Shown here: piece after piece, positions 1 through 61,070 of the stretch
How positions within the stretch are numbered: position 1 is the first letter of the stretch
Layout: each line of letters opens with the position of its first letter
Assembly: GCA_019240835.1 (NCBI GenBank)
Contig: JAFAXQ010000246.1
Span: 1-61,070 of the forward strand
DNA from: Ktedonobacteraceae bacterium
GTDB lineage: Bacteria > Chloroflexota > Ktedonobacteria > Ktedonobacterales > Ktedonobacteraceae
Reading direction: 5' to 3'
Length of the DNA stretch: 61,070 bases
Notes under the pieces: generated by a model
Databases searched by the model: none
What the model saw: the letters and a program-made list of their open reading frames with translations, nothing else
What the model was told of the DNA's origin: nothing
Made by a program: the position numbers and the translations under genes

Positions 1-121
1 TATGTGATACACTCATTACATCATCAGACATGTTAGGTTACGTATTAGTCTTTTGAGCCAAGTCGAGAGAGGAATTGCCTCTTTTAGATGAAAAAGCAAT
101 AGTTGGCCAGGAGGGAGTGCT

Positions 122-322
122 ATGCTAGAGGAAAAAAAAGAAGAGGAACTGCTAACGGTGCGTGAAGTGGCACATCGCCTACGCGTCGATGATACCACCG
201 TACGGCGCTGGATCAAGACAGGTGCTCTTGAGGCTATTACATTGCCTCATCGGGCCAAACGGCAAGCCTATCGCATTAAGAAATCCACGATGGATACGCT
301 GCTCAAGAACTCTCTTCCGTGA
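122..322 (+). CDS. Small excisionase/MerR-like helix-turn-helix DNA-binding protein
   Basis: 66-aa ORF with GGAGGGA Shine-Dalgarno 5 nt upstream. LLTVREVAHRLRVDDTTVRRWIKTGAL fits the excisionase-family HTH pattern. Confidence 0.6.
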   Translation: MLEEKKEEELLTVREVAHRLRVDDTTVRRWIKTGALEAITLPHRAKRQAYRIKKSTMDTLLKNSLP

Positions 323-434
323 CACTTTTCGTCCCGTTGTACGGGATGGGCTTCTGAACATCGGAGGCACAGTGAAAAAAGCGCCGTGTTGAAAGGTGCA
401 GAAGGCCTGCACCCTCTGCATCTTCCAATACGCT

Positions 435-2936
435 TTACTGCTGTAAGCCACTGACAACGCGGGCATACTTCTCGGCGAGAGCTTGCGCTTGCTCATTTGA
501 CACCGATTCGGCTACCACGTGGAAGAATGGACTATCAGCGTCGGGCAACACCAACACCCATTCCTTGCCCAGATCAATCTTAATACCGTCGATGGGCTTG
601 GCACGTCGCTCGTGGTATTGCTCACTTAGGACACGCATCACCTTGCCCTTGTGCTCCCAGGGACAAGCAACACGTGTGGCGCTCATGTAGTATGGCGGTA
701 AGTCGTCTACCACCTCGGAAAGGCGCATCTGGAAGGTTGCTAGCAGTTCCAGCAGCTTAGCAATGGCGAGCATGCCGTCGAAAGCTGGCTGCAGGGAAGG
801 GAAAACGAAACCACCACGGCCGTCGCCAACCAGTACGACTCCCTCTCGCGCCGCCGCCGTCATCAAGGCGTGGGGCAGTACCTTGGTATGTAAGATGTGG
901 CCGTCATGGCGTTTGGCAATGTGTTGTAGCGCACGGGGGGCAGTTACAGGAGCAGCAACAGTACCACCACGGTGCTGGCGCAAGAAGAGGCTTGTCATCA
1001 CAGCCAGCATCTTCACTCCATCAAGGATACGCCCACGGTCATCGACGACAGAGATACTCTCACCGCTCTGATCGATGCGAATACCCATATCGGTGTGTAA
1101 CGCAGAACTGATGGTGGCTAGGCGCTGTTTATCTTTGTCCAGCGCTTCTACTGAGCGTGATGAAAGCTCATCATCTGGGCTGGTATTGAGCACAATGACT
1201 TCACAGCCCAGGCGTTCAAAGATATCCGGCAGTAGTTGTGTCGTGGAGCCATGTGAGTAGTCAACAACGAGTTGGAACTTACGCTTGCGTACAATGTCAT
1301 AATCGACAACCTTGCTAAATCCTTCAAGGTAACGACCCAGCACATCTGAATTCTCCAGAACATCAATGGCACCGATTTCATCCAGATAGACGCGGCGGAA
1401 GTCTTCGCGGAAGAAGAGGCTCTCAATCTTGCGTTCCGTGGTTTTGTTGATGTCTAGCCCTTGCTGGTCAAAGAATTTGATGTCGATGATCCGCTGGTCA
1501 TAGGGCGATACACGCACATGCACGACTCCTGCTGCATCAGTGTTGCGTACGAAATAGCGTGCCACCGGTATAGGAACTTGGTTGATGTCCTGCACGTTGA
1601 TACCAGCCGAAGGCAGACCAGCGTTCACACCACGCTTAATCATGCGCGAGGTGCGATGCGAATCGCGGTTGATGCAGACAATTGAGCCTTTGGGCAAAGT
1701 GGCACCATAGGTCGCGCCAAGCTTGGCGGCAAATTCGGGCGTTAGGTCAATATTCACCAGCCCAGTTACACCGAAGCGGCTGAACAGGCCACGGCGGCCC
1801 TGCGACCCCCAAATGATGCTTGTATTGACTACAGCTCCTGCTTCAATCTCCTTGTCGGGCCAGATTTTGACATTAGGCTGTATGATAGCTCCCTCTTGCA
1901 CGATAGAGTTATCGCCAACCACTGACCCCTCAAACATCACAGCTTTGCTCTTGATGCTGCTTGAGGAACCAACAAGGGCACCCCGCAGCTCTGACCGTTC
2001 ACCAATGTAGGAATTGTTCCAGACAATGCTGCGGTCCACCTGCGCTCGCTCATCGATGACGCTGTAGTAGCCTATCGCACTTGGACCGTGAATGATGGCA
2101 CCAGCCTTGACCTTGCAATCGTGAGCAAGGTAGATGGGGCCGTACAGTTGTGCCTCCTCGGCAATCTCGACCCCTTCTTCGCACCAGATGTTGTCCCCGA
2201 TATTTTTCGCGGGAATCTCAACACGTACGTGCCCCTGCAAGATATCAGCATTGGCGCGCATATACTCGTTGAGGTTGCCCACGTCGCACCAGTAGCCACT
2301 GGGTGCAATGTATCCGTAGATAGGATCGCCCTTCCTGAGCATGTAAGGGAAGAGTTCCTGGCTGAAGTCGAACTGTTTATTGCGCTCGAAATAGCTAAAG
2401 ATTTGCGGGTCAAGCATGTAAATGCCGGTATTGATAGTATCGCTGAAGACCTCTCCCCAGCTCGGCTTCTCTAGAAATTGGGTGATGTGTCCATCTTCAT
2501 TGGTGATGATAACGCCGTACTCAAGTGGATTATGGACATGAGCGAGTAGCAGGGTAGACAGCGCTTTCTTTTCACAGTGGTATTGGATGAACTCAGTGAG
2601 ATTATAGTCGGTGAGGGCATCGCCGCTAATCACGAGAAAAGGCTCGGTGAGGTACTCTTCGGCGTTTTTTACACTGCCAGCAGTTCCCAGTGGCGTGTCT
2701 TCTCGCGCATAGGTAATGTGCATCCCCAACTGCGAGCCATTGCCAAAATAATCTTCAATGTTGCTTGCCAGGTATTGGACGGTCACGATAACCTCAGTGA
2801 TACCATGATATTTCAAGAGATTGAGGATGTGTTCCATTACTGGCTTGCCTGCGATAGGGACCATGGGTTTCGGTCGACGAATCGTGATTGGTCGTAGCCT
2901 TGACCCTTCCCCTCCGGCCATGACAACCGCTTTCAT
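435..2936 (-). CDS. Fusion protein: sugar-1-phosphate nucleotidyltransferase (ManC-like, with hexapeptide-repeat region) plus phosphohexomutase-like C-terminal half
   Basis: [18 protein letters not shown] nucleotidyltransferase loop at the N-terminus, beta-helix-like middle, PGM/PMM-like C-terminal half. The ORF track extends to 3011, but the family-typical start MKAVVMAGG is at 2936 with a GAAGGGG SD. Confidence 0.8.
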
Positions 2937-3092
2937 AACAGCACCCCTTCGTGGTGGCACGCGTGTATCAGTTGGAAGAGATAAATATAAGAACGGCGTA
3001 GCAAAGGCCACGCCGTCCTATCTGCTCTTCATGCACTTCATTGTACAACACGTCTAGCACGTGTCGCAAGAGAAAGTGATGAGCAAGTCAAG

Positions 3093-3284
3093 TTACCAAT
3101 CGCTCAAGCGAGCGTTCTCTACAAGCCAACGCACGAAACGATGAGAGTTTGTCTCTTGTTCTGTTTGTTGCTTCTCGTACTTTTCCTGCAGATCGATGAG
3201 CCGATTGGCTTCCTCTACAGTAAATCCCTTGTCCAGCAGGGCATCAATGAGCAGATCGATGTAGTGCTGATGTTGCATATGCAA
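3093..3284 (-). CDS. Small hypothetical helical protein
   Basis: 63-aa ORF only; no recognisable motif. Confidence 0.3.
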   Translation of the reverse strand: MHMQHQHYIDLLIDALLDKGFTVEEANRLIDLQEKYEKQQTEQETNSHRFVRWLVENARLSDW

Positions 3285-3430
3285 AATTCCTCTAATGCAT
3301 ACTCACGCAACCTTCGCGGGAAAGAGGTTTGGGTTGCGCAACGATACCATCTATTGTATCCTGATACCAGCCTGCTCATTTTCAAACAGGCATTGCGGCA
3401 GTTTCCTCTGGGCTGCCGAAGGTTGAAATA

Positions 3431-3445
3431 CTATACAAAGTATAG
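3431..3445. promoter_or_regulatory. Perfect 6-3-6 palindrome CTATACaaaGTATAG in a divergent intergenic region (candidate operator)
   Basis: Read directly from the sequence. It lies between the divergent genes at 3284(-) and 3703(+). Confidence 0.35.
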
Positions 3446-3702
3446 CAGCTTTTTAAATCTTTTTGCCAGTTCGCTGAAACTCCCTTCATCATTTCTCTTT
3501 ATGGCGGGCTTCCCTTGTACCCTACGATGAGCAAAACGCTGGCTTTGAATTGCTCTGTAGCAAAGAGGTTGCGAAAAATCCGCTAGAAATATAGCAACAA
3601 AAAGTGCAAAAGAATCGTATTACATTATTATTAAGAACGAAATATCAGCCATAGCCTCCTAAGCGCACAAAACATGGCGCTCTACAAAAATGAGGAAGAA
3701 GC

Positions 3703-5316
3703 ATGATTGATCTGGTCGCGCCCATCAAAGAAGTCACTGTTTATAGTGACCGCGCCCTTATTACACGCTGTGGCAGTATCCACTTGCCAGCAGGTGAACA
3801 TAAACTACGTGTCAATACACTTACAGATTTCTTGCGAGACTCGCTACGTGCGGCTGCATATGGGCCGCGGGGAACGCGTATTCTCGACGTCGATGTCACC
3901 ACGGCATTCCATAGTCACTCGCCTGAGCCTGAAACCTTGCAGTTACAGACTGAGCTTGCGGCGCTGCAACGCGACTATCATCTGCTTGAGGTACGCCAGG
4001 AGGCGCTCAATGACCGCCGTAAATGGTTGCGTGCGCTAGGGGATCGCTCCCGAGAGTTTGCCAGAGGTCTTGCCCAGGGGCAGATGAAGCCGCAGGATTG
4101 TGCCGACTTTTTTCGATTTATGACTCAACAGGCGTTACAGGATGCACAAGCAGCTCAGGACTTAGAAGTACAACTTCACCAAGTAAAACAAGACATTGAG
4201 ATGAAGCAGCGACAACTTGCCCACAAGGGAGGTGACTTCCCTTCCGACCGCCTAGCTGCTATCATTACTGTGGAGCTAGCTGAGGCAGGTGTATTTGCGC
4301 TTGACCTCTCCTACTTAGCACTAGATTCCTCTTGGTATCCACAATATGACGTGCGTGTGCAGATGAACGCTGGACAAAGCGAGGGACAGGTTGAATTGAG
4401 CTATGTCAGTATCGTGCGTCAGTATACAGGCGAACCCTGGCAGCAAGTTGCGCTCTCGCTCTCCACAGCACGCCCGAGCCTAGCTGCGGTGCTACCCGAA
4501 CTTGATCCCTGGTATATCAACGTTTACACTCCTCCTTCACCCACGGCTGCAGCCTCCTTTAATCAGGCAAGCACAATACGTACAGCATCGAGAGCTCGTA
4601 CAAGACAATTGAGTGAGGGCCAGGAAGAAAATTATGCTCCTGTAGCGGCTACGCTTGCCCCGGCAAGCGTAGCCACCACTACAAGCGAGCAGACGGGCAC
4701 AGCGCTTGTCTTCCGTGCGGGTCGCTCGGTGGATATTCCATCTGACAATTCTCCCCACAAGAACATCATTGCACTCGATAGTCTGCCCTGTACGTTCGAT
4801 TACGTGAGCGCTCCTGCGCTTGAGGAGCATACACACCTCAGAGCAACAATTACTAACATTACTGAGCGTGTCCTGCTGCATGGTGAGGCGAGCATTTTCC
4901 TAGGTGGTGAATACGTGGGCACGACGCAGATTGAGACTACGGCTCCTACCGAGAAATTCAAGGTCTTCCTAGGTCTGGACGACGGCGTTAAGGTCAAACG
5001 AGAGCTGATCGAGCGTGCCGTCGATAAGGGTGTGTTGTTGCAGAGCGATTTGCGCCGTATCACCTATGCCTATCGCATCACCGTCCACAACTACACAGCT
5101 TCTCTTAAACAGGTCATTATTCGTGACCATCTCCCTGTTTCGCAGCATGAACGTGCTCGCGTTAAAGTGCAAAGCATCCAGCCTCAGCCGACGGAGCGCA
5201 CGAAGCTGGAGTTGCTGACCTGGCAGTTTACTCTGGCTGCCGACGAAGAGCAGAGGATTGAGTATCGATTCCTCGTAGAGCACCCACAAGATCTGCGCCT
5301 CGTTGGGTTACCCTAG
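3703..5316 (+). CDS. DUF4139/DUF4140-family protein (MuiA-like)
   Basis: 537-aa ORF with GAGGAAGAAG SD. The N-terminal pattern V-x-V-Y-x-D-R-A-x-I-T-R and the overall length resemble the DUF4140/DUF4139 family, recalled from memory. Confidence 0.5.
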   Translation: MIDLVAPIKEVTVYSDRALITRCGSIHLPAGEHKLRVNTLTDFLRDSLRAAAYGPRGTRILDVDVTTAFHSHSPEPETLQLQTELAALQRDYHLLEVRQEALNDRRKWLRALGDRSREFARGLAQGQMKPQDCADFFRFMTQQALQDAQAAQDLEVQLHQVKQDIEMKQRQLAHKGGDFPSDRLAAIITVELAEAGVFALDLSYLALDSSWYPQYDVRVQMNAGQSEGQVELSYVSIVRQYTGEPWQQVALSLSTARPSLAAVLPELDPWYINVYTPPSPTAAASFNQASTIRTASRARTRQLSEGQEENYAPVAATLAPASVATTTSEQTGTALVFRAGRSVDIPSDNSPHKNIIALDSLPCTFDYVSAPALEEHTHLRATITNITERVLLHGEASIFLGGEYVGTTQIETTAPTEKFKVFLGLDDGVKVKRELIERAVDKGVLLQSDLRRITYAYRITVHNYTASLKQVIIRDHLPVSQHERARVKVQSIQPQPTERTKLELLTWQFTLAADEEQRIEYRFLVEHPQDLRLVGLP

Positions 5317-5358
5317 TACACATATAGTAGCCCAAAAAGGATATCTCAAACGTTTATT

Positions 5359-5400
5359 TCTGTATTATTCTGTATTATCGCCGTATTATCGCCATATTAG
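5359..5400. repeat. Short tandem direct repeats (TGTATTAT / GTATTATCGCC units) upstream of the vapBC-like pair
   Basis: ttcTGTATTATtcTGTATTATCGCCGTATTATCGCCATATTAg read directly, followed by TTGACA at 5414-5419. Confidence 0.6.
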
Positions 5401-5473
5401 TACGTTATACAAGTTGACAAAGAAGTAATTATAGTGTAAGGTGAAAAAGCCGGCAAAAGACACTGAAGGAAGG

Positions 5474-5836
5474 ATGAGACCCATGACAGCATGGAAAAGG
5501 GAATTTTATGACAAAGATGATCGTATGATGCAAACTCCTAGACGCTCCCGTATTACTTTTGACGTGAGTCCAGAGTTACGGCGTAGGATTAAGATGGCCG
5601 CTGACCAACAAGACCTTTCTATTGGCGAGTACCTTGGACGCATTTTGCAGTCTGTTGTCCCGCAGGAAGCAGAGATGACACGAACTGTACGCCCTGTGAC
5701 GCGCAAAACGCTGGATGCATTTCTGCGTATAAGCCAGGAAATAATGCAAGAACATAAAGAACGGCCTTTCAGTGACTCAACAGAGATCATTCATGAGATG
5801 CGTGAAGAACGTTCAAGGGAGTTAGACCAGTTATGA
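5474..5836 (+). CDS. vapB: Ribbon-helix-helix type II antitoxin (VapB-like)
   Basis: RITFDVSPELRRRIKMAADQQDLSIGEYL is RHH/CopG-like. The stop overlaps the PIN gene start in ATGA. The ATG at 5474 has a GAAGGAAGG SD; the ORF track starts at GTG 5441. Confidence 0.6.
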   Translation: MRPMTAWKREFYDKDDRMMQTPRRSRITFDVSPELRRRIKMAADQQDLSIGEYLGRILQSVVPQEAEMTRTVRPVTRKTLDAFLRISQEIMQEHKERPFSDSTEIIHEMREERSRELDQL

Positions 5837-6276
5837 GTAGTGAGGTAGTTGTTGATGCGAGTTTGGTAATCAAGTGGGTGATTCATGAGCAGGACTCAGG
5901 CAAAGCATTAAACCTGCTGGCGGACTGGACGGCTAAAAATGTTGTCATACACGTGCCTGCTCTACTTGCCTACGAGGTAACTAACCTTCTCTATCGGCGT
6001 ACACTTCGAGGTGAGATAGATTTGCCCAAAGCGAAGGAAATATTCGCCAAGTTGATGACTTCGGAGTTGTCACTCTATTTTTCCCAAGAGGCGTCACTTG
6101 GGTTACAGGCATTGGAATTAGCACATCGCTTTCGTCTACCATCTACCTATGATGCACACTACCTTGCACTTGCGCAGAGCAGAAACTGTGATCTGTGGAC
6201 TGCCGATGCGCGTCTGTGGGCTGCTATACAAGGCCAAGTGACATGGGTACGTTGGCTCGGCGATTACCCTCTTTAA
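5833..6276 (+). CDS. vapC: PIN-domain ribonuclease toxin (VapC-like)
   Basis: N-terminal VVDASLVIKW with acidic residues spaced as in PIN domains. 4-nt overlap with the upstream RHH gene. Confidence 0.7.
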   Translation: MSSEVVVDASLVIKWVIHEQDSGKALNLLADWTAKNVVIHVPALLAYEVTNLLYRRTLRGEIDLPKAKEIFAKLMTSELSLYFSQEASLGLQALELAHRFRLPSTYDAHYLALAQSRNCDLWTADARLWAAIQGQVTWVRWLGDYPL

Positions 6277-6626
6277 ACGCTCACCGTATTCACGATAGAA
6301 GGTAGGATTCACCCTGGTGGATTGCTTTTGGATGTGGGCAGGTTACGCGATCTATGAAGGGTACAAGTGAAAATAACTATGGTATACTAGTATTAGAAAA
6401 CACGACCCTGGCACTTTTGGAGCAAATTGTGAGCCGTCAGAACCACCAAAAGCACTACTGCACCTGTCTATGCGTTCACAGAGGAAGCATGAGTAGCTCA
6501 GCACTCTGTGAACGTTATGGTGTGCTTTGCAACTAGTATCGCTCTTCTCCGCACATCCCTACGCCTGAGCTATCACGACTTTTCCAGGCTTTGCACCTAT
6601 ACAACCTTACCAGGGGGAATCTATTC

Positions 6627-8081
6627 ATGACGACGATACCGATTTACCTACATAATACATTGACCCGTAGCAAAGAACAGTTCCAGCCGCTCAATCCACC
6701 TAGAGTGGGCATCTATTCCTGCGGCCCCACGGTCTATAAAGATATTCATATCGGCAACTTTCGCACCTTTGTCATGACCGACTGGCTGCGCCGCATGCTT
6801 GAGTACAACGGCTATGAGGTCTACCTCGTACGCAATATTACAGATGTCGGACACCTGGAGAATGATGTGGAGGAGAGCGGCGAGGATAAGCTTGAACACG
6901 CGGCACGTATGACAGGTCGCTCAGCCTACGAAGTAGCCGCCTACTACACTGAGCAGTACATGAGAGACTCAGCGGAACTCAACATTCTGCCGCCGCAGCT
7001 TACTCCCAAGGCAACCGATCATATCCCTGAGATGCTGGCGATGACCGAGCGCTTGATTGAGCGTGGCTTAGCCTACGCGGTCAATGGCAACGTCTACTAT
7101 GATGTGAACCGCTTTGCTGATTATGGTGTGCTCTCTGGCAATACGGTCGAGCACCTGCGCGCCGGTGGGCACGGACGCCAGCAGATGGAGGTCGCGGGGG
7201 ATAAGGATGCACCCGAGGATTTCGCGTTGTGGAGGCGGGGCGATGAGAGTCGCCAGATGAACTGGCAGAGTCCCTGGGGCCTGGGTTTCCCCGGCTGGCA
7301 CATTGAGTGCTCAGCGATGGCAACCAAGTACCTGGGCCAACAATTCGACATTCATACGGGTGCCATTGATCTCATCTTTCCCCATCACGAAGATGAGATC
7401 GCGCAGAGCCAGGGGGCCAATGATAAACCTCCCGTGCGCTTCTGGGTGCATGGCGAGTTCCTGGTGCTTGGCAACCGCAAGATGAGGGTTGGCGTGCAGG
7501 CAGACGAGGACGACTCAATAAAGATGTCACGCTCAAAGGGCAATGTTATCCTGGTGAGCACGCTCAAAGAGGAAGGTATCGATCCGATGGCCTACCGCTA
7601 CCTGCTGCTGACGGCTCATTATCGCTCGAAGCTCAACTTTACTGACGAGTCGATCACAGCGGCGCAGAACGCTTTGAACAATCTGCGCGCTGATCTCGCT
7701 GCGCTCCCTACGACTTCGTCACAGGCCGCGTGGTCAGCAGAAGCGCAACAGGTACAGCAAGCCTTTCACAAGGCGATCAACGATGACCTAGACTTGCCTA
7801 CGGCCCTTGTTATTACACGTGACACGGCGCGTAATAACAAGATTGCGCCGCAGGAGCGCCGCCACTTGCTGCTGGACTTCGACCGTATGCTTGGATTGCG
7901 CCTCAACACAGTTGAAGCCAAAGCGCCACGTGTGCTGGGCGACGAGGTGCGTGCCTTGGTGCGGCAGCGCGACGAGGCACGAGCGACACGCAACTGGAAG
8001 TTATCCGATCAGTTGCGTGATCAGATTCAGGCACTCGGCTTTGAGGTTCGCGATACCGCACAGGGCACACAAGTGCTATGA
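6627..8081 (+). CDS. cysS: Cysteine--tRNA ligase
   Basis: HIGN (HIGH) motif, WHIECS zinc/cysteine pocket, KMSRS (KMSKS) loop, C-terminal anticodon-binding region. GGGGGA SD 7 nt before the ATG at 6627. Confidence 0.9.
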   Translation: MTTIPIYLHNTLTRSKEQFQPLNPPRVGIYSCGPTVYKDIHIGNFRTFVMTDWLRRMLEYNGYEVYLVRNITDVGHLENDVEESGEDKLEHAARMTGRSAYEVAAYYTEQYMRDSAELNILPPQLTPKATDHIPEMLAMTERLIERGLAYAVNGNVYYDVNRFADYGVLSGNTVEHLRAGGHGRQQMEVAGDKDAPEDFALWRRGDESRQMNWQSPWGLGFPGWHIECSAMATKYLGQQFDIHTGAIDLIFPHHEDEIAQSQGANDKPPVRFWVHGEFLVLGNRKMRVGVQADEDDSIKMSRSKGNVILVSTLKEEGIDPMAYRYLLLTAHYRSKLNFTDESITAAQNALNNLRADLAALPTTSSQAAWSAEAQQVQQAFHKAINDDLDLPTALVITRDTARNNKIAPQERRHLLLDFDRMLGLRLNTVEAKAPRVLGDEVRALVRQRDEARATRNWKLSDQLRDQIQALGFEVRDTAQGTQVL

Positions 8082-8130
8082 TGGCATAACTCGTCTACGA
8101 TCTGCCTATCCCAGGCGAAACGAGCATTGT

Positions 8131-8496
8131 TTAAGCCGCAACCAGAGCTAGCACGTCCTTGATACTGAACGGTTTGAGTAGGACCATCGCCTGGGTCGCT
8201 TCCACCAAGCGTTGCACGGCAAACTGGCTACTGTCTTCTTGCCTGATCAGCAGCACCAGCCGGACTTGGCTGTACTGCTGCCTGAGCGCTGTCACCAAGT
8301 GAAAGCTTTCAGGTCGATCAGCGCGCAGAGCGACAAAGGCCAGATCAGGCGGTGCTTGCTGGAAGCCTGGGAGCGCCTGGGTCGCGGCTTCGTAGTCGTC
8401 CACCAGCACGACGTGGTGTCCCTCTCGCTCAAGATACATCATGAAGATGGCTTGCAGGGTGGGTGAGGTCTCAAGCACCAGAATGCGCTTGCCCAT
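8131..8496 (-). CDS. Stand-alone receiver-like domain protein (probable pseudo-receiver)
   Basis: CheY-like length and pattern (KRILVLE..., LLKPF), but the phospho-acceptor position reads DLAFVAL rather than D-x-x-x-x-D. Confidence 0.6.
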   Translation of the reverse strand: MGKRILVLETSPTLQAIFMMYLEREGHHVVLVDDYEAATQALPGFQQAPPDLAFVALRADRPESFHLVTALRQQYSQVRLVLLIRQEDSSQFAVQRLVEATQAMVLLKPFSIKDVLALVAA

Positions 8497-8827
8497 GGGG
8501 TCCCTCCTTCCTCTTGGCAGGATAGCCAGACCGCGTGACGCGGCGCACTTCTCTCCCCCAAGGGTCAGTCGTCATGAGTTTTTGCACATCTTGGTACTTG
8601 TCTTGGTCAAGTAGTCGCAGAATGCGCTCTGCCCCTTGCCTCATGCGCTTGAGAATCACCTCATGGCGTGCGGTACCCGAAGCAAGTCCATACAGCCCGA
8701 GCCAGGCGGCTTGTTCCTCTAACGCTTGTTGCTCTCTGAAGCGTGCTATCTCACTAACGATATGGTCAGACACTTTGCTATTCCCTTTCTTGTCGTTTTT
8801 ATGTTCATATGTAGAGTTGACAAACAA
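8471..8827 (-). CDS. Hypothetical protein
   Basis: 118-aa ORF overlapping the downstream receiver-like gene by 26 nt. No recognisable motif. Confidence 0.35.
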   Translation of the reverse strand: MFVNSTYEHKNDKKGNSKVSDHIVSEIARFREQQALEEQAAWLGLYGLASGTARHEVILKRMRQGAERILRLLDQDKYQDVQKLMTTDPWGREVRRVTRSGYPAKRKEGPHGQAHSGA

Positions 8828-8992
8828 CCCTTATCGTGACATACTCACAGCAAGCATGCTAAAGTGTTGTCTAAACTGTAGACGAGTATAGCATTTCCAA
8901 TGCACAACCAGATAAGCGTTTCAGACTCCTCTGCACTTGCGCTTATGTCCAGGCGCTCATCTAGCGGGTATATTTCTTCTTAGCACATATAT

Positions 8993-10378
8993 ATGTGTAT
9001 ACAGATAAGGAGAGGATGTATGCCCTACAAGCAACTAGACACACGAGCTATGTCGCAGTTCACGATGGATGAGCTATTGACACAGGTGGCGGAAGTGAAA
9101 AATGGCAGGCCCAACTGGGGAGCTATTCTGCACTATTTTCGTCAGCAGATGGGTTGGAAAGCCTGGGAGTTGGGTCTGCTCTATGGGGAGGCCTTGCAAG
9201 ATGAGGAGCTTGAGCAAGAGCCAAAGACGGCTAGTTGGATCTACATGATGGAAAGCCAGAACATGGTTCCTTGGGATGAGAAGCGGCGCTGGATTCTGGC
9301 CACCCTGCTGGATATCCCCCCAGTGCTCTTCGGCCTGCAAGCAGGGCATAATGCAGCCCCAGCGGGTGAGGAACCAGCCTCAGCTCTAAGCACTCTTCTG
9401 AGTTGGGAGCGGGTGGACATTGCAGAATATCGTGCGACATTAGCACGACTGTGTGCTACTTATCATAGTGAGACACTTTCTCTTGCTCTCATGGATATCA
9501 AGCGCAGGATGCAGAGTCTGCATACTGATCTTGCCTTCAGGACAGCACCGGACAAAGAAGCACTCCAGCGACTGCTCTGCGAGTATTACCTTCTGGCGGC
9601 ACGCATAGCCCACGATCAGGGAGCCTCAGAGATAGCCATTGGACTGCTGAGCAGGGTGATTATGCTAGCTGAGCATGAGAGTCTGTTTGATCTGCATGCC
9701 TATGCACTGCGTGAGCGAGCGATATGTCACTCGGGAATCGGGTTCATCAAGGCTCTTGAGGGCCGGACGAAGGCTGCGCAAGAGCAGTATGCTGCTGCTG
9801 CTCGCGATGCGCTTGCCTCACGCAGTCTTGCAGCAAAAATCCCGCCGCTGTGGCGAGGCATTGTCTTGCTTTCTGCTGGTGCCACTATTGCCGGTATAGC
9901 GCGGGATCACAATGAATTACTTGAGGCCTTGAGGGTGATCGACCAGGGGGCAAAAGAAATAGGCAAGCATACCCAAGACAAACGTATTCCAACAGTACTT
10001 GACGAAGAACTGTACCTTAGTATAAGGGCGCGAGCCTACATTCAGTCGCCGTTCAAAGGCGCGTACTTTCCCGCATCAGCACGCCAGGCATTAGAGGAAT
10101 CAGCAAAAGTAGCAAAAATCAGTTCTAAACCGCGTCGTGCTGAAATGGCTGTGATTATAGCATGGTCTTATTTTATGGAGGAGTTGTATCCAATGGCCAC
10201 CGAGGCTATGGAACAGGCTATTGTGGCCGTGCGGAATTGCCAGGGCACAGAGAAGTATTTTGCCCGTCTTGAGGCACTCTACAGAGGACTGAGAAGCAGT
10301 GAGTTCGGCAAGGATGCCGAAGTGGCACGCTTAGGGGTGACGTTGCTGCGAGCACGAAGGCCTGGTCTCTTCAACTAA
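8993..10378 (+). CDS. XRE-like HTH N-terminal domain protein with helical-repeat (TPR-like) C-terminal region
   Basis: N-terminal segment WIYMMESQNMVPWDEKRRWILATLLDIPPVLFGL resembles XRE-type HTH. The remainder is long and alpha-helical. Start uncertain (alternative Met codons at 9020 and 9050). Confidence 0.45.
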   Translation: MCIQIRRGCMPYKQLDTRAMSQFTMDELLTQVAEVKNGRPNWGAILHYFRQQMGWKAWELGLLYGEALQDEELEQEPKTASWIYMMESQNMVPWDEKRRWILATLLDIPPVLFGLQAGHNAAPAGEEPASALSTLLSWERVDIAEYRATLARLCATYHSETLSLALMDIKRRMQSLHTDLAFRTAPDKEALQRLLCEYYLLAARIAHDQGASEIAIGLLSRVIMLAEHESLFDLHAYALRERAICHSGIGFIKALEGRTKAAQEQYAAAARDALASRSLAAKIPPLWRGIVLLSAGATIAGIARDHNELLEALRVIDQGAKEIGKHTQDKRIPTVLDEELYLSIRARAYIQSPFKGAYFPASARQALEESAKVAKISSKPRRAEMAVIIAWSYFMEELYPMATEAMEQAIVAVRNCQGTEKYFARLEALYRGLRSSEFGKDAEVARLGVTLLRARRPGLFN

Positions 10379-10424
10379 GTGGGTAGTGCTCAAAGCCCAC
10401 AAAGTCTCGCTCCTACAATATACA

Positions 10425-10462
10425 CAGAAACGGCACAACGTGTATTTGTAGTGCCGTTTCTG
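10425..10462 (+). terminator. 12-bp stem hairpin after the HTH/TPR gene
   Basis: CAGAAACGGCAC-14 nt-GTGCCGTTTCTG read directly; no clear U-tract. Confidence 0.45.
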
Positions 10463-10665
10463 CGTATATTATGCTGTCAATCCCTTGGGGCACCTCGCTA
10501 TCCCCAGCACAATGGCGGTACAAACGTGGTAAACTGATGTTGTACTTTTATCCTTTTTCTGCGTTTACTACATAGTAGGGGCGGGCTTGAGCTCCGCCCT
10601 GGTAGAGGCTGGCCTCGCTCTGGTAGGTAGGGGCCGCCGCAGGTGACCAGAAAGGCAACATAGCC

Positions 10666-11466
10666 ATGGCAACTGATCCACTCTCCCTTATATTCATTGC
10701 CTGCTTCCTCTTTGGACTGCTCTTCTTGCTAGTCGCGGGTTTACTAGGGAACCTGGGTCATGGACACAGCATTGGACATGCAACAGCACTGCATGTCCAC
10801 GTAGGGCATACGGCGGTTCCAGCACAGGCGGTGACACATCTTGCGAAGGGGCCGCATATTGCGACCACTCCACACACCTTCTCGTTGCTTAGTTACATGA
10901 ATCTCACCTCTCTTGTGCTCTTTCTGCTAGGATTTGGCTTTTTCGGTTACGTCCTGCACACCACCACTTCACTCATACTGCCACTCATTCTGTTGCTGGC
11001 CATTGTAAGTGGATGTGTTCTTGCGCTCTTGCTGCTCATGTTCATTGGTCGTGTCTTCGGCACAAGTGAAGGAGCAACTGTGCAAGACGTGTCAGACCGC
11101 ACTGGCCTGTTGGGCCGAGTGAGCACGACGATACCGCAGAACGGTCTGGGTGAAATACTCTATGTCTCGCCTGGCGGCATGCGTAAGAGCATTCCAGCAC
11201 GTAGTAGCGATGGGCGGCGCATCGAGCCTGGCCAGGAAGTCGTAGTCGTCGCCTACCAGGGCGGCATCGCCGAGGTTGACAACTGGGAGTCCTATGTAGG
11301 CAAAGAAGATGTGCAAGCTATGCAAGCAGCCAATACACCTGCTCTTCCAAGTAGTGCCGACATCTCTCAGGCTGACCAACTGGCAAAACTACGTGCATTG
11401 CTTGAAGAAACAACGGGAACCAATTCACAACTTGTTATGCGAAAAGATATGCAAGAGGAGGAATAG
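10666..11466 (+). CDS. NfeD-family membrane protein
   Basis: N-terminal TM segments, a His-rich loop and a C-terminal OB-like segment (GLLGRVSTTIPQNGLGEILYVSPGG). It sits immediately upstream of a flotillin gene, the classic NfeD-SPFH pairing. Confidence 0.7.
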   Translation: MATDPLSLIFIACFLFGLLFLLVAGLLGNLGHGHSIGHATALHVHVGHTAVPAQAVTHLAKGPHIATTPHTFSLLSYMNLTSLVLFLLGFGFFGYVLHTTTSLILPLILLLAIVSGCVLALLLLMFIGRVFGTSEGATVQDVSDRTGLLGRVSTTIPQNGLGEILYVSPGGMRKSIPARSSDGRRIEPGQEVVVVAYQGGIAEVDNWESYVGKEDVQAMQAANTPALPSSADISQADQLAKLRALLEETTGTNSQLVMRKDMQEEE

Positions 11467-11469
11467 GTA

Positions 11470-12990
11470 ATGTCACTGATTCTTATCGGAGTCGTTACAT
11501 TAGTCGCTGTCGTTTTTATTCTGCTTAGAATTGTCGGTAGTCTGTTACGTAAAGTTGGACCCAATCAGGCCCTCATCGTCTACGGTGCGGGTGGCACAAA
11601 AGTGATTACTGGAGGCTCGCACTTTGTGCTTCCTCTCTACCAGCGCGCACAGGATTTCTCACTTGAGTTGATGTCCTTTGACGTGGCACCACCGCAGGAT
11701 CTCTATACCACTCAGGGGGTTGCGGTCAATGTCGAAGCTGTCACGCAGATCAAAGTGCGTTCGGATGAACAGAGCATCAGAACCGCTGCCGAACAATTTT
11801 TGAGCAAAACGCAGGACGACCGTGAGAACCTGATCCGCTTAGTCATGGAGGGTCATCTGCGCGGTATCGTTGGGCAGCTCACTGTCGAAGAGCTGGTCAA
11901 AGACCCTGAAAACGTCGGCTCGAAGATGTTGCGCACCGTCACAGCGGATATGGAGAAGATGGGGCTAGAAGTCATCTCCTTCACCATTAAAGATGTACGT
12001 GACAGAAACGACTACATCACGAACATGGGCCGTCCGCAGATTGCCTCTATCCGCAAGGAGGCCGATATCGCTGCAGCACTAGCCCAGCGCGATACGCAGA
12101 TTCAGCAAGCTAACGCCTCACGCGAGGCATCGGTATCCAAAGCGCGGGCCGATCAGGAGCGCGTCAAGGCTGAGACGGAATCGCTGGCCCTGCAGGCTGA
12201 GTCACAGCGTAACCTGTCGTTGAAGAGAGCAGAGTTTGATGCTGAAGTGAAGAAACAACAGGCCACAGCCGACAAAGCCTATGACATCCAGTCAAACTCT
12301 GTACAGCAGCAAGTCGTCGCCGAGCAGGTGAAAGTCACCGAAGTGGAGAAGCAGGCACAGATTAAGGTGCAGCAGGCTGAGATCCAGCGCCGTGAACTGG
12401 AACTGCAGGCCACTGTTCAAAAGGGGGCGGAAGCTGAGCGCCGCCGCATCGAGACAGTGGCAGAAGCTGAGCGCCAGCGCCTCATTCTCGAAGCTCAAGG
12501 TCAAGCCGATGCAGCTAAGGCACGTGGTCTTGGTGACGCTGAAGCGAACCGGGCACGTGGCCTAGCCGAAGCCGAGATCACCCGTGCCCGTGGTTTAGCC
12601 CAAGCCGAAGTTATTCTCGCTCAGGGCCGTGCAGAAGCCGAGGCCATGAAAATCAAGGCCGCTGCCTACCACGAGTACAATCAGGCGGCTGTACTGGATA
12701 AACTGCTTACTAACATGCCCGAGATCGTGCGTGCCCTTGCCCAGCCACTGAGCAAGGTTGATAAGGTAACGATTGTCTCTACTGGTGACAGTAGTAACAA
12801 TGGCATGGGGGCGAGTCGTATTACTAACGACATCATGAACATGGCAGCCCAGGTTCCCGCTCTCTTTGAATTACTCAGCGGTACGACTGTCGGTGACCTC
12901 ATCAACCGTATTCCCGCGTTGTCTGACAACCAGAATAGTGAGAACGGCACCAAGGCATCCGGCACGAATAATACTGTAGACAACAAGTAG
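11470..12990 (+). CDS. Flotillin-like SPFH/band-7 protein
   Basis: N-terminal TM, SPFH domain, then long Glu/Ala-rich repeats (AEAERRRIETVAEAERQRL..., ARGLAEAEITRARGLAQAE). AGGAGGAA SD. Confidence 0.85.
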   Translation: MSLILIGVVTLVAVVFILLRIVGSLLRKVGPNQALIVYGAGGTKVITGGSHFVLPLYQRAQDFSLELMSFDVAPPQDLYTTQGVAVNVEAVTQIKVRSDEQSIRTAAEQFLSKTQDDRENLIRLVMEGHLRGIVGQLTVEELVKDPENVGSKMLRTVTADMEKMGLEVISFTIKDVRDRNDYITNMGRPQIASIRKEADIAAALAQRDTQIQQANASREASVSKARADQERVKAETESLALQAESQRNLSLKRAEFDAEVKKQQATADKAYDIQSNSVQQQVVAEQVKVTEVEKQAQIKVQQAEIQRRELELQATVQKGAEAERRRIETVAEAERQRLILEAQGQADAAKARGLGDAEANRARGLAEAEITRARGLAQAEVILAQGRAEAEAMKIKAAAYHEYNQAAVLDKLLTNMPEIVRALAQPLSKVDKVTIVSTGDSSNNGMGASRITNDIMNMAAQVPALFELLSGTTVGDLINRIPALSDNQNSENGTKASGTNNTVDNK

Positions 12991-12997
12991 TAGTTAT

Positions 12998-13068
12998 TCT
13001 TCAGATGCCCTCACCCAATGCGCCACCAAAGTCGCGCATTGGGTGAGGGCATCTGAAGAGTTATTTTT
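12998..13068 (+). terminator. Rho-independent terminator after the flotillin gene
   Basis: 26-bp perfect stem (TCTTCAGATGCCCTCACCCAATGCGC / complement), 10-nt loop, followed by GTTATTTTT. Confidence 0.8.
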
Positions 13069-13107
13069 CGCTTGTAGCAGAACAATTATTTGTGATGGAG
13101 AGGGTAT

Positions 13108-13638
13108 ATGAGCTTGTTGGAACGCGTGCTCACCTTGCTGTGCCCTAATCTCAAGAGTGTCGTTGAGAAGTCAAATGAGCCGGAGAAGATGCTACGGCAA
13201 TTGCTGCTTGACATGCGTAACCAATTGGTACAGGTCAAGACACAACTTGCTATAGCTATTGCTGAGAGTCACAAACACCAAAAGCGTAGCAAGGAGCGTA
13301 TGCTGGAGGCAGAGACTTGGTCGAAAAAGGCAGAACAGGCGATCCAGCAGGGTAACGACCATGCAGCCAGAACAGCGCTTGGTCACTACAACGAAGCAGT
13401 GAAACAAGCAGAGTACTACAAACAACAACAACAACAACAACAACAGCTCATAGCAACGATGCGTAGTATATTACGCCAGCTCGAAGCAAAGATTTCTGAG
13501 ATCGAAACAACTATCGATACACTCACCACACAGAAACGTAACGTTCTTATCCAAGAGCGTGTCTTGGGCGCGCTGAGCAGTGCAGAAAAGCAGCGGGAAA
13601 GGGAAAACAGAGAACATGGCAACAACTACAGGCAGTAG
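13108..13638 (+). CDS. PspA/IM30-family membrane-stress protein
   Basis: N-terminus MSLLERV...KSNEPEKMLRQLLLDMRNQL matches the PspA/Vipp1 pattern. Coiled-coil throughout, with an internal run of 8 Gln. Confidence 0.75.
   Translation: MSLLERVLTLLCPNLKSVVEKSNEPEKMLRQLLLDMRNQLVQVKTQLAIAIAESHKHQKRSKERMLEAETWSKKAEQAIQQGNDHAARTALGHYNEAVKQAEYYKQQQQQQQQLIATMRSILRQLEAKISEIETTIDTLTTQKRNVLIQERVLGALSSAEKQRERENREHGNNYRQ
13423..13446 (+). repeat. (CAA)7-CAG trinucleotide microsatellite inside the PspA-like gene
   Basis: Counted directly from the sequence; encodes 8 Gln. Confidence 0.95.
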
Positions 13639-15121
13639 CGGTAGCGTATTACGCTCTGAGCGTATCGCCGCTGGTATTCTCCCGAAAGTCTTACATTCAT
13701 TTGATATGGTCGCTATCTTTGTAGGGATTGTCCTGTTCATCACCAATGCAGCCGTTGTAGCTGGTGCAGGAGCAGCAGCCTATATCTACTGGCTTCTGGG
13801 TTTCATCGCCTTCCTCATCCCTGGCGCTGTCGTTACCGGACAGCTTGGCTTGATGTTCCCAGGAGAAGGCTCTATTTATGTGTGGACGCACAAAGCTTTT
13901 GGCACCTTCATAGGCTTCTTTGCGGGTTTCTGCGCTTGGTGGCCTGGTATCCTTGTCATGATCGCCAGTGGTGATGCCGTGGTTTCGTTCATCCAGCAGC
14001 TCAATAGTAACTGGTTGCAAGCACCGTGGCAACAGGGTGTGGTAATTATCGCAGTCATCGCCATCTCCCTTGTCCTCTCAGTTTTACGCTTCCGTGTCAC
14101 GCAGAACTTTGTCAACATGGTCTTTTTGGCCTATGGTGGTGCAATTGTGCTGATTGGTTTGGCGGGAGTGCTCTGGTTGCTGAACGGACATCCCGCCCAG
14201 ACCAGCTATGCAGCCAGTAGTTGGGCCTTGACCCCGAAGAATTGGACCTTCTTTGGTCTCGTAATCCTTGCCTTATTAGGTATTGAGGTGCCGTTGAACA
14301 TGGGCGTCGAGATTGCCGATGTACGTGCCATCACACGCTATCTGCTCTGGGGGTCAGTTGTGGTCATGGTGGCCTATCTCATTGCAACGTTCGGTGTGAT
14401 GACGGCTGCACCTTCATCCACTTACGGTAGTCCTGCCGCTGTAGCTACAGCCGTGCAGCAAGGATTTGGCGTTGCTGGCCGTGTGATAGGAGCGATTGTC
14501 GACGTCATCTTCATCGGCTTTTTCATCTTTACTACGGCTGTTTACAACTACTCATTCGGGCGACTGCTCTTCGTCTCCGGTTTGGACCGTCGCCTGCCAG
14601 CAGCGATGAGTAGGGTCAACGCGAACAAGGTGCCTTGGGTCGCTGTGCTTGTGCAGAGCATGATCTCGGCGTTCTTCACGGCGTTGGCATTTATCATTAT
14701 GCCCTATACCCTCAAGACAGGATTTTCGCCCACCGATCTTTCGACGGTTGTCTACAATATTCTTTCTGCTGCTGTGACCGTAATATGGTGCCTCTCTATG
14801 GTGATCCTTTTTGTAGACGTGATCATCATTCGCTACAAGTACCATGAGGCATTTGCCCGCATTCGCCTCGCTCCCGACTGGGTCTTTTACCTTTGTTCGG
14901 CGTTGGGACTCATTGCTAGTGCTATCGGTGTGGTTGTGACATTTGTCAGCCCGTGGGTGAGGCAGCTCGATACGGCACAATGGGACCGCTGGATTGGGGG
15001 CATTAGCATTCTTTCGCTGATCGTGGCCGTTGCCATATTCTTCGTCGGCCAATCGACAATCAAGCGTGACTTGAGCGACGAGGAAGTCGTTGCCCAAGTC
15101 ACCAACCAACTGCCAACATAG
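13616..15121 (+). CDS. APC-superfamily amino-acid/polyamine permease
   Basis: About 12 hydrophobic segments, with GEGSIYVWTHKAFG resembling the APC signature region. Start taken at MATTTGS (13616), overlapping the pspA-like stop. Confidence 0.7.
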   Translation: MATTTGSSGSVLRSERIAAGILPKVLHSFDMVAIFVGIVLFITNAAVVAGAGAAAYIYWLLGFIAFLIPGAVVTGQLGLMFPGEGSIYVWTHKAFGTFIGFFAGFCAWWPGILVMIASGDAVVSFIQQLNSNWLQAPWQQGVVIIAVIAISLVLSVLRFRVTQNFVNMVFLAYGGAIVLIGLAGVLWLLNGHPAQTSYAASSWALTPKNWTFFGLVILALLGIEVPLNMGVEIADVRAITRYLLWGSVVVMVAYLIATFGVMTAAPSSTYGSPAAVATAVQQGFGVAGRVIGAIVDVIFIGFFIFTTAVYNYSFGRLLFVSGLDRRLPAAMSRVNANKVPWVAVLVQSMISAFFTALAFIIMPYTLKTGFSPTDLSTVVYNILSAAVTVIWCLSMVILFVDVIIIRYKYHEAFARIRLAPDWVFYLCSALGLIASAIGVVVTFVSPWVRQLDTAQWDRWIGGISILSLIVAVAIFFVGQSTIKRDLSDEEVVAQVTNQLPT

Positions 15122-15136
15122 CACGAGCATGCAGTG

Positions 15137-15169
15137 CTGCCTGGTTCTGACAACGTTGGAACCGGGCAG
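15137..15169 (+). terminator. Hairpin after the permease gene
   Basis: CTGCCTGGTTC-loop-GAACCGGGCAG (one G-U pair), followed by a weak T-rich tail. Confidence 0.45.
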
Positions 15170-15314
15170 CCTTTGGGGCTTTGCCAGTGGAAGAAAAGGC
15201 TATTGCTCACCGAAACGGTTAATGTTAGCTATTGACAATGCCATAATAAGTAGTATGCTTGTGTAAAGTTGTGTATACGAAAACTTCGATGCATTCCTCG
15301 TGGATGGAGAAAAC

Positions 15315-16772
15315 ATGCCGACTAATCCTGAAGGGCTCATTGGGCAAGTGATCGCTGGGTACCGGTTGAAAACGCTGCTCGGCACTGGTGGGATGGGGGC
15401 TGTTTTTTTGGCTACAGACGAGGCTGGATGCGAGGTGGCGATCAAGATTCTTATCCCGCCTCCCGTGCTCACAAACGCTACCTCCATTCGCGTCATCAGT
15501 AAGCGTTTCCTGCGCGAGGCTCAGACCTTGAGTCGCTTGAAGCACCCCAACATCCTATCGCTCTATTCTTCTGGAGTGGATGAAGACCACGACCGCATCT
15601 ATATGGTCATGCCCTATATCAGGGGAGGCACGCTGGCAAATAGTTTACGTCGAGGACCTATGGCCCTGGACAAGGTACTCTACTATGTCAAACAGATAGC
15701 TGCTGCTCTCGATTATGCCCATGAGCACAATGTTATTCACCGTGACCTCAAACCAGCTAATGTGCTGATCGACGAGAATGACCATGTCTATCTGGCCGAT
15801 TTTGGCATCGCCAAGGTTTTCGACGTGGGAACGACCATATTGACCAAGACGGACCAGATGATGGGTACCCCTGGCTATATGGCTCCAGAGCAGATCACCA
15901 ATGGGCCTGTAAGCCCAGCGACTGATGTGTATGGGCTTGCTGCAATGACCTACCGATTGATTACCGGGTGGCTGCCGTTCGCCACTTCTTCGCTGGCCGC
16001 CGCCTTGGAGTTGATACTGCACGGTACTCCACAATCCCCACGTCTGCTGCGTCACGAGCTGCCAGCTCCGGCGGCAGATGTAATCTTACAAGGGCTGGCT
16101 AAAAGACCCGATGAGCGCTTTGCCAGTGCTGGAGCCTTTCTCTATGCTCTAGAAAGAGGACTACAAGGCAAGTATACTACACCGCCTACAATGCTAGTAC
16201 CTACTATCCAAACATCCTCTTCCGTCGAACAAGTAAATTCTTACTTGCTGCCTCAAACTCCCTGGCATACAGAATTGATGGACTCTGCCACTCCTGACTC
16301 CAGTGTGCTCTCCGGCTCTTTTCCAGCGCCACAACCACGTGCAGTTTCAACCTCCCAGTCAGCGGCTATAGCGCCCTCTCCTGCTAAGGCGAAGAGGCAT
16401 CTTTCTGGCTTGTTGTTTGTCGCAGCGGTCTCTGCTAGCCTATTGATTGCACTGTCATTCCTCTTGCTGTTTCACTCACAAGTAGGAAGAGACGGCCCGC
16501 CAGCAGTAGCATTCGAAACTACCCCTACAGTGCTTATGGTAACACAGACGGCGCAGCCTTCGCCGATGGGCGTGCCTACTTCAGGCGAGAGCTACCCCGC
16601 TACCCCTATGCCCACGGACACTCCTGCACCTGTACCCACGAACGCTCCTACCCCTCTACCCACAAATACTCCTACGCCGGTGCCCACACCTACACCGACG
16701 CCCACGCCTACACCTAAGCCAACGCCGACGCCCACACCGACGCCCGCACCTACACCCACGCCAACTCCATAG
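15315..16772 (+). CDS. Membrane-anchored Ser/Thr protein kinase with Pro/Thr-rich extracellular tail
   Basis: GTGGMGAVF...AIK, HRDLKPANVL, DFGIAK and GTPGYMAPE Hanks motifs. One TM (LLFVAAVSASLLIALSFLLLF), then a PT-repeat tail. Confidence 0.9.
   Translation: MPTNPEGLIGQVIAGYRLKTLLGTGGMGAVFLATDEAGCEVAIKILIPPPVLTNATSIRVISKRFLREAQTLSRLKHPNILSLYSSGVDEDHDRIYMVMPYIRGGTLANSLRRGPMALDKVLYYVKQIAAALDYAHEHNVIHRDLKPANVLIDENDHVYLADFGIAKVFDVGTTILTKTDQMMGTPGYMAPEQITNGPVSPATDVYGLAAMTYRLITGWLPFATSSLAAALELILHGTPQSPRLLRHELPAPAADVILQGLAKRPDERFASAGAFLYALERGLQGKYTTPPTMLVPTIQTSSSVEQVNSYLLPQTPWHTELMDSATPDSSVLSGSFPAPQPRAVSTSQSAAIAPSPAKAKRHLSGLLFVAAVSASLLIALSFLLLFHSQVGRDGPPAVAFETTPTVLMVTQTAQPSPMGVPTSGESYPATPMPTDTPAPVPTNAPTPLPTNTPTPVPTPTPTPTPTPKPTPTPTPTPAPTPTPTP
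16610..16769 (+). repeat. Pro/Thr-codon low-complexity repeat (PTPTPTP...) at the kinase 3' end
   Basis: Read directly. The antisense GVGVGV ORF (16592..17008) is its shadow. Confidence 0.9.
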
Positions 16773-16897
16773 CAGACTGTAGTGTGGTTTGTGGTGCTCT
16801 TCGCCTGCAAACCACAGCACATTTTCAGCGTGCCAGTACTACAGGCACGAGGGAATATGATATCATGTTTCTCATTAACAATAGTTAGGAGGATTCT

Positions 16898-18259
16898 GTG
16901 CTGATGAATGCTTACGATGTAGTCCAGCGAGTACATAACGCAAATATACGGCTTGTGCGCTTCCTGTACTGCGACAACGGTGGCCTCATTCGTGCCAAGA
17001 CAACTCATGCCACTAAGCTAGCTACTCGCATGCAGGAGGGAATTGGGCAGACGCTTGCTATGCAGGCTTTTACTGCAGTTGAGACACTTGCCCAGGTTGA
17101 GGGTATGGGACCCGTCGGCGAATTTCGTCTCGTTCCTGATCCCGAAACATTTGTAATGCTGCCATACGTCCCCAATTCGGCTAGTATGATGTGCGATATG
17201 ATGCGCACAGAGACAACGGCGTGGGAGGCATGTCCGCGTACTTTCTTGAAACATATGGTTGGCAGGCTGGCTGAACGGGGTATGCGTGCTGAGGCTGCTG
17301 TCGAGCATGAGTTTTATCTCGCACGCGAAGAAATGGGCCAGTACGTGCCAGCAGATCGCAGCCTCTGCTACAGCACTATCGGACTGGACGAGCAGGCCGA
17401 GGTGATTGATGCCATTCTTGCAGCTCTGGAGGCTCAGGGTATCTCCATCGAGCTATGTCACACTGAGCTAGGTCCAGGCCAGCAAGAACTATCTATTCAT
17501 CACTCTCCCGTCTTGAGGGCAGCCGATCATGTGTGCCTTGTGCGCGAGACAACACGCGGTGTAGCCCGTGCCTTTGATCTGTTTGCATCATTTGCTCCCA
17601 AGCCTTTCCTGGATCAAGCAGGTAGCGGCGCTCATATTCACATAAGCCTGTGGGGAACTGCAGAGAATACACGCAAAAATCTCTTCTATGATGCCAGTGA
17701 GCGTGGTGTACTTAGTCAGTTGGGGAAATACTTTATCGGCGGTGTATTGCGCCACATTCGTGGTCTGGTTGCCATTACTTGTGGAAGCCCCAACTCCTAT
17801 CGTCGCCTGCTGCCTCACTTCTGGAGTTCTGCGTATGCTGCCTATGGCTATGATAACCGCGAAGGAGCCATTCGTGTGCCATCTGTCTTCTGGGGTCGAG
17901 AAGCCGACTCAATCAACCTTGAACTGAAGAGTGCCGATCATAGTGGAAACCCCTATCTGGCACTGGGTACTCTTATTGCTGCAGGGCTTGATGGCATTGA
18001 GAATCATATCGATGCGGGAGAAGCGCAGGACATTGATCCAGGAAACTACAGTGATCAGGAGCGTGAGCGGCGTGGTATTCATCGTCTACCTACAACGCTA
18101 GATGAGGCCCTTGACGAACTGGAGCGCGACGCTGTCCTCAAAGAGGCGTTGGGACCGCTGCTAGCAACCTCTTATATCGCGGTAAAACGCGACGAGTGCG
18201 CATTCTTCAAAGAGAAATCTCCCGAAGAGGAAGCGCGCCAGCACTTTTATAAATATTAA
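16898..18259 (+). CDS. Glutamine synthetase-family (type I-like) ligase, possibly a gamma-glutamyl-amine synthetase
   Basis: HTELGPGQQELS, GSGAHIHISLW, NSYRRL and NPYLA motifs of the GS catalytic domain. AGGAGG SD at 16887. Confidence 0.8.
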   Translation: MLMNAYDVVQRVHNANIRLVRFLYCDNGGLIRAKTTHATKLATRMQEGIGQTLAMQAFTAVETLAQVEGMGPVGEFRLVPDPETFVMLPYVPNSASMMCDMMRTETTAWEACPRTFLKHMVGRLAERGMRAEAAVEHEFYLAREEMGQYVPADRSLCYSTIGLDEQAEVIDAILAALEAQGISIELCHTELGPGQQELSIHHSPVLRAADHVCLVRETTRGVARAFDLFASFAPKPFLDQAGSGAHIHISLWGTAENTRKNLFYDASERGVLSQLGKYFIGGVLRHIRGLVAITCGSPNSYRRLLPHFWSSAYAAYGYDNREGAIRVPSVFWGREADSINLELKSADHSGNPYLALGTLIAAGLDGIENHIDAGEAQDIDPGNYSDQERERRGIHRLPTTLDEALDELERDAVLKEALGPLLATSYIAVKRDECAFFKEKSPEEEARQHFYKY

Positions 18260-18299
18260 GTCGCTCCGCCAAGGCGACCACAAGAGTCGCCCTGGCTTC

Positions 18300-19799
18300 T
18301 CAACAGGATTTGATATCGTCAGTCAAGCACGTCTGCATCTCTTTCCATAACTCTCGCACATGCTGTTCGGTGGTGCGTAGGTTGCCGATAGCTACACGGA
18401 TAGTGAACTGATTGTGTATCTTCGTGTGCGAGAGAAAGAAGTGGCCGGCTACGTTGATGCGATTCATAATGCGTTCATTCAGTATATTGAGTTGTGTTTC
18501 ATCATCTATGCCGCGAGGGTGGGCGCGGAGACAGACGAGGCTAAACGGGGTAGGGGCCATCAGTTCGAAATCAGGAGCCTCTTTGACCCACTTGGCTAGT
18601 TCTTGCGCGAGCCGGATGTGCTCGCGGATGCGTGCGGCGATGCCTTCTTGTCCGAAGTAGCGCAGTACCATCCAGAGCTTGAGCGAGCGGAAGCGGCGTC
18701 CGAGTGCGTTACCGTAGTCCATCAGGTTGGGTACCTCATCGCCGCTGCTCTCGGCATTGCGCAGGAATTCGGGGGTGAGGCTAAATGCCGCTTTAACGAC
18801 ATCGGGCTTGCGAGTGTAGAAGACGCTGCAATCGACCGGGGTGAAGAGCCATTTGTGCGGGTTGACGATCAGCGAATCGGCGCGGTCGCAGCCGCTCAGA
18901 ATCCAATGCATGTCGGGATCGACGGCTGCTATACCTGCATAAGAGGCATCGACATGCAGCCAAAGCTTGTAGTGCTCACAGATGTCGGCGATGTGGGGAA
19001 TCGGATCGATACTGCTGGTTGAGGTAGTGCCGATGGTGCCGACAACGGCGAATGGGAGCCAGCCAGCGGCCCTATCTTCCTCAATGGCGCGTTCGAGTTC
19101 GGCAACGTCCATACGGAATTGGTTATCCGTTCCAATCTTATGTAGGCCCTGCTGTCCAACACCTAACACGATGGCCGCTTTGTCCACGGAGGAGTGGGCT
19201 TCTTGAGAGGTGTAGAGACGGAGGCGTGGTAGCTCACTGCGACCGGCCATCCCTTGTTGACGGATGTGAAGATCAGCAATAGTCTCGCGAGCAGCAGCTA
19301 AGGCGTAGAGGACACCCGAGGAGGCTGTATCGTTGATGATGCCAAAGAGCGGACGGGGCAACCCCAACATCTGGCGCAGCCAGTCGAGGGTCACCTGCTC
19401 TAGCTCGGTAGCAGCCGGAGAGGTGCGCCAGAGCATTGCGTTGACGTTCAGTGCGCTGCATAGCATTTCACCGAGGATGCCAGGACCAGACCCTGTAATG
19501 CCGAAGTACGCCATGAAACCAGGGCTGTTCCAATGCGTGATCCCGGGCATCAAAATCCTGTCGAAATCAGTTAGGATGGCCTCCATCGCTTCGGGATGCT
19601 TGGGAGGCTGCTCGGGTAACGCACGGCGGATGTCTCCGGGCGTATTGGGTGAGAGTACGGGATACGTGCCGACCTCCCTCAAATACTCGGCTATCCAGTC
19701 TACAATTTGATATCCATAGTGGCGGAATGCTTCCGTCTCCATGTCACCAGTGGCCGCTAGTTGCTGTGCTGCGTCTAGAGCCGTGTGTTCTTCTTTCAT
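18300..19799 (-). CDS. PLP-dependent group II decarboxylase (aromatic L-amino-acid decarboxylase-like)
   Basis: NPHKWLFTPVDCS PLP-lysine motif and DDC-family N-terminus (FRHYGYQIVDWIAEYL). Start moved to MKEEHTA (19799) with a GGAG SD, 13 nt after the upstream gene stop. Confidence 0.85.
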   Translation of the reverse strand: MKEEHTALDAAQQLAATGDMETEAFRHYGYQIVDWIAEYLREVGTYPVLSPNTPGDIRRALPEQPPKHPEAMEAILTDFDRILMPGITHWNSPGFMAYFGITGSGPGILGEMLCSALNVNAMLWRTSPAATELEQVTLDWLRQMLGLPRPLFGIINDTASSGVLYALAAARETIADLHIRQQGMAGRSELPRLRLYTSQEAHSSVDKAAIVLGVGQQGLHKIGTDNQFRMDVAELERAIEEDRAAGWLPFAVVGTIGTTSTSSIDPIPHIADICEHYKLWLHVDASYAGIAAVDPDMHWILSGCDRADSLIVNPHKWLFTPVDCSVFYTRKPDVVKAAFSLTPEFLRNAESSGDEVPNLMDYGNALGRRFRSLKLWMVLRYFGQEGIAARIREHIRLAQELAKWVKEAPDFELMAPTPFSLVCLRAHPRGIDDETQLNILNERIMNRINVAGHFFLSHTKIHNQFTIRVAIGNLRTTEQHVRELWKEMQTCLTDDIKSC

Positions 19800-19812
19800 C
19801 TGTTTCTCCTTT

Positions 19813-20664
19813 TCATGTGTTACTCTGTGGAGCGCGCCAGTAGCGACGGCTGGTGAGATTATCGCCGGGCTGGTTGGCTGTGCTAGAGACCAAACCTGCA
19901 TGTTGCAGGTGATTGAGCGCATCAAGCAAGGCTTTGGGACGCACATGTTGTGGATCAGCAAGCTGGCGTTGCAATATGCGCTGTAAGTCGGCAAGTGTCA
20001 GCCCATCTTCAGTGGGCAGTACCATAAGCACGAGATGAGCCAATCGCTGCTGCGCTTTCCAGTGGACGCTCTGTTCAAACGCCTGTTGCTGCTGCCTTGG
20101 GTTAGCTGGTGGGGGGGAGAAGCGTACCTCGAAACGGCATACAGGTGCTCCTTGCCTCATACACGTCACCTCGCGAATATGCACCGTCTCACCATAGCGC
20201 TGTGCGGCTCCCTCGATAGCCCCTAGCAGCACAGGGCACAATTTACGTGGACTGTCATAGATCAGTACCAGTTCACGTGGGTTATTGGGGGAAAGCACAT
20301 ATTTAAAAAGGGGAGGGGTCAGTGCATCGGATGCGAGATGCATCTGGGCGTGAGCATCGCTCATCACTAGCAAAAGATCACATCCACTATGCACTTGGGC
20401 GAGAAGGTACATACAGAGATGCCTTGTCAAGCCATTTATCATGAAATAGCGGCCATATTCTTGTAGTAAAGTATCCACAGGCGTACGGGTGAGTTTGCTG
20501 GCCATGCTCACTCCGGCTAGCAGAGTCCTATCATCATAGATGCGGCTCACGAGAGGAGCAGTTGCCGCCGTCTCCCCAAGAGCGGCACGATAGGCGTAGA
20601 GCAGTTTCTCGCCGAAGTGCTCGGCTAAATATTTCTCCCATGTTACAAAGATTAAGCCCTGCAT
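19813..20664 (-). CDS. H-NOX (heme NO/O2-binding) domain protein with winged-helix-like C-terminal extension
   Basis: MQGLIFVTWEKYLAEHFGEKLL aligns with the H-NOX N-terminus. A candidate proximal His lies in SDAHAQMH. Y-x-S-x-R motif (YDSPR) followed by GAIEG. The C-terminal roughly 100 aa (LTLADLQRIL...LLDALNHLQHAGLV) look wHTH-like. Confidence 0.7.
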   Translation of the reverse strand: MQGLIFVTWEKYLAEHFGEKLLYAYRAALGETAATAPLVSRIYDDRTLLAGVSMASKLTRTPVDTLLQEYGRYFMINGLTRHLCMYLLAQVHSGCDLLLVMSDAHAQMHLASDALTPPLFKYVLSPNNPRELVLIYDSPRKLCPVLLGAIEGAAQRYGETVHIREVTCMRQGAPVCRFEVRFSPPPANPRQQQQAFEQSVHWKAQQRLAHLVLMVLPTEDGLTLADLQRILQRQLADPQHVRPKALLDALNHLQHAGLVSSTANQPGDNLTSRRYWRAPQSNT

Positions 20665-20779
20665 CTAACGTTTGTTGCCTTTCAAAAAGTCTTATCATCA
20701 ACGGTTAGGGTGAAAGCATTTCCCTTTAGAAGGTCAGGAAACTGTTTCATAAAAACTTGACACTGTATTGATGAACTTA

Positions 20780-20808
20780 ACAATAGCAGAGATGAAATGA
20801 TTATGCAA
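20780..20808 (-). promoter_or_regulatory. Candidate sigma70-type promoter for the H-NOX/decarboxylase pair
   Basis: On the minus strand: TTGCAT, 17 nt, TATTGT, about 110 nt upstream of the ATG at 20664. Confidence 0.4.
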
Positions 20809-20872
20809 TCCTACCGCTGTGTCTGTGGTACTTTCATCACGTCTTGGCAGAGTATCGATCACTCTTTACCTA

Positions 20873-21880
20873 CTAGGTGCCAAATCGTCTATACTGACCT
20901 ACACCCACGCAGTCACGAACCATCTCTAGTGTTTCGTTCGCCTCTTCTCTAGCGCGACGGGCACCCTCGCGAAGAATGTCTTCTACGGTGTCCAAGTCTT
21001 GTTCAAGTTCGTGTCGCTTCGTTTTGAGCTGATCAAAGAACTCCTTTAGCTTCATCTGCAGCTCAGCCTGGGCTTGCCGACGGGTGATGCCACCTCGTTG
21101 GTAACGGCTGAGTATGTCGTTTTGTTGCTCTGGTGTCGCCATAAGTCGATACAGCGCAAAGATCGTATCCATCTTGGGGGCACGTGCGTGGCTGCTCGCT
21201 CTCGCGAGCCTCTTGATCTCGGCAAGTCTGCTGCCTAGTTCGTCGACAGCCGCAAAGATAGCAAAGGCGTTGTTGTAGCTCTTGCTCATCTTCCGGCCAT
21301 CGGTACCTGTGGCCGCATCATTGACCCTCATAGTAGGTATCGGGAAAATGGGAGTGTCAAAAGCGGTGTTAAAGGCCATTGCGATATTGCGCGTAATGAT
21401 CAACCGCTGATCCTGATCCTCTCCCACTGGCACGATTGTTGCACGTAAAGCTAGGATGTCAGCAACCGCGAGCTGGGAGGAGAGAAACGATTCTATAGAT
21501 GAGTTTATTCTTTTCGCTGCTAGGCGCATGTAGTCCATTTGTGCCTTCCTCGTAACGCAGGTCAGGATCCACATCAACTCACAGACCTGTGGTACATCGG
21601 ACTGACGGTAGAATATAGCTTTATTCGGATCCAAGCCCAGAGCCAGATAATCAAGCGCCAATGCCTGCGACTGACGTCGTAGTTGCTCTGGAGCGCGGAT
21701 TGAGATCAGTGCCTGATAGTCCGCAATGAAATAGAAAGACTCGCCGGGGTATTCATGCTGCAGTTCGATGTGTTGCTTGATAGCTGCAAAGTAATTGCCC
21801 AGGTGCAGCATATCGGTCGGCTGGAGGCCTGAGACAACGCGTGCTGGGAAGTTACCGTCGTTGACATGGCTATCTACCAT
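20873..21880 (-). CDS. trpS: Tryptophan--tRNA ligase-like class I aaRS (divergent paralogue-like)
   Basis: HLGN (HIGH), VGEDQDQ and KMSKS motifs at TrpRS spacing. Several otherwise conserved TrpRS segments are diverged. Confidence 0.75.
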   Translation of the reverse strand: MVDSHVNDGNFPARVVSGLQPTDMLHLGNYFAAIKQHIELQHEYPGESFYFIADYQALISIRAPEQLRRQSQALALDYLALGLDPNKAIFYRQSDVPQVCELMWILTCVTRKAQMDYMRLAAKRINSSIESFLSSQLAVADILALRATIVPVGEDQDQRLIITRNIAMAFNTAFDTPIFPIPTMRVNDAATGTDGRKMSKSYNNAFAIFAAVDELGSRLAEIKRLARASSHARAPKMDTIFALYRLMATPEQQNDILSRYQRGGITRRQAQAELQMKLKEFFDQLKTKRHELEQDLDTVEDILREGARRAREEANETLEMVRDCVGVGQYRRFGT

Positions 21881-21924
21881 TTTTGATACCCCTTTCCACG
21901 GCTTACGGCGAGTTCAGAACCTTG

Positions 21925-23208
21925 TCAGTTCATAGGCGAGAGCACTGGCCGTGCATGTACATGCACAGGTGGTCGTATGTCGGGCCAGAAGGTTCTGCGG
22001 TAGTTAGTAGGTAAAATCTTACGTCGATAAATCATTTCCAAGTAGGGTGTGCCACGCGTTCCGCCCGTTCCCGTCGTCGCTTCCGCAGGAAGATAGTGCC
22101 GTGCTATTCCCAAGTGCAGGCACCGCCAGGCATACAGCGCCTGATCTAGTGCCGCCGCCTGGGCAGCGAATGCCGTTGCGCCGGGGGGAGTATTCCCTTC
22201 CACTGTGCATAAGACCGTGCGGAGGTCGACAAAGCGAGGGTGGCCATAGAACACGAGATCAGCAATCTCCGGTGTGGCCGCAAAGTTCTCGGCGTTACGC
22301 TCATCTAGACCCGCGGTGAATATTTGCATGAGTTGGTAGGTGCGAGACTGTATGGCACTTGCATTTCCTGTGGCATCACGGAATTTGGCGAAGTGCTCTG
22401 GAGGCATCGTCTTGAACATCTGAAACAAGGGGACGAGTACTTTTGCGAAAGTGACCGCATCCGATAGGTGGGCAGCGGCTGAATCGAGTTGTCCGCACTT
22501 CGCACTCTCGATGGCAGCAACAACGCCTGCCAAAACCGCCCAGAAGATGCACTCAGAGATGTGGATGGTGCGCAAGAAGAGGAATTCATCGTGTTCCTGT
22601 GTCTGAGGCAGAGCAGTGAGGTAGAGAAGGGCCAAGGTTCGACTTTCATCGAGAGTATAGCTGAACCAGTCATCGGGAGGCGCATCCATCTGAATGCGTG
22701 CAAGCAGTTGGAACTGTACGTTTGTGAGTTGCGCATGTAGTTTCTGGAGAAGGTGAACCCGTCTATCGACAACGTGCAAGTCACAGCTTTGCTGTTGCCA
22801 AGGCTCTACTTGCGCCAGGGAACACACTTCAAATGATAGGAGATCTTGCAACAGCACCTGAATTGCCATCCAGCAGCGAGCACGCACAGTGGACCAAGTA
22901 GCGCGTCGGGTTGTACCCAGCACCCAGTTCAAGACGTGAATATTGGTATAGGCTGGATAGCGTGGTTCTGGGTGGTTCAGGAAGAACCATTCGGAGAACA
23001 GTACTCGTTCGGCCAAGTCAAGTGTGGTGGCAAGTTGTTTTGAAGTGAACGGTTCTTTTTGGCGGAACCAATGAATCTGTTCGTAGAGAGTTGCTGCCCG
23101 GTGTCGGAGTTCTTGGTCAAGGCTGGCACGGCCCTGACTACGCGAGAATCCAATGTACTCACGCACAGAGAGCTGCCGCAAGGCATTTCTAATCTGGTCT
23201 TCTTTCAT
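21925..23208 (-). CDS. Tryptophan 2,3-dioxygenase-superfamily heme protein with roughly 200-aa N-terminal extension
   Basis: HDEFLFLRTIHISE, FAKFRDATGNASAIQSRTYQLM and WRCLHLGIARHYL...GTGGTRGTPYL match TDO signature blocks, including the proximal-His context. Confidence 0.65.
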   Translation of the reverse strand: MKEDQIRNALRQLSVREYIGFSRSQGRASLDQELRHRAATLYEQIHWFRQKEPFTSKQLATTLDLAERVLFSEWFFLNHPEPRYPAYTNIHVLNWVLGTTRRATWSTVRARCWMAIQVLLQDLLSFEVCSLAQVEPWQQQSCDLHVVDRRVHLLQKLHAQLTNVQFQLLARIQMDAPPDDWFSYTLDESRTLALLYLTALPQTQEHDEFLFLRTIHISECIFWAVLAGVVAAIESAKCGQLDSAAAHLSDAVTFAKVLVPLFQMFKTMPPEHFAKFRDATGNASAIQSRTYQLMQIFTAGLDERNAENFAATPEIADLVFYGHPRFVDLRTVLCTVEGNTPPGATAFAAQAAALDQALYAWRCLHLGIARHYLPAEATTGTGGTRGTPYLEMIYRRKILPTNYRRTFWPDIRPPVHVHARPVLSPMN

Positions 23209-23227
23209 TAATCTGATCTTCTTTCAT
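23190..23227. repeat. 19-bp tandem duplication spanning the TDO-like start codon
   Basis: TAATCTGGTCTTCTTTCAT (23190-23208) and TAATCTGATCTTCTTTCAT (23209-23227), one mismatch, read directly. Confidence 0.9.
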
Positions 23228-23513
23228 ATAGCTCTTTCCAAGGGTTGGACTCATTACCACGAGCATAATTGAAGAAAGTTTCTTTCTTTCGGAAAGACGT
23301 GCAGGGATTTCATTTTTAGGGATGAATATACCGACAAGCGGATTTTATGGGTGGGGGGATCAAGCTCTTGGTAAGAACTGTGTATGCCCCATGAATGCGA
23401 CGAATGCGTCGGTTTTTTGCGCCACACGTTGGAAAGCATGTCACTTCTGTACATAAGCGGCTATGTGCTCGTGTATGCTTTCTCCAAATTTAGCCAAAAG
23501 GGGTGATGAGTAG

Positions 23514-23542
23514 TTGACAAATTGCTGGAACAAAGCTATAGT
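23514..23542 (+). promoter_or_regulatory. Near-consensus sigma70-type promoter of the ilv operon leader
   Basis: TTGACA (23514-23519), 17-nt spacer, TATAGT (23537-23542). Confidence 0.6.
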
Positions 23543-23680
23543 AGCAATATATTCTTCAGGGTGCTTGAAGCATTGAAACGGGTGATACAAAGTGCTCCGA
23601 CGAAGGCGACATAGTAGTCTTTGTGTCAACCAGATGAAACTGCTTCAAAAAAACCCCCTTGCAGTTGGTGGAGTACAGTC

Positions 23681-23995
23681 ATGTTGGCAACGTTTAGTAC
23701 AACAGAGATAGCAATGGCCGCTTATCAAGGTGGTATTGAACGTATGCCCTCCTCTCTGCCTGCAATGTGTATGTGCATATCAGCCATGGCTACCACCGCT
23801 GCTAGCATCACTCTTGTAAGAACCGACGTATCTGCGTCGGTTTCTTTATTTGTCGTGCCGCTTCTTGTGTGCTTCCTTCTTCTTGTATGTGTATTAATTA
23901 GCCTCCTCCTTACGCGCCTTACCAGACTTGTTGGGCTTGAGAGTCTGGTAGGGCTAACGAGGGAACTAGCCACAAACACGCTACGGGGAGATTAA
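23681..23995 (+). promoter_or_regulatory. Leader ORF with Leu/Val-rich 3' half (candidate attenuation peptide or small membrane protein)
   Basis: ATG at 23681 with a GGTGGAG SD 7 nt upstream. The last 46 codons (from 23855) contain 16 Leu, 6 Val and 1 Ile. The ORF ends 41 nt before a perfect terminator. Confidence 0.35.
23821..23852 (+). terminator. Terminator-like hairpin inside the ilv leader
   Basis: AACCGACG-tatctg-CGTCGGTT followed by TCTTTATTTG. Confidence 0.4.
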
Positions 23996-24036
23996 GGAAG
24001 CAACGAGGCAACCCAATCCAAAGAAGGTAATTTGAT

Positions 24037-24068
24037 GAGAACCTCCCTTGTGGGAGGTTCTCTTTTTT
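24037..24068 (+). terminator. Intrinsic terminator (attenuator) 27 nt upstream of ilvB
   Basis: GAGAACCTCCC-ttgt-GGGAGGTTCTC followed by TTTTTT. No room for a separate promoter before the ilvB start at 24095. Confidence 0.75.
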
Positions 24069-24094
24069 ATCATCATTTATTCTCAGGAGGAATT

Positions 24095-25870
24095 ATGGCA
24101 GTAGCTGCGAAGGCTCTGCAACAGCAGAGCGCAATACATCAAACAAGCCGACAGGAAGAAGATATTCGTGAACTGGCAGGTAGCCATATTCTCTGTGAGG
24201 CACTTGTGCGCGAAGGGGTGGAGCTGCTCTATGGCTATCCCGGTGGAGCAATTATGCCCTTCTATGATGCACTCACCTCCTATCCGACGCTCCATCACGT
24301 GCTGGTACGACATGAGCAGGCCGCAGCCCATGCCGCTGATGGCTATGCGCGGGCAACAGGCAAAGTCGGCGTTTGCGTTGCAACCAGCGGTCCTGGTGCA
24401 ACCAATCTTGTGACGGGCCTTGCTACAGCGTACATGGACTCAACATCGGTTGTTGCCATCACTGGCCAAGTCGGTCGGCCTCTTATCGGGCGCGATGCCT
24501 TCCAGGAGACAGATATGCTCGGCGTCACTCAGCCGATCACCAAGCACAACTTCTTGGTGCGCAACACTGAAGAGATTGCTGATGTCGTGCATGAGGCATT
24601 TCGTGTTGCGCGTAGTGGTCGTCCTGGCCCTGTGCTCATTGATGTCCCCAAGGATGTGCAGCAAACTAAAGCCTACTATCATCCCTGGGCAGCGGTGACT
24701 TCTGACGAGTATTTACGCCTTCATACCTCACCGCGTCCTGCAGCATATCTGTTGTCCCAGGCAGCCCAATTAATCGCGCAGTCACAGCGTCCACTCATTA
24801 TGGCTGGCCACGGGGTCATTCTCTCAAACGCCTATGCCGAACTGTATGCGTTCGCCGAGAAGACTTCCATTCCGGTGATTACAACGTTGCTCGGCTTAAG
24901 TGCTTTTCCCGATACCCACCCGCTGCACATCGGCATGCCTGGCATGCATGGTCCCGCCCACGTCAATGAAGCCATCGGAGTGGCGGACCTGATTATCGGT
25001 GTGGGTCTACGTTTCGATGACCGTGTGACTGGCAAGGTGAGCGAATTTGCGCCTCACGCACGTATCATTCACATCGATATCGATCCCTCGGAGATGCATA
25101 AGGTAAAGGTAGCAACCGTGCCAATCGTCGCCGATGCGAAAGTAGCATTGTCAGCTCTCACCGAAGTTGTAGCCGCCGACGACAAAAGCGCGTGGCTCAA
25201 GGAAATCCGTTCATGGGAAGCAGAGGACAATGAGCGTCTGCAAGGTGTACAGCGCAATGACAAGCTTCCTGATCCTATTGGTATCGTGCAAGCTATCTGT
25301 ACGGCTACCAATGGGGAAGCGATCATCGTCACCGATGTGGGGCAGCACCAGATGTGGACGGCACGCCACTATTGCTGGACACGTCCCAATAGTCATATCA
25401 CCTCGGGAGGGCTGGGCACGATGGGCTTCGCACTGCCCGCTGCTATGGGCGTCAAGATGGGTTGGCCGGATAGCACGGTGTGGGTCGTAGCTGGTGACGG
25501 TGGTATTCAGATGAACATTCAGGAGTTGGCCACACTGCAACAGGAAGGACTTAGTGTGAAGGTGGCTATTATGAACAACGGCTACTTGGGCATGGTGCGC
25601 CAGTGGCAGCATTTCTTCCACGCGGGCAATTACTCTGAGACGCCCATCAGTGGGCCGAACTATGTAAAGCTTGCCGATGCCTATGGGCTGACTGGCATAC
25701 AAGTCAACCGGCGCGAAGAGGTCGGGGCGGCTGTGCAGCGTGCGATGCAGACCGAAGGCTCCGTCATTATTGATTTCGTGATTGAGTCGGAAGCGAATGT
25801 CTATCCCATGGTAGCCCCCGGTTCAGCCATCACCAGCATGATCGAAGAGGTTCCGGAGGAGAAATCGTAA
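24095..25870 (+). CDS. ilvB: Acetolactate synthase large subunit
   Basis: ThDP-enzyme motifs (GYPGGAI, GPGATN, GGLGTMGFALPAA...GDGG...NN). AGGAGG SD at 24085. The ORF-track start at 24032 would run through the terminator. Confidence 0.9.
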   Translation: MAVAAKALQQQSAIHQTSRQEEDIRELAGSHILCEALVREGVELLYGYPGGAIMPFYDALTSYPTLHHVLVRHEQAAAHAADGYARATGKVGVCVATSGPGATNLVTGLATAYMDSTSVVAITGQVGRPLIGRDAFQETDMLGVTQPITKHNFLVRNTEEIADVVHEAFRVARSGRPGPVLIDVPKDVQQTKAYYHPWAAVTSDEYLRLHTSPRPAAYLLSQAAQLIAQSQRPLIMAGHGVILSNAYAELYAFAEKTSIPVITTLLGLSAFPDTHPLHIGMPGMHGPAHVNEAIGVADLIIGVGLRFDDRVTGKVSEFAPHARIIHIDIDPSEMHKVKVATVPIVADAKVALSALTEVVAADDKSAWLKEIRSWEAEDNERLQGVQRNDKLPDPIGIVQAICTATNGEAIIVTDVGQHQMWTARHYCWTRPNSHITSGGLGTMGFALPAAMGVKMGWPDSTVWVVAGDGGIQMNIQELATLQQEGLSVKVAIMNNGYLGMVRQWQHFFHAGNYSETPISGPNYVKLADAYGLTGIQVNRREEVGAAVQRAMQTEGSVIIDFVIESEANVYPMVAPGSAITSMIEEVPEEKS

Positions 25871-25871
25871 C

Positions 25872-26441
25872 ATGTCGTATTCTATTGCCCCTATTGGGCG
25901 TGCAGCGCAGAGTAGTGTGCCCCGAGGTAGCGAGCGCACCTATACCTTGGTCATTCTCGTTAATGACCGTCCGGGGGCCGTTGACCGTGTCATTGGGCTG
26001 TTGCGCCGTCGTCGTGCCAGCACCCAGGCTCTTGTCCTAGTAAGCAGTGAACTGCCAGGGGTGATACGTGTGACCGCCCAAGTAACCGACTTAGATGTAG
26101 CAGTCGATCATCTCCTGGCACAATTGCGCAAAGTCATCGATGTACGGCGGGCAGAAAATTTAACTCAGCAACAAATTGTAACGCGTGAACTGGCCCTCAT
26201 TAAGGTTAGCAGTAGTAGCACAACATGTAACGAAATTATCGAGTGTGGTCGTCTTTTCGGCGCTCACATTGTTGACAACACGCCAGAGACAGTTCTATTA
26301 GAAGTGACCGCAAATAAAGAGAAGGTAGACGAACTGATCACACTACTGGAGCAGTATGGCATTTGTGAGCTTGCCCGCTCTGGTAGTATAGCAATAGCAC
26401 GTCAGAGTTCTGCAAATATGGAGGAAGAAATTTCACTATGA
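25872..26441 (+). CDS. ilvN: Acetolactate synthase small (regulatory, ACT-domain) subunit
   Basis: [27 protein letters not shown] pattern. Positioned between ilvB and ilvC. Confidence 0.85.
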
Positions 26442-27487
26442 CCACTATCTACTATGATGCAGATGCAGATCTGGGACTCATACAACAGAAGCAAATCGCA
26501 GTCATTGGCTATGGCAGCCAGGGCCATGCTCATGCCCTCAATATGCGTGACAATGGCTGTGATGTCGTCGTGGGTCTACCAGCGAGCAGCAAGAGTCGAC
26601 AGCGAGCAGAAGCTGCCGGCGTACCCGTCATGACCCCGGCCAAAGCGGCTGAACAGGCCGACGTTATCATGATGCTTATTCCCGACCAGCATCATCGTGA
26701 AGTATTTGAGCACGACATCAAACCCGGACTGGCACCCGGCAAGATGCTGATAACGGCCCACGGCTTTAGCCTACATTATGCACAGATCGTGCCACCAGCA
26801 GGGATTGATGTTGCTATGGTGGCACCGAAGGCTCCTGGCCATATGATGCGCCGCCTGTTCACAGACGGGGTAGGTGTACCGGCCCTCTTCGCTATTCACC
26901 AGGACGCAACGGGCAACGCCGAAGCTTTGACCCTCGCATATGCTCGTGCTGTTGGCTGCACTCGTGCGGGCGTGTTGCGTACTACTATTGCTGAAGAAAC
27001 CGAGACCGACCTCTTCGGTGAGCAGTCAGTACTTTGTGGTGGCCTCACCTCGCTAATCAAGGCTGGCTTTGAAACGCTCGTGGAGGCTGGTTACCAGCCA
27101 GAACTCGCCTACTTCGAGTGTATGCACGAAGTGAAGTTGATCGTTGATTTGATGTACCAAGGCGGTATGAGCTACATGCGCTATTCAGTGAGCGATACTG
27201 CCGAGTTCGGTGACTATGTCTCAGGTCCGCGCTTGATTGATGAACGTGTGCGTGCAGAGATGCGCAAGATATTACACGAGATTCAAGATGGCAGTTTTGC
27301 TAGTCGCTGGATTCTCGAAAATCAGGCTGGTCGTCCTAGTTTCTACGCCATGCGACGGGCCAACGAACAGCACCAGATAGAGCATGTTGGTCGAGAGCTG
27401 CGTTCTATGATGCCTTGGTTGAATCCGGATCAGAAGAAAACTGAGAAGACGGAAGTTGCCGAGAAGAAGGCTAATACAATGAAGTAG
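26438..27487 (+). CDS. ilvC: Ketol-acid reductoisomerase
   Basis: [16 protein letters not shown] Rossmann motif and class I KARI length. Confidence 0.92.
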
Positions 27488-27548
27488 TCAAGCGAGGCGA
27501 CCAAGGTGGTCGTCTGGTTGTATGGATACCAAAGGAGGAAATACAAGC

Positions 27549-28727
27549 ATGGGAGACCCTGCGGTAGTAAAGATTTTTGATACGACACTGCGTGATGGTG
27601 AACAATCACCAGGGGCTACGATGACTACGGAAGAGAAACTGCTCGTTGCTGAGCAGCTTGTGCGTCTCAACGTAGACATCATTGAAGCTGGTTTCCCGGC
27701 GGCCTCGCCTGGAGACCTTGCGGCAGTCAAAGCAATTGCCCAGCGTGTGCATGGTGTTGCCGTTGCTGGCCTTGCACGCGCTAATATCAGTGATATCGAT
27801 GCTGCTTGGGAGGCTGTACGTGGGGCCGAACAACCAGTAATCCATGTGTTTCTTGCCACCTCTGACATCCATCTTAAGCATAAACTAGGCCTCGGCCAGC
27901 AGGACGCGCTGAAGCGCATCGAAGCCATGGTCGCTTATGCATACAGCCTCTGCCCTACCATAGAGTTTTCCGCAGAAGATGCTACCAGAAGCGATTGGGG
28001 CTATCTCTGTCGTGTCTTTGAAACAGCCATCCAGGCTGGGGCCACCACCGTGAATGTTCCCGATACCGTCGGCTATACCCTACCGCATGAGTACGAGGGC
28101 CTCTTCCGCTATCTACGTGAACGGGTACCCGGCATAGAGCATGTGACCATGAGCGCCCACTGTCACAATGACCTCGGTATGGCAACCGCCAACACTCTGG
28201 CAGCTATTAAGGGTGGAGCAAGACAGGTTGAGGTAACGGTCAATGGGCTTGGCGAGCGTGCAGGTAACACAGCAATGGAAGAAGTTGTCATGGCTCTGCG
28301 CACACGCCGCGATTGCTTTAACAACGTTGATACGCGCATCCGCTCCAACGAGGTTCTAGCCTCGAGCCAATTGGTAAGCCGCTTGACCGGTATTCCAGTG
28401 CAGCCCAACAAAGCTGTTGTAGGTGCCAATGCCTTCGCTCACGAAGCCGGTATTCACCAAGATGGTATGCTCAAGAACCCCCTGACCTATGAGATCATGA
28501 CGCCTCAGTCGGTGGGGTGGGCCGATACACGGCTTGTGCTGGGCAAACATTCAGGCCGTCATGGTCTCGATGCACGTCTGCGTCAGTTGGGACACAAATT
28601 GAATGCGGAACAGCTTAGAGTCGCTTATCGTCGTTTTGTCGAACTCGCTGATCGCAAAAAGCACATCACCGATGCCGACCTGATCTATATCGCAGAGAAT
28701 GGCTGGGAGACTCCCGCCGCCATTTAG
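27549..28727 (+). CDS. 2-isopropylmalate/citramalate/homocitrate synthase-family enzyme lacking the C-terminal LeuA regulatory domain
   Basis: [26 protein letters not shown] and LGKHSGRH motifs. The protein ends just after ...[12 protein letters not shown], where LeuA normally continues into the allosteric domain. Confidence 0.8.
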
Positions 28728-28761
28728 CTGACAATAGGGGACTACTATCCCCTGCTGTCAG
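28728..28761 (+). terminator. Strong hairpin immediately after the leuA-like stop
   Basis: CTGACAATAGGGGA-ctacta-TCCCCTGCTGTCAG (13 of 14 positions paired, including one G-U). No U-tract. Confidence 0.35.
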
Positions 28762-28862
28762 TTGAATGGTGGCAGGGTTGTTCCCGCGCTTTCTTACTTT
28801 CAGTTGTTTCTTATAGAGAGGATGAGTTATGCACTCTTCATCAGGAAGGCAGGTAGCCGCAG

Positions 28863-29915
28863 ATGGCACTGGCATTACCTGTCTCAGTCACCGTTCTCAC
28901 ACCCGCCACCTCGGCTAATCTCGGTCCCGGCTTTGATAGCCTGGGACTGGCATTACAATTGTATAATCGCTTTGAAGTGGAAGAAGGCGGCTCTGACCCG
29001 CTCCATCCTACCATCGCAATACATGGTACACTGGGTGAGTACTTGTCGAGCGGACCAGATAATCTGTTCTTTCGCTCTTTTGCTCTGCTCTTTGAGCACT
29101 GTCAGGTGAAACTGCCTGCTGTACGTATCCGCATGTCGATTGCTATTCCTCCCGGCTGTGGGCTGGGCAGCAGTGCAACCGCTGTAGTAGGGGGATTAAT
29201 GGCTGCCAGTGAGCTGTTACGTCTACGTGGCAGGTACATGCCCAAAGAAGAGTTACTAGCTCTAGCCGTCGAGGCCGAGGCTGGCAACCATCCAGATAAT
29301 GTTGCTCCGGCCTTGCTTGGCGGCTTGGTTGCCACAACCCATGTAGACGGGCAGATTCACGCGATTAAAACGCCGTTCCCAGACGTTCTCAAAGCCGTCA
29401 TTTTCACTCCTTCGTTCCCGATGGACACAGTGGCGGGACGAAAACTGCTGCCCGCCAGCTATTCCAAAACCGATGTGACCTTCAATACGGGACGTGTGGC
29501 ATTGCTGCTGACCGCATTGCAAACGGGACGTTATGAGCTAATTGGCGAAGCGATGAGGGACCGCCTGCATCAACCATACCGTCAAGCGCTCTTCCCTGCA
29601 ATGCCTGATATCATCGCTGCTGCGATTGCTGCTGGTGCCCACGGTGCCTGTCTTTCTGGAGGTGGCTCATCCTTGATTGCACTGGCCAGTTCTCGTTTTC
29701 ACGAGGTACTGCATGCCATGCAAGAGACTGCTCGTGCGGCAGGTATTTCTGGCTCTGGCAAAATTTTACGGGCTGATCAAAACGGTGCAAGGGTTATCCA
29801 TGCACGCCGTCGTATGAGAAAAGGAGTAAGCGCGAGATATGGCGATCAATTCTGCTGGTCTCCAGCCAGATGGGAGGGAGAGTTGCGTGGAGAGAAACGA
29901 GTTACAGCCCGATGA
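28863..29915 (+). CDS. thrB: Homoserine kinase
   Basis: GHMP-kinase motif PPGCGLGSSATAVVGG and N-terminal PATSANLGPGFD. It has an unusually long C-terminal tail overlapping thrC. Confidence 0.85.
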   Translation: MALALPVSVTVLTPATSANLGPGFDSLGLALQLYNRFEVEEGGSDPLHPTIAIHGTLGEYLSSGPDNLFFRSFALLFEHCQVKLPAVRIRMSIAIPPGCGLGSSATAVVGGLMAASELLRLRGRYMPKEELLALAVEAEAGNHPDNVAPALLGGLVATTHVDGQIHAIKTPFPDVLKAVIFTPSFPMDTVAGRKLLPASYSKTDVTFNTGRVALLLTALQTGRYELIGEAMRDRLHQPYRQALFPAMPDIIAAAIAAGAHGACLSGGGSSLIALASSRFHEVLHAMQETARAAGISGSGKILRADQNGARVIHARRRMRKGVSARYGDQFCWSPARWEGELRGEKRVTAR

Positions 29916-31278
29916 AGTAAGTAGATTATCGTCAATCTCTTTGCGCTGTGTTGAGTGCTTAGCCCTCTATCCCATGATAGGGGCTGGGCAAGTCACACCC
30001 CTGCCACGTTACCGCTGTACCTGTGGCGGCGTACTTGATGTTGAGATGTTGTTATCGAGCGAGCAGCTAGATGGTGCCCCCAACGCTGCCAGCAATGATA
30101 TCTGCTGGCAGCGACTCTTTGACGAACGGGCTTCGTGCCTTGCTAGTTGGCCAAGCCGTGCAAGAAATGCACTGCTCGATGCCAGTGGTGTCTGGCGCTA
30201 TCGTGAACTTGTTCTGCCGCTTCCTGAGCGCTTCATCGTGAGTAGGCCGGAGGGAAACACTGGACTCTATCCCGTCGGCGTAGCTAATTGTGGATTAGAT
30301 CGTCTTGGTCACAGGCAGATCGGCCTCTATGCTGGTTTAGAGCACTTCTTCTTAAAGCACGAGGGAGAAAATCCTACGGGCAGCTTCAAAGACCGAGGCA
30401 TGACTGTTGGCATGACGATGGCCAACCTGCTGGGAGCTCAGGCGGTTGCTTGTGCCTCAACCGGCAATACCTCTGCCTCTCTGGCCTCGTACGCAGCGCA
30501 GGCCGGAATGCGCAGTGTTGTCTTTCTGCCCGCTGGTAGCGTCGCCACTGGTAAGCTGGCGCAATCTTTGGCCTATGGCGCTACAATTATTCAGGTTCGA
30601 GGCGACTTTGACGGCGCTATGCGTCTAGTCGAGCAGGTATGCAACGAGTTAAGCATCTACCTACTCAATTCTCTCAATCCTTTCCGTATTGAGGGCCAGA
30701 AGGCCATAGCTTTTGAATTGTTGCAGCAGTTCGGCTGGGATGCTCCCGACTGGTTAGTGCTGCCAGCAGGGAATCTCGGCAATACCTCAGCCATAGGGAA
30801 AGCTTTTCAGCAGGCGTATCAGCTCTCACTCATCAAGCGCATACCACGTATCGCCTCGATTCAAGCGGCAGGAGCCAATCCCTTCTACCGCAGTTTTATG
30901 CGCGGTTTCGCGAACCGAGAAGTGGTAGAGGCACACACTGTCGCCTCTGCCATAAAAATCGGCAATCCCGTGAGCTATACACGAGCACGGCGTGTCATCG
31001 AAATGAGTGATGGCGTCGTGGAAGAAGTGAGCGATGAAGAGATTCTGGCGGCCAAGGTAATAATTGATCGCGCTGGCATCGGCTGCGAACCCGCTTCAGC
31101 CGCCACACTGGCCGGTGTGCATAAGCTTGTTGCGCGTGGTATTATCAAGGGTAACGAGCGTGTAGTCGGCGTGCTCACTGGCAATCTGCTCAAGGATAGC
31201 ACCACTGGCATGGCACAGCAGATCACTAGCGTTGTCGTTGAACCACACATCGATGCAGTCAGAGAAGTATTAAGCTAA
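29839..31278 (+). CDS. thrC: Threonine synthase (with N-terminal Cys-rich zinc-ribbon-like segment)
   Basis: NPTGSFKDRG PLP-lysine motif, plus CVEC...CTCG at the N-terminus. Start uncertain (alternative GTG at 29887). Confidence 0.88.
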   Translation: MAINSAGLQPDGRESCVERNELQPDEVSRLSSISLRCVECLALYPMIGAGQVTPLPRYRCTCGGVLDVEMLLSSEQLDGAPNAASNDICWQRLFDERASCLASWPSRARNALLDASGVWRYRELVLPLPERFIVSRPEGNTGLYPVGVANCGLDRLGHRQIGLYAGLEHFFLKHEGENPTGSFKDRGMTVGMTMANLLGAQAVACASTGNTSASLASYAAQAGMRSVVFLPAGSVATGKLAQSLAYGATIIQVRGDFDGAMRLVEQVCNELSIYLLNSLNPFRIEGQKAIAFELLQQFGWDAPDWLVLPAGNLGNTSAIGKAFQQAYQLSLIKRIPRIASIQAAGANPFYRSFMRGFANREVVEAHTVASAIKIGNPVSYTRARRVIEMSDGVVEEVSDEEILAAKVIIDRAGIGCEPASAATLAGVHKLVARGIIKGNERVVGVLTGNLLKDSTTGMAQQITSVVVEPHIDAVREVLS

Positions 31279-31310
31279 GCACGAGAAAGGCTCGTGCAAA
31301 GAACGGTGAT

Positions 31311-31742
31311 GTGAGTAGAAATAGACGAAAGTTGTTACCCGACTGGAACATGCCCTCTGATCCAGTGAGGGCCGTGTTCTACTTTGTGTACTGGCTGCTA
31401 CAAGTGCTAGTGCGCTACTTCTGGTTGCCCATTGGAGCTATGGTTGTCTATGAGGCGTTTAGCAATGGCAGTCGTTATGGTATAGTTAATGGGCTTGTAG
31501 CCGCTGTAATTACGCTGCTAGTTGGCCTCGCGCTATGGGGCATCCTCTACGTAGCTCTCTTGCTCTGCACGTTGGCCACCTCTGTCTCGCGAACGATAGC
31601 GGAAGTACATCGTATGCAGCAGAGCTTCGGTCCATATCGTCGCTCCTCTTCGTCTGTCGGGTCCGAGGCCGAGGGGCCAATCGTCGAAGGCTCCATCGTC
31701 ACCGATTTAGAGCAAGAGCGCAAAAGGCGTCGTCGCGAGTAA
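31311..31742 (+). CDS. Hypothetical membrane protein
   Basis: Three hydrophobic segments. GTG start with a weak SD. Confidence 0.4.
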   Translation: MSRNRRKLLPDWNMPSDPVRAVFYFVYWLLQVLVRYFWLPIGAMVVYEAFSNGSRYGIVNGLVAAVITLLVGLALWGILYVALLLCTLATSVSRTIAEVHRMQQSFGPYRRSSSSVGSEAEGPIVEGSIVTDLEQERKRRRRE

Positions 31743-31756
31743 GGATATAAAGGAAT

Positions 31757-32155
31757 ATGGCAATTGATGTAGCGCGCATGAAAGAACGCTTGCAGGCCAA
31801 GCGGAGAGAATTACAAGAACAGATAGCAAGTTTGACTCAAGCGGCTCCTACGCCGACTGATCCTGTTGAGATCAGTGAAGGCCCCCAGGATTTTGAGGAC
31901 ACAGCCGTCGATTTTCTGGAAATGCAGAAAGAACAATCAATAAAGGTGAACGAGCAAGCATTGCTGGTCGAGGTGGAGCAGGCGCTCAAACGCATAGAAC
32001 AGGGAACGTATGGGAAATGTGTCGTCGATGGGAAGCCGATACCCGAGAAGCGACTGGAGGCGATGCCTTGGGTAGCCCGATGTGTGAAACATGAGGAGCA
32101 ACTCGAACGCAGGAACCTCAGTCGCGAGGAGTTGTACGATGCTGACACGGACTAA
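31757..32155 (+). CDS. DksA/TraR-family protein with non-canonical zinc-finger ligands
   Basis: ALKRIEQGTYGKCVVDGKPIPEKRLEAMPWVARCVKHEE follows the TraR/DksA C4 pattern, but reads C-x2-D ... C-x2-H. Confidence 0.65.
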   Translation: MAIDVARMKERLQAKRRELQEQIASLTQAAPTPTDPVEISEGPQDFEDTAVDFLEMQKEQSIKVNEQALLVEVEQALKRIEQGTYGKCVVDGKPIPEKRLEAMPWVARCVKHEEQLERRNLSREELYDADTD

Positions 32156-33210
32156 AGATCAAATAGCTCGTTTCTCGTCTTCCAGCGCATCCATGCTTCG
32201 TCTTTAGACTCCGGTACATAGGAGAAGAGAAAATTGCCGCTGCCCTCGGCGCGGTACTTGCCTAATGCTGCTGGCAGCACCATTGTTTGTCCCCGCGACA
32301 AGGCTTCGCTGTGTTGCAATGACTCACCATACTGTACCTGTAGTTCTGCTCCTAGCGAGGAAAGAATGATACAACTGCTGGCGGTTTTTCCTGCTAGAGA
32401 CCCCTGAGTACTGTCCGAGGTTCTCAGCACTACTTCGCATGTCACGAAGTACTTACATGCAACCAAGCAACGCTTCATGTAAAGCGGGGTATCCTCCACT
32501 AGTACTGGTTTCGTCTTTACCTGACGCGATACTTCATAGTGTGAGACATCCAGCGAGCGATCAATATGCAGCTCGCGTGGCTTACCAGATGCAGTGAGGC
32601 GGCCATAGTCGTACATACGATAGGTAATATCAGAATACTCTTGCAGTTCGTAAAGCAACACACCACTACCAATAGCATGAACAGTTCCAGCAGGCACAAA
32701 GATGACGTCGTCAGCATAGACGATTTCCTCGTGCAGGAGCTTATCGAGAGTCACATGTTCAATTGCGCTCTGCACCTCGGCACGCGACGTGGCAGTGTTG
32801 AAACCATGCACAATATGAGCAGCGGGGTCTGCTGCGAGAATGTACCAGAACTCAGTTTTCCCCAGCTTGCCACCCTCGTGCTGTGCCGCGTATGCGTCAT
32901 CTGGATGAACTTGTACCGAAAGTTGTGAGTTAGCGTCGATAAACTTAGCTAGTAGGGGAAAACGATTGCCAAAGATGCTCATCGCTTGCTCACCGAGCAG
33001 GTCTCGGCCCAAAAGGTCAACGAGGCTTCCTAGTGCCTTGCCCGCGTAAGCACCATTTTGAACTAGAGTGCTTACCTCCGTCTCCCACGACTCGCCAATA
33101 GCAACATCGCCTGGCGGAAGCTGTTTCCATTTGTCGCGCTCTAGCCTGCGCCCACCCCAGATTGTCTTATGCAGTGATGGCTTTAACCGTAGAGGATAGA
33201 GAATGTGCAT
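32152..33210 (-). CDS. manA: Class I mannose-6-phosphate isomerase
   Basis: MHILYPLRLKP...IWGGRRL and LSVQVHPDDAYA cupin motifs. Start moved to 33210 (AAGGTGAAG SD), which removes the overlap with the upstream gene. Confidence 0.85.
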   Translation of the reverse strand: MHILYPLRLKPSLHKTIWGGRRLERDKWKQLPPGDVAIGESWETEVSTLVQNGAYAGKALGSLVDLLGRDLLGEQAMSIFGNRFPLLAKFIDANSQLSVQVHPDDAYAAQHEGGKLGKTEFWYILAADPAAHIVHGFNTATSRAEVQSAIEHVTLDKLLHEEIVYADDVIFVPAGTVHAIGSGVLLYELQEYSDITYRMYDYGRLTASGKPRELHIDRSLDVSHYEVSRQVKTKPVLVEDTPLYMKRCLVACKYFVTCEVVLRTSDSTQGSLAGKTASSCIILSSLGAELQVQYGESLQHSEALSRGQTMVLPAALGKYRAEGSGNFLFSYVPESKDEAWMRWKTRNELFDL

Positions 33211-33232
33211 ATGTTGTGTCTTCACCTTAAGG

Positions 33233-33562
33233 CTATAGCAAGATGCCCTCAATCTGGCGACGGAACTTGTCACGCATCACAATACCCCTGATACGATACA
33301 GTTCTTTGCCGCCTTTGAAGAAAATAAGTGTTGGAATACCATCAATATTCCACTGTTGACCAAGTGTCTCCTGCCCCTCCAAGTTTACTTTCGCAAACGT
33401 GATACGTCCTTGGTATTCTTTGCTAATCGCCACAAACTCCGGTTCCAATATCTGGCATGCACTACTGTTCTCCATCGAGAAGTTAACGATGACCATCTCT
33501 GCCGCGCTGAGGACTTTCTCGGCAAAGTCCTCGCTTGTTACATCAATGTAAGTATCTGCCAT
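33233..33562 (-). CDS. Thioredoxin-fold protein with single-Cys (S-x-x-C) active-site region
   Basis: Trx-like length and pattern (IVNFSMENSSACQILEPEF...GIPTLIFFKGG). The position of WCGPC reads NSSAC. Confidence 0.7.
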   Translation of the reverse strand: MADTYIDVTSEDFAEKVLSAAEMVIVNFSMENSSACQILEPEFVAISKEYQGRITFAKVNLEGQETLGQQWNIDGIPTLIFFKGGKELYRIRGIVMRDKFRRQIEGILL

Positions 33563-33641
33563 TATATCCTCTTCTAATTGAAGAATAAATCCTTTATTGA
33601 AAAGGTATCACCCGATTCAGTCGAATGTCAAGCAGTATGCT

Positions 33642-35339
33642 CTACGGCACCAACAACGCTTCGGCATCTTCGATGATATAGCGATAGCCTTGCTCCGTGA
33701 GGAATAACTGGCGATTAGCAGAGAATTCCTGGTCTCGTGTATCGCGTGTGACGATGGAGTAGAAGTAGGCGAGACCTCCGTCACTCTTAGGACGCAAAAT
33801 ACGGCCCAGCCGTTGCGCCTCCTCTTGACGCGAACCAAATGTGCCAGATAGCTGGATAGCCACGTTGGCATCGGGCAGGTCTATAGCGAAGTTAGCAACC
33901 TTGCTCACCACCAGGCGTTTCAATTCGCCGCGTCGGAACTGTTCGTAGAGCTTCTCACGCTGCCCATTCGAGGTACGCCCTGTCAAAAGGGGTGCGTGTA
34001 GCTCCTCTGCTAGGGCTTTGAGCTGGTCGATGTATTGCCCGATAATAAGGATCTGGTCGTTGTGATGGCGCTCCACTAGGTAGCGGGTTATGGTTAACTT
34101 GGCCGGGCATTCTGCTGCGATGCGGTACTTCTCGCGGGGGTCGGCCAGAGCATAATTGAGCTGTTCGTCTTCGCTAAGCCCTACGCGTATCTCGTGGCAC
34201 TGCGCTGTTGCAATCCACCCCTGGTGTTCGAGGTCGCGCCAGGGAACGTCATACTTTTTCGGCCCGATCAGGCTAAAGACGTCCGCCTCGCGTCCATCCT
34301 CGCGAACGAGTGTAGCGGTCAACCCCAGGCGACGACGTGCTTGGATCTCCGCTGTCACGCGAAAGACGGGAGCGGGCAACAAGTGCACCTCGTCATAGAT
34401 GATCAGTCCCCAGTCGTAACTGGTGAAGAGGGAAAAGTGAGGAAAGTATTCCTGCTCTTCTTCACCATCACCAATGGTGCGGCAGTAGGTGAGAATTTGA
34501 TAGGTGCTCACCGTAATCGGCGCAATATCCTTGCGGTCGCCAGTGTATTCTCCCACCACCTCGGCAGGAACGTCAGTCTTGTCGCGAATCTCGTTGATCC
34601 ACTGCCGCACAGCGATAGTATTGGGAGTAAGAATCAAAGTGGCACGCTGAAGTTGTGTCATGGTTACCAAGCCCACAATGGTCTTGCCCGCGCCGCAAGG
34701 CAAGACAACAACTCCACTGCCACCGCTGGGCGCACCGCCGGCATAAAAAGCCGCTGCGGCTGCGTACTGGTAGCCACGTGGCTCAAAAGGCTTTCCCTGT
34801 CGCGTGTGTGCCAGCAACCTGAGCGGCAATGGTGAACCTTCAGTATAGCCTGCAAGGTCTTCAGCGGGAAAGCCAATATGAATAAGAGCTTGTTTGATAT
34901 GGCCTCGTCGTGCCGCGTCAACTAGCAGGGTATGTCTGTCCAGTTGACGCAATAAATACGGTTGGATACGCTTATGATGAAGAATTTCAACGATCAGAGA
35001 AGGTTCTTCTGAAGTGAGCAGTAATGCCTCTCCCTCGCGAACAAGCTTGAGACGCCCATAGCGATGGATGTAGTCACGAATCTCAATCACAATATTGGTC
35101 GGGATGGCATATTTGCTATAGCGCGTCAGCAGAGCTATGATCTGCTCAGCGCTCATAGCCCCTGCTGCTGCGTTCCAAAGAGAGAGCGGAGAGAGCCGAT
35201 AGGTGTGAATGTGCTCCGGTGATTTCTCTAACTCAGCAAACTGAGCTAGGGCATCCCTAGCCTCAGCATGTTGGGGGTGTTCTACTTCAAGTAAGATGGT
35301 ACGGTCACTTTGCACAATAAGGGGATTACTAGGATTCAT
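33642..35339 (-). CDS. XPB/Ssl2(ERCC3)-like SF2 DNA helicase
   Basis: N-terminal damage-recognition-like domain, Walker A VLPCGAGKT, DEVH box (IYDEVHLL), and a helicase C-terminal domain. Confidence 0.8.
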   Translation of the reverse strand: MNPSNPLIVQSDRTILLEVEHPQHAEARDALAQFAELEKSPEHIHTYRLSPLSLWNAAAGAMSAEQIIALLTRYSKYAIPTNIVIEIRDYIHRYGRLKLVREGEALLLTSEEPSLIVEILHHKRIQPYLLRQLDRHTLLVDAARRGHIKQALIHIGFPAEDLAGYTEGSPLPLRLLAHTRQGKPFEPRGYQYAAAAAFYAGGAPSGGSGVVVLPCGAGKTIVGLVTMTQLQRATLILTPNTIAVRQWINEIRDKTDVPAEVVGEYTGDRKDIAPITVSTYQILTYCRTIGDGEEEQEYFPHFSLFTSYDWGLIIYDEVHLLPAPVFRVTAEIQARRRLGLTATLVREDGREADVFSLIGPKKYDVPWRDLEHQGWIATAQCHEIRVGLSEDEQLNYALADPREKYRIAAECPAKLTITRYLVERHHNDQILIIGQYIDQLKALAEELHAPLLTGRTSNGQREKLYEQFRRGELKRLVVSKVANFAIDLPDANVAIQLSGTFGSRQEEAQRLGRILRPKSDGGLAYFYSIVTRDTRDQEFSANRQLFLTEQGYRYIIEDAEALLVP

Positions 35340-35343
35340 TCTG

Positions 35344-36030
35344 CTATACTCCGGGCATGGTGGCCCACGTCTTCATATACTTTGTGATAGCGGCTACTGT
35401 GGCCTCTTCATATCCTCGCATAAGATAGCGCGCTCCTGTAATCACTTTAATCCCCTTAGGGCCCCGCTGCTGTTCAACGAACGGTTCGAGTTTGTGGCGT
35501 GGACAAATCTCATCAAATTCGCCTGTCACAAAAAGTTTAGGGCGCTCAAACGGCCTAGGAAAGCCACTACTCGCACGAAAGAGAGGCAGGCTAATAGCAA
35601 CAAGAGTGCGCACACGAGGATCAAAAGGCGCGTACAACAATGCGATGTAGGCACCAAAGCCATGACCGATCACACACACCTTGGTGGAGTTCGCCCTTGG
35701 GTAGCTTAAGGCTGCACCAATAGCCCCTGCAAGATCAAGCGGTTCTAAGCGACCGTCTGTCTGTGGTCCCTGGCTCTTACCGACGCCCCGAAAGTTGAAC
35801 CGCAGTGCCACCATGTTCATTTTACCTAGACTTCTGGCCAGTGCCACTGTCAACGCATCGTTCATATCAGCGCTAGCTGGTTGTGGATGACAGAGCACAA
35901 CTACAGGTGCAGGACCGGTTCCATGTGGTTCATGAAGCATACCTTCTAGGAGGCAAGCCGGTTGTCCTTTACTGTTGAAAGTGATTGGCCTTTCAATCCA
36001 TGTCAATGAAGTCATCTCTTGCCCTTCCAT
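35344..36030 (-). CDS. Alpha/beta-hydrolase-fold protein lacking the nucleophile serine
   Basis: Fold-typical VVLCHP...VIGHGFGAYIA. The nucleophile-elbow G-x-S-x-G reads G-H-G-F-G (GGC codon checked on the DNA at about 35650-35667). Confidence 0.6.
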   Translation of the reverse strand: MEGQEMTSLTWIERPITFNSKGQPACLLEGMLHEPHGTGPAPVVVLCHPQPASADMNDALTVALARSLGKMNMVALRFNFRGVGKSQGPQTDGRLEPLDLAGAIGAALSYPRANSTKVCVIGHGFGAYIALLYAPFDPRVRTLVAISLPLFRASSGFPRPFERPKLFVTGEFDEICPRHKLEPFVEQQRGPKGIKVITGARYLMRGYEEATVAAITKYMKTWATMPGV

Positions 36031-36153
36031 TGCCTACTGTTCGTCTCATAATCGAGTACGGCTTCATCTTATCGCAGGAAGTGGTAGGCGTCAACTTCTT
36101 TGACGAGGGGTAAGAGATTTTGACAAACTCGTGACAGTTGATGAGTAAAGTGG

Positions 36154-36181
36154 TTGCATTTGAACAGAAGAATGTTATACT
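36154..36181 (+). promoter_or_regulatory. Candidate promoter for the REC-GGDEF-like gene
   Basis: TTGCAT, 16 nt, TATACT. Confidence 0.4.
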
Positions 36182-36322
36182 GAATGTAACACGTTAACGC
36201 AGGTGGGTCTCCCCAATGAAGGTGTGATGCCGACGGCATATGTGTGTTGTTGCTTTTGCTACAATACATGCGGTTTCGTGTAATACGTTCGGGGAGTATA
36301 AAACGTGGAGGAAGGAGCGCCC

Positions 36323-37384
36323 ATGACTGATATTCTAGTAGTTGGTGGTGAGCTTATTGATGCTCTATCAATTCAGGAAACTCTGGAGGGAGAAGGATAC
36401 CACACTACTGCAATCCTCAATGGCGAAGATGCTGTACATTTTGCATTTCGAGAAACGCCCCATCTCATTATTTTAGACACACCGCTTCCAGGGATGGATG
36501 GCTACGAGGTGACACGCCAGTTGCGTGATCATCCGAAATCTATGCATATTCCTATCATTATGATCAGCGCCTACGATGCTCTCGCTGATAGAGTGCATGC
36601 TCTCGAACTAGGCGTTGATTGCTACATCCCTAAACCATTCCATCGTGATGAACTGATCGCACTCGTGGCAAGGCAACTGCATCGCGTGCAACAGAATTCT
36701 CTCTCTCCGCTGACCAAGCTGCCAGGAGGTCTGCAGTTGGAGAAAGCCATCCATGCCAAGCTGAATAGCCTGCAACCGTGGAGTTTGCTCTATCTCGACT
36801 TTGATCACTTCAAAGCCTATAACGATAGTTATGGTTTTCTAGCTGGCAATCGTATGATCGTCTTATTAGGCCACGTTTGTAAGCGAATCGTGTTTGAGTA
36901 TGGCAATGAGGACGACTTTGTGGGACATGTTGGAGGCGACGACTTTGTGATTATGACAACGCCGGACCGCGTGGAAATACTCCACGAACACATCCTGGCC
37001 TGTTACAAAGAAGAAAGTGTAGCTCTCTATCGTCCAGAGGACTTGGCGTGTGGTTTCATATGCGGCCTAGATCGCAAGAGACGCCCCTATCAAGCTCCTC
37101 TTTTGTCCCTCTCTGTCGCTGTCATTACTAACAAATCCTGCTCACGCTCTCGTTATAGTGCCGATACCATCGGCACACTAGCCGCTGAAGCAAAACTCAA
37201 GGCTAAATTGTCCAACCACAATTTCTTTCAAGTTTTCCTTCCACAAAGCAAAGGTTACACGGAGTATGCTCATGCTCGCTGTTCGTTAGCGATGGGCAAC
37301 CCTCCTCGGTTGTTGGCAGTAGATCATGCGCATGGCAACAATTTATCTCTCAGGGTGGGGGGGGCACTCGCCAAGTTACTGTAA
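36323..37384 (+). CDS. Response-regulator receiver fused to a degenerate GGDEF-like domain (GGDDF)
   Basis: The REC domain has LIILDTPLPGMDG and KPF. The GGDEF-like domain has DFDHFKAYNDSYGFLAGN and GGDDF (36932-36946). Confidence 0.75.
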   Translation: MTDILVVGGELIDALSIQETLEGEGYHTTAILNGEDAVHFAFRETPHLIILDTPLPGMDGYEVTRQLRDHPKSMHIPIIMISAYDALADRVHALELGVDCYIPKPFHRDELIALVARQLHRVQQNSLSPLTKLPGGLQLEKAIHAKLNSLQPWSLLYLDFDHFKAYNDSYGFLAGNRMIVLLGHVCKRIVFEYGNEDDFVGHVGGDDFVIMTTPDRVEILHEHILACYKEESVALYRPEDLACGFICGLDRKRRPYQAPLLSLSVAVITNKSCSRSRYSADTIGTLAAEAKLKAKLSNHNFFQVFLPQSKGYTEYAHARCSLAMGNPPRLLAVDHAHGNNLSLRVGGALAKLL

Positions 37385-37421
37385 TGATAGAATAGGAGCA
37401 TGAAAGGATGTAATTTTTTCC

Positions 37422-37820
37422 ATGAGCGCGGAGGAAGACTTGGATGAGCGAGCAACCGTAGTGCAACGCAACGCAAGGCGAGAGAATGCAAAGCGTGTGC
37501 TGCGCGAGAGTGGATTGGCAGAGATGCTCCAGGGCATCAACAAAAACCTGTTAAAAGGACGGGGATACTTCGAGGAGTACGATTCTATGGTTCTGCTTAA
37601 ATGGGGCACAGGATACACACGTCGCCACATGTGGGTAGAAATAGTTGGCAATTCGATTCGTTTCAGATTGACTCCTCATCGTAAGTGTGTCAACTCTATC
37701 CCTTTGTGCGATGGTGAGTATCATACGTTTCCTGGCCCCCTCTGGGCGAATAGAAACCTTTTACAGGCTGAACTGAAGAAGTATTATGAGCGTCCTGTAG
37801 CGGAAAGCTCGTCTGATTAG
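37422..37820 (+). CDS. Hypothetical protein
   Basis: 132-aa ORF with no recognised motif. Confidence 0.35.
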   Translation: MSAEEDLDERATVVQRNARRENAKRVLRESGLAEMLQGINKNLLKGRGYFEEYDSMVLLKWGTGYTRRHMWVEIVGNSIRFRLTPHRKCVNSIPLCDGEYHTFPGPLWANRNLLQAELKKYYERPVAESSSD

Positions 37821-37860
37821 TAGCGTACGGGGCAATGCAGCTCTGCTGCTTGGGCCTGCC

Positions 37861-38514
37861 CTACATTGGCTCAAGGTGTACTATCTGCATAGTCCCTACT
37901 GTGGCCGTAAAGCGATGAAGCGCCTGGTAATGAGCGTCTGCATAAAACTCTTCGCGCTCGCTCTCGTTGGGCCAACTCAGTAGATTCAGAAATGTGGGAC
38001 CGCGATGGTAGAAACCCTCCTCGCACGGTTCGCGGGGATTTTGAGAAGCAAGGGCGCTTTCATGTGTTCCACGGGCCAGAAATGCAAACGCAAGAGTTGG
38101 TTGTACAGATTGGCGGCTCAGTGCTTCGATCCATGCACGTTGTGCAACCTCCAACTGCTCTGTGCGAATAGTAGCTAGCTGCGCCGCTGCCAGTACTGGG
38201 CTTGCAGCGGGACGACTATATCCCCACAGATAGCGCATACACCATTGCTCAGGTGGCGCTGTAAGCAGTTCTGTGCTTGAGTTGAGCAAGATCTGCTTCG
38301 GATTATAGCGCGCCTGTGAACGCCACCAACTTTCTTCACTCTCCCAGGTGGTAAGCATTAAATAGCATGAACTGGTATTACGACTACGGTAAAAGTGCGA
38401 GGTCACAAGCCCCTGTGCATTGTGAACAGTATCATGAATGAGGCGTATTCTCGCTAATATATCGGCATCTCGGCCTGCAGTCGTATAGGTGAGCGTAACT
38501 ACTAGCAATTCCAT
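37861..38514 (-). CDS. Tandem ABM (antibiotic-biosynthesis-monooxygenase-fold)-like protein
   Basis: Two halves, each ending in an ABM-like W-x-S/N-E-x-x pattern (YLMLTTWESEESW and LNLLSWPNESEREEF). Confidence 0.45.
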   Translation of the reverse strand: MELLVVTLTYTTAGRDADILARIRLIHDTVHNAQGLVTSHFYRSRNTSSCYLMLTTWESEESWWRSQARYNPKQILLNSSTELLTAPPEQWCMRYLWGYSRPAASPVLAAAQLATIRTEQLEVAQRAWIEALSRQSVQPTLAFAFLARGTHESALASQNPREPCEEGFYHRGPTFLNLLSWPNESEREEFYADAHYQALHRFTATVGTMQIVHLEPM

Positions 38515-38522
38515 TGCATGTT

Positions 38523-39368
38523 TTATTCCTGACCATCCTGAATCAGCTTTGTTAGCTTTGCTAGCCCTTTGGGGTCATTGACAGAGAGCCAGCATTCTGC
38601 GGGGATAGTGAAGGAATAAAGTTGTTTCCTCTTTGCCAGAAGCGGAAAAAGGACACTCTCAAAATCAGTTTTTTTGCTGAGGTCAAACAGTTCAATGAAA
38701 CTGCTATAGACTTCAGGAGAAAAAACGGTCACGCCGACGTGTGTCGGAATGGGAATATGGGGATACATCTCAATATGCTCAACAATGCCGTGCTGAATTT
38801 GCATACCAGTGTACGTGTAGGGAGTACCGTCTACCACAATAGCCGTAGCGAGCATACCCTGACGAGTACCAGCAAAATGACCGGCCACTATGTCGTGTGG
38901 GAAACTGCCCTGATAGCCAATGATCTGGTCATCTGGATTATGCACGATGAGATACTTTGTGCGTGGAATTGACCCATTTTCAATGGCGTTGCGTATAGCT
39001 CCGCCCCGTCCAACTGGACGCTCGGGATCATGGCTATAGGTGACATGAACACCCAGATGGCTGCCATCACCCAGTACATCAATGACAGATTGTGCGTAAT
39101 GAAAAACGAGTGCGACAAATTGGCGGAAGCCAGCTTCTTTATACATGCGAATTGTACGCTCGGTCATTGTGTCACCATCTGGCAGGCGTAATGCTGTTTT
39201 ATGTGTCTGCTGTGCCTCTGTTGCAGCTTTGAGGCGGGAACCTTCGCCGCCGACGGCAAGGGCTACAACGCACTGCTCGGCAAAGGAGCGTAGGTCATCT
39301 TGACTGATGGCTGCCTTATCACCGGGGCTATAGATTGCTTGCTTGAAATGCTCTAATTCAGCCCTCAT
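38523..39368 (-). CDS. Sugar-phosphate nucleotidyltransferase-family protein
   Basis: ALAVGGEGSRL G-x-G-x-R loop and GT-A-like length. 8-nt gap to the downstream ABM-like gene. Confidence 0.55.
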   Translation of the reverse strand: MRAELEHFKQAIYSPGDKAAISQDDLRSFAEQCVVALAVGGEGSRLKAATEAQQTHKTALRLPDGDTMTERTIRMYKEAGFRQFVALVFHYAQSVIDVLGDGSHLGVHVTYSHDPERPVGRGGAIRNAIENGSIPRTKYLIVHNPDDQIIGYQGSFPHDIVAGHFAGTRQGMLATAIVVDGTPYTYTGMQIQHGIVEHIEMYPHIPIPTHVGVTVFSPEVYSSFIELFDLSKKTDFESVLFPLLAKRKQLYSFTIPAECWLSVNDPKGLAKLTKLIQDGQE

Positions 39369-39878
39369 AGAAGATCCCCTTCAAGTATATATACCTTTGG
39401 TGCGAGTATATCATAACTTTGCAAGAGGGCGTATATTCCTGCTCAAAACTTACCAAATTGGGCTAAACGCAGTAACTCAAAGAAAACGTTCCCTGAGGTA
39501 GATCTTAAGATAGCTTATAATCGTCTACCAAAACAATTGGTCAGTAAAGGTACTTTATGGACTTTGATTACCAACGACACGTATTTAAATACCCGAATCT
39601 TCTGGCTATTTTAGAAGAGGCAATTGAATTTTTCTCCAAAACGCCTAATTGGTGTGAATCTGCTGCTTTAGCGACTCGGACACTGGATTGGGTAATACTA
39701 TTGTACACGCGACTCAAGTGCGTGTACCGGCGTGACTTCTTCTTGCACTTGTCTCGCTTAGAACGGATCTTGTCGAGTTGCTTGTTGTGCCAACGGCTCC
39801 TTAGGAATCTTTGACGCTCATGACCGGGGGACTATGTATGCATACATCAGCCTGCTTCCTCTTAAGGAAGAGACCATC

Positions 39879-40286
39879 ATGGACATTCTTCTCGGCAGCC
39901 GAGAGGAGAATGACATACACTCGCAGGATATCTTGACCTACGATGAACCAGGTGAGTACACGCTGCTTGCCAGCGGTGCTGTGCATCATCCTGACTATCC
40001 AGAGTTAATTACAAGGCTTATCAGGGCATTTATGAATTACTGGGTAGGTCAATATCCAGAAAGAAGGATCAAGTGTATCTATGCGCAGACCGTCGCTGAA
40101 CCAGGAAAGTTGATGGCAAATAAATTACACATGTCCACGATGTACATCCAGAAAGATGGGCGTATGGAGCGAATCAAAGATGCCTACATGCTTGACTTGA
40201 ACGAACCGGCAGGATCAAAGATTATTAGGGAGTTCCAAAAGAGACTAGAAGCTAAAGACTACGCATTAGACCATTCAAGAACATAA
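39879..40286 (+). CDS. Hypothetical protein
   Basis: ORF track 39834..40286. The Met at 39879 has an AAGGAAGAG SD. No recognised motif. Confidence 0.3.
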   Translation: MDILLGSREENDIHSQDILTYDEPGEYTLLASGAVHHPDYPELITRLIRAFMNYWVGQYPERRIKCIYAQTVAEPGKLMANKLHMSTMYIQKDGRMERIKDAYMLDLNEPAGSKIIREFQKRLEAKDYALDHSRT

Positions 40287-40298
40287 GGCACTAGACAT

Positions 40299-40339
40299 AG
40301 AGTTCTCTTGGCAGCCCTCACTACTACCAAGAGAACTCT
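40299..40339 (+). terminator. 13-bp stem hairpin after the hypothetical gene
   Basis: AGAGTTCTCTTGG-15 nt-CCAAGAGAACTCT read directly. Confidence 0.45.
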
Positions 40340-40490
40340 TCACGCTCAAAACCCTGCCATAAAGCGCTAGAAAAGTCTACAAAACGCTATATTTTCAAAC
40401 ACTAGTTGTGTTATACTGTTGACAGTAGATTTACCCCAACAAAAAAACACCAACAGACTGTATTTACAGCCTGCCTAGGGGGAATAGGTT

Positions 40491-41900
40491 GTGAACGAAA
40501 TAAGTGAATCAGCCAGGAGTGAGATGCGATACTGCGATAGCATACTCGACGCTATTGGAAACACCCCTCTTGTTCGTCTGCGTCGAGTGGCTGGTGATGT
40601 CGCACCACTTGTGCTAGCGAAAATGGAGATGCTCAATCCTGGCGGCAGTGTCAAGGATCGTATTGGACCAGCCATGATTGAGTATTGCGAAAAATTGGGA
40701 CTGTTGCGTCCAGGAGGTACAATTGTTGAGCCTACAAGCGGCAACACAGGGCATGGACTGGCAATTGCTGCAGCCATTAAGGGCTATCACTGCATCTTTG
40801 TCATGACCGACAAAGTAAGCGAGGAGAAGCGCAGCCTGTTGCGTGCTTACGGTGCTGAGGTAATTATCTGTCCCAGTAGCGTTGGTCACGATTCGCCAGA
40901 CTTCTATCAGAACGTTGCGCGTCGGCTCGCCAAAGAGATACCTGGTGCCTGTTGTCCTGATCAATACTCTAACCCGGCAAACCCTGAAGCTCACTACGCC
41001 AAGACTGGACCCGAAATTTGGCGTGATACGGCAGGGGGGGTTACAGCATTTGTGGCGGGAGTCGGTACTGCTGGGACTATTTCTGGAACTGGTCGTTTCC
41101 TCAAAGGGAAAAACCCGAACATAAAGGTTATAGGTGCTGATCCTCTTGGCTCTATCTACTCCGGCGATACACCCGGTCCCTACAAGGTTGAGGGTATTGG
41201 TACGGAAGCCTTCCCGGTTAATTACGATGCAACTATTGTGGATGAGTTTGTGCGTGTTGATGACCGTACTTCCTTCTACTGGGCACGGCGATTAGCGCGA
41301 GAGGAGGGCATTCTCGTCGGTGGCTCAGCGGGTACTGCTCTGGCCGCGGCACTCATGTATGCACGTCGGCTCTCGGCTAGTGATGTTGTGGTTGTCTTAC
41401 TACCCGACACAGGACGTGGCTACCTGAGCAAGCAATTTAATGATACGTGGATGCACGAAAACAATATGCTGGTGAAGGCCGAGGCAGAGCAACCAACGCT
41501 GCGAGATGTGCTCACCTATCGCCGCAGTCATACACGCGGCATGCCTCTGGTGGTCAGCGTCAATACGAGCGATTCTATAGCTGATGTAGTTGAGCTATTG
41601 CGTCGCTATGGTATTAGTCAGACGCCTGTAATGGAGCACGGTCGCATAGTAGGAAGCTTGACCGAGGACTTATTGCTGCGCCGTCTTGCTAGCGGTGGGT
41701 CGTTAACAGAAAATTCCGTAGGACAGTTGCATGGGCCACCATTCCCAGCGTTAGAATGCGACGCTCCGACGAGGGAAGCCTACACCCTCTTTAGTAGTGG
41801 TCAGTCAGCGGTAGCCGTTATGAATAAGGACGCGCTGGAGGGCATTATAACGAAGAGCGATTTACTGGAGTTTTGGGCGCACACGCGCAGCGAGTACTAG
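40491..41900 (+). CDS. Cystathionine beta-synthase (PLP cysteine-synthase fold plus tandem CBS domains)
   Basis: GGSVKDR PLP-lysine, TSGNTG, and a C-terminal pair of CBS-type repeats. GTG start with a GGGGGA SD. Confidence 0.85.
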   Translation: MNEISESARSEMRYCDSILDAIGNTPLVRLRRVAGDVAPLVLAKMEMLNPGGSVKDRIGPAMIEYCEKLGLLRPGGTIVEPTSGNTGHGLAIAAAIKGYHCIFVMTDKVSEEKRSLLRAYGAEVIICPSSVGHDSPDFYQNVARRLAKEIPGACCPDQYSNPANPEAHYAKTGPEIWRDTAGGVTAFVAGVGTAGTISGTGRFLKGKNPNIKVIGADPLGSIYSGDTPGPYKVEGIGTEAFPVNYDATIVDEFVRVDDRTSFYWARRLAREEGILVGGSAGTALAAALMYARRLSASDVVVVLLPDTGRGYLSKQFNDTWMHENNMLVKAEAEQPTLRDVLTYRRSHTRGMPLVVSVNTSDSIADVVELLRRYGISQTPVMEHGRIVGSLTEDLLLRRLASGGSLTENSVGQLHGPPFPALECDAPTREAYTLFSSGQSAVAVMNKDALEGIITKSDLLEFWAHTRSEY

Positions 41901-41911
41901 CGAGGAACTGC

Positions 41912-42715
41912 ATGGCAACACAGCACCCTACCTATGTGATTGGTGACATTCATGGTCAGTTTAAGCGGCTAGTAGGGTTGCTGCAAAGTGTCGGACTGAT
42001 AGGGGATGCTCTGCAATGGACCGGGGGGGCATCGACTCTGTGGTTCATGGGGGATCTTGTTGATCGAGGACCAGATGGTATTCCCGTTATCGACCTGGTA
42101 ATGCGATTGCAGGCTGAGGCAGCGGCTGTCAATGGTTGTGTTGCATCCTTGCTTGGTAACCATGAAATGTTGCTGCTGGCTGCGTATCGCTTCGGCAGGC
42201 GCTCAACCGGACTAGGTAGCAGTTTTCTCTCTAAATGGAAACGCAATGGTGGCAATCGTAAGGATCTGGCTAGCCTCAAGCTTGAGCATCTCGGTTGGTT
42301 AGCAAACCTGCCAGCAATGGCCCATGTTGATGATCATCTCTTCATTCACGCCGATGCGCCGCTGTACCTCAAATATGGCCGTTCTGTGCAGGAGGTGAAT
42401 GCTGCTATCAAAGATTTGCTCCGCAGGAGCGATAGTCTCGCCTGGGAGGAATTGCTAGAAGATTTTGTTAGACGAGGAATTTTCTACAGTGATAGGCATG
42501 GAGAGGTGTTAGCACAACGCTTCCTCGACCTCTACGGAGGTCAGTGCTTAGTCCACGGCCACACTCCTATTAGTTATATGCTCGGCTGCCAGCCAAAAAA
42601 GGTAACGAGGCCCTTACTATACGCAGGAGGACGCTGCGTGAACGTCGATAGCGGTCTGTACCTTGGTGGGCATGGCTTCGTCTCCCGTCTCCCCTTCTCC
42701 TCCGAAGAGCATTAG
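41912..42715 (+). CDS. PPP-family metallophosphoesterase (ApaH/PrpE-like phosphatase)
   Basis: GDIHG, GDLVDRG and GNHE motifs. Confidence 0.8.
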   Translation: MATQHPTYVIGDIHGQFKRLVGLLQSVGLIGDALQWTGGASTLWFMGDLVDRGPDGIPVIDLVMRLQAEAAAVNGCVASLLGNHEMLLLAAYRFGRRSTGLGSSFLSKWKRNGGNRKDLASLKLEHLGWLANLPAMAHVDDHLFIHADAPLYLKYGRSVQEVNAAIKDLLRRSDSLAWEELLEDFVRRGIFYSDRHGEVLAQRFLDLYGGQCLVHGHTPISYMLGCQPKKVTRPLLYAGGRCVNVDSGLYLGGHGFVSRLPFSSEEH

Positions 42716-43147
42716 ACACACTTCACTGCGGCTTCGCAACTCCCCGTCACTTTTGATACGCTGGCAAACCTCTCGCTCGAATGCTTGCTGGCCTTGCCTG
42801 AGGCATTGAGAAAAGGGGATTGGTCAGTAGTATCTTAAATAGAGCTCTACCAGACCAAAAATCCGTGGGTGAAAAGTTCGTGTGCTTGTCGTCTGTATAG
42901 CGATTGATGTTGAGCCTAAAGTGATCCAGCCGAACCTCTGCGTTGATGGCAAACAGGTTCAGAAACGATGAACAACTGGAGTAGAACCTGAGTAATACAA
43001 CTCAGTGGGGAATGAGCCTTTTCACCATCGATACAGCTAAGGTGAGAAAGCTCAGGCGACACTGCTAGGTAGTTCACATCTATTGTCTATGCTTGATATG
43101 CCGCATTGGAAGTTGCTTGAGACCCTGATAAGGAGAAGTTTGTTACG

Positions 43148-44734
43148 ATGACAGTCATACTTGATGGAGTCAATCTGAAACTGCTAGACATTCTGAGAAT
43201 CGCCCAAGACCGTGTTCCTTGTGAGATTCCCAGCAGTGTTATGATGAAGGTTACACATTCACGCCGCTTGTTCGAAGATATCGCCTCACAAAATATCCCG
43301 ATTTATGGTGTCACCACGGGTTATGGAGAAATGGTGTATATGCTCGTGGAAGCAGACAAAGAAAGCGAACTGCAATCCAACTTGGTACGCAGCCATTGCG
43401 CCGGTGTTGGACCACATTTCAGTGTAGAAGAAGCAAGAGCCATGCTAGCCGCACGTGTCAACGCGTTAGCTCGTGGATATTCCGCTGTCAGACCGGAGTT
43501 GATCAAACGGATGCTGCTGTATCTTAATGCAGACATTATACCGATTATCCCTGAAATCGGATCTTTAGGCGCAAGTGGAGACTTGGCTCCACTTTCCCAT
43601 ATAGCCATTACGCTGATGGGGGAGGGGTACGTCTTCCACCACGGACGGAAAACACCGACCAAGGAAGTGTTACAAGAACGTGGGATCACTCCACTGCAAC
43701 TCAAGTTTAAAGAGGGGCTAGCTCTCATCAACGGTACTTCCGCCATGACGGGGTTGGGCGCATTGGTTGTCTATAAAGGGCTAGAGCAGGTCAGACAAGC
43801 TGAAATCGTGTCTGCTTTAGTTCTACAGACACAAAGAGCATCGAGTAGCCCATTTCTTGCGGAAGGACATGAGCTTGCACGTCCGCACGAAGGGCAAATG
43901 AATTGTGCATACAATTTACGTCTATTAACTCAAGACAGTCAACTGATGAAGCCACACGAAGACCTACGCGCTGAGGCGTTGCATCAGAAATCTGAAACCA
44001 CTCAGGTGCATCGAACCAATGTCTACCTTCAGAAAGCATACACTCTGCGCTGTATTCCCCAGATACTTGGGGCTGTGCGCGATACATTGTCCCACGCAGA
44101 AAATACTCTAGAGATAGAATTGAATTCCTCCAATGACAATCCATTATTCTTTGAAGGGCAGGAGATCTTCCATGGAGGGAATTTCCATGGACAACCTGTT
44201 GCTTTTGTTCTCGATTTTGCTACGGTTGCCTTGACTCAACTTGGTGTCGTTTCTGAACGACGAACCAATCGTCTATTAAATCGTCATCTGAGTAATGGAC
44301 TGCCTGAATTTTTGGTGAAAAGCACCCCTGGCTTAAACAGTGGTTTTGCTGGCACACAATATACTGCGACAGCTTTGGTCGCTGAGAACCGTACGATTGG
44401 ACCTGCAAGTATTCAAAGTATTCCATCTAATGGAGATAACCAGGATGTGGTGAGTATGGGACTGATCGCCGCACGCAATGCTAGACGCGTGCTGACCAAC
44501 AACAACTATATTCTGGCAGTGGAATATCTGTCCGCTGCACAGGCAGTAGATATTGCTCAGTGCTACGATCGCCTGAGTAAGGCTGGAAAAATTACCTACA
44601 AAACAGTCCGCTCTCTTGCTGCAACATTGGACCAAGACCGAGATATGAGCGAGGACATTGAAGCTGTCGCCAGAGCTCTGTCGAGAGGCGAATTTTTAAA
44701 GGTTGTTGAGGAGGCAGAGATCCGGCTGATGTAA
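43148..44734 (+). CDS. MIO-dependent aromatic/histidine ammonia-lyase or aminomutase
   Basis: [14 protein letters not shown] (Ala-Ser-Gly MIO triad). [11 protein letters not shown] carries S-H at the specificity-switch position. Confidence 0.85.
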
Positions 44735-44822
44735 AATTAGAAACTGCTCTAGCATCGTTTATCGGAGTGCGAACTTACCTACAGACACAGCAAGACTTGA
44801 CTCTAAGGAGGCAAATACACAC

Positions 44823-46394
44823 ATGGCTACGACCCAGGATGGCTCTCCAGCAAGAGAGCAGACTGCAATCCGTCCTTTCACAGGAGCAGAGTATTTGGAG
44901 AGCTTACGCGATGGCCGTGAGGTCTGGATCTATGGAGAGCGGGTGAAAGATATCACCAGCCACCCGGCTTTTCGCAACAGCGCACGCATGCTTGCTCGGC
45001 TTTACGATGCTCTGCACGATCCTGCCAAGCGCGACGTACTCACGACCGCGACTGATACTGGCAGTGGTGGCTACACCCACAAGTTCTTTCGAACTTCCAG
45101 AAGCGCAGAGGAGCTCGTCGGTGCTCGTGATGCCATTGCTGAGTGGACACGGATGACCTATGGCTGGATGGGGCGTACTCCCGATTACAAGGCTAGCTTT
45201 CTTGCGACCCTCGATGCCAATGCCGAGTTTTATACTCCCTACCAGGCGAACGCCCACCGCTGCTACAAAGAAGCTCAGGAGAAAGTGCTCTACTTCAACC
45301 ATACTATTGTCAATCCCCCGGTCGACCGTAGCCTCCCACCAGAGCAGGTGGGCGATGTGTACCTCCATGCCGAGAAAGAAACAGACGCGGGCATTGTGGT
45401 AAGTGGGGCCAAGGTCGTGGCGACTGGCTCAGCTCTGACCCACTACAATTTCGTTGCCCATCATGGGCTACCCATCAAAAAGAAGGAGTTTGCCATCATC
45501 TGTACCGTTCCCATGGACGCTCGTGGGGTGAAGCTGATCTCGCGTGCGTCCTATGAGATGACCGCAGCAGTCATGGGTAGCCCCTTCGATTACCCGCTCT
45601 CCAGTCGTCTAGACGAGAATGACGCCATATTCGTTTTTGACAAGGTGCTCATTCCATGGGAAAACGTCTTCGTGTACGGGGACTTGGACAAGGTCAATAC
45701 CTTCTTTCCAATGTCCGGCTTCATTCCCCGCTTCACCTTGCAAGGCTGTGTGCGTCTCGCGGTAAAGTTGGACTTTATCGCTGGGCTTTTCCTGAAAGCT
45801 GTAGAGGCGACTGGAGCCAAGGACTTCCGTGGCGTGCAGGTGCGCATCGGTGAAGTGTTGGCATGGCGAAACCTATTCTGGGCACTTACCGATGCCATGG
45901 CTCGCACACCTACTCCCTGGAATAATGGAGCAGTGCTTCCTAATCTCGACTATGGCATGGTCTATCGCGTGTTCGCCACGGTCGCCTACCCGCGTATCAA
46001 GGAGATCATCGAAAACGATGTTGCCAGTGGGTTGATCTACTTAAACTCCAACGCCGTGGATTTCAAGTCGCCGGAGATTCGCCCCTACTTGGAGAGGTAC
46101 GTGCGGGGATCCAATGGGTACACAGCGGTGGATCGGGTCAAGCTCATGAAGCTACTCTGGGAGGCGATTGGGACTGAATTTGGGAGCAGGCATGAACTGT
46201 ATGAGCGCAACTACGCGGGCAACCATGAGGACATCCGGCTCGAAGTCCTCCAAGCAGCCATGGCACTCGGTCAGGTCAATCAGTACAAGGGTTTCGCCGA
46301 GCAGTGCTTGGCCGAGTACGACCTAGATGGCTGGACGGTGCCGGATCTCATCAACCCGGATGATGTTAATGTACATATGAGGAAGTTCAAGTAG
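44823..46394 (+). CDS. HpaB-family two-component flavin-dependent aromatic hydroxylase (oxygenase component)
   Basis: N-terminus [34 protein letters not shown] and the length typical of 4-hydroxyphenylacetate 3-monooxygenase. AAGGAGG SD. Confidence 0.8.
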
Positions 46395-46469
46395 GCGCTA
46401 CGCGCACGTCGGTAGACCAGTAGCAACGACGGGAGGGGAGGAGCGCGCACGGCCTCTAAGGAGCAACGT

Positions 46470-46958
46470 GTGGAGCCACAAGTTTTTCGTCAGGTCATTG
46501 GCCACTTCGCCAGTGGCGTCACGGTGATCACAGCACGTGAGCACGGCACCAACTACGGCCTGACAGCCAGCGCTGTGAGCTCACTCACGCTTGAACCGCC
46601 GATGCTGCTGGTCTGTATCAACAAGAATACTGGCACACAAGCCGCCATCAGCCGCACCCGCGTCTTTGCCGTCAACATTTTGAATGAAGGTCAGGCCGAC
46701 CTTGCCTACAAATTTGCGAAACCGCAGTCTGACAAGTTTCAAGGCGTCGAATTCTGCTACGGTCAATTCGGTGAACCGCTGCTAGCTGGCGCATTAGCTC
46801 ACATTGAATGCCGCGTTGTCACCGACGTTGAGGCTGGAACACACCGAGTCTTTCTGGCAGAGGTTGACCAAGCCAAATCCTATGTTGGCTCACCGCTGAT
46901 CTACTTCCGTGGCAAGTTTGGGTACTTTGATCAGGCTGAGAGGCTGTATGAAAGTTAA
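46470..46958 (+). CDS. NAD(P)H-flavin reductase (HpaC-like small component)
   Basis: FRQVIGHFASGVTVITA flavin-reductase-domain pattern. GTG start with an AAGGAG SD 7 nt upstream. Confidence 0.8.
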   Translation: MEPQVFRQVIGHFASGVTVITAREHGTNYGLTASAVSSLTLEPPMLLVCINKNTGTQAAISRTRVFAVNILNEGQADLAYKFAKPQSDKFQGVEFCYGQFGEPLLAGALAHIECRVVTDVEAGTHRVFLAEVDQAKSYVGSPLIYFRGKFGYFDQAERLYES

Positions 46959-46972
46959 CAGGAAAATACCCT

Positions 46973-47374
46973 ATGTTCGAGCAGACTATACAAAGGTACT
47001 TTCAAGCTCTGGAAACTTCTGATTATGATGGATTAATGGAGCTGTTTGCTCCCGAGGCAGTGGTTTTTTCTCCCTTGTATGGAGAAAGAAAAGCAGTGGA
47101 GTTCTATCAGGAACTCTTCAAAGACACCGCCTCCTCGAAGATCACCTTGTTGCGTGTCTTTGAGAGTGGAACGACTGGAGCCGTCCTTTTTCGCTATGAT
47201 TGGGTTCTCAAAAATGGAACTTCTACGTTTTTTGAATGCGTTGATATTCTCGAGTTCTCGCAGGGAAAAATACAGAGCCTAAAAATCATTTATGATACCT
47301 CTCCCGTTCATATTCTCCTCAGCACCTCGAAGCCCAGTACAGTGGAGGGGACTGCTGGCGAGGTGGCTGCCTAA
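46973..47374 (+). CDS. NTF2/SnoaL-like small protein
   Basis: YFQALETSDYDGLMELFAPEAVVFSP is the typical SnoaL-like opening; 133 aa. Confidence 0.6.
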   Translation: MFEQTIQRYFQALETSDYDGLMELFAPEAVVFSPLYGERKAVEFYQELFKDTASSKITLLRVFESGTTGAVLFRYDWVLKNGTSTFFECVDILEFSQGKIQSLKIIYDTSPVHILLSTSKPSTVEGTAGEVAA

Positions 47375-47469
47375 TGCTACATCCGCTGTCGGGAGCTTGA
47401 GCATGTTGTTCCTTGAGGAAGCTCGTTTTTAGCTGACCGCGCCGATCCCGTCCATCGGCTGCTACTGGC

Positions 47470-49062
47470 TCAGGCTCCGTTCGCGGGCGGAATGCTTTGT
47501 GCGAAATGGAAAAAATTGTTGGGGTCATAGACAGCCTTGACATGCTGCAGCCGTGGCAGATTAGTGCCATAATACGCGTGCTGCCAGTCGGCCAGATCTG
47601 GATCAATGTAGTTCTGGTATGCCTGCCCGCTGGCGTACGGGCGCATTGACTGCCACGTCTCGGTCAGCCAGGAGCGATTCGCTGCGGCGATGGAAGCAGG
47701 GTCGCTCGCGTTCCAGCCTGCCGTGTACTGGGTGGAGAACAGCGCGTTGCGGTGTACAAAAGCTGTCGCGTCGGCGGCCACGCGGTTGATCGCGCCGCCA
47801 TTCGCATCGAGCAAGATGCCGCCCGCACCTAGCGTGGAGGCTTGGCGGCGAGTGATCGCGCTCACCAAGGCGTCGATACCCTGGCGCGGCAGAGCGTGGG
47901 TGAAGTAGTCGGACTTGGCAGCGGAGGTATCTCGCTGCAACTGGCCTTGTGGATTCTGGCTGGGCAAGTGGCATTGAGCCACGGTCTTACCAGAACAGCC
48001 TGCCTCGGTCAGCATAGTATCAAGCAGGTTGTTAGCCCCTACGAAGCGGCTTGTGGGTGCTGTGCTGATGCGGCTGGTCAGCCGTTGCAGTAGCGGGTTC
48101 AGGGCTGCAACAGTGCCTACATAGACGCCGTTCAGGCGCACGATTGGAGCGGAGCGCTTGTCGTTGGTGGCCAAGAGTAGGCAGTTGGACCACAGCTCAT
48201 CAGGCATCACAGGTGCCCAGCCCTGCCAGGCATCGACCACAGCAGCAGCGCTACTCCACGGCCAGTCCAGCGTGAACAGTGACAACGTGGAGACCGGGTG
48301 TGCTCGGAATGTGAACGAAGTGACCACGCCGAAGTTGCCACCGCCACCGCCACGCAGTGCCCAGAATAGGTCAGAATGGTGGCTCGCGTCGCAAGTGAGC
48401 ACGCGGCCATCGGCTAGGACAACCTGTGCCGCGAGCAGATTGTCACAGGTCAGGCCGAACTTGCGACCCAGCACACCAACTCCACCCCCAAGGGTTAGGC
48501 CAGCGATGCCCACTGTCGGGCAGGAGCCAGCGGGCAGTGTCAGCCCCTGCTGCGCAAGCGTCGCGTAAACGTCGATCAGTCGTGCCCCCGCTCCCACCGT
48601 AGCGGTGACAGTGCTCCTATTCACTGTCACCGCACTCATACGGGTCACATCTAGCACCAAGCCAGTAGTCGTCGAATAGCCAGCGTAGGAGTGGCCACCG
48701 CCGCGAGGTGCCAGGGGCAAAGTGAAGCGTTGCGCGAAGGCGAGGCACTTCTGGACATCCGCAGGCGAGGCGCAGTAGGCAATTGCGGCTGGCAGAATAC
48801 CGTCAAAGCGCGTGCTAAAGAGTTGGTGTGCAGTCGGGTACTGTGGACTATTCGGTCGGACTAGCGTCCCCCGCAGGCTTCTGGCGAGCGCCGCCCAGTC
48901 GGCGTCGCTGGGTGATGGTCCCTTGGAAGGGCTTGACGTCGCACTGGCGGAACTTGACTGCCCATTCTGGCAGGCGGACAGCAGCCCTGGCAACGCTGTT
49001 AGGGCGCAGAGTGCTAGAAACTCACGGCGTTTTATCTGTTGTGGTGGAATAGTGTCTGTCAT
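47470..49062 (-). CDS. Secreted (Tat signal plus lipobox) FAD-linked oxidase with BBE domain
   Basis: KRREFLAL twin-arginine motif and LLSAC lipobox. GGGHSYAG and GSCPTVGIAGLTLGGG are bicovalent-FAD-type His/Cys contexts. C-terminal YQNYID...YDPNNFF BBE motif. Confidence 0.8.
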   Translation of the reverse strand: MTDTIPPQQIKRREFLALCALTALPGLLSACQNGQSSSASATSSPSKGPSPSDADWAALARSLRGTLVRPNSPQYPTAHQLFSTRFDGILPAAIAYCASPADVQKCLAFAQRFTLPLAPRGGGHSYAGYSTTTGLVLDVTRMSAVTVNRSTVTATVGAGARLIDVYATLAQQGLTLPAGSCPTVGIAGLTLGGGVGVLGRKFGLTCDNLLAAQVVLADGRVLTCDASHHSDLFWALRGGGGGNFGVVTSFTFRAHPVSTLSLFTLDWPWSSAAAVVDAWQGWAPVMPDELWSNCLLLATNDKRSAPIVRLNGVYVGTVAALNPLLQRLTSRISTAPTSRFVGANNLLDTMLTEAGCSGKTVAQCHLPSQNPQGQLQRDTSAAKSDYFTHALPRQGIDALVSAITRRQASTLGAGGILLDANGGAINRVAADATAFVHRNALFSTQYTAGWNASDPASIAAANRSWLTETWQSMRPYASGQAYQNYIDPDLADWQHAYYGTNLPRLQHVKAVYDPNNFFHFAQSIPPANGA

Positions 49063-49211
49063 AGGTTGTACGAATTGTATTCTACAACTTTTCTTGTGTT
49101 TGGAGACATCATAGCATGTCGTACTAGTGATAGCAACTCACCATTTACTTTGTCAGAAATAGCTTTTGCTTCAAGTCACCTCACCTAGCATTTGTTGTAT
49201 GATCTCAATCG

Positions 49212-49613
49212 TCATCGCCCAGGTGCTGATCCTGGCTCTCTCAGTGTTCTATGATCGATCCCTGCTAGCTCTACCAAGCTGATGTTATCTGCGGCTTGCC
49301 TAGGGGCGGCTGCGTATGTCTGACTGAGCGTAAGAGGCACATGGGGATCCTCGGTTCCATGAAGAAGCACTTGCCAGACTCCTAGTGGCAGCAGTGCAGC
49401 CGGAGAGGCAAGAGCAGAGCGTGCGGGAACCTCATCGAAACTGCCACCCAGGAATGCGGAGACAACGCCATTGCCCACGTTCGGCCGCCATGCTAGCTCC
49501 AGATCAGGTAGCCCTGCAAGGCTGCATTGCTCTGGCGCTGTTCCATAGGCATGTCGTACGGGAGGAGTTTTTGCTGGGTGAGTCGGCACCCTTTCATTTT
49601 GTCCCGAACCCAT
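49212..49613 (-). pseudogene. Probable remnant (C-terminal part only) of an alpha/beta hydrolase/peptidase
   Basis: Only the LLHGTEDPHVP...GIDH C-terminal catalytic Asp/His region is present. There is no nucleophile region or credible N-terminus. Confidence 0.4.
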
Positions 49614-49663
49614 AGTGTTTCCTCATCTCTATGTGGGGAAACGATTCCTGTACGAAAGCGCCG

Positions 49664-51877
49664 TCACATGTCAACAAACACATCTGCCAGCCTCATGATC
49701 CGCTGCTCGTCAGGCCAAGTTTCACGAGCTTTTCTCCAGACAGTGACCGCTTCCTGCCGCCGCTTCTCGCTTCCCAACGCCTTGGCTCCTGCGACTCCTG
49801 CTAGCAGATAGTGTTCAAATTCCTCCATATTGCCTGCTCCAACCGCCGCTGCCGCCTGGTGGTTGATGATCTCAATACGAAGACGCTCAGGGACGACGAT
49901 GGGTCTAGGAAGCTGGTCAACTTGTGCGAGCTTGCTTGCAGCTTCTTGGTAGCGATCATAGGCACGCGACGGGTTATCGTACCTCTCTTCATGATTCGCT
50001 AGAGCAAGGTTGCTCAGTCCTTCAAACAAAATCACCTGAAAGAGACCATAATCCGTCGAGAGGAATACAGGAATTTCTCTGACTACCTCTGGGAAAATGG
50101 CCCGTGCCTCGCTGATCGAACAAAGTGCTTGCTGGACTTTCCCATTTTGTGCATAGCCGTGAGCCAACTCAGCATATGCCTTGCTCCGCACGAGGAGCGG
50201 TAGAGTATCGTCTCTCTCCTTCACATCACTGTAGAGGAGTGCTTGTTGGCAAGTCTGTAACATTTCCGCTCGTTGTCCATTAGTGTAGAACGCATCTCCG
50301 AGATGAGTAAGAGCTGTGACGAGCAGGGTTTGATCTCCTGCTACATGAGCATACTCCACTGCTTGTTTACAGCAAGCCACTCGTTCAAAGAAACGAAGTC
50401 GATGCAGAGCCACTAAACCCAATAGCAAGTACCCTTGAGCGGCAAGGTAGGCGCTTTTTTGTTTATAGGTAGGAAGTTGTTGGATCAACGCGGTCAGCAC
50501 GGGTAAATACTTAGGCAGTACATACTCGACAGTAGATAATCCATCTCCCCGGAGTAGGTGCCAGCACGCCGTGATGCTGGCGCTACATTGGGCCAGAAAC
50601 TCTTCCAGGAGCAGGGCGGTGAGAGGTCCCGCTTGCACTTTGGTCAGCAGGGCAGCAGAGACCGTCGCCAGCGTCGTAAGAGCCAGGCGTCGCCCTAGCA
50701 GCACGTCACTGCTCGTCTTGCCAGCCTGATCGCTCATGGTGTTCCATCTCTCTATCTGCTCGTGCAGCAGGGCTTGCACGTGGGAACAAGCGAGCTGCTG
50801 TTCTTGCCAGCCAGCCAGCACTCCCTTCAGCACGTCGACCTGCTCACTGAACCAGCTTGGCCAATCGCACACCTCCACACGTCGTGGCGAGGGGTCGAGC
50901 ACCAGATGGGCAGGCACCAGCACTCCGCTTTCTGCTGGCAACAACGGTTCTTGTCCTATTATACTAGCATGCTCAAGCGCACTATGCTCTCCCCGAACAC
51001 GTCGCCGCGTGATCTGTTTGGCGCGCAAATACTCCGCGATCTCCTGCGTGCGTGCATCAGGATCGCGCCCCTCTTCTTGCAATGCTTCAAGGGCCTGTTG
51101 ATAGCACGCTTCCGCCTCCTGGTAGCGCTCCTGCTCTCCCAGCAGTTCCAGCAACGGGCGCAACGCATCCTCATCAGTGGGATGGGCCTGCCAGTAGGTG
51201 TGCAATCGCAGTTCTGCCAGGGCATGATGCCCGTGCTGGCGGTAGAGAGTAGCCAGCCGATGCACACACTGCCGATGCTGCCCCTCTAGACGCGCACGCC
51301 GTGGCATGGCCCACGGGCTATAGCGTTCCTCGACCAGATACGTGCCCCGTGCGGCTAGCTGAGAGGCGACTTCCCACAGCGACAGCGCCTCCTCGCCAAA
51401 GCGCTCCAGGCGTGCAGCCTGCTCGACATTCCACGTAAATGCATCGGCATCCACCCAGATGTGCGGATAGGCCGCCAATTGGTAGCCGTTGCCATTGGCG
51501 GGGGTGCCTTGCCTGAGCAGCAGGACGTGTGTGCTGCCGGGTGGGCGCAACAGTTTGCGTAGGGCGTAGACCACATTATCCAGGCGTTTGGCAGCCGCTG
51601 TGCTACTGACTTCAGGCCAGAAGTGCTCCATGATCTCATCGCGCAGAGCGAAGCGATGGGGTTGGCTCAGCAGCAGTTTGAGCAGCCAGAGGGCAGCGGT
51701 GGCATCCTTGATAGCCAGGTGCTCTTCGCAGAGAGCGTTAGCGCAGCCGCGTTGCTGGTCAATCCACTCGATGTGCAGTGGCCCAAAGGTGTAGATGCGG
51801 ATGTGCGTGGGGCTGGCACGGTCAGGCTGGGCATGGGGAACTGGGGGGTGTGGCGTGGCGGTGTAGTCTGACTGCAT
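49664..51877 (-). CDS. SARP-family regulator (OmpR-type wHTH plus BTAD plus TPR-like C-terminal region)
   Basis: IRIYTFGPLHIEW..., BTAD helices (ALSLWEVA...RLATLYRQHGHHALAE...YQQALEAL), and a long helical-repeat tail. Start moved to MQSDY (51877) with a GGAAGGAA SD. Confidence 0.75.
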   Translation of the reverse strand: MQSDYTATPHPPVPHAQPDRASPTHIRIYTFGPLHIEWIDQQRGCANALCEEHLAIKDATAALWLLKLLLSQPHRFALRDEIMEHFWPEVSSTAAAKRLDNVVYALRKLLRPPGSTHVLLLRQGTPANGNGYQLAAYPHIWVDADAFTWNVEQAARLERFGEEALSLWEVASQLAARGTYLVEERYSPWAMPRRARLEGQHRQCVHRLATLYRQHGHHALAELRLHTYWQAHPTDEDALRPLLELLGEQERYQEAEACYQQALEALQEEGRDPDARTQEIAEYLRAKQITRRRVRGEHSALEHASIIGQEPLLPAESGVLVPAHLVLDPSPRRVEVCDWPSWFSEQVDVLKGVLAGWQEQQLACSHVQALLHEQIERWNTMSDQAGKTSSDVLLGRRLALTTLATVSAALLTKVQAGPLTALLLEEFLAQCSASITACWHLLRGDGLSTVEYVLPKYLPVLTALIQQLPTYKQKSAYLAAQGYLLLGLVALHRLRFFERVACCKQAVEYAHVAGDQTLLVTALTHLGDAFYTNGQRAEMLQTCQQALLYSDVKERDDTLPLLVRSKAYAELAHGYAQNGKVQQALCSISEARAIFPEVVREIPVFLSTDYGLFQVILFEGLSNLALANHEERYDNPSRAYDRYQEAASKLAQVDQLPRPIVVPERLRIEIINHQAAAAVGAGNMEEFEHYLLAGVAGAKALGSEKRRQEAVTVWRKARETWPDEQRIMRLADVFVDM

Positions 51878-51970
51878 AGCTAGTTCCTTCCGAGCAAGCA
51901 AGGTTACTGACTCTTGCTGACGTGCAGTATAGCACATCTTTGCTGCTTATGCTAGTGGCTCATGAATTTC

Positions 51971-52122
51971 GGGTGCGCGTCACTTTTTTGCATGGCTGGG
52001 GCAGAGCCGCTGCCACTACTAGACAGGTGACGAGGCGGGCGGAGCGTGTATCGTAGTGGCGATCCCTTGCGGTCGCCATGCTCACCCATTCACGCTCACT
52101 GCAAAAATGTGACGCGCATCCC
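51971..52122. repeat. Long-range inverted repeat (about 22 nt arms) enclosing about 107 nt in the SARP/SDR divergent intergenic region
   Basis: GGGTGCGCGTCACTTTTTTGCA (51971-51992) versus TGCAAAAATGTGACGCGCATCCC (52100-52122), complementary with one indel and one mismatch. An inner hairpin TGGCGATC...GGTCGCCA is also present. Confidence 0.8.
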
Positions 52123-52145
52123 TTCTCTCCTTCTCTCCTATTGTA

Positions 52146-52174
52146 TTGTCAACACGTTACACAATTGCTATACT
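52146..52174 (+). promoter_or_regulatory. Candidate promoter of the SDR gene
   Basis: TTGTCA, 17 nt, TATACT. Confidence 0.5.
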
Positions 52175-52228
52175 CTCCTCGGATATGAGATGGAATCAGA
52201 GGAGCAACTATTCAAAAGGAGTATATAC

Positions 52229-53275
52229 GTGAAAGTATTAGTCACAGGGGCGGCAGGCTTTTTGGGCGGTCACCTCGCTGATATGCTAGTAGAACGTGGG
52301 TATGAAGTACGCGCACTGGTGCGGCCCGTGGAGGATGCAAGCTATTTGCGCACATTACGGGGTGTTGAGGTGGTGGTTGGTGATATGACTGACTCTGCAT
52401 CGCTAAAGCAGGCTGTGCAGGGAGTGCAGCATGTATATAATGTCGCTGCCAAAACGGGACCTTGGGGCGTAGAGGATGTGTACCGTGCTGTGAATGTACA
52501 GGGCTTATCTGATCTCATTCATGCGGCGCTGGATGCTGGGGTACAACGCATCGTTCATGCCAGCTCAATCACTGTCTATGGGCATCATCTGCAAGGTATT
52601 GTAACAGAGGCTCATCCCTATCACGCTGAAGACAATCCGTACAGTCGCAGCAAGATTGCCGGTGAGAAGTTAATTGCAGACCTTGTCAGAGATGTTGCTG
52701 CTCCCGTCGTCATCGTGCGACCTGCCTGGATTTATGGGCCACGTGACAATGCCAGCTTTGCTCGCTTTGTAAGCCTAGTCGAAGCCCGTAAGGGCTTCTT
52801 GATAGGCTCGGGCAATAATATCGTACCGCTTGTCTACGTACGCGACGTAGCGCAAGGACTCATCAAGGCAGGTGAGACCGGAGATGAGGTACACGGGCGA
52901 GCATATACCATTGCCAACGACCAGCGTGTGACGCAGGCCGAGTATCTCAATGCGATAGCCGATGCACTGCATGTACCACATATAGCGCTAAAAGTGCCCT
53001 TCTCTGCCCTCTATATGGCTGGTCGGAGCGCTGAACTGCTCTGGCAAGCTTTGGGACGGCGTAAGGCCGCTCCGCCTCCTGTGACCACTTACGGGGTGAC
53101 GCTGCTTGGTAGGGACCAGCAGTTTTCAATTGACCGTGCCCGCCGTGAGCTAGGTTATGCTCCCGAGTTTGACGTGAAGCGTGGTGTGGCGGAGGGAGTA
53201 CGCTGGTATCTTGACATGAAACAAGCTAGCAGCGTGGGAGCGCCTGAGCGTCAGGTGGCTCAGGTCAAACAGTAA
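52229..53275 (+). CDS. NAD-dependent epimerase/dehydratase-family (extended SDR) protein
   Basis: VKVLVTGAAGFLGGHL Rossmann motif and Y-x-x-x-K (YSRSK). GTG at 52229 with an AAGGAG SD 8 nt upstream; the ORF track extends to 52046. Confidence 0.8.
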   Translation: MKVLVTGAAGFLGGHLADMLVERGYEVRALVRPVEDASYLRTLRGVEVVVGDMTDSASLKQAVQGVQHVYNVAAKTGPWGVEDVYRAVNVQGLSDLIHAALDAGVQRIVHASSITVYGHHLQGIVTEAHPYHAEDNPYSRSKIAGEKLIADLVRDVAAPVVIVRPAWIYGPRDNASFARFVSLVEARKGFLIGSGNNIVPLVYVRDVAQGLIKAGETGDEVHGRAYTIANDQRVTQAEYLNAIADALHVPHIALKVPFSALYMAGRSAELLWQALGRRKAAPPPVTTYGVTLLGRDQQFSIDRARRELGYAPEFDVKRGVAEGVRWYLDMKQASSVGAPERQVAQVKQ

Positions 53276-53318
53276 TCGCTCTATTGCATCCTATAGAGCA
53301 GCTTTGCCTCTTCCCCCG

Positions 53319-54659
53319 TCATAGCGAGGGAAGAGGCTTGCGTCTTCGCGCTTCAAACCAGTTGAAGAGGTAGGCAAGCGTTACGAGTACGAAAAAAGCA
53401 TTGCGCACACTTACTGCTTGAATAAAGCCCGGCACGAGTGGAATAAGCAGCAAATCAACCGGACGGGTGTAGAGATACAAAATAAAGGTGGTGAGGAGCG
53501 AGATGCTACCCCATGCGAATAGCCAGAAAGCGTCAAAAGCACCGACATAGGCGAGCAGTGGAATAATCCAGATCAGATATTGTAGGCTAAAGACTTTTCC
53601 TGTAGCTATGAAGACGAGCAAAAGCGCAATGCTGACTTGTGCGATATCAAGGCGGCCTCGCCATTGCATCCACAGCGTATAAGCATACCCTATGATGAAG
53701 AGAAGCCCGCTTAGAAGTGAAACAAAACCAGCTAATTTACTACTAATGTTGAGCGAACCATACGTATAGGTAATCTGCAGCGGAACACCGAAGTGCATTG
53801 CCAGCCAGAGAAAAGTACTGCCAGTGGCTTCAACTTGTATGGGTCGCTGCACAAAATAGTTCAATTGATCGAGAACTGCTCCTTGAAAATTGAGCAGGGC
53901 GAATGCTCCTGTAACTGCTAATAGCATACCTAAAAAGAGCAACAGATTTTTCCAGTACCAGTCAAAGGCACCACGGAAAGTGAGCCAGAGATCGTGCGGA
54001 ATTGATGTTAGGGAAATGCTTGTAGGAGGTGTATAGAAACGTCCTCGCTCCTGCTGCTCTGCGATAAAAAGTGAGGGAAGAAGTAGGATAGGGTACAGCT
54101 TAAAGAGCACTGCGAAGGCGAGGGCTATGTAGGCCCAAGCCCAGCGCCTTTGTTCTGCTGCGATGATAAAGAGCAGTGTCAGCAAGGCTGGAATTAAATC
54201 GAAACGTATCTGTACTGTTGCTAGCGCCCCGATGAAGATGTACAGCACGAATATCAGCGCGGCCCCACGTGGCCCGTAACGTAACAATAGCCAGTAGATC
54301 AGGGCTGATGTAAGCGCCATGAGCAAGACAAATGCCATCTGATAATTGAGTAGGGGTGCCAGCAGTGCTAGCGAGAACAGTAATAGCGTAAGTGGTGGGT
54401 ATTCTAGTGGCAGCATATGGAATGCTGGCTGTGGTTGCGCAATGTGCAAGAATGCACATTGCGCTGGAGGAAGTAGGTGTGTTGCATCGCTGCCGAGCCA
54501 GAAGGTCAATGCGTAACATTGGTAGCGTGCTGGATCGGTTCTTGGTAAAAAGATTTGCCACGCGGAACTGCAGAAGGCAGCGATTGTCAGGAGAGTAATG
54601 GGAATATATGTTACGGTACCACTTCGTGCTAGCAAGGCATTCCACTTATCTCTCAACAA
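53319..54659 (-). CDS. Polytopic membrane protein, GT-C/DUF2029-like (possible glycosyltransferase)
   Basis: At least 10 hydrophobic segments and the length typical of DUF2029/GT87-like proteins, judged by pattern only. The start overlaps the NACHT gene stop by 14 nt. Confidence 0.45.
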   Translation of the reverse strand: MLRDKWNALLARSGTVTYIPITLLTIAAFCSSAWQIFLPRTDPARYQCYALTFWLGSDATHLLPPAQCAFLHIAQPQPAFHMLPLEYPPLTLLLFSLALLAPLLNYQMAFVLLMALTSALIYWLLLRYGPRGAALIFVLYIFIGALATVQIRFDLIPALLTLLFIIAAEQRRWAWAYIALAFAVLFKLYPILLLPSLFIAEQQERGRFYTPPTSISLTSIPHDLWLTFRGAFDWYWKNLLLFLGMLLAVTGAFALLNFQGAVLDQLNYFVQRPIQVEATGSTFLWLAMHFGVPLQITYTYGSLNISSKLAGFVSLLSGLLFIIGYAYTLWMQWRGRLDIAQVSIALLLVFIATGKVFSLQYLIWIIPLLAYVGAFDAFWLFAWGSISLLTTFILYLYTRPVDLLLIPLVPGFIQAVSVRNAFFVLVTLAYLFNWFEARRRKPLPSL

Positions 54660-57336
54660 CTGAGTCCTCCATCACACTTTGGACTGTGCTGAGGGAGGCG
54701 AGGTACTCAAGCAGCAAGTGGTGGATAAAGACGTAGCCTCCTCCTACCTTACGCAGCAGCAGTCGCTCACTGGCTTCATCCAGAAAGTGCGCATAGTTCC
54801 AGGGAGTATATCCCTTACCTGTGAGAATTACGCGCAAGACCATGTGTTGTAGGCATGCGTACCCCCCGTTGAGTAGGAAGAGGATCAAGGTGGCAATCAG
54901 ACCCAGGGGGACCGACCACAACAGTCCAGATGCAAGATCGGTAGGGATCAGCCAAAAAGAGAGCGCGAGGCTCAAACCAGTGAAGGCTAGGCCAATAGGA
55001 AATCCGATGAGAACGCCATTGCGTGCAGAAAGTCGGATGCCTTCATTCGGCCTGATATGGGTACGGTCTTCCAACAAGCGCCGCGACAATCCACCGAGCC
55101 ACCATCCTATGGCTGCACCAGCCAGTCCGCCGATGAAACCGCTAGTGAGCAGATGCATCTGCCACAAAGCAAAATTGAGGTAGACTTCATAGCCCAGCCC
55201 CACCGTTCCTCCCACCAGCATCCCAAGGAATCCTCCAAGCAACGAGATCGTCACCCGCCGTCGGATAGGTACTGCCGACCAGACGAGCGCCTCGACGGGT
55301 TGGATCTGTGTTTCTCGACCACCAACTAGGGTACCAGCCAGCCCTCCGATGAGTACTGCGGTCAATCCATAACTCAGTTCTTCTACGACCTGATTGTAGA
55401 CGCTAGAAGAGAGTGGACAAGGCACCCAGAGCAGATTGATCAGTACAAAGATTAACCCAAAGCTCAAGCCAAGCAGTGAGGTGATCACTCGTCGTTGGAT
55501 AGGTATTGCCGACCAGAAGCCAGTCTCGATAGACTTCATCCGTGTGTCTCTGTGGCCAAATAAACCACCAATCGATCCTCCCAGTAGCCCAAACCCCAGT
55601 CCGTAGGTGAGTCCGACAATTGAGAAGGGCAGGAAAAAGGCCAGCAGTTGTGCTCTTGTGCCAAATACTGGCAAGCCGTATGCGCATTGCGATGCTGTCA
55701 CGGCCGTGTGGGTCAAGAGCGCAAAAAGTTGGGCGTGGACAACCTCATACAGGGGGACATCGGCAAGCATAGCTGTTAGGCCTGCCAGCACCCCCACGAG
55801 CAGGCCTATGAACAGTCGACAGTACCATCGAAAAGCTCGAGGCTCCAAGAGCCAATTGGGTTGCATGCTCTCGATGTAGAACTCGGTCTGCTGCTGCCGC
55901 ACTAACTGCCGTGCCAGCCAGGCTAGGTAGCGCAGGGTTTGCGCTGCTGTATAGCAACTCTGGTTGCTCCGACGGGTGAGCAGCATATGCCTAACGTAGA
56001 CCGCAAAGACCTGGTGGCGTCGGGCCTGCAAGGAAAGCGGCTGTGGGAACGCATCGACCGTTTTGCCCTGGTAGGTCAGTGCCAGCATGCTCAACATCAG
56101 CGGGTTGCTCGCCAAATCGCGCAAGGCTGGATCCGCATGCAATGCCTGCTCTAATGCTGCTAGTTGCTCCCCGGCACTAGCCAGATACGCCTCAACCTGC
56201 TCGGAGGTGAGCGGTTGCACCACGACAGCGCGAGAGAGCAAAAGCCGTGCTGGCTGTGCGAAATACTCGTCCTGCCGACAGCACACCACTAGGGGTAGGA
56301 ACCCATGCTCCTGTCGATAGGCGTTGATGGTCTCGATACAGGCACTGCGACAGGTAGGTCTCACCTCGTCCAGACCGTCAAGCAGGGGTAAGATCTGCTC
56401 GGTCTGTATCCAGAACTGCGCCAGCTTGCGAGGAACCTGGTACTTGCTGTGCAGTTCCTCCTCTAACCAATCGCTCAGTGAGCATTGCTTCTGAGCCCAG
56501 GAGGACAGATTGAAGACGACAGGGATGGGATGGGTTTCATCCCGGTCCGCTCGGTCGAGTAGATTGCGAGCTAGCTCCAATAAGAGCGTCGTCTTGCCCA
56601 AACCAGGCTCCCCAAGAATGAGCAATTCGCCATTGATAGCATCGTAGACTTGACTGAGATCGGTACCCGGGGGCAAGGGCTGAGCGATCTGCTTGGGCTG
56701 ATACACGTGCCAGGGATTGGCTACTGCGTCGGCTCGCTCCTGCAATCCCAGGGCTATAAGAGGTGCCCCGTGTAAGGACTGCTCTAACACCCCGCTGATC
56801 CAGAAGGTACGCACTTTCCTGACCATCCGCTGACGATTCTGTTGGCTCATCGGAGCAGGTCCTAGCTGGGCTACCGATGTGGGTAGGTCCGCAACCAAGG
56901 AAGGCGACAGCTTGGCCAGGGAGTTCAAGGAGCCGATGGCTTGGCCGTTCGCGGAGCAGTCTATGCTGCTGAACAGGGCAGGACGCTGATCCGCTTCTCC
57001 CACTTGAGCGCTCCTAGTCTGCCCAGCAGTCTCTTGCTGTTGTCCAGGGATGGGGGGCGGCATGCTCTCCTGCTCAATAGAGCAGGGGAGCAACCCAAGC
57101 TCCTGGGCATCAAGGTCAAAAACGTCACACAGTGCGTGGCGATAGCGGGGACTAGGAAAGGAAATGCCACGTTCCCAGCGAGCGACAGTGCGGGGATCAG
57201 GCTCACCGGGACCGAAATCCGGCAGGCGGCTTATGCGTGTTGCAACCTCTTCAAGTGTCCAGAAACGCAGCTCCCGTTCCTGTTTCAACTTCTGATTTGG
57301 CTTCCCTTTTTTCTTTGGATAAGTCTGCTCTTTCAT
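54646..57336 (-). CDS. STAND NTPase: XRE-like HTH plus NACHT plus repeated multi-TM C-terminal region
   Basis: HTH (WTLEEVATRISRL...RTVARWERG), Walker A GEPGLGKTTLL, Walker B LLDGLDEV. Repeated TM modules (IETGFWSAIPIQRRVITSLLG and VEALVWSAVPIRRRVTISLLG) and a C-terminal FLDEASERLLLRKVGGGYVFIHHLLLEYLA. The ORF track extends to 57453, but that extension is made of an intergenic-looking repeat. Confidence 0.8.
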   Translation of the reverse strand: MKEQTYPKKKGKPNQKLKQERELRFWTLEEVATRISRLPDFGPGEPDPRTVARWERGISFPSPRYRHALCDVFDLDAQELGLLPCSIEQESMPPPIPGQQQETAGQTRSAQVGEADQRPALFSSIDCSANGQAIGSLNSLAKLSPSLVADLPTSVAQLGPAPMSQQNRQRMVRKVRTFWISGVLEQSLHGAPLIALGLQERADAVANPWHVYQPKQIAQPLPPGTDLSQVYDAINGELLILGEPGLGKTTLLLELARNLLDRADRDETHPIPVVFNLSSWAQKQCSLSDWLEEELHSKYQVPRKLAQFWIQTEQILPLLDGLDEVRPTCRSACIETINAYRQEHGFLPLVVCCRQDEYFAQPARLLLSRAVVVQPLTSEQVEAYLASAGEQLAALEQALHADPALRDLASNPLMLSMLALTYQGKTVDAFPQPLSLQARRHQVFAVYVRHMLLTRRSNQSCYTAAQTLRYLAWLARQLVRQQQTEFYIESMQPNWLLEPRAFRWYCRLFIGLLVGVLAGLTAMLADVPLYEVVHAQLFALLTHTAVTASQCAYGLPVFGTRAQLLAFFLPFSIVGLTYGLGFGLLGGSIGGLFGHRDTRMKSIETGFWSAIPIQRRVITSLLGLSFGLIFVLINLLWVPCPLSSSVYNQVVEELSYGLTAVLIGGLAGTLVGGRETQIQPVEALVWSAVPIRRRVTISLLGGFLGMLVGGTVGLGYEVYLNFALWQMHLLTSGFIGGLAGAAIGWWLGGLSRRLLEDRTHIRPNEGIRLSARNGVLIGFPIGLAFTGLSLALSFWLIPTDLASGLLWSVPLGLIATLILFLLNGGYACLQHMVLRVILTGKGYTPWNYAHFLDEASERLLLRKVGGGYVFIHHLLLEYLASLSTVQSVMEDSVVER

Positions 57337-57392
57337 CTCTTCAATTGCCTTCTTTTTAGCTTTAAGCTGCCACTTGCACTCTCTTCCCTGAA

Positions 57393-57506
57393 GGGGAATG
57401 AGAGTTGAGTAGGGCGGTTCGCACATATATAAACAATCTTTGCCATCCCTCATTATACGTATTCGGGGAATGAGAGTTAGGTAGGGCGTTCACACATGGA
57501 TAAACG
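57393..57506. repeat. Two copies of a 42-43-bp direct repeat, 72 bp apart
   Basis: GGGGAATGAGAGTTGAGTAGGGCGGTTCGCACATATATAAACA (57393-57435) versus GGGGAATGAGAGTTAGGTAGGGCGTTCACACATGGATAAACG (57465-57506). Confidence 0.85.
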
Positions 57507-57554
57507 GGCCTTTAGAGGAAATTTGCATACAAGTGACTACTCGTTGTTCCCTAG

Positions 57555-57592
57555 TTGCACCTTGTTGTCTCCTGATTGCACGTTGTTGCTCC
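57555..57592. repeat. Tandem 17-18-bp direct repeat TTGCAC(C/G)TTGTTG(T)CTCC upstream of lanA
   Basis: TTGCACCTTGTTGTCTCC (57555-57572) and TTGCACGTTGTTGCTCC (57576-57592). Related CACCTTGTTAC at 57744-57756 and CGTTGTTCC at about 57541. Confidence 0.7.
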
Positions 57593-57805
57593 ACAAATGT
57601 CATTCAACTGCCAGGGATGGTCCATGTATGCTTCCAGTGTCGAGACGATCCATGGTAGCCTTTGGAAAAACCAAGGCGTTTCAGGCCAAATTGGTCTAAC
57701 CACCAATGGACAGTTTACCTACCTAAATTTTGTACAACTTAGTGACACCTTGTTACTAATTTTGCAGGACTGTTTAGGTAGAAGTGATTGATTTAAGGAG
57801 AAAAG

Positions 57806-58003
57806 ATGAACACCGATTCTGGAGCTAACATTAACGACAGCAACAATCCTTTCAAGCTTGATGTACGCATTTTCCCCTCACACGACATTAGTCATGCTCA
57901 TGCAGCGGTGAAGCCTGCATCACCCGCGACGTGCCAGACGTGTCGAGAAAGCCAGTGTAGCTGGAGCGTCATCACTACTTGTTGGTCTTGTTCTGCCTGT
58001 TAG
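57806..58003 (+). CDS. lanA: Class I lanthipeptide precursor peptide
   Basis: AAGGAG SD. The leader has an F-K-L-D (FNLD-type) box. The C-terminal 24 aa TCQTCRESQCSWSVITTCWSCSAC carry 6 Cys and 9 Ser/Thr. lanC and lanB follow directly. Confidence 0.85.
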   Translation: MNTDSGANINDSNNPFKLDVRIFPSHDISHAHAAVKPASPATCQTCRESQCSWSVITTCWSCSAC

Positions 58004-58036
58004 CGTAGATAGACTTAGTAGTATCCCTGAGGTGAA

Positions 58037-58070
58037 TATGAAGCATGCTTAGAACTGAGTATGCTTCATA
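58037..58070 (+). terminator. Stem-loop between lanA and lanC (possible partial terminator or processing site)
   Basis: TATGAAGCAT-14 nt-ATGCTTCATA; no U-tract. Confidence 0.4.
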
Positions 58071-58098
58071 CCTCCTACCGTAGAGGACGGTTGTTTCT

Positions 58099-59484
58099 AT
58101 GTCTGAGAGAGTTCACCCAAAATATGCAGATTCTTTCATTGTTTGTCCTGCAGATACTAGAGAACCTATTTGGCATGCTATGGTCCCCTCCGTACTGCGG
58201 CAACGAGCCTTGGCGAACATACAAGTTATCGCTGAACGTTTGCAAAATCCTGAGTATATCCTGACCGTAGTAGAAAAGGCAAAAAAGCAGTCTCGGCTTT
58301 TTCATTGGGGGGGTGCTCTCTTCTCTAATAGCTTTGCAAGCGTTGCGCAATTCTATCTCTACCTGACACGTTGCCTTTCAGAACAGGCTTGGGAAGAACA
58401 TGCGCACAAATACCTACGTCTAGCGGCTCAGAGTACCCATCATTATCCGTTAGAAAAGCTTGGGCTATTTGATGGTAGTAGTGGCTTTGCATTGATTCTC
58501 TCTGCTTTCAGTGAACACGAGCCGCGCTATCATGAGACATACAATGAAGTCCAGGAGGAAATAGCAAGGCAAGTGCTGGCACGAAGGTGGAAGCGTCGTT
58601 ATTCAAGCGTAGAGGCGAGCGACTATGATGTCATGTCAGGTGTTTCCGGTATTGTTGGCTACCTTACCTCACTTCGATCTCCCAGTATCCATGTTGAAGA
58701 AGCGATCTTGAAACTCCTGGGCTATCTGATCTGGCTCAGCGACGAAGATCAGCCTGGCCGCAAAAATTGGTTTATTGCACCTGAGCATTTGCCTCTGGAG
58801 AGGTATCGTGAAGAGTACCCTGATGGATATTTGAACGTTGGCCTTTCTCATGGCATTGCTGGTCCCTTGGCTGCTCTTGCGCTGGCTTGGAAGGCCGGTT
58901 ATCGTATTCCTGGTCAGCGCGAAGCTATCGAACGGTTAAGTCAGTGGATCGTCGAACGTCAAGTGCAAGATGAATGGGGTATTAACTGGCCCACTGCGAT
59001 ACCTCTCCAGATGTCGCATAGTCCTGAACAATGGCGGATGCTTCCCTCGGCACGGGCAGCGTGGTGTTACGGCGCACCTGGTATTGCCTCTACCCTGTGG
59101 TTAGCAGGAGCTGCCTTACAGGATACGTCGTTGCATCAGATAGCGTTGCAGGCCCTTGAGACAGTTCTTCAACGTCCCATTGAGCAACGTAATATTAATT
59201 CACCTACAATCTGTCATGGGGTGGCAGGATTACTTGCTATCTGCCTGCGTTTTGCTCATGTATCACAAAGTCAGATCGTGCAAAAGCATATTTCGTTGCT
59301 CACTGAACAGATTTTGGGGGCTTGTCACTCCGATTTGCCACTTACTGTACAGGATCAGGAGAGCAATGGAATCTTTGTCGATGATCCTGGCTTTCTCACT
59401 GGTGCAATCGGTGTGGCATTAGTATTGCTGGCCGTGTGTACATCCGTTGAACCACAATGGAATCGTGCCCTTCTGATTGCGTAA
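58099..59484 (+). CDS. lanC: LanC-type lanthipeptide cyclase
   Basis: GLSHGIAGPL, WCYGAPGIA and ICHGVAGLL, the three LanC signature blocks that include the Zn ligands. Confidence 0.9.
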   Translation: MSERVHPKYADSFIVCPADTREPIWHAMVPSVLRQRALANIQVIAERLQNPEYILTVVEKAKKQSRLFHWGGALFSNSFASVAQFYLYLTRCLSEQAWEEHAHKYLRLAAQSTHHYPLEKLGLFDGSSGFALILSAFSEHEPRYHETYNEVQEEIARQVLARRWKRRYSSVEASDYDVMSGVSGIVGYLTSLRSPSIHVEEAILKLLGYLIWLSDEDQPGRKNWFIAPEHLPLERYREEYPDGYLNVGLSHGIAGPLAALALAWKAGYRIPGQREAIERLSQWIVERQVQDEWGINWPTAIPLQMSHSPEQWRMLPSARAAWCYGAPGIASTLWLAGAALQDTSLHQIALQALETVLQRPIEQRNINSPTICHGVAGLLAICLRFAHVSQSQIVQKHISLLTEQILGACHSDLPLTVQDQESNGIFVDDPGFLTGAIGVALVLLAVCTSVEPQWNRALLIA

Positions 59485-59527
59485 TTGGAAAGAACTGGGC
59501 ATAGAGGCAAAGACTGAGGAAATAGCT

Positions 59528-61070
59528 ATGGCGCAAGAGAAATATATAAATAATAGAGATCGTACGAGAATATATACTGCTGCAGGTTTTTGCCTTGTGC
59601 GTGCTCCTATCTTACCGGTCACTGTCTTTCAACTGATAGCTTCAGGGTCAGCTAAAGATACCACTATGGGGAAAAATCTTCTCACTAATCTTCCAGAAAT
59701 ACAACAGCGGAGTTATGATGTTTTAAGGTCTCTGGCTCCTGATCCATTTGTCACGCAGGCATTACTGGTGGCAAGCACTGACATATTCGAAGGATTGGCC
59801 ACAATTGAGCATGCTACTAGTTCAAATCGTCGTGTTGAGCGTGCATATTCTAGCCTTCTGCGTTATCTGACTAGAATGAGTACCCGTCCAACTCCGTTTG
59901 GCCTGTTTTCGGGCGTTGCGATAGCTACGCTGGGAGAATGTACAACGCTGCAGCTAGGTACACCTGTTGTACAAAGTTTGCGCACGAGACCCGGCATGGA
60001 GTGGCTTTTGTCTCTTATTCAGCAAATAGAGGAAGACAAAGCCTTGGTACCTCATTTGAATGTGGTAGCCAATCAGGCTGTGTATCTGGCTGGAGCACGA
60101 GCTATCCTTCCGTATGCAGACATCTACGGTACAGGTGATTATCGTGAGATTACGCTACGTGCTACACCGGCAGTATATTTTGTCATGGAGAACGCTCGTG
60201 CTCCAATTGCCTATAGTGAGCTAAAGAACGACCTTCTAGACACTTTTCCTCAGGCGGCCGAGCAGCAGGTTGAAGGCTTGTTGCAGCAGTTATGGGAGCA
60301 TCACTTCTTGATGAGCAATTTGCGTCCACCATTGACTAGTGCAGAACCCGAAGTTTGTGTTCTGGAGCAGTTGCGTAACAATCCTGCCTTAGCATCTTTT
60401 GCTTCCAGACTTGAGGAAGTGATTGAGCTAGAGAGGACGATTGATCATACTCCTATCGGCCAGGCCACGGCAAGTATATATCAAATGGTGGAGCGACAGA
60501 AACAGCTTGTGCCTGCGTCAGGAAGATCGCCCTTTCAAATTGACATGGGACTACATCTGGCACAAGCACAACTTAATAGAGAGGTAGGTGAGGCAGTCAT
60601 AGACGCGATTGAGGCACTGCTACGTATCTCACCACCACTCCAAGGTAGGCATCACTTGCAAGAGTACCTTACGGCCTTTCAAGAGAGGTATAGTCTAGAT
60701 GCAGAGGTACCCTTACTGGATTTGCTTAGCCCTGAAACTGGCCTAGATGCTCCACCAACCTATACTGAACCGCCTCGTGCTCATCCATTACCTGGTCTGC
60801 CTTTGCCTGATATGCGGGCCAGAGATAGTCTGTTATGTTCACTTCTCTCTGAAGCCTTATATCAACATGTGCAAGAGATTGAGTTAACAGATGAGCTACT
60901 CGAGCGGCTCTCCCAATGGAGGTCGCAAGAAATACCTCCTCCGCCGACGCTGGAAATGTTCCTGCAAATTCATGCGAAATCAAAAGAAGCTATTGATCGG
61001 GGAGAATGGAGAGGAGTCGTCGCTCCTGCCGGTATTGCCTATGGCGGACGTTCTTTTGGGCGTTTTTTCG
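59528..61070 (+). CDS. lanB: LanB-type lanthipeptide dehydratase, N-terminal (glutamylation) part; truncated by the window edge
   Basis: Not in the ORF track because it has no stop in the window. My translation from the ATG at 59528 (GAGGA SD) stays open to 61070. It contains FCLVRAPILP, RMSTRPTPFGLFSGV and GGRSFGRFF, typical LanB N-terminal motifs. Confidence 0.85.
   Translation, partial: MAQEKYINNRDRTRIYTAAGFCLVRAPILPVTVFQLIASGSAKDTTMGKNLLTNLPEIQQRSYDVLRSLAPDPFVTQALLVASTDIFEGLATIEHATSSNRRVERAYSSLLRYLTRMSTRPTPFGLFSGVAIATLGECTTLQLGTPVVQSLRTRPGMEWLLSLIQQIEEDKALVPHLNVVANQAVYLAGARAILPYADIYGTGDYREITLRATPAVYFVMENARAPIAYSELKNDLLDTFPQAAEQQVEGLLQQLWEHHFLMSNLRPPLTSAEPEVCVLEQLRNNPALASFASRLEEVIELERTIDHTPIGQATASIYQMVERQKQLVPASGRSPFQIDMGLHLAQAQLNREVGEAVIDAIEALLRISPPLQGRHHLQEYLTAFQERYSLDAEVPLLDLLSPETGLDAPPTYTEPPRAHPLPGLPLPDMRARDSLLCSLLSEALYQHVQEIELTDELLERLSQWRSQEIPPPPTLEMFLQIHAKSKEAIDRGEWRGVVAPAGIAYGGRSFGRFF

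Follow-up and report, generated by a model that had tools for sequence, protein, structure and literature searches.

The bacterial bTPH family of haem-dependent tryptophan hydroxylases was reportedly described by Shi et al. in 2023 (Nat Chem Biol 19:1415) and is said to comprise the C5-hydroxylase Luz15, SaT6H and AxT6H, and the C4-hydroxylase BifE. The substrate of Luz15 and BifE is free L-Trp. The YXXY motif and the Luz15 residue numbering of the family have been published (PMC13091554). Extra TrpRS genes that provide self-resistance lie in or beside the tryptophan-derived pathways of indolmycin and chuangxinmycin. Substitution of H43 in TrpRS reportedly confers indolmycin resistance, a result attributed to Kitabatake et al. 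in 2002. The M129A variant of GsTrpRS loses chuangxinmycin binding (PMC8814664). CtdA, a B3/B4 protein that deacylates canavanyl-tRNA(Arg), has been proven to edit as a stand-alone factor (PMC10018355, PMC12449066), and tRNA deacylases are established markers of non-canonical amino acid pathways (PMC13149037); deacylase-guided mining, as published, covers the AlaX family only.

The window analysed here, a stretch of 61,070 nucleotides from a soil bacterium of the Chloroflexi (Ktedonobacteraceae), carries a cluster of four co-directional genes on the minus strand (18300-23208) with successive intergenic gaps of 44, 208 and 13 nt (Table 1). An earlier note had described this arrangement and had named the genes as TDO-like, TrpRS-like, H-NOX and aromatic amino-acid decarboxylase; its coordinates and gaps were confirmed, and domain matches bear out all four identities. 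The start of the decarboxylase gene was placed at the ATG of position 19799, although the mechanical ORF extends to 19994, since L001, a relative, has the same 499-aa gene called. Comparison with L001, which is 89% identical, shows purifying selection on all four genes, with dN/dS values of 0.11-0.28. The flanking genes are housekeeping ones (ilvBNC-leuA, thrB, thrC and a glutamine-synthetase-like gene).

Table 1 Features of the tryptophan-related cluster and its non-coding regions
Feature	Coordinates	Strand	Size or source
Haem protein, bTPH type (TDO-like)	21925..23208	-	427 aa
Accessory TrpRS paralogue	20873..21880	-	335 aa
Intergenic spacer, TrpRS-like / H-NOX	20665..20872	-	208 nt; L001 alignment
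H-NOX protein with C-terminal winged-helix-like domain	19813..20664	-	283 aa
Aromatic L-amino-acid decarboxylase (group II PLP enzyme, DOPA/5-HTP decarboxylase type)	18300..19799	-	499 aa
Region immediately upstream of haem-protein gene	23209..23290	-	alignment with L001

The TDO fold of the haem protein is limited to residues ~200-427. The Pfam Trp_dioxygenase profile scores 47.3 bits and covers residues 201-295 only, a PDB profile search gives a TDO-fold match (E 1.7e-17), and Foldseek with the AF2 model (pLDDT 89.3, pTM 0.92) retrieves XcTDO. The proximal haem ligand His365, in a WRxLH365 motif, aligns with the proximal His of XcTDO, and Ile215 takes the place of the distal His (XcTDO H55). 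Because the TIGR03036 score of 64.8 bits is far below the cut-off of 390.7 and the distal His is replaced, the protein was rejected as a canonical tryptophan 2,3-dioxygenase (KynA). An N-terminal helical domain of ~200 residues, absent from canonical TDO, bears a YxxY motif that reads R-Y84-P-A-Y87, and both tyrosines are invariant in 21 homologues. R277, T280, S284, A285 and H365 are invariant across the homologues aligned, the first four with the spacing of R295, T298, S302 and A303 of Luz15; these include the Arg and Thr ligands of the Trp carboxylate and amine in TDO and Luz15. Homology over the full length reaches Streptomyces-type proteins with the same motifs ('RYDYPSY'), although identity to the presumed bTPH proteins is ~27-36% and the first 80 residues are unalignable by BLAST or HMM. 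As far as its sequence tells, the haem protein matches Luz15 and BifE in architecture and in substrate- and haem-binding residues, an assignment made from the Luz15 numbering in the literature and from homologues presumed to be bTPH proteins: the Arg/Thr, Ser-Ala and proximal His spacing is the same, the distal His is lost in both, and the length is ~420-450 aa. A kynurenine-pathway dioxygenase role was rejected in favour of this bTPH-like architecture, and the PrnB-type remodelling put forward as a precedent in the earlier note gives way to the hydroxylase family.

The haem protein nevertheless differs from the described bTPH enzymes. It belongs to a separate clade in which His216 is nearly invariant, a residue missing from the Streptomyces-type proteins, and D299 and R301 of Luz15 are not conserved, being replaced by G281 and A283. 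This clade is almost always linked to TrpRS-like and B3/B4 genes, whereas the Streptomyces-type enzymes are not. The His216 and D299/R301 differences suggest that the TrpRS-linked clade may perform an oxidation other than that of bTPH. One homologue is a fusion with an ATP-grasp L-amino-acid ligase and several lie inside NRPS clusters; together with the conserved Arg and Thr, these contexts would favour a free amino acid as the product.

A TrpRS-like gene lies no more than 1.4 kb from the haem-protein gene in 29 of the 31 distinct informative loci, which are those with at least 1.2 kb present on both flanks of the latter. The pair spans at least six phyla and was recorded in Chloroflexota, Acidobacteriota, Alpha-, Beta- and Gammaproteobacteria, and Planctomycetota, whereas no TrpRS gene was found near the more distant Streptomyces-type relatives (0 of ~24 loci). 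The adjacency is not chance. The grouping of four genes proposed in the earlier note holds strongly for this pair, weakly for the decarboxylase, which recurs at one distant locus, and fails for the H-NOX gene, which is absent from ~60 other loci examined. These results bear on ordinary catabolism, in which a divergent TDO would start the kynurenine pathway and a housekeeping trpS, a gas sensor and a decarboxylase would be its neighbours by chance. Homologues are annotated 'tryptophan 2,3-dioxygenase' in their sources, the flanks are housekeeping genes, and H-NOX orthologues occur in unrelated contexts, all in line with that explanation. However, the TIGR03036 score, the missing distal His, the additional 200-residue YxxY domain, the TrpRS adjacency across phyla and the nearest TrpRS-like relatives, all of them cluster-associated, argue against it, and no formamidase or kynureninase was found near the cluster. 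Ordinary catabolism is most improbable.

The TrpRS-like protein matches tRNA-synt_1b (140.9 bits) and scores 196.9 against the TIGR00233 trpS cut-off of 176.75. Its HLGN (HIGH-type), KMSKS and GEDQ (GxDQ) motifs and the indole-binding Asp132 are intact, which is consistent with a catalytically competent bacterial TrpRS. Among solved structures, ordinary bacterial TrpRS (E 5e-51) is closer than D. radiodurans TrpRS II (E 1.2e-34). Its closest relatives (50-82% identity) all adjoin TDO-like genes, and only two matches exceed 60% identity; the H-NOX gene has hundreds of Ktedonobacteraceae orthologues at 60-70%, whereas the TrpRS-like gene has no such set. In the L001 comparison, its dN/dS is 0.28 versus 0.05-0.08 for ilvC and GS. 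The gene behaves in these respects as an accessory copy; with few close orthologues, cluster-linked relatives and an altered pocket, it does not have the profile of a housekeeping trpS. There is no second trpS within the window. The substitutions H43Q, Y125S and M129A (G. stearothermophilus numbering, checked against PMC8814664) alter three residues that contact inhibitor or substrate, and those at H43 and M129 are suggestive of a resistance-type TrpRS of the indolmycin/chuangxinmycin class. Together with the cluster-linked relatives, they support the general idea of the earlier note that tryptophan or indole chemistry is accompanied here by an accessory TrpRS. As in the indolmycin and chuangxinmycin systems, an extra TrpRS gene accompanies a tryptophan-derived pathway and is altered at inhibitor-contacting positions (H43, M129 and Y125). 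In contrast to those systems, the presumed threat would be a mischargeable analogue made by one haem enzyme and not a dedicated TrpRS inhibitor, and most partners in other phyla combine a normal pocket with a degenerate KMSKS loop.

In about 25 of the TrpRS-paired loci, a B3/B4 domain is found beside the haem protein or fused to it. The B3/B4 protein is ~220 aa long, and its best solved relative is CtdA (profile E 5.9e-5). TDO-like::B3/4 fusions occur in ~20 of ~110 representative clusters, and B3/4::TrpRS and tRNA-synt_1b fragment::TDO-like fusions also exist. The whole 61-kb window and the related loci L001 and L002 gave no B3/B4 match: in the window lineage (Ktedonobacteraceae), this gene has been lost and those for H-NOX and the decarboxylase have been acquired. 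Because of this loss, the B3/B4 partner is invisible from the window alone. A literature description of the TDO-like, TrpRS-like and B3/B4 trio was not found. Like the tRNA deacylases BesG and AlfB, the B3/B4 partner adjoins an enzyme whose expected product is a non-canonical amino acid; it differs from CtdA in its low identity, its absence from the window and its frequent fusion to a biosynthetic enzyme or synthetase. The haem protein travels through many bacterial phyla with a spare TrpRS of its own, which would apparently serve to keep the modified amino acid out of proteins.

Across 39 TrpRS-like partners, the Trp pocket is preserved (D132 in 39/39, M129 and H43 each in 37/39) while the second lysine of KMSKS is gone in 31 (e.g. 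KMDTE, RMDVS and TMSRT). Such degeneracy fits poorly with the role of a replacement synthetase in those lineages. It raises the possibility that the TrpRS-like protein, together with B3/B4 where present, works with the haem enzyme as its subunit or partner and delivers or holds Trp or recruits tRNA-Trp. The existence of all three pairwise fusions hints at a physical complex over separate protection factors, and the genes are very tightly packed, with gaps of 18-45 nt at many loci. On the other hand, the window copy and its nearest clade retain canonical HIGH and KMSKS, and loss of the second lysine need not mean inactivity because eukaryotic TrpRS works with KMSAS. Moreover, the locus L099 has the TDO-like and B3/4 genes with two TrpRS genes on a conjugative element, which suits protection better. 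A partner role, which would resemble the binding and activation of nitric-oxide synthase by Deinococcus TrpRS II, is rather unlikely. The D. radiodurans TrpRS II-NOS system also pairs an accessory TrpRS paralogue with a Trp-modifying haem enzyme, and nitric oxide figures in both, here via the H-NOX sensor. However, the haem enzyme of the window is of the TDO superfamily, other solved structures are closer than TrpRS II, and the NOS link drawn in the earlier note is unsupported, with no NOS domain in any of the scanned window ORFs (150 aa or longer).

The three conserved partners all centre on aminoacyl-tRNA, which would also suit a tRNA-dependent pathway. The TrpRS-like protein would load tRNA-Trp, the haem enzyme would oxidise the bound Trp and B3/B4 would free the product; or the TrpRS-like protein would deliberately charge oxidised Trp for use in proteins or tRNA-dependent transfer. 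In the window copy, positions Y125 and M129 carry smaller residues and no deacylase adjoins the gene, and Deinococcus TrpRS II reportedly charges 4-nitro- and 5-hydroxy-Trp, as Buddha and Crane are said to have found in 2005. Nevertheless, V141 and V143, the residues altered in engineered 5-HTP synthetases, are unaltered in the window copy. The invariant Arg and Thr point to binding of free Trp, the substrate of Luz15 and BifE, and the ligase fusion also speaks against a tRNA-bound substrate. Furthermore, no tRNA gene was found in the window or beside the haem gene in 14 related loci. A tRNA-dependent pathway is very unlikely.

The decarboxylase matches Pyridoxal_deC (327.8 bits) and the structures of DOPA, aromatic and tryptophan decarboxylases (E 6.5e-115 to 1e-95), the top match being bacterial DOPA decarboxylase 7xin (E 6.5e-115). 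The PLP lysine (NPHK; 'NPHKW') and the catalytic-loop Tyr ('MDY..LGRRFR') were found in its alignment. A decarboxylase gene stands beside the TDO-like and TrpRS-like genes only in the window, in L001/L002 and at the distant locus L006, whose TDO-like, TrpRS-like and decarboxylase proteins share 48%, 46% and 41% identity with those of the window. It has joined the pair in only two independent lineages.

The H-NOX protein matches HNOB (81.1 bits). Its H-NOX domain (residues 1-183) contains the proximal His105, the residues Y136, S138 and R140 of the haem-propionate motif YxSxR, and Cys143, Cys168 and Cys176; H105, Y136, S138 and R140 do not vary across 27 homologues. It is most closely related to the NO sensors of Shewanella and Nostoc, and Foldseek aligns the model with Nostoc H-NOX at TM 0.79. 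The alignment shows no distal Tyr and a non-polar distal pocket, and the haem pocket is predicted to be of the NO-selective type. With the Shewanella oneidensis and Nostoc proteins it has in common the fold, the proximal His, YxSxR, a non-polar distal pocket and three conserved Cys. Characterised H-NOX proteins, however, act with stand-alone kinase or cyclase partners or as chemoreceptor fusions, whereas that of the window has its own winged-helix-like domain. Its C-terminal part consists of a long helix (189-215) followed by three helices and a hairpin (224-277); the latter are winged-helix-like in the AF2 secondary structure, with a weak Pfam HTH_Crp_2 match (E 0.078). This architecture is frequent in Ktedonobacteraceae (743 matches), and a literature description of it was not found. 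Apart from the window, a single close relative has the H-NOX gene with the cluster, and three other Ktedonobacteraceae orthologues occupy unrelated gene contexts. The modelled H-NOX/winged-helix protein may be a locally recruited regulator.

Several blocks of the 208-nt spacer are conserved with L001, and the spacer probably holds a separate, putative promoter for the H-NOX and decarboxylase genes. The region immediately upstream of the haem-protein gene is 85% identical to L001, followed by a window-specific insertion of ~100 nt, and is the presumed candidate promoter region of the first transcription unit. A search of the cluster identified no operator or promoter, and there was no promoter match on the minus strand upstream of the haem-protein gene.

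We propose that the cluster yields a tryptophan oxidised on its ring, together with the corresponding amine, and carries its own protection of translation, a reading that we hold to be evenly balanced between right and wrong. The haem protein, judging by its family, would hydroxylate the indole ring of free L-tryptophan with O2 or H2O2, at a position that sequence does not predict. The decarboxylase, from its enzyme class and the twice-seen adjacency, would convert the hydroxytryptophan to hydroxytryptamine, which would be serotonin if hydroxylation occurs at C5. The TrpRS paralogue, whose linkage is observed, would serve as a spare, analogue-insensitive enzyme that keeps tRNA-Trp correctly loaded while the analogue builds up. 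In most other lineages, the B3/B4 aminoacyl-tRNA-deacylase-like domain would complement the TrpRS by stripping mischarged tRNA; the window lineage, lacking this gene, would depend on its TrpRS copy, whose pocket is remodelled. The H-NOX gene would form one operon with the decarboxylase gene, which starts 13 nt past the H-NOX stop codon. In the weakest step, the H-NOX/winged-helix protein may act as a lineage-specific regulator that links formation of the amine to nitric oxide or to the redox state.

The haem oxygenase, TrpRS paralogue and B3/B4 may even form one tRNA-Trp machine, of which the window would possibly be a variant whose synthetase loads oxidised Trp under the control of an NO sensor. 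This is quite unlikely. We know of no described TrpRS editing factor; if true, this could be the first case of an editing system dedicated to a tryptophan analogue, the half-dead synthetase being the tRNA-recognition arm of the deacylase. If the window variant, with its deacylase lost, its pocket enlarged and its motifs intact, does load oxidised Trp, it would represent natural, conditional incorporation of hydroxy-tryptophan or a tRNA-dependent transfer.

The four genes run head to tail on the minus strand with gaps of 44, 208 and 13 nt, which agree exactly with those given in the earlier note. The decarboxylase gene starts at the ATG at 19799, and the same start is called in the closest relative. 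The surroundings are housekeeping in character, with a convergent glutamine-synthetase-like gene on one flank and a divergent ilvBNC-leuA-thrB-thrC array on the other, and the base composition is unremarkable. Judged by the names that homologues of the H-NOX protein bear, the organism belongs to Ktedonobacteraceae, Chloroflexota. A close relative (L001/L002, GCA_973786345.1) has all four genes and both flanks as in the window, and its TDO-like haem protein is 89% identical. The dN/dS values between the two are 0.17 for the haem protein, 0.28 for the TrpRS-like protein, 0.21 for H-NOX and 0.11 for the decarboxylase, and therefore all four genes have been kept by selection. The flanking glutamine-synthetase-family gene (16898-18259, plus strand), with 40 nt between its stop codon and that of the decarboxylase gene, best matches gamma-glutamylputrescine synthetase (473.6 bits, below the cut-off of 650). 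It could gamma-glutamylate the amine product; it is conserved only in L001/L002.

Genes of the tryptophan-centred cluster
Feature	Position	Strand	Basis
Haem (TDO-like) protein, 427 aa	21925-23208	-	ORF; Trp_dioxygenase (Pfam)
TrpRS-like protein, 335 aa	20873-21880	-	ORF; tRNA-synt_1b / trpS
H-NOX protein, 283 aa	19813-20664	-	ORF; HNOB
Decarboxylase, 499 aa	18300-19799	-	ORF; Pyridoxal_deC, 328 bits

The haem protein is not a kynurenine-pathway tryptophan 2,3-dioxygenase (TDO), because it scores 64.8 against a TIGR03036 cut-off of 390.7 and its TDO match is confined to the C-terminal half; the Pfam Trp_dioxygenase match covers residues 201-295 alone (47 bits). In its confident structural model (pLDDT 89.3, pTM 0.92), about 200 N-terminal residues form an additional domain that is all-helical. 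In an alignment with XcTDO and the R. metallidurans TDO, the proximal histidine H365 (WRCLH), the carboxylate-binding arginine R277 (FRD) and the GTGG(T/S) loop are aligned, and the catalytic distal histidine of TDO is replaced by Ile215. Y84 and Y87 (R-Y-P-A-Y), R277, T280, S284, A285 and H365 are invariant in 21 homologues of 28-65% identity. For the bacterial haem-dependent tryptophan hydroxylase (bTPH) Luz15, the functional residues given are Tyr106, Arg295, Thr298, Ser302, Ala303 and His375 (PMC13091554). By these published residue numbers, rather than by sequence alignment, Y87, R277, T280, S284, A285 and H365 are spaced as in Luz15 (R+3, R+7 and R+8), with a Tyr-to-Arg distance of 190 as against 189; a search of the PDB for a bTPH structure found none. 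Proteins of Streptomyces, Umezawaea and Aliiruegeria recovered in a genome scan align to the haem protein from end to end, and the motifs RYDYPSY, HDEYLFLRT, FRxFTEGASAIQS, W..THY and GTGYTxGxPYL are common to the Streptomyces-type proteins and the haem protein. Because of the Luz15-like spacing and this full-length alignment with shared motifs, we assign the haem protein, on sequence grounds, to the bTPH branch of the TDO superfamily.

Characterised bTPHs act on free L-Trp at C5 (Luz15), C6 (SaT6H and AxT6H) or C4 (BifE). Luz15 has D299 and R301, which are said to steer regiochemistry, whereas the window clade has G281 and A283 instead; a nearly invariant His216 is peculiar to this clade. Ring hydroxylation by the haem protein, at whatever position, is a prediction. 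The tryptophan hydroxylases of the cytochrome P422 (DUF6875) type are not kin, having an unrelated, thiolate-ligated fold. The haem-protein family is small, with 186 representatives at E<=1e-30 among 1.84 billion sequences clustered at 50%.

Related loci were gathered by exact-protein look-up, by a scan of one genome per species and by a metagenome scan, and relatives of the window proteins were placed in each by tblastn. A locus was regarded as informative if its haem-protein homologue was full length and flanked by at least 1.2 kb in each direction, which gave 31 distinct loci. A TrpRS-like gene lies within 1.4 kb of the haem-protein gene in 29 of them, usually at a distance of 18-45 nt; the two exceptions are the IS-ridden locus L003 and a single Pyrinomonadaceae contig (L016). 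Besides the Chloroflexota lineage of the window, the hosts are Paraburkholderia elongata, Bradyrhizobium acaciae, B. valentinum, Candidatus Angelobacter / Terriglobia, a gammaproteobacterial MAG and Gemmataceae. No TrpRS gene was found within 10 kb of the more distant Streptomyces-type relatives (0 of about 24 loci). The closest relatives of the window TrpRS-like protein (50-82% identity) are on contigs that also encode TDO-like homologues, and ordinary TrpRSs of Planctomycetes and other groups match it at 48% at most.

All-against-all clustering of neighbouring ORFs revealed a third partner, a protein of about 220 aa whose B3/4 domain (PF03483) scores 35.7 and 31.5 bits, above the cut-off of 29.3. 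About 25 of the 29 loci that have a TrpRS-like neighbour carry it. Its best solved relative by profile is CtdA, a stand-alone canavanyl-tRNA(Arg) deacylase (9f7e, E 5.9e-5), followed by the PheRS-beta editing domain. The haem protein ends in a fused B3/4 domain, giving forms of about 640 aa, in about 20 of about 110 full-length representative clusters as well as in Paraburkholderia and Bradyrhizobium, and in one lineage the TrpRS-like protein begins with such a domain (P0184, 567 aa). No B3/4 gene is present in the available sequence of the window and L001/L002; the loci with this partner are L007, L009, L011, L013-L018, L022, L055-L090 and L095-L099.

Acidobacteriota NRPS clusters are among the other settings of the haem-protein gene. 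In L007 (6640-7773) and L095 (7062-8204), a PrnB-family haem protein, a second member of the TDO superfamily, adjoins the trio of B3/4, TrpRS and TDO-like genes, and L007 has a multi-module NRPS nearby as well. Two further haem proteins are composite: the C-terminal half of P0332 (905 aa) is an ATP-grasp / L-amino-acid-ligase, and P0433 (562 aa) carries an N-terminal class-V aminotransferase-like segment. In L099 (1-17335), a conjugative element encoding a TrwC relaxase, a type IV coupling protein and a serine recombinase carries the TDO-like gene and B3/4 together with two distinct TrpRS genes (47% and 28% identity to that of the window); upstream lie genes for an alcohol dehydrogenase and a class I/II aminotransferase.

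The TrpRS-like protein of the window scores 196.9 against the TIGR00233 cut-off of 176.75. An alignment was made of 39 different copies linked to the cluster, together with generic TrpRSs and the G. stearothermophilus enzyme, whose numbering agrees with the residues given in PMC8814664. The tryptophan pocket is largely retained, with the indole-binding Asp132 in 39/39, Met129 and His43 each in 37/39 and Tyr125 in 34/39. KMSK is kept in only 8 of the 39, and the second lysine of KMSKS is gone in the other 31 (KMDTE, RMDVS, KMSVR, TMSRT, PIQLT and others). These losses were seen among the TrpRS-like genes of L005, L006, L013-L022 and L058-L094; some copies also have an altered HIGH or GxDQ motif, and nearly all retain the Trp pocket. 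Canonical HLGN, KMSKS and GEDQ motifs occur in the window copy and in the clade nearest to it, and the window copy alone among the 39 carries H43Q, Y125S and M129A. Substitution of His43 in TrpRS confers indolmycin resistance. The M129A substitution in Geobacillus TrpRS abolishes chuangxinmycin binding (PMC8814664). Because canonical motifs are combined with changes at these inhibitor-linked residues, the window protein resembles an active synthetase whose analogue-contact surface has been remodelled. It is probably not the housekeeping copy, because just two relatives exceed 60% identity, as against hundreds of Ktedonobacteraceae H-NOX orthologues in the same database, because its gene has the highest dN/dS among those compared, and because the degenerate-motif partners in Bradyrhizobium and Paraburkholderia must be second copies.

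In the window and L001/L002, the haem-protein and TrpRS genes, in this order, are followed by two added genes. The decarboxylase is of the DDC type acting on aromatic amino acids (E 6.5e-115 to bacterial DOPA decarboxylase; 1e-95 to 1e-107 to plant tryptophan/tyrosine decarboxylases and human AADC) and keeps the PLP lysine and the catalytic-loop tyrosine. L006 also has a decarboxylase (41% identity) after its TrpRS-like gene (46%; haem protein 48%), with only a remnant of B3/4. Therefore, two distant lineages share the arrangement of haem protein, TrpRS and decarboxylase.

The H-NOX gene sits between the TrpRS-like and decarboxylase genes. Its His105, Y136-S138-R140 and three cysteines are invariant in 27 homologues, its best relatives are the NO sensors of Shewanella and Nostoc, and its Foldseek TM-score is 0.79; by sequence and fold, the protein is a real haem sensor. 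From the alignment, the residue at the position of the O2-stabilising tyrosine of the Thermoanaerobacter protein is presumably aliphatic. The model has an additional long helix and a winged-helix-like unit (residues 224-277), which weakly suggests that the C-terminal domain may bind DNA. This 283-aa architecture is frequent in Ktedonobacteraceae, with 743 database matches, the best 120 of which are full length at 60-85% identity. In three other genomes the orthologues lie in unrelated contexts, in two of them after a gene for a 350-aa PNPOx_N-like protein, and no further TDO-like locus has an H-NOX gene. H-NOX is thereby ruled out as a conserved cluster member and is at best a locally recruited regulator. 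Of the four-gene association proposed in the earlier note, conservation thus extends to the TrpRS-like gene and, in two distant lineages, to the decarboxylase, but not to H-NOX, which is restricted to the window and L001/L002.

A search for a dedicated tRNA found no tRNA gene of any kind in the window, and 14 related loci have just unrelated tRNAs several kb off. A search of 17500-24500 for riboswitches and T-boxes gave no Rfam match at E<=1. Promoter and terminator scans gave no excess over shuffled sequence (6 against 5.2 and 6 against 4.8, respectively), and a search for an operator as an inverted repeat gave nothing convincing. An anti-phage defence system was rejected, as neither the four proteins nor the B3/4 partner gave a PADLOC match. 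About 100 nt (23291-23400), between the conserved ilvB-side region and the promoter-proximal 80 nt of the TDO-like gene, are missing from L001, an indel in the presumed regulatory region. The region upstream of ilvB (23401-24062) is 86% identical to L001 and has no Rfam match. It contains a conserved hydrophobic, Leu/Val-rich ORF of 104-124 aa (23621-23995), an 11/12 sigma-70-like promoter (23514-23542, plus strand) and terminator-like hairpins immediately ahead of ilvB (23820-23843 and 24037-24062, plus strand), and may be a leader/attenuator or encode a small membrane protein.

In the best-supported of the proposed mechanisms, the haem enzyme would oxidise the ring of free L-Trp. Free Trp is the probable substrate because the Arg and Thr that would hold its carboxylate and amine groups are conserved, because characterised relatives act on it and because a ligase fusion exists. 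The decarboxylase would turn the oxidised Trp into the matching amine. The product would be close enough to Trp for mischarging; 5-hydroxy-Trp is incorporated by wild-type bacterial TrpRS. With wild-type AP1 TrpRS, 5HTP incorporation is about 12%. Because its product would be liable to mischarging, the pathway would travel with quality control, namely a spare TrpRS and usually also a CtdA-like deacylase. CtdA sets a precedent, as stand-alone B3/B4 proteins edit tRNA carrying a natural analogue (PMC10018355, PMC12449066). Chang and co-workers (2026) have shown that deacylases mark non-canonical amino-acid gene clusters; their mining concerned the AlaX family, and tryptophan systems go unmentioned there (PMC13149037).

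Control by H-NOX is the weakest link of this chain. The degenerate KMSKS of most partners and the existence of all three pairwise fusions are not well explained by protection and point to a physical complex, which keeps two rivals alive. The TrpRS-like protein may be a subunit of the haem enzyme, after the manner of Deinococcus TrpRS II with NOS, or the chemistry may be truly tRNA-dependent.

Elsewhere in the window, a second aromatic amino-acid pathway (43148-51937) consists of an aromatic amino-acid ammonia-lyase (559 bits), an HpaB-type 4-hydroxyphenylacetate 3-hydroxylase and a flavin reductase, followed by a BBE-type FAD oxidase and a BTAD/SARP-type regulator, a layout similar to tyrosine-to-caffeate modules. 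Near the right end (54646-59484), genes for a NACHT-domain NTPase (935 aa) and a LanC-like protein are unrelated to the cluster.

None of the parts is new in kind, since bTPH-type hydroxylases, AADCs, accessory TrpRSs, H-NOX sensors and the B3/B4 deacylase fold are all known. We found no description in the literature of an obligate linkage of a bTPH-like clade with a TrpRS paralogue and B3/B4; the primary bTPH paper, outside the scope of this search, may mention it. Nor did we find a description of the decarboxylase variant of the window, of its H-NOX/winged-helix protein or of any H-NOX with its own DNA-binding output.

Ktedonobacteraceae are already valued for their secondary metabolism, and the haem-type tryptophan hydroxylase is a recent discovery. 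If the proposed mechanism is true, this family would have a bacterial route to a serotonin-like amine through a haem-type hydroxylase rather than the animal pterin enzyme, and bacterial NO sensing would gain a new type of output in the H-NOX/winged-helix proteins. Natural TrpRS variants of altered analogue selectivity would be available for genetic-code expansion, and deacylase-guided genome mining would reach past the AlaX family. The main interest lies in the trio and its implication for the fidelity of tryptophan codons: this widespread, apparently undescribed association would imply that makers of hydroxylated tryptophan must guard tRNA-Trp. Because TrpRS has, to our knowledge, no editing activity, a dedicated trans-editing factor or a high-fidelity TrpRS paralogue would fill a gap in translational quality control.

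Follow-up and report, generated by a model that had tools for sequence, protein, structure and literature searches.

The DNA analysed here (the window) is a stretch of 61,070 nucleotides from a Ktedonobacteraceae bacterium, a member of the Chloroflexota, which agrees with the Chloroflexota-like genome that an initial annotation had supposed. At positions 19813..20664, on the (-) strand like all other features given below, it carries a complete gene, stop codon included, whose 283-aa product begins with MQGLIFVTW. This open reading frame is present in the ORF list just as the initial annotation had described it, and its extent is supported by full-length homologues of 60-85% identity. The product consists of an H-NOX domain fused to a winged-helix-like tail.

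Three Trp-related genes surround the fusion gene. Downstream lies a PLP-dependent decarboxylase of the aromatic-amino-acid type (18300..19799; Pfam Pyridoxal_deC, 328 bits), the ATG of which is found 13 nt past the H-NOX stop codon and is preceded by an AAGGAG Shine-Dalgarno sequence, and thus the decarboxylase is probably co-transcribed with the fusion gene. On the other side we found a TrpRS-like class I aminoacyl-tRNA synthetase (20873..21880), with the same cassette present in loci L066 and L069, and a divergent, 427-aa member of the tryptophan 2,3-dioxygenase (TDO) superfamily (21925..23208; Pfam Trp_dioxygenase, 47 bits). The latter protein belongs to a rare family with 49 matches, and an exact look-up of it in the contig index returned no record. 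The TDO-like, TrpRS-like and decarboxylase neighbours form a lineage-specific cassette, and the nearest genome relative (L006) has none of the three. An operon with the decarboxylase, as proposed initially, stands for the window and for its relative L066 but not as a family trait; the latter idea was rejected, as the linkage was seen only in the window and at that metagenome locus. The wider surroundings hold ilv/leu genes, a GS-like gene, a permease and, further off, a Ser/Thr kinase. A kinase, cyclase or MCP partner was sought by a Pfam scan of 15 neighbouring window ORFs and none was found, nor did the window locus contain an adjacent histidine kinase of the HnoX-HnoK type or a GGDEF/EAL gene. 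A search of positions 16000-25000 for riboswitches and T-boxes gave no Rfam matches.

Residues 1-183 (20116..20664) are, by both profile match and predicted fold, a genuine H-NOX domain with its haem-ligating residues intact. The Pfam HNOB profile (PF07700) matches residues 3-164 with 81.1 bits (E 1.1e-22), covering profile positions 2-162 of 163, against a gathering cut-off of 25.5 bits. Searches of the PDB with phmmer and with a family profile gave matches that were essentially all H-NOX or sGC, one chain bearing a different depositor name. The best match with the family profile was Shewanella oneidensis H-NOX (E 4.5e-15), followed by Nostoc, Tt H-NOX and sGC beta1. The full-length AF2 model (pLDDT 78.7) has the H-NOX fold, with a helical N-terminal and an alpha/beta C-terminal sub-domain, and its H-NOX part superposes on the Nostoc, Shewanella and Tt proteins (PDB 2o09, 4u9b and 1u4h) with TMt 0.82-0.85. 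Foldseek placed 2o09 and 4iae at TMt 0.85 (E 3e-10), and 46 of its 50 top matches were H-NOX or sGC; TRAPP/Bet3 also appeared among the matches, and Pfam V4R matched residues 137-181 with 32.8 bits. The H-NOX identity proposed for the N-terminus is thus borne out by profile and model alike. Its supposed Thermoanaerobacter-type character survives in part: the H-NOX motifs are there, but the closest relatives, by structure and by sequence, are the NO-type proteins of Shewanella and Nostoc.

Conservation of individual residues was counted over 55 genome-derived homologues of the fusion protein. The predicted proximal haem ligand is H105 (codon at 20350..20352), which the family-profile alignment places opposite So H103 and Tt H102 and which is kept in 55/55 homologues. 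The initial annotation had correctly sought this ligand in the segment SDAHAQMH, where it is the first His, H105, and not H109. The first pairwise phmmer alignment had pointed to H109, and we rejected it because it is not conserved (Arg in most homologues) and because the profile alignment assigns the position to H105. P118 (54/55) follows H105 by 13 residues, just as P115 follows H102 in Tt H-NOX. The haem-propionate motif Y-x-S-x-R, read earlier as YDSPR, is present as Y136-D-S138-P-R140 (20245..20259), its key residues being kept in 54/55, 53/55 and 55/55 homologues, respectively; the MxGxI..xW opening and GAIEG (residues 148-152) were likewise found as described.

In the distal pocket, Tt Y140 aligns with V145, a position at which the 55 homologues have V, L, I or M but in no case Tyr, so the distal Tyr is indeed replaced, as had been noticed at first sight. 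The Tt N74 position is F74, and of the Tt-type O2 network W9/N74/Y140 only W9 is retained. With F74 and V145 in place of N74 and Y140, O2 binding is not expected, and the pocket would be of the NO type, favouring NO over O2. It might nevertheless be assumed that, as a haem sensor, the domain responds to O2, CO or the availability of haem itself, or else that it is a haem-free, V4R-like domain for a Trp-derived metabolite of the cassette. Such an assumption can draw on the retention of W9, on the position of the window gene inside a Trp-modifying cassette and not beside an NO synthase (NOS) gene, and on the common fold of H-NOX and V4R, to which the V4R and TRAPP/Bet3 matches testify. On the other hand, the domain lacks the distal Tyr and Asn on which stable O2 binding depends, the invariant proximal His, YxSxR and Pro argue for haem, and the adjacency to NOS in 13 loci described below argues for NO. 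We consider these other ligands very improbable.

A second conserved site, in the C-terminal H-NOX/V4R sub-domain, is rich in cysteines. C143, C168 and C176 align with C139, C164 and C172, the zinc ligands of So H-NOX, and are kept in 53-54 of the 55 homologues. The zinc-site subgroup of H-NOX (Shewanella/Vibrio groups 2-3) has three Cys together with His or Gln (PMC7108781), while the fourth position of the fusion protein is E165 (53/55 homologues). As the zinc site has a role in redox sensing by Vc H-NOX (PMC7108781), the primary signal might be oxidative or thiol stress perceived at this site, either independently of haem or in addition to it, with the winged helix still serving as the output; the V4R-containing regulator MsvR would offer a parallel. 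The V4R match, together with a weak match to the NCBIfam MsvR model over the same stretch, would fit this idea. The Glu in place of His or Gln does not, the complete haem signature is equally invariant although a haem-free sensor would have no need of it, and the NOS linkage points to NO. Oxidative or thiol stress thus seems to have little chance of being the primary signal. Redox sensing and haem sensing are compatible modes and do not exclude each other.

The H-NOX domain is followed by a flexible linker (residues 184-199; 20068..20115), variable in sequence among homologues and with pLDDT below 50 at residues 189-198, and then by the C-terminal domain (residues 200-283; 19816..20067). The C-terminal ~85 residues are conserved, with invariant L216, P217, R242, G257, R273, Y275 and W276, and by this criterion the domain is real and under selection. 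In the full-length AF2 model it has pLDDT 74-90 and the topology H-S-H-H-S-wing-S, made up of H1 (200-215), a bridge at 222, H2 (224-234), H3 (243-255) and the wing strands 259-261 and 274-277; when the tail was modelled alone (pLDDT 65), three helices only were obtained and the wing was unformed. The initial description of the tail as winged-helix-like is therefore supported by the predicted topology, but not by any HTH-family match above threshold or by a significant Foldseek match. Against the curated HTH families of Pfam, every match stayed below the gathering score (HTH_Crp_2 14.4 bits, MarR 13.4, Rrf2 12.9, PadR E 0.016). The weak Pfam matches common to several members were to winged-helix families only (MCM4_WHD, PadR, MarR, Rrf2 and HTH_Crp_2), and MCM4_WHD matched the tails of 17 of 28 family members, its best E value (5.5e-4) belonging to a member other than the window protein. 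With the low-confidence model of the tail, the top Foldseek matches were mostly winged helices (Fur, PerR, Zur, histone H1, cullin WHB and LmrR), at TMq 0.5-0.6 and E >=0.64. The tail profile gave only spurious, irrelevant matches among PDB sequences. By hhalign, no alignment to SmtB or MarR was found, while PadR-family LmrR aligned over the whole domain and in register, yet non-significantly.

When residues 186-283 were compared exhaustively by phmmer with 1.84 billion representatives, 48 matches were obtained. The tail in other architectures was looked for among these: each of the nine inspected proved to be this fusion, complete or as a fragment, and the listed lengths and match positions of the remainder fit as well, which is consistent with a tail confined to the H-NOX fusion. 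Since the winged-helix matches are all sub-threshold, DNA binding by the tail is something we infer from the modelled fold. A different use of the same fold is conceivable, in which the H-NOX domain senses NO and the winged helix is a protein-interaction or dimerisation module, so that a partner enzyme (NOS, a PPOX-type flavoprotein, the decarboxylase or the TDO-like protein) is regulated directly, much as in stand-alone H-NOX. It is in line with this that the tail has no significant match to a bacterial HTH family, that the weak matches include winged helices which do not bind DNA (cullin WHB, MCM4_WHD, EAP30 and RPA_C), and that all characterised bacterial H-NOX proteins work via protein partners (PMC8738867). 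It is, however, precisely in H3, the predicted recognition helix, and in the wing that polar and basic residues (R242, H252, R273, R274 and R277) are strongly conserved, and this speaks against an interaction module.

The 208-nt intergenic region upstream of the fusion gene (20665..20872) is a candidate promoter/operator. In a three-way alignment with L006 and L066, supported by blastn synteny, blocks 20767-20839 and 20665-20700 are conserved. Within the first of them, at 20827..20835, lies GAAAGTACC, a copy of the motif RAAAGTACY, which in forward orientation is enriched ~12x over intergenic background upstream of operons that encode such H-NOX/winged-helix proteins. This enrichment favours a regulator over a protein-partner module. 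As the motif occurs mostly in single copy and with an orientation bias, though sometimes in inverted or tandem copies, it could equally be a promoter element or an operator. A family-wide palindromic operator was also sought upstream of the gene and of NOS-first operons, and nothing was found above shuffled controls, which suits the protein-partner module better. An 18-bp palindrome, TACACAAG-N2-CTTGTGTA, is clade-specific and is absent from the window even when 3 mismatches are allowed.

The window protein is no one-off. The fusion family comprises several hundred sequences, is restricted to Ktedonobacterales, and has members already on deposit under the name "heme NO-binding domain-containing protein". 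Individual genomes carry at least 1-4 copies, a number typical of a transcription-factor family, which we count in favour of a transcription regulator and against a module for a protein partner.

Gene neighbourhoods were compared over 59 loci carrying the fusion gene. In 13 of them, spread over several clades, a bacterial NOS gene directly adjoins it, with a gap of just 3 nt in Dictyobacter arantiisoli; the pair is carried by the cultured D. arantiisoli, D. kobayashii, D. aurantiacus and strain brp13. This recurrent adjacency is the strongest functional clue that we have, and it lies outside the window, in which tblastn detected no NOS. We propose that the gene is co-transcribed with NOS in many Ktedonobacterales, and the usual signal of the family would thus probably be the cell's own NO. 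On one hand, so tight an arrangement, with translational coupling in places, would also fit a stoichiometric complex of sensor and enzyme. On the other hand, the neighbours vary by locus (NOS, a PPOX-type flavoprotein, the Trp cassette or none of these), which makes a single conserved protein partner unlikely. The recurrent neighbours in the 59 loci include no kinase, cyclase, GGDEF or MCP cluster, and comparison of the PPOX-like neighbour with the PDB gave nothing informative. Weighing both sides, we regard the protein-partner module as rather unlikely.

The reading that we favour, with somewhat better than even confidence, is that the protein is a one-component, NO-responsive transcription regulator. 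It is built on domain identity, residue conservation, predicted fold and gene linkage, from which we infer binding of haem and NO, binding of DNA, the targets and the sign of regulation. In this regulator, haem would be bound via H105, with its propionates held by Y136, S138 and R140 and with P118 pressing on it, and the apolar distal pocket formed by V145 and F74 would give preference to NO over O2. When NO binds, the Fe-His bond would be strained or broken, with a shift of helix alphaF and of both sub-domains, as in Shewanella H-NOX. Through the ~15-residue linker, this movement would be passed to the attached PadR/MarR-like winged helix and not to a separate kinase or cyclase. The predicted recognition helix RPKALLDALNHLQH and the basic wing RRYWR would then bind DNA differently, and transcription would change. 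In the family at large, self-made NO would probably be the usual signal, for feedback or relay. In the window genome and in L066, the sensor lies within the Trp-modifying cassette and is probably its controller.

A broader picture may be drawn more tentatively, and we hold it to be possible though not probable. Ktedonobacterales would possess a self-contained NO circuit, in which NOS makes NO and an H-NOX protein from the same operon reads it and binds DNA; in the window lineage, the sensor would have been recruited to the Trp cassette, with NO gating a Trp-derived metabolite. Links between NOS and tryptophan exist in Deinococcus and Streptomyces, namely NOS-TrpRS II and the nitration of Trp in thaxtomin. 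If this is true, an H-NOX protein with direct transcriptional output would be known for the first time, as would an operon that joins NOS to H-NOX. From NO to gene expression, no shorter route would be known for this sensor family than a direct fusion of H-NOX to a DNA-binding domain, and one protein plus DNA would make a simple system in which to follow the conversion of a haem-nitrosyl into an output. The recurrent operon of NOS and sensor bears, moreover, on the purpose of NOS-derived NO in bacteria, and suggests endogenous NO as a signal in a bacterial phylum that is mycelial, sporulating and rich in metabolites.

According to reviews, bacterial H-NOX proteins either work with separate kinases and cyclases or are fused to MCPs. 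We found no paper describing H-NOX fused to a DNA-binding domain, in agreement with the novelty that the initial annotation had supposed for such a fusion, and the union of H-NOX and a probable DNA-binding domain in one protein is probably an arrangement without earlier description. The fusion protein resembles the stand-alone NO-sensing H-NOX proteins of Shewanella oneidensis (SO2144/HnoX), Vibrio cholerae and Nostoc (PDB 4u99, 2kii and 2o09) in its fold (TMt 0.82-0.85), in the proximal His, Pro and YxSxR and in an apolar distal pocket devoid of Tyr, and with the Shewanella/Vibrio proteins it shares the zinc-site Cys triad, though with Glu at the fourth position. Identity is only ~21-22%, and while those proteins are single domains of ~180 aa whose signal passes, with no covalent link, to a neighbouring histidine kinase or diguanylate cyclase (PMC8738867, PMC4436077), the fusion gene has no such partner gene and encodes an additional ~85-aa C-terminal winged helix. 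Tt H-NOX-MCP of Caldanaerobacter/Thermoanaerobacter (PDB 1u4h) has in common with it a covalent output domain and the MxGxI...W9 opening. Its output is, however, a membrane MCP signalling domain instead of a winged helix, and its O2-binding Tyr140 and Asn74 are V145 and F74 in the fusion protein.

MsvR of methanogens, an ArsR-type wHTH and V4R redox regulator, is similar in being a one-component protein that joins a domain of the H-NOX/V4R/Bet3 fold, with conserved Cys, to a winged helix. MsvR is archaeal, though, its HTH is N-terminal, so that the domain order is reversed in the fusion protein, and its V4R domain is not known to have haem ligands. Since NCBIfam NF053755 matches only residues 140-180 (the Cys-containing V4R end) with 14 bits, where at least 220 are required, the fusion protein is not a member of MsvR. 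One-component gas sensors, both those with haem (CooA, RcoM and DNR/NNR) and the non-haem NO sensors NsrR and NorR, likewise have the gas-binding sensor and the DNA-binding output on a single polypeptide. For sensing they use cNMP-binding-like, PAS, Rrf2 Fe-S or GAF non-haem iron folds, and none of them is known to have an H-NOX domain. Production of NO by NOS and its sensing by H-NOX within the same organism is shared with the animal NOS-sGC pathways and with Silicibacter sp. TrichCH4B (PMC4436077). In Silicibacter, H-NOX lies beside a hybrid kinase and not beside NOS, and its output is c-di-GMP via a phosphorelay, whereas the sensor of Ktedonobacterales carries its own output domain and is encoded next to NOS or in translational coupling with it.

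The gene at window 19813..20664 (minus strand) encodes the sensor, a protein of 283 aa (N-terminus MQGLIFVTWEKYL) that we lean towards regarding as a one-component NO-responsive transcription regulator. Its N-terminal domain is securely an H-NOX, since Pfam, PDB sequence matches and structural comparison all support this assignment. The PF07700 (HNOB) model matches residues 3-164 over nearly its entire length with 81.1 bits (E 1.1e-22; Pfam cut-off 25.5 bits), and a second Pfam match, V4R (residues 137-181), belongs to a fold superfamily shared with HNOB. Sequence searches of the PDB returned essentially H-NOX proteins only, the best being Shewanella oneidensis (So) SO2144 (E 8e-9 when the single sequence was the query and 4.5e-15 when the family profile was), followed by Nostoc Alr2278, Thermoanaerobacter-type (Tt) H-NOX and soluble guanylate cyclase (sGC) beta1. 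With an AlphaFold2 model (pLDDT 78.7, pTM 0.71; input alignment of 51 homologues), the top Foldseek matches in the PDB were 46 H-NOX/sGC chains at target-normalised TM-scores of 0.82-0.85, and TRAPP/Bet3 ranked below them as more distant matches.

The protein has all the features defining the H-NOX family that could be checked computationally. In the family profile H105 aligns with So H103 and Tt H102, P118 aligns with Tt P115, and Y136, S138 and R140 make up the Y-x-S-x-R motif; W9 is kept as well. Among the genome-derived homologues, H105 and R140 occur in 55/55, P118 and Y136 in 54/55 and S138 in 53/55. The initial annotation had located the proximal His in SDAHAQMH; a proximal His is indeed present there, and we can refine it to the first one, H105. 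The second, H109, which a pairwise alignment had picked, was rejected, being Arg in most homologues. On the distal side, V145 and F74 stand in the profile at the positions of Tt Y140 and N74, which places the sensor outside the O2-binding subclass, and all 55 homologues carry V, L, I or M at position 145, never Tyr. An apolar distal pocket lacking Tyr marks the NO-selective class (PMC8738867), and it seems improbable that the sensor answers to some other ligand. Three near-invariant cysteines, C143, C168 and C176, align with the So H-NOX zinc ligands C139, C164 and C172, the fourth ligand position (So H161) being Glu in this family. Because the triad is so aligned and conserved, a second, thiol-based redox input may be possible, for which Vibrio cholerae H-NOX (PMC7108781) offers a model. 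Thiol/zinc redox chemistry as the input itself has a slim chance of being right, and would be compatible with the NO-responsive reading.

A variable, low-confidence linker (residues 184-199) leads to the tail, which in the full-length AlphaFold2 model has the topology of a canonical winged helix (pLDDT 74-90): three helices, H1 (200-215), H2 (224-234) and H3 (243-255), the first two separated by a short bridge, then strands 259-261 and 274-277 on either side of a loop. Modelled by itself, the tail keeps the three helices with a pLDDT of just 65. None of the curated HTH models reached threshold on the tail, and no curated HTH family could be assigned. Weak, sub-threshold Pfam matches common to several of 28 family tails are winged-helix families, namely MCM4_WHD (17/28, best E 5.5e-4), PadR (7/28) and Rrf2 (4/28), with MarR, HTH_Crp_2, Cdc6_C, RPA_C and EAP30 as further weak matches. 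Foldseek with the tail model gave nothing significant (best E 0.64); its list consists mostly of winged helices, including the DNA-binding domains of Fur, PerR, Zur and Nur, and also linker histone H1, cullin WHB, SSV1 F-93 and LmrR. PadR-family LmrR was likewise aligned in register with the entire tail by hhalign (71 columns; E 0.022, not significant). The fold of the tail is likely a winged helix. Residues L216, P217, G221, R242, P243, G257, L258, R273, R274, Y275 and W276 are invariant in the family, and some of them are basic or polar residues that the model places on a putative recognition helix and wing. On one hand, DNA binding by the tail can reasonably be inferred; on the other hand, the winged helix might be a protein-partner module with a non-DNA role, which we hold to be unlikely. 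If the sensor is an NO-responsive regulator, a haem-nitrosyl would form at H105, the resulting shift of alphaF and the sub-domains would be transmitted via the linker, and the fused winged helix would bind DNA differently as a result.

Searching with the whole protein gave 743 relatives, of which the top 120 are all full-length (about 280 aa, 60-85% identity); those with names among them are 'heme NO-binding domain-containing protein' from Ktedonobacteraceae. Searched exhaustively against 1.84 billion representatives, the tail alone retrieved 48 proteins; each of the nine inspected is the same fusion or a fragment of it, and the other 39 are consistent with this by length and match position. 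A GTDB scan of one genome per species yielded 60 loci, all from Ktedonobacterales or MAGs labelled Chloroflexia, including Dictyobacter arantiisoli, D. kobayashii, D. aurantiacus, Tengunoibacter tsumagoiensis and strain brp13, with two to four paralogues per genome in several cases. Given this restricted distribution and the paralogues, the fusion is a lineage-specific, expanded family, a pattern typical of transcription factors.

In 13/59 loci from several clades (tblastn and neighbour clustering), a bacterial NO synthase (NOS) oxygenase gene directly adjoins the sensor gene on the same strand, upstream or downstream of it. These loci, on contigs from other genomes, are L005 (NOS at 8953-10197), L022 (NOS at 8804-9997), L007, L021, L024, L025, L027, L032, L043, L045, L049, L050 and L055. 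The neighbours score 527-540 bits with Pfam NO_synthase, and in D. arantiisoli only 3 nt separate the NOS stop from the sensor start. Chance adjacency is negligible, as there is roughly one NOS among several thousand genes per genome, and the dispersal of NOS-linked members across the NJ tree means that the linkage is either ancient or has recurred. For many relatives, NO made by the co-encoded NOS is the probable input. The neighbours in the 59 loci include no recurrent kinase, cyclase or MCP. In 14 loci (L003:6423-7541, L009:4080-5141, L021:11888-13006, L024:4201-5241 and 10 further) the sensor gene adjoins one for a PPOX-type FMN flavoprotein with two domains and about 350-370 aa, in L021 and L024 together with NOS. 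A PPOX-type FMN-binding domain makes up the C-terminal half of this flavoprotein (TIGR04025 and PNPOx_N, sub-threshold), its N-terminal half gave no match, and it might serve the reductase-less NOS as a redox partner.

In the window, the sensor gene has other neighbours. The window is collinear with L006, a Ktedonobacteraceae MAG contig, at 83-90% nucleotide identity, and in L006 the sensor gene stands alone, with the ilvB cluster on one side and a GS-like gene on the other. Collinearity is broken by two indels flanking the sensor gene, which correspond precisely to the decarboxylase (18261-19812) and to the TDO-like and TrpRS-like genes (about 20873-23400), all lacking from L006. Since these three genes occur together without a sensor in the more distant contig L069 (6001-10734), they form a cassette, also found in the window (18300-23208), L066 (5471-10362) and L068 (2640-7290). 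L066 has the identical four-gene arrangement, with a sensor protein (P0003) 81% identical to ours; only in the window's lineage is the sensor embedded in the cassette. Besides the TrpRS-like synthetase and the PLP decarboxylase, the cassette encodes a TDO-superfamily protein that is rare and divergent (425-445 aa, 49 database matches), and it looks like an uncharacterised tryptophan-modifying cassette. A PrnB-family gene lies near the cassette in L068. The decarboxylase ATG lies 13 nt past the sensor stop and is preceded by the Shine-Dalgarno AAGGAG, so that co-transcription of the two is likely. In this genome the likely target of the sensor is the cassette around it. The predicted recognition helix reads RPKALLDALNHLQH in the window clade, RPKVLLDALNHLQH in the close relatives P0002 and P0003, and RPSVLLEALRHLQH in the family consensus; three exposed differences from the consensus (K244, D248 and N251; nt about 19912-19935) could mean that DNA specificity has changed in the lineage whose sensor gene joined the cassette. 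Elsewhere, an antisense ORF at 16592-17008 (minus strand) translates as a long Gly-Val repeat, which indicates repetitive, low-complexity DNA just upstream of the GS-like gene, probably where the Ser/Thr kinase gene at 15300-16772 encodes a Thr/Pro-rich tail.

Two blocks in the 208 nt upstream of the sensor gene, 20767-20839 and 20665-20700, are conserved with L006 and L066, and Rfam gave no match in this region. No family-wide palindrome was found upstream of sensor genes or of NOS-first operons. One clade carries, 100-410 nt upstream, an 18-bp palindrome, TACACAAGATCTTGTGTA (TACACAAG-N2-CTTGTGTA), which is unique within those 20-kb loci and absent from the window (L001:7867-7884; L010:~9860-9877; L018:~9586-9603; L020:~43-60; L061:~9788-9805); it is perfect in L001/L002, and the copies in L010, L020 and L061 have mismatches at one or two positions. 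Within 300 nt upstream of sensor genes, AAAGTAC (extended, RAAAGTACY) occurs 10 times in forward orientation against 0.9 expected from the overall rate, and just twice in reverse. Upstream of NOS-first or flavoprotein-first operons there are 14 more copies, in 10/17 such loci, some of them inverted (L032: AAAAGTACTAGGAGTACTTTT) or in tandem at 10-13-nt spacing (L025, L009). Altogether, RAAAGTACY is orientation-biased (25 sites in 21 loci) and enriched about 12-fold upstream of sensor-containing operons relative to other intergenic DNA. The window has a single copy (20827-20835, minus strand), which falls within a conserved block, 170 nt before the sensor gene's start codon. The motif may serve the regulator as an operator half-site, or it may equally be a promoter element.

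A literature search returned no account of an H-NOX from Ktedonobacteria or of an H-NOX/HTH fusion, and we know of no NOS/H-NOX operon described. The protein joins a known sensor to a known output type in a combination for which we could not find a description, and the unreported NOS linkage makes it of wider interest than the window alone suggests. Silicibacter has been described as the first bacterium with both NOS and H-NOX (PMC4436077); there the H-NOX gene adjoins a kinase.

Follow-up and report, generated by a model that had tools for sequence, protein, structure and literature searches.

A strain-specific gene cassette of a Ktedonobacteraceae bacterium with a predicted route from tyrosine to a catechol beta-amino acid

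In a 61-kb contig stretch of a soil member of the Ktedonobacteraceae (Chloroflexota), annotated on the basis of its open reading frames (the window, i.e. the whole of the DNA analysed), we identified a cassette that unites a predicted tyrosine 2,3-aminomutase (TAM) with an HpaB-family oxygenase, a flavin reductase and an NTF2-like protein (Table 1). We tentatively favour a carrier-independent operon that would turn L-tyrosine into beta-tyrosine and hydroxylate the latter to 3-hydroxy-beta-tyrosine, with a side route from coumarate to caffeate, according to a logic convergent with that of C-1027 biosynthesis. The first step is strongly indicated by family membership: the MIO enzyme would form beta-tyrosine and release p-coumarate, the usual lyase side product of TAM-family enzymes such as SgTAM. 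In the second, the oxygenase would hydroxylate the phenol ring ortho to the hydroxyl group, using FADH2 from the neighbouring NAD(P)H:flavin reductase, to yield free 3-hydroxy-beta-tyrosine (3,4-dihydroxy-beta-phenylalanine), while any coumarate would become caffeate. The hydroxylase/reductase pair probably derives from phenol/catechol meta-cleavage operons of the same lineage rather than having been co-inherited with the aminomutase, in which case the cassette would have re-assembled the SgcC4/SgcC/SgcE6 logic by convergence. If this is true, a free catechol beta-amino acid is made without the usual peptide-assembly machinery, and the C-1027 logic has been re-invented in Chloroflexota. According to the passages of PMC6165268 that cite Lin et al. 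2008 and Chang et al. 2016, SgcC, the sole biochemically studied TAM-linked HpaB, requires a carrier-tethered substrate. Hydroxylation of free beta-tyrosine therefore has no direct precedent, and our literature searches found none.

Table 1. Genes and inserts of the cassette region (positions in the window)
Feature	Position	Strand	Details
Predicted MIO tyrosine 2,3-aminomutase (SgcC4/SgTAM family)	43148-44734	+	528 aa; Lyase_aromatic E 1e-167
Predicted HpaB-family FADH2-dependent phenol ortho-hydroxylase, oxygenase component	44823-46394	+	523 aa; Pfam HpaB_N + HpaB
Short-chain flavin reductase, HpaC/SgcE6 type	46470-46958	+	162 aa; Pfam Flavin_Reduct E 3e-41
NTF2/ketosteroid-isomerase-like protein	46973-47374	+	133 aa; SnoaL_2 53.9 bits
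BBE-like FAD oxidase, conserved flank	47470-49062	-	530 aa; FAD_binding_4 + BBE
Hypothetical ORF in second insert (orf133)	49212-49613	-	133 aa; called as gene in L001
SARP-like regulator, candidate cassette regulator	49664-51937	-	757 aa; BTAD domain
Strain-specific 4.76-kb block TAM-HpaB-reductase-NTF2	42710-47473		blastn vs L173
Second strain-specific insert, 2.98 kb, orf133 + SARP-like gene	49150-52126		L173 junction 49149/52127

The five ORFs listed in a preliminary description of this locus (from the MIO enzyme to the BBE oxidase) are all present and were correctly typed, as judged by Pfam, and the operon-like linkage that it proposed for the plus-strand genes was confirmed. The four cassette genes share one strand, are separated by spacers of 88, 75 and 14 bp, and are each preceded by a Shine-Dalgarno-like sequence. 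Their gaps hold no plus-strand terminator-like site; in the region as a whole such sites are not above chance (8 found, 5.8 expected from shuffling).

Comparison with two close relatives, L173 and L175, revealed the gene order epimerase, BBE oxidase, sulfotransferase, phosphoesterase, in which a single 233-aa sulfotransferase gene occupies the position of the cassette. This cassette-less order identifies (i) the TAM-HpaB-reductase-NTF2 genes as a discrete replaceable block, gained or lost as a unit, (ii) the SARP-like gene as part of a second insert, and (iii) the BBE oxidase gene as a conserved flank. Homology of L173 to the window ends at 42709, the end of the phosphoesterase gene, and restarts at 47474, the 3' end of the BBE oxidase gene; the block junctions are clean and lie at the stop codons of the flanking genes. 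The second insert is also missing from L173, where its two sides are joined directly. The cassette itself was seen in one lineage only (the window and the same-strain contigs L001, L002 and L174); selection for this gene combination is therefore not backed by conservation across taxa.

The BBE oxidase had been counted as a pathway member. It is instead a pre-existing neighbour outside the cassette, residing beside the same flanking genes in both cassette-less relatives: its orthologue in L173 is 92% identical, that of L175 falls in the same 90% cluster, and the epimerase gene abuts it in L175 too. In the PDB it is matched best by PpBBE1 and EncM-type oxidases, and its N-terminus (KRREFL...LLSAC), judged by eye, is of the twin-arginine signal plus lipobox type. 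The SARP regulator reported next door is indeed a BTAD-bearing protein (33.8 bits, cutoff 22.1; Trans_reg_C 25.1, just below its cutoff of 26.2), composed of a winged helix, the BTAD and a TPR-like C-terminus of about 450 aa. Among L173, L175 and the strain-level contig L174 (order NTF2-BBE-SARP), its gene is present together with the cassette and missing where the cassette is missing; as part of an insert found only alongside the cassette, it would be the likely cassette regulator. The accompanying orf133 has no Pfam match.

The preliminary description implied orthology between the hydroxylase and SgcC, a view that the phylogeny does not support. Although its best PDB match is SgcC, the window HpaB is grouped with the Ktedonobacteria catechol-2,3-dioxygenase-linked clade (bootstrap 100/100), and all 49 actinomycete TAM-linked HpaBs form a separate clade (100/100); it is best assigned to a catabolic lineage. 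Its closest named relatives are from Thermogemmatispora and Ktedonobacteria. The proteins nearest to it (85-90% identity to L091-L093, 80% to L094/L095) are encoded in Ktedonobacteria meta-cleavage operons, together with catechol 2,3-dioxygenase, DmpF/G, hydratase, hydrolase and ALDH genes. The window reductase, for which every NCBIfam equivalog scores under its cutoff, and the reductase domain of the L094 reductase::GntR fusion are 76% identical; the window protein stops after this domain, whereas its sisters are fused to a GntR-FCD regulator. EcHpaB-type enzymes accept tyrosine, coumarate and other 4-substituted phenols, p-coumarate being an efficient EcHpaB substrate (PMC6506529). Given this range, the intact ORF and the kept phenol-binding triad (R118/Y122/H160), the window hydroxylase is predicted to be catalytically competent. 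It carries three private substitutions (W147C, A161T, D447E) at otherwise invariant HpaB positions; changes near the catalytic His suggest an altered pocket, and relaxed selection could fit equally well. For members of the clade of the window HpaB, adjacency to a TAM gene is a single case among the loci examined. In these families generally it is not a chance pattern: an HpaB homologue lies within 10 kb at 49 of 80 actinomycete TAM loci.

These observations bear on the strongest competing explanation, namely that the genes are accidental neighbours in a hypervariable islet, with the TAM feeding a remote pathway or being the only relevant enzyme, and the HpaB and reductase representing a displaced catabolic fragment, phenol-only or decaying. 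The meta-cleavage surroundings of the sister HpaBs, the missing GntR-FCD fusion, the private substitutions, the loss of synteny with relatives from 39.4 kb of the window onward and a GC mosaic across the cassette (TAM 47.6%, NTF2 45.5%, HpaB 54.9%, reductase 53.8%) all favour it; accidental accretion in a flexible islet would be expected to leave such a mosaic as well, which counts against the preferred operon. The same GC mosaic also accords with the separate origin of the hydroxylase in the preferred reading. We nevertheless regard accidental association as unlikely, in view of the gain or loss of all four genes as one cleanly bounded block, their common strand, short spacers and Shine-Dalgarno sites, and the intact HpaB with its triad. 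Moreover, this HpaB has no ring-cleavage genes beside it, and catabolism at this locus would therefore lead nowhere.

The preliminary description considered the substrate of the MIO enzyme genuinely ambiguous on account of its S-H motif ([11 protein letters not shown]). This argument falls, since SgTAM carries S-H too (NLVRSHSAGVG) and the tyrosine 2,3-aminomutase equivalog TIGR03832 scores 859 bits (cutoff 501), against 530.4 for the hutH equivalog (under its cutoff of 539.15). In the TAM family, the S-H His and Tyr415 read the tyrosine hydroxyl, and in sister proteins exactly these positions have switched naturally, from His to Ile and from Tyr to Phe. The enzyme is 65% identical to SgcC4/SgTAM of Streptomyces globisporus, its best PDB match (2rjr/2ohy, 730 bits; next family 348), compared with 277 bits for Pseudomonas putida HAL and 279 bits for RsTAL. 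It keeps Ala-Ser-Gly 142-144, Y53, E61, H83, N195, Y293, R301 and Y405, as well as Glu71 and the remaining SgTAM active-site residues; the catalytic residues and those reading the para-OH are all conserved. By all these sequence features it is classed unambiguously as a TAM. For the same reasons it is rather improbable that it acts mainly as a tyrosine ammonia-lyase in a Sam8/Sam5-like route, with the HpaB/reductase pair turning p-coumarate into caffeate: its scores against the curated TAL families FlxA (439, cutoff 700) and BagA/FevW (302, cutoff 1000) are both below cutoff. The p-coumarate released by TAM-family enzymes, the efficiency of EcHpaB on this compound and the lack of a visible downstream user of a beta-amino acid in the window speak for such a route.

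Less probable still is a true SgcC4/SgcC/SgcE6-type module, with beta-tyrosine hydroxylated while tethered to a carrier encoded elsewhere, en route to an NRPS/enediyne product. The PDB matches to SgTAM and SgcC, the occurrence of NRPS-type genes within 10 kb at 45 of the 49 actinomycete TAM+HpaB loci, and the fact that the visible genome portion is 61 kb only are in its favour. However, the window HpaB is not a member of the TAM-linked clade, ORFs of at least 150 aa across the window yielded no NRPS or PKS domain, adenylation (A), carrier (PCP) and condensation (C) domains are absent from the window, and no small carrier ORF lies near the cassette, itself a small indel amid housekeeping-type genes. 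We consider equally poorly placed, or slightly worse, a catabolic or assimilatory use, in which a reversible aminomutase/lyase turns environmental beta-tyrosine or tyrosine to coumarate and the hydroxylase prepares ring cleavage elsewhere. The MIO reaction is reversible and the hydroxylase is of catabolic ancestry, but the window contains no CoA-ligase, hydratase-lyase or ring-cleavage genes, SARP-type activators typify secondary metabolism, and the literature searched describes no pathway of this kind. A plain histidine ammonia-lyase (HutH) beside a 4-hydroxyphenylacetate hydroxylase can practically be dismissed: the MIO enzyme has the S-H dyad and passes the HAL 'subfamily' model NF006871 (538 vs 524), but the hutH, TAM and PDB scores given above, an HpaB-2 equivalog score of 744 (below 885) and the lack of urocanase and imidazolonepropionase domains among window ORFs of at least 150 aa contradict it. 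That absence of hutU/hutI had been correctly noted in the preliminary description, whose own refuting scenario fails as regards a plain HutH and holds as regards the catabolic descent of the hydroxylase/reductase pair; its proposal of a catechol pathway that starts from an aromatic amino acid and resembles SgcC4/SgcC/SgcE6 gains support.

Several known systems resemble parts of the preferred operon. The AlphaFold2 model of the NTF2-like protein (pLDDT 84) has its best folds among KSI, NTF2-like unknowns, AclR/SnoaL2 and TerC, and superimposes on Comamonas testosteroni KSI with a TM of about 0.7 and an rmsd of 2.3-2.5 Å, at 25% identity. Equivalents of the oxyanion-hole residues Tyr14 and Asp99 (Y9, D91) are invariant, and because of them the protein, presumably co-transcribed, might speculatively bind or tautomerise a phenolate/enolate; unlike in KSI, an invariant Ser (Ser33) takes the place of the catalytic base Asp38. 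Only 9 homologues were found, and, in a further difference from KSI and SnoaL-like enzymes, the placeable non-self ones belong to DPANN archaea, in housekeeping contexts; these unrelated archaeal settings run counter to the preferred reading.

With the meta-cleavage hydroxylases (Escherichia coli HpaBC and the Ktedonobacteria operons L092/L094) the window HpaB shares 60% identity (EcHpaB) or 80-90% (Ktedonobacteria members), the Arg/Tyr/His triad, a separate flavin reductase and the beta32-beta33 loop type (AH[YH][13 protein letters not shown]). It differs in its three unique substitutions, in its location 3' of an aminomutase, in a reductase free of the regulator fusion, and in having no catechol 2,3-dioxygenase, hydratase, aldolase or dehydrogenase genes downstream. 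Sam8/Sam5 of Saccharothrix espanaensis (tyrosine ammonia-lyase and 4-coumarate 3-hydroxylase) likewise combine a tyrosine-acting MIO enzyme with a neighbouring HpaB-family hydroxylase, the product being a catechol phenylpropanoid; the window MIO enzyme, in contrast, is classed as an aminomutase.

A further close parallel is SgcC4/SgcC/SgcE6 from the gene cluster for the enediyne C-1027 in S. globisporus, with the MdpC4/MdpC-type equivalents. The window, from Chloroflexota and not Actinomycetota, lacks counterparts of SgcC1 (A), SgcC2 (PCP), SgcC3 (halogenase) and SgcC5 (C) as well as PKS and NRPS genes; its cassette is a 4.8-kb islet, and its oxygenase, of a clade distinct from SgcC, is predicted to act on a free substrate. 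Nonetheless, the same three enzyme families are adjacent in both, with 65% identity between the aminomutases and 64-65% between the HpaB-family oxygenases, and the predicted chemistry is alike: formation of beta-tyrosine, followed by ortho-hydroxylation of its ring.

The open reading frames named in the preliminary description are all present and carry the domains ascribed to them (see the table below). Four of these genes lie on the plus strand, separated by spacers of 88, 75 and 14 bp and each preceded by a Shine-Dalgarno-like sequence. No terminator-like sites were found on this strand in the gaps between them, and the four genes (hereafter the cassette) are presumably co-transcribed. No riboswitch or other RNA element was detected within 39-53.5 kb. 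Several housekeeping proteins encoded in the window share 90%-identity clusters with proteins from 'Ktedonobacteraceae bacterium' and Chloroflexota MAGs, so the DNA does not come from an actinomycete. The SARP-like gene nearby encodes a protein whose BTAD domain scored 33.8 (cutoff 22.1) and whose Trans_reg_C winged helix scored 25.1 (cutoff 26.2).

Positions of the cassette genes, the adjacent oxidase gene and the nearby SARP-like gene in the window
Feature	Position	Strand	Basis
Lyase_aromatic (MIO enzyme)	43148-44734	+	ORF + domain search
HpaB_N + HpaB (oxygenase)	44823-46394	+	ORF + domain search
Flavin_Reduct (reductase)	46470-46958	+	ORF + domain search
SnoaL_2 (NTF2 protein)	46973-47374	+	ORF + domain search
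FAD_binding_4 + BBE (oxidase)	47470-49062	-	ORF + domain search
BTAD + near-threshold winged helix (SARP-like)	49664-51937	-	ORF + domain search

Our preferred reading, to which we give slightly less than even confidence, views the cassette as an operon that works independently of a carrier protein. Its MIO enzyme, a tyrosine 2,3-aminomutase (TAM), would convert L-tyrosine into beta-tyrosine, which a recruited two-component hydroxylase would ortho-hydroxylate to free 3-hydroxy-beta-tyrosine; coumarate and caffeate would arise in a side branch, and a co-acquired SARP-like activator would regulate the genes. The enzyme families, the distinct ancestry of the hydroxylase, the block structure and the absence of assembly-line partners from the 61 kb are established by the results below; co-transcription, the hydroxylase substrate and the final product are inferred.

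The cassette constitutes a discrete block that is specific to the strain. A closely related contig, L173 (87-95% nucleotide identity), has the gene order epimerase, BBE oxidase, sulfotransferase, metallophosphoesterase, CBS. Its homology with the window ends at position 42709, in the final codons of the phosphoesterase gene, and restarts at 47474, at the BBE stop codon; the segment 42710-47473, i.e. exactly the TAM, HpaB, reductase and NTF2 genes, stands in place of an 853-bp sulfotransferase segment. The gene found there (L173 2839-3540; L175 2251-2952) encodes a 233-aa protein of the Sulfotransfer_4 family with no NCBIfam match. A second segment (49150-52126, orf133 plus the SARP-like gene) is also missing from L173, in which the BBE gene abuts the epimerase gene. 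The same order, without cassette and without SARP gene, occurs in L175 (a named Ktedonobacteraceae MAG), while the strain-level contig L174 shows the NTF2-BBE-SARP order of the window; the SARP gene is present or absent together with the cassette. The BBE oxidase, previously placed in the same aromatic pathway, is retained in L173 (88.6% nucleotide and 92% protein identity), and L175 keeps a BBE protein of the same 90% cluster, which removes this gene from the proposed pathway. Since the cassette-less relatives keep the flanking order, the BBE, phosphoesterase, CBS and epimerase genes represent conserved flanks. Neither repeats nor target-site duplications were found at the islet junctions.

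On a larger scale, synteny with contigs of two further close relatives, L171 and L172 (89% nucleotide identity, 28.5-39.4 kb), stops at window position 39447, so that the right-hand third of the window is variable in its entirety. Beyond the break, L171 and L172 carry genes for an Eco57I-type N6-methyltransferase, AIRS-family and luciferase-like proteins, and ruvA/ruvC. An intergenic element of approximately 150 bp (51971-52121) lies within the SARP insert, close to its right boundary, and aligns with two intergenic sites of L171 (132-281 and 1862-1906; 84-91% identity); no further copy of it was found in the window. GC content within the cassette is mosaic (TAM 47.6%, NTF2 45.5%, HpaB 54.9%, reductase 53.8%; window approximately 52%), which agrees with separate origins of its parts. 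Such a composition, and the position of the genes in a flexible islet, would also be expected if they were adjacent merely by accident; the close, co-directional arrangement of the four genes speaks for a functional unit, and we regard accidental adjacency as unlikely.

The first enzyme of the cassette is assigned by family to the tyrosine 2,3-aminomutases. It matches the corresponding equivalog model (TIGR03832, which includes SgcC4 and CmdF) over residues 5-511 with 859 bits (cutoff 501). Its best solved relative is SgTAM, i.e. SgcC4 of the C-1027 cluster (2rjr, 2ohy; 730 bits), with other PDB families following at 348 bits or below (RsTAL 279, Pseudomonas putida HAL 277). An S-H dyad at the specificity switch had been taken as a histidine ammonia-lyase signature that leaves the substrate ambiguous. 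However, SgTAM itself reads NLVRSHSAGVG in the PDB alignment, and members of this aminomutase family thus normally carry the dyad; together with the equivalog score, this settles the ambiguity in favour of TAM and rules out the dyad as a HAL signature.

Alignment with SgcC4 of S. globisporus (65% identity) revealed an identical A142-S143-G144 triad, the source of the MIO cofactor, as well as identical residues Y53, E61, N195, Y293, Y298 and R301, corresponding to the catalytic Tyr63, Glu71, Asn205, Tyr303/308 and Arg311 of SgTAM. H83 and Y405 match SgTAM His93 and Tyr415, the residues that recognise the para-hydroxyl group. Among the closest homologues, eight (70% identical, encoded in NRPS contexts) have Ile/Phe at these two positions; the alternation with His/Tyr among sister proteins reads as a switch of specificity that arose in nature, and it supports the view that H83/Y405 read tyrosine in the window protein. 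These proteins (P0002, P0004-P0009 and P0011; loci L084 473-2059 and L085 4000-5586), whose genes adjoin those for NRPS A-PCP(-C), MbtH, acyl-CoA dehydrogenase and thioesterase, are likely to be phenylalanine aminomutases that fall within the "TAM" equivalog family. On a contig of 27% GC (L083 1092-11691), a Tyr-type aminomutase gene precedes genes for a methyltransferase, an asparagine-synthase-like protein, an ATP-grasp ligase and an exporter of the MFS type; the arrangement resembles a differently designed beta-tyrosine cluster that does without NRPS. The nearest homologues of the aminomutase proved unsuitable for tracing conservation of the cassette, as they sit in unrelated contexts (ATP-grasp/AsnB or NRPS).

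In an alternative route to caffeate, the MIO enzyme would work as a lyase ahead of the hydroxylase. It scored below the cutoffs for tyrosine ammonia-lyases of both the FlxA type (NF053541; 439, cutoff 700) and the BagA/FevW type (NF041222; 302, cutoff 1000), and we consider this route distinctly unlikely.

The hydroxylase has a different history from that of the aminomutase. Among PDB entries it scores highest against SgcC (4oo2, 769 bits), closely followed by E. coli HpaB (686 bits), but this family is so conserved that these scores do not discriminate between the two. When 129 HpaB sequences, each marked with its genomic context, were arranged in a neighbour-joining tree, all 49 aminomutase-linked HpaBs, SgcC included, formed one clade, and the window HpaB lay outside it, nested among Ktedonobacteria catabolic sisters as (L094,(L093,(window,(L092,L091)))). 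Both the TAM-linked clade and the catabolic grouping were recovered in 100 of 100 bootstrap replicates, in every one of which the window sequence was excluded from the former. Its maximum identity is 72% to members of the TAM-linked clade versus 90% to the catabolic sisters. The tree indicates a separate ancestry of this hydroxylase and overrules the SgcC orthology implied by the preliminary description and suggested by the top PDB match.

The catabolic sisters come from JGI metagenomes (L091 89-90%, L092 87-89%, L093 85%, L094 and L095 80% identity), and in none of these five loci does an aminomutase gene adjoin HpaB; named relatives (77-80% identity) are found in Thermogemmatispora and Ktedonobacteria. 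Downstream of the HpaB gene, L092 and L094 carry first a gene for a flavin reductase fused to a GntR-FCD regulator and then a dioxygenase gene, whose product is a catechol 2,3-dioxygenase equivalog (TIGR03211, above cutoff) and not HpaD. Further genes encode FAA-hydrolase-family hydratases/decarboxylases, a DmpF/DmpG pair, an aldehyde dehydrogenase and an alpha/beta hydrolase; judged by gene content, these sets are classical meta-cleavage operons. The fusion protein comprises 375 aa (L094 9410-10537; L092 2112-3129, the latter apparently frameshifted). The window reductase, unlike the sister fusions, ends directly after the reductase domain.

The phenol-binding triad of E. coli HpaB (Arg113/Tyr117/His155; PMC6506529) is intact in the window protein (R118, Y122, H160), which lacks the E. 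coli-type beta32-beta33 loop carrying the carboxylate-anchoring Ser210. Its loop is of the shorter type (11 protein letters, not shown) seen in the catabolic sisters. The short loop is common to all non-enteric members, and loop sequences, being only clade signatures, could not be used to tell SgcC-type from catabolic HpaBs. At three positions that are invariant in all 129 other compared sequences the window HpaB carries substitutions (W147C, A161T, D447E), and Y214H lies within the active-site loop. A161T sits between the equivalents of the catalytic His155 and Ile157, the latter a known pocket residue (PMC10537072). Altogether, the protein shows ten private changes, versus 0-6 in equally close sequences (17 closest relatives), and an identical protein was found in two assemblies. 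The pattern is compatible both with a pocket that was re-tuned once the gene had relocated and with relaxed constraint.

Only nine homologues of the NTF2 protein were detected. Apart from self matches they are 48-56% identical; those that could be placed reside on DPANN (Aenigmarchaeota-type) contigs among housekeeping genes, and this protein was likewise of no use for following cassette conservation. In three of these loci (L087 6117-8390, L088 1401-3674, L089 6872-8378) the homologue adjoins, divergently, a class-I Tyr/Trp-type tRNA synthetase gene (PF00579). A fold search with a confident AlphaFold2 model (pLDDT 84) returned generic NTF2/KSI matches only, with ketosteroid isomerase (KSI) best among enzymes of known function. 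Equivalents of the KSI oxyanion-hole residues Tyr14/Asp99 (Y9/D91) are invariant in the family, and the base Asp38 is replaced by an invariant Ser. The NTF2 protein may be a passenger. In a more elaborate version of the proposed pathway, a catabolic phenol hydroxylase with a re-tuned pocket (W147C, A161T, D447E) would have been recruited convergently into a carrier-independent Chloroflexota route to free "beta-DOPA" (3,4-dihydroxy-beta-phenylalanine) or a small derivative, and the KSI-like protein would catalyse an undescribed step on a beta-aryl-beta-amino acid, e.g. phenolate/quinone-methide-assisted epimerisation, deamination or hydration; we consider this version somewhat unlikely.

Comparison with 80 genomic TAM loci, almost all from actinomycetes (the exceptions being a Legionella MAG and a Melainabacteria MAG), revealed an SgcC-clade HpaB within 10 kb in 49, and in 45 of these 49 NRPS-type adenylation, carrier or condensation genes are also present. 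Assembly-line partners are absent from the 61 kb analyzed here: there are no NRPS/PKS domains among the approximately 45 larger ORFs, no match to an A-PCP-C query in the whole window, no PP-binding domain among the called genes with precomputed Pfam annotation of the same-strain contig L001, and no carrier-protein-like small ORF in the 432-bp gap upstream of the cassette. SgcC is reported, in work cited by PMC6165268 (Lin et al. 2008, Chang et al. 2016), to need a carrier-tethered substrate. A tethered SgcC-like module with partners encoded elsewhere would conform to these loci; given the placement of the hydroxylase outside the TAM-linked clade, we find it very unlikely. Four NRPS-free actinomycete TAM+HpaB loci (L024, L029, L072, L073) were considered as models of a minimal pathway and rejected, L024 being the edge of a larger cluster containing deoxysugar genes.

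Assimilation of beta-tyrosine or tyrosine would suit the catabolic ancestry of the hydroxylase. The cassette contains no ring-cleavage genes, and we judge this explanation highly improbable. The combination of HutH with 4-hydroxyphenylacetate catabolism may be dismissed: the MIO enzyme passes a broader HAL subfamily model (NF006871; 538 versus 524), yet 320 bits under the TAM model, and misses the hutH equivalog (TIGR01225; 530.4, cutoff 539.15), the absence of hutU/hutI noted earlier extends to all hut gene domains among the larger ORFs of the window, and hydroxylase and reductase fall below the HpaB-2 (TIGR02310; 744.5, cutoff 885.2) and HpaC (93, cutoff 206) equivalogs.

Two other regions of the window deserve mention. 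Four co-directional minus-strand genes (18300-23208) encode a PLP-dependent decarboxylase (564 aa), an H-NOX (HNOB)/V4R protein, a tryptophanyl-tRNA synthetase (TrpRS; above cutoff for TIGR00233) and a protein of 427 aa that in part matches tryptophan 2,3-dioxygenase, and may form a cluster for a tryptophan-derived metabolite with an extra or resistant TrpRS. At 54646-59484, a gene for an HTH + NACHT protein of 935 aa, in which many transmembrane stretches are predicted, precedes that for a stand-alone LanC-like cyclase (461 aa), for which no LanB/LanM partner or precursor peptide was obvious.

If the carrier-independent operon is real, the pairing of aminomutase and hydroxylase would have arisen twice, from different hydroxylase lineages, and free hydroxylated beta-tyrosine would probably be made for its own sake, possibly to serve as a chelator of the catechol type, as a pigment precursor or as a signal. 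The cassette would also provide a three-gene biocatalytic route to beta-DOPA-type building blocks. Were one of the rival explanations correct, it would be an islet of unrelated genes of little consequence. Because near-identical strains differ in whether they carry the cassette, its contribution can be tested directly. The cassette is known from a single lineage, and its chemistry would be a foreseeable extension, hardly a surprise.

To our knowledge, the role described for tyrosine aminomutases is almost always that of providing beta-tyrosine for NRPS, enediyne or ATP-grasp assembly lines of actinomycetes and myxobacteria, and the single partner hydroxylase studied so far acts on substrate bound to a carrier. 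Our literature search retrieved neither a described pathway combining a tyrosine aminomutase with a free-substrate HpaB nor any aminomutase work in Ktedonobacteria. The window cassette is alike in proposed function to SgcC4/SgcC/SgcE6 of the C-1027 cluster; by membership, however, only its aminomutase belongs to that set, whereas the hydroxylase and reductase belong to the phenol/catechol catabolic lineage of Ktedonobacteria.

Follow-up and report, generated by a model that had tools for sequence, protein, structure and literature searches.

The window, by which we mean the whole stretch of 61,070 nucleotides analyzed from a Ktedonobacteraceae contig, has only one long open reading frame at positions 54646–57453; it lies on the minus strand, encodes 935 amino acids and remains open up to an ATG at 57453. 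The gene-caller product is of 896 residues and hence starts at Met40 (position 57336). A GAAGG box is located upstream of this codon and homology to the paralogues begins at about residue 47; M40 is the likely start codon, and the gene, termed HTH-NACHT-TM here, was delimited to 54646–57336 from the gene-caller product and the translated ORF list. It is adjoined in the divergent orientation by three lanthipeptide genes on the plus strand: lanA (57806–58003), encoding a 65-residue precursor with a ribosome-binding site, an FKLDV leader box and a Cys/Ser/Thr-rich core; the cyclase gene lanC (58099–59484; Pfam LANC_like, E 2e-55); and the dehydratase gene lanB (59477–61069; Pfam Lant_dehydr_N, E 6.6e-108), which runs past the end of the window. 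On the other side, the ORF list places a gene for a polytopic membrane protein of 446 amino acids at 53319–54659 (minus strand), which overlaps the end of the NACHT gene, stop codon included, by 14 nt.

The NACHT gene and lanA are separated by a divergent control region (57337–57805) that is rich in direct repeats. A repeat search localized a 24-nt pair to 57393–57416 and 57465–57488, and copies of the TTGCACNTTGTT type to 57534–57587 and 57740–57754. These repeats are locus-specific, as no further copies were present in the rest of the genome, and no operator motif common to this region and the promoters of paralogues or orthologues was found. A SARP regulator is encoded nearby, at 49664–51937, and could own the direct repeats, which counts against the HTH-NACHT-TM protein as the regulator acting on them.

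The N-terminal domain of the protein (residues 54–113; 57115–57294, minus strand) is supported as an XRE-type HTH. Pfam HTH_31 was matched at residues 55–120 below threshold (E 2.8e-4; score 21.6 versus a cut-off of 27). A profile of the family N-termini matched solved XRE, PbsX, ImmR, SinR and HipB structures with E values of 2e-5 to 1e-3, and the AF2 model displayed four helices with a pLDDT of about 80–97. The N-terminus hence both folds and scores as the XRE-like HTH that the earlier note had proposed. Helices 2 and 3 are separated by an insertion of 9–11 residues (SRLPDFGPGEPD), which among the aligned sequences is common only to P0022, P0023, P0034 and P0038, and which also occurs in the LanM-linked Dictyobacter proteins described below. 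Because the Pfam score is sub-threshold and the turn carries this insertion, DNA binding by the HTH is considered putative. A Pro/Gln/Ser-rich, predicted disordered linker (residues 127–200; 56854–57075, minus strand), with an AF2 pLDDT below 50 at model residues 88–158, connects the HTH to the NACHT domain.

The NACHT nucleotide-binding domain and helical domain 1 span residues 202–494 (55972–56850, minus strand), as evidenced by Pfam, sequence motifs and fold matching. The Pfam NACHT match (residues 278–424; E 3.6e-10) scored 40.3 bits (cut-off 26.7), and the protein possesses a Walker A motif (GEPGLGKTT, residues 282–290), a Walker B motif (LLDGLDE, residues 357–363), the sensor Arg at position 393 (CCRQ) and the winged-helix His (FIHH), all of which are invariant columns of the family alignment. 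The NACHT NTPase claimed previously is thus present with its motifs intact. The AF2 model of the protein (pLDDT 79, pTM 0.72) was matched best by the animal NLR proteins NLRC4, NOD2 and NLRP3, with Z scores of 13.8–14.1 over 325–341 aligned residues at 16–17% identity. NLRC4 93–465 aligned to model residues 163–894 at 341 positions with a Z score of 14.1, and NLRP3 134–538 and NOD2 193–593 behaved in the same manner. Since these alignments skip much of the model between residues 163 and 894, some 340 residues are inserted in the winged-helix domain. The first part of this domain (residues 503–537, ending in QTEFYIESMQPNWL; 55843–55947, minus strand) comprises the AF2 helix 464–480 and the segment that follows, inside the alignment to NLRC4. 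The second part (residues 887–920, FLDEASERLLLRKVGGGYVFIHHLLLEYLA; 54694–54795, minus strand) was modeled as a helix, a β-hairpin and a helix; it contains invariant G, F and H residues, the last being the conserved His, and aligns to the end of the winged-helix domain of NLRC4, NLRP3 and NOD2. The terminal FLD...GGGYxFIH motif pointed out in the earlier note is the second half of the winged-helix domain, and no C-terminal sensor is present beyond it. The winged-helix His is conserved in the animal NLRs. Unlike these proteins, the window protein lacks a second helical domain and LRRs, has gained the TM insert, and carries an HTH as its output domain instead of a CARD or PYD.

The insert forms a glycine-rich bundle of eight TM segments arranged as four helical hairpins (residues 538–879; 54817–55842, minus strand). 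Hydropathy analysis identified the eight hydrophobic helices within residues 546–863, with up to seven Gly in each, and AF2 modeling of the insert alone gave a pLDDT of 83 and a pTM of 0.80. The inner loops contain 5, 3 and 6 Lys and Arg residues, whereas the outer loops, just 9–36 residues long, contain 1, 0, 0 and 0. This positive-inside pattern supports a topology in which the bundle starts and finishes on the cytoplasmic side, where every conserved module motif lies as well. The repeated TM modules noticed earlier were borne out, but they interrupt the winged-helix domain and do not form a C-terminal sensor. In profile–profile comparisons, unit 638–715 matched unit 716–797 with a probability of 97% (E 1.6e-11, 62 columns), and the latter matched unit 798–872 with a probability of 95% (E 2e-8); judged from these sequence profiles, the repeat exceeds chance. 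The motif said to introduce each module was found in a cytoplasmic juxtamembrane position at residues 641–657 (IETGFWSAIPIQRRVIT; 55483–55533, minus strand) and again at residues 719–735 (VEALVWSAVPIRRRVTI; 55249–55299, minus strand), and its I, E and W reach 90% conservation or more across the family. The third copy (residues 800–812, IRPNEGIRLSARN; 55018–55056, minus strand) is degenerate, with P, N and G invariant in the family, and the first hairpin is devoid of the motif.

Such glycine-rich helices raise the question of whether the bundle is itself the effector: upon activation, oligomerized hairpins of the glycine-zipper kind would open a pore in the membrane or otherwise disrupt it in an abortive response, with the HTH serving as sensor or autorepressor. 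The model hairpins do partly resemble glycine-zipper proteins (SlyB, Z 6.4; TraT, Z 5.9; and YMGG-type Atlas clusters), but shape matches of the SlyB/TraT type do not rise above the noise expected of helical models. Moreover, the N-terminal heads of relatives are well-known effectors (TIR, protease and kinase), which indicates that output resides in the variable head and that the conserved bundle is more likely a sensor or anchor. We consider a role of the bundle as effector to be highly improbable.

The architecture had been described as unusual, a view that did not hold: a profile of the TM insert alone matched 5418 cluster representatives, and the survey of bacterial NACHT proteins by Kibby et al. 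already lists members whose TM regions are "inserted into the NACHT module" and presumed to be intramembrane or periplasmic sensors. Among relatives, the HTH on the NACHT-TM core is replaced by TIR, Ser/Thr kinase or trypsin-like protease heads, and CHAT/WD40 parts occur as well; the source genome of 4.3 Mb encodes six paralogues, two of which carry a TIR head. Head swapping of this kind is the hallmark of NLR-like proteins of conflict or immunity. The main rival explanation is that the window protein is a membrane-embedded NACHT of a diversifying repertoire that senses phage, other invaders or non-self at the membrane, with the HTH as merely one output head among several that can be exchanged, in this case driving a transcriptional response. 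The proximity to lan genes would then be incidental, because both occupy accessory regions. In agreement with this, no neighboring gene was kept throughout 78 NACHT-TM loci, some family members are surrounded by transposases and other STAND genes, and Kibby et al. reported that NACHT proteins defend bacteria against phage and classed DNA-binding domains as 'adaptor' effectors. In common with bacterial NACHT proteins, the window protein has the NLRC4/NOD2/NLRP3-fold module with several TM helices inserted in it and an N-terminal output domain that varies among members, and its paralogues have multiplied in a lineage of multicellular bacteria. It differs in that the defense role of the TM-insert clade is putative and in that the HTH-bearing subset is linked to lan clusters and not to recognizable defense genes. 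The PADLOC and NCBIfam matches, which are weak and at the level of the P-loop (best PADLOC E 3e-4; EruA 31 bits versus a cut-off of 1000), count against a defense sensor.

The lan linkage, too, argues against this rival. A LanM gene was located within 8 kb of 5 of the 24 HTH-bearing loci versus 1 of the 54 loci lacking an HTH, so that the linkage is largely confined to HTH-bearing members and far above chance. Related genomes are non-independent samples, and the linkage amounts to approximately three independent events for NACHT-TM genes. In Dictyobacter vulcani and D. alpinus, LanM and precursor genes are divergent from an HTH-NACHT-TM gene with approximately 340 bp between them, and the synteny is the same in D. 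kobayashii, D. aurantiacus and genome G002; a second arrangement was observed at L015 and L018. The LanM clusters adjoined by HTH-NACHT-TM genes are of class II and were seen in Dictyobacter species and one further lineage. The genomes concerned have just 2–10 LanC-like genes per 7–9 Mb, and one of the only two in the 9 Mb of D. alpinus is the HTH-NACHT-TM neighbor. The placement of HTH-bearing homologues relative to lan clusters is thus not random. The other side is that 19 of the 24 HTH-bearing genome loci have no lan linkage, that none of seven metagenomic contigs with HTH-bearing members has lan genes, and that the closest HTH-bearing orthologues are not adjacent to any. Since most family members are not lan-linked, the link is a trait of some lineages and not of the family.

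We also surveyed 20 class I lanC(-lanB) loci in 17 other Ktedonobacterales genomes, together with the second cluster of the source genome. At six of them (L122, L124, L130, L131, L133 and L134) a divergent XRE-HTH gene lies 0.5–1.1 kb upstream of lanC, and in all six it encodes HTH + NB-ARC (+ DUF7779 + TPR), which represents approximately five independent events; at L081 the protein encoded in this position joins an HTH to a single TM helix and an outer domain. A lanA with an F(D/E)LD box is situated between lanC and the XRE-HTH gene at L081 and at each of the six except L130, where none was detected. XRE-HTHs of this type number 1–20 per genome of 5–8 Mb, and the only one in G025 adjoins lanC. 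None of the other class I clusters examined had a NACHT-TM gene, and the closest lanA/lanC orthologue, L115 (lanA 63% identical to that of the window), is without such a gene upstream. As with the HTH-NB-ARC-TPR genes, the window gene and lanA have a divergent promoter region in common, which together with the LanM linkage weighs against the view of a conflict sensor beside lan genes by accident; we regard that view as somewhat unlikely.

The HTH-NACHT-TM gene fills the position in which other Ktedonobacterales keep a lan regulator of the XRE-HTH-NB-ARC-TPR type; therefore, its product is probably a membrane-sensing regulator of the cluster. The more specific proposal, that it is a STAND-type one-component regulator embedded in the membrane and acting on the adjacent lanthipeptide operon, is one in which our confidence is evenly balanced. 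For the regulatory role suggested in the earlier note, comparative support thus comes from the lan-linked HTH-STAND genes, tempered by the many unlinked family members. In the proposed mechanism, the TM bundle would be the signal receiver, sensing a cue within or at the membrane for which the mature lanthipeptide, or an envelope/lipid II perturbation caused by it, is the obvious candidate. Since the opening of an NLR-type switch moves the very domain that houses the bundle, rearrangement of the bundle would release the closed ADP-type state, followed by nucleotide exchange and oligomerization. The XRE-type HTH, a putative DNA-binding head on a flexible tether of about 70 residues, would thereby be clustered with its counterparts to bind the repeat-rich region 57337–57805, controlling lanA-lanC-lanB and probably also its own operon including the gene for the 446-aa protein.

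A comparable combination of a DNA-binding domain with a STAND NTPase switch, encoded in or beside a specialized-metabolite cluster, is found in actinomycete AfsR (SARP-NB-ARC-TPR) and in LAL/MalT-type regulators; their direct analogue is the HTH-NB-ARC-TPR type of gene seen at lan clusters of other Ktedonobacterales. In contrast to these regulators, the window protein has an N-terminal HTH of the XRE type, not of the OmpR or LuxR type, an NTPase of the NACHT clade, and an intramembrane bundle in the winged-helix domain in place of a TPR sensor.

A further possibility is that the protein mainly regulates itself and the 446-aa gene in response to membrane damage by its own lanthipeptide or foreign antibiotics, thereby remodeling the envelope or conferring immunity instead of switching biosynthesis. 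The two genes probably form one operon, given their overlap and a terminator-like hairpin at 53300–53277, directly after the second gene, whose N-terminus is backed by paralogue alignments beginning at residue 6; the short outer loops of the bundle are as expected of intramembrane sensing. Against this, homologues of the 446-aa gene were found beside none of 80 related NACHT-TM loci, its paralogues sit on other contigs, and its glycosyltransferase assignment is a weak, sub-threshold match to PIG-M/GT-C (E 1.2e-3). We consider this alternative unlikely. It has a precedent in BcrR of Enterococcus faecalis, a membrane-bound one-component sensor of cell-wall antibiotics in which an N-terminal XRE-type HTH is followed by TM helices. 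With BcrR and LanRK (NisRK) the analogy is functional only: in each, a membrane sensor couples a peptide-antibiotic or lipid II-cycle signal to antibiotic-related transcription. Unlike the window protein, neither has an NTPase switch, and LanRK operates by phosphotransfer.

The long open reading frame at 54646–57453 (minus strand) encodes 935 amino acids, and the residue numbers used here follow this frame; the database copy of the product contains 896 amino acids, i.e., it starts at M40 (57336), which has a GAAGG box upstream, and the similarity to paralogs begins at about residue 47. The Pfam NACHT model (PF05729) matched residues 278–424 with 40.3 bits (cut-off 26.7, E 3.6e-10). The motifs were defined as Walker A GxxxxGK[ST], Walker B hhhhD[GA]hDE and the sensor-1 Arg, and the protein possesses GEPGLGKTT, LLPLLDGLDE and VVCCRQ, respectively. 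An alignment of 55 homologs revealed that the columns of all three are invariant, as is that of the winged-helix His of FIHH. Because these residues are present in invariant columns, the NTPase looks functional, as predicted from sequence. By model score, motifs and predicted fold, the protein is a member of the NACHT clade of STAND NTPases.

The HTH at the N-terminus, described in the earlier note as XRE-like, reached only 21.6 bits against HTH_31 (residues 55–120), which is below the curated cut-off of 27, and as a single sequence it found no match in a PDB search; the matches came from the family profile only. This profile of 21 family N-termini matched solved XRE-type proteins with E values of 2e-5 to 1e-2, and these comprised PbsX-family, ImmR, SinR and HipB structures (2e-5 to 1e-3) as well as the 434 repressor. 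Since PF01381 and PF13560 are assigned in orthologs, the profile matches XRE structures and AF2 produced four helices with pLDDT 80–97 in this region, the XRE-type assignment appears sound even though it falls below the Pfam cut-off.

Hydropathy and AF2 place eight long helices rich in glycine in the segment from residue 546 to residue 863. The module motif is found there in two clear copies (residues 641–657 and 719–735) and one degenerate copy (residues 800–812), each preceding a helical hairpin. Profile-profile comparison of modules 1 and 2 gave a probability of 97% (E 1.6e-11 over 62 columns) and that of modules 2 and 3 gave 95% (E 2e-8); hence, the earlier reading of repeated TM modules, each introduced by a conserved motif, holds and the repetition is real. 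The motif-bearing loops contain 5, 3 and 6 Lys/Arg residues, whereas those alternating with them contain 1, 0, 0 and 0, a difference that places the motifs in the cytoplasm in the predicted topology. The outer loops are short (9–36 residues) and could not accommodate a ligand-binding domain outside the cytoplasm.

In the full-length AF2 model (pLDDT 79, pTM 0.72), the helix ending near QTEFYIESMQPNWL is the last element of the winged-helix domain before the chain departs into the eight TM helices; beyond these, the domain is completed by a helix, a β-hairpin and a further helix. NLRC4 residues 93–465, which make up the nucleotide-binding domain, helical domain 1 and winged-helix domain, aligned to model residues 163–894 with just 341 aligned positions (Z 14.1, rmsd 5.4); likewise, NOD2 193–593 (Z 13.9) and NLRP3 134–538 (Z 13.8) both span model residues 162–894 across the TM insert. 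Because these alignments straddle the TM region, the TM helices are best modeled as an insert in the winged-helix domain, and the terminal FLD...GGGYVFIHHLLLEYLA motif is, in this model, the second half of that domain. The structure comparison thus points to a minimal NACHT module that carries a TM insert of ~340 residues and is tethered to an HTH, with neither a second helical domain nor a C-terminal sensor predicted. The domain set proposed from the sequence alone, HTH, NACHT and repeated TM segments, is therefore retained, but its order is not: the TM block lies inside the winged-helix domain rather than at the C-terminus, and FLD...GGGYxFIH, taken previously as the end of the protein, is placed within the same domain. 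The TM insert itself matched no Pfam model, and when folded alone it had no PDB match above helical-bundle noise (best Z 7.9, rmsd 14.8); in the Atlas, a single unnamed cluster was of the same shape (TM-score 0.67).

Whole-protein relatives number more than 1000, nearly all of them from Ktedonobacteraceae, and a genome scan revealed the NACHT-TM core also in Anaerolineae, Chloroflexales, Chlorobia, Acidobacteriota, Proteobacteria and Methanosarcinales. The architecture had been considered unusual, a view that must be given up since the TM insert alone, as a profile, was found in 5418 cluster representatives (for 3088, E was 1e-10 or lower), nearly always occupying positions 450–900 in proteins of 700–1100 amino acids. 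A short member of 578 amino acids at L018:10007–11743, one of the compared loci, has a much reduced insert, in which apparently two to three hydrophobic segments separate the winged-helix halves; the inner hairpin modules thus seem to come and go as whole units. The N-terminal heads of the family include HTH, Ser/Thr kinase, TIR and trypsin-like peptidase, with WD40 or TPR added in some, and the window's own 4.3-Mb genome contains six NACHT-TM copies (three HTH, two TIR and one with no assigned head). The two TIR paralogs, on contigs C121 (L085:5057–7810) and C200 (L086:626–2977), possess the same TM-inserted core (TIR_2 E ~1e-20) and seem to represent the conflict-type side of the family. Head swapping that extends to TIR and protease versions, the several paralogs and the occasional transposon-rich surroundings resemble those of a conflict-system repertoire, and the gene could adjoin the lan genes by chance; we hold this to be unlikely, while granting it a real share of the probability.

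The linkage to lanthipeptide genes bears directly on this alternative. A gene for LanM, the class II synthetase, was found within 8 kb in 5 of the 24 HTH-bearing loci vs. 1 of the 54 others (Fisher p 0.009), counts that amount to about three events, including the window, because the genomes are related. In Dictyobacter vulcani and D. alpinus, a LanM gene (DUF4135 + LANC_like) and a precursor gene are divergent from the HTH-NACHT-TM gene across a gap of ~340 bp, and the same synteny was observed in D. kobayashii (with a fragmented LanM), D. aurantiacus and the same-genus genome G002. An uncultured Dictyobacter (L015) has a divergent operon of LanM, two lanA, LanT and a 203-aa ORF, and at L018 a LanM-glycosyltransferase pair is followed by an HTH-NB-ARC-TPR gene and the short HTH-NACHT gene. 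In the D. kobayashii locus (L012:6366–9659), LanM is split into several ORFs next to an intact NACHT gene, which may represent a decaying cluster with its regulator retained. Weak LanC-like matches in L014, L015 and L018 proved to be the C-terminal domains of LanM. Five genomes of 7–9 Mb were checked for LanC-like genes, and each contained 2–10. All-against-all ORF clustering within 8 kb at 78 loci revealed no conserved partner gene, yielding spurious antisense ORFs and generic families only. Lan genes were absent from seven metagenomic contigs bearing HTH-bearing relatives, and the 19 HTH-bearing genome loci with no LanM showed no recurrent neighbor, their surroundings consisting of hydrolases, P450s, other HTH/NB-ARC genes, halogenases and terpene cyclases.

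From the cluster side, we surveyed 20 class I lanC(-lanB) loci in 17 other Ktedonobacterales genomes, together with the second cluster of the window's own genome (C230). Seven loci have a divergent XRE-HTH gene 0.5–1.1 kb upstream of lanC; six of these (L122, L124, L130, L131, L133 and L134) encode HTH + NB-ARC (+ DUF7779 + TPR) STAND proteins, the seventh being the C230 cluster, and a lanA with an F(D/E)LD leader box lies between the HTH gene and lanC in six of the seven, none being detected at L130. XRE HTHs of this kind number 1–20 per genome, and the sole one in genome G025 adjoins lanC. In Ktedonobacterales, an XRE-HTH-STAND gene recurrently occupies the position divergent from lanA. A NACHT-TM gene was absent from all other class I clusters surveyed, leaving the window as the only class I case; at L115, home of the closest lanA/lanC ortholog (LanC identity 64%), both an HTH gene and lanB are missing from the surroundings, and the DNA upstream bears no relation to that of the window. 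The idea of a regulator of the adjacent cluster, raised in the earlier note, has thereby gained comparative support from the LanM linkage and the recurrent divergent slot, though it is a subset of the family that is linked.

Several side observations accompany the survey. At six class I loci, the HTH-NB-ARC-DUF7779-TPR gene is found on the upstream side of lanA in divergent orientation, and when class I and II clusters are taken together it is also near those of L018 and L125; no description of this pairing was found in the literature searched. The second class I cluster of the window's own genome is split over C230 (L081:196–3559) and C66 (L082:737–2332), with a lanC of 51% identity, a lanA whose box reads FDLDI and a lanB of 53% identity located where C66 begins; the product of its divergent neighbor combines an XRE HTH with a single TM helix and a β-rich outer domain of ~190 amino acids with no family assigned. 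The unpublished genome G077 underlies none of the conclusions drawn here.

Because the recurrent XRE-HTH-STAND slot is filled in the window by a membrane-embedded NACHT version, we favor a cluster-situated regulator of the lanthipeptide genes, a reading to which we would assign an even chance. The TM bundle lies in the very domain whose displacement opens NLR-type switches, and its splicing into the winged-helix domain suggests a simple route by which a membrane signal could open such a switch. A change in the bundle could release the closed state and permit nucleotide exchange and oligomerization, and the tethered HTH heads could thereby be gathered on the repeat-rich control region; candidate signals would be the mature peptide in the membrane or envelope damage caused by the peptide. 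That the hairpins, being glycine-zipper-like, serve instead as pore formers is poorly supported and very improbable. A broader proposal, put forward tentatively and on balance doubtful, is that XRE-HTH-STAND NTPases are dedicated and hitherto unrecognized lanthipeptide cluster regulators in Ktedonobacteria in two forms, cytosolic NB-ARC-TPR and membrane-embedded NACHT with a TM insert, the latter gated directly inside the membrane, either by the mature lanthipeptide or by the perturbation of lipid II that the peptide causes. If true, a bacterial NLR relative would be a receptor for antibiotic autoinduction or immunity and not a phage sensor.

The literature searched contained no paper on HTH-STAND regulators of lanthipeptide clusters or on NACHT-TM proteins in Ktedonobacteria, and no experimentally examined member of the NACHT-TM clade. 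Assignment to a named defense family was rejected, as the defense-library matches were weak and at P-loop level: the best PADLOC match (E 3.3e-4) covered residues of the P-loop region only, and NCBIfam EruA scored 31 bits vs. a cut-off of 1000. The large SARP and LAL STAND regulators are alike in having a DNA-binding domain and a STAND NTPase encoded beside the cluster. They combine a SARP or LuxR DNA-binding domain, an AP-ATPase or MalT-type NTPase and a TPR sensor, whereas in the window's protein a probable XRE HTH is joined to a NACHT NTPase with a TM insert, with no TPR according to Pfam. By analogy, it is a protein of probably similar role and not a member of that family, and we rate it as a NACHT-clade, membrane-inserted counterpart of STAND-type cluster regulators. 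NACHTs with a TM-inserted NTPase module have already been catalogued, none with a known signal or output. The window and the cultured Dictyobacter offer a predicted DNA-binding head together with a divergent lanthipeptide operon as its candidate target, which makes the function accessible by transcriptional read-out. Ktedonobacterales are a lineage of natural-product interest, and HTH-STAND genes near their lanthipeptide clusters are candidate handles for waking silent clusters.

The HTH turn of the window's protein contains an insertion of 9–11 residues (P0001 residues 75–87; window ~57193–57231) with the consensus I-[SN]-[RN]-L-P-x-F-x-x-G-[ED]-x-D-P. Among the aligned sequences, it is common only to the C66 paralog, the same-genus genome G109 and the LanM-linked proteins of Dictyobacter; the homolog from Thermosporothrix hazakensis has an HTH score in the same top group. 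Since the NACHT cores of the Dictyobacter proteins that share the insertion form a clade distant from that of the window's protein, its distribution suggests exchange of HTH heads or repeated loss of the insertion.

The HTH-NACHT-TM gene is divergent from lanA, with a common control region of 469 nt. This region contains two copies of a 24-nt direct repeat at a spacing of 72 nt (57393–57416 and 57465–57488), along with three to four direct repeats of the TTGCACNTTGTT type (57534–57587 and 57740–57754), and a search of the window's own genome found both types at this locus only. No operator motif was common with the promoters of the C66 paralog, of G109, of Thermosporothrix or of the Dictyobacter orthologs. 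A SARP gene at 49664–51937 (minus strand), encoding Trans_reg_C, BTAD and a TPR-like tail of the large SARP type, sits between an aromatic-acid gene block (43–49 kb) and the NACHT/lanthipeptide block. Its product is a competing candidate regulator and may be the true activator using the direct repeats; the HTH-NACHT protein and the SARP are both candidates for binding them.

Downstream, a gene for a 446-aa polytopic membrane protein (53319–54659, minus strand) overlaps the NACHT stop codon by 14 nt and would be co-expressed with the HTH-NACHT-TM gene. An envelope-stress or immunity device that chiefly governs this two-gene operon of its own is a further alternative, which we consider improbable. 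The 446-aa gene is no conserved partner of the family: none of 80 related NACHT-TM loci yielded a homolog. Its product has a weak PIG-M/GT-C-type match and paralogs on contigs C41 and C313, and the gene is followed by a terminator-like hairpin at 53300–53277.
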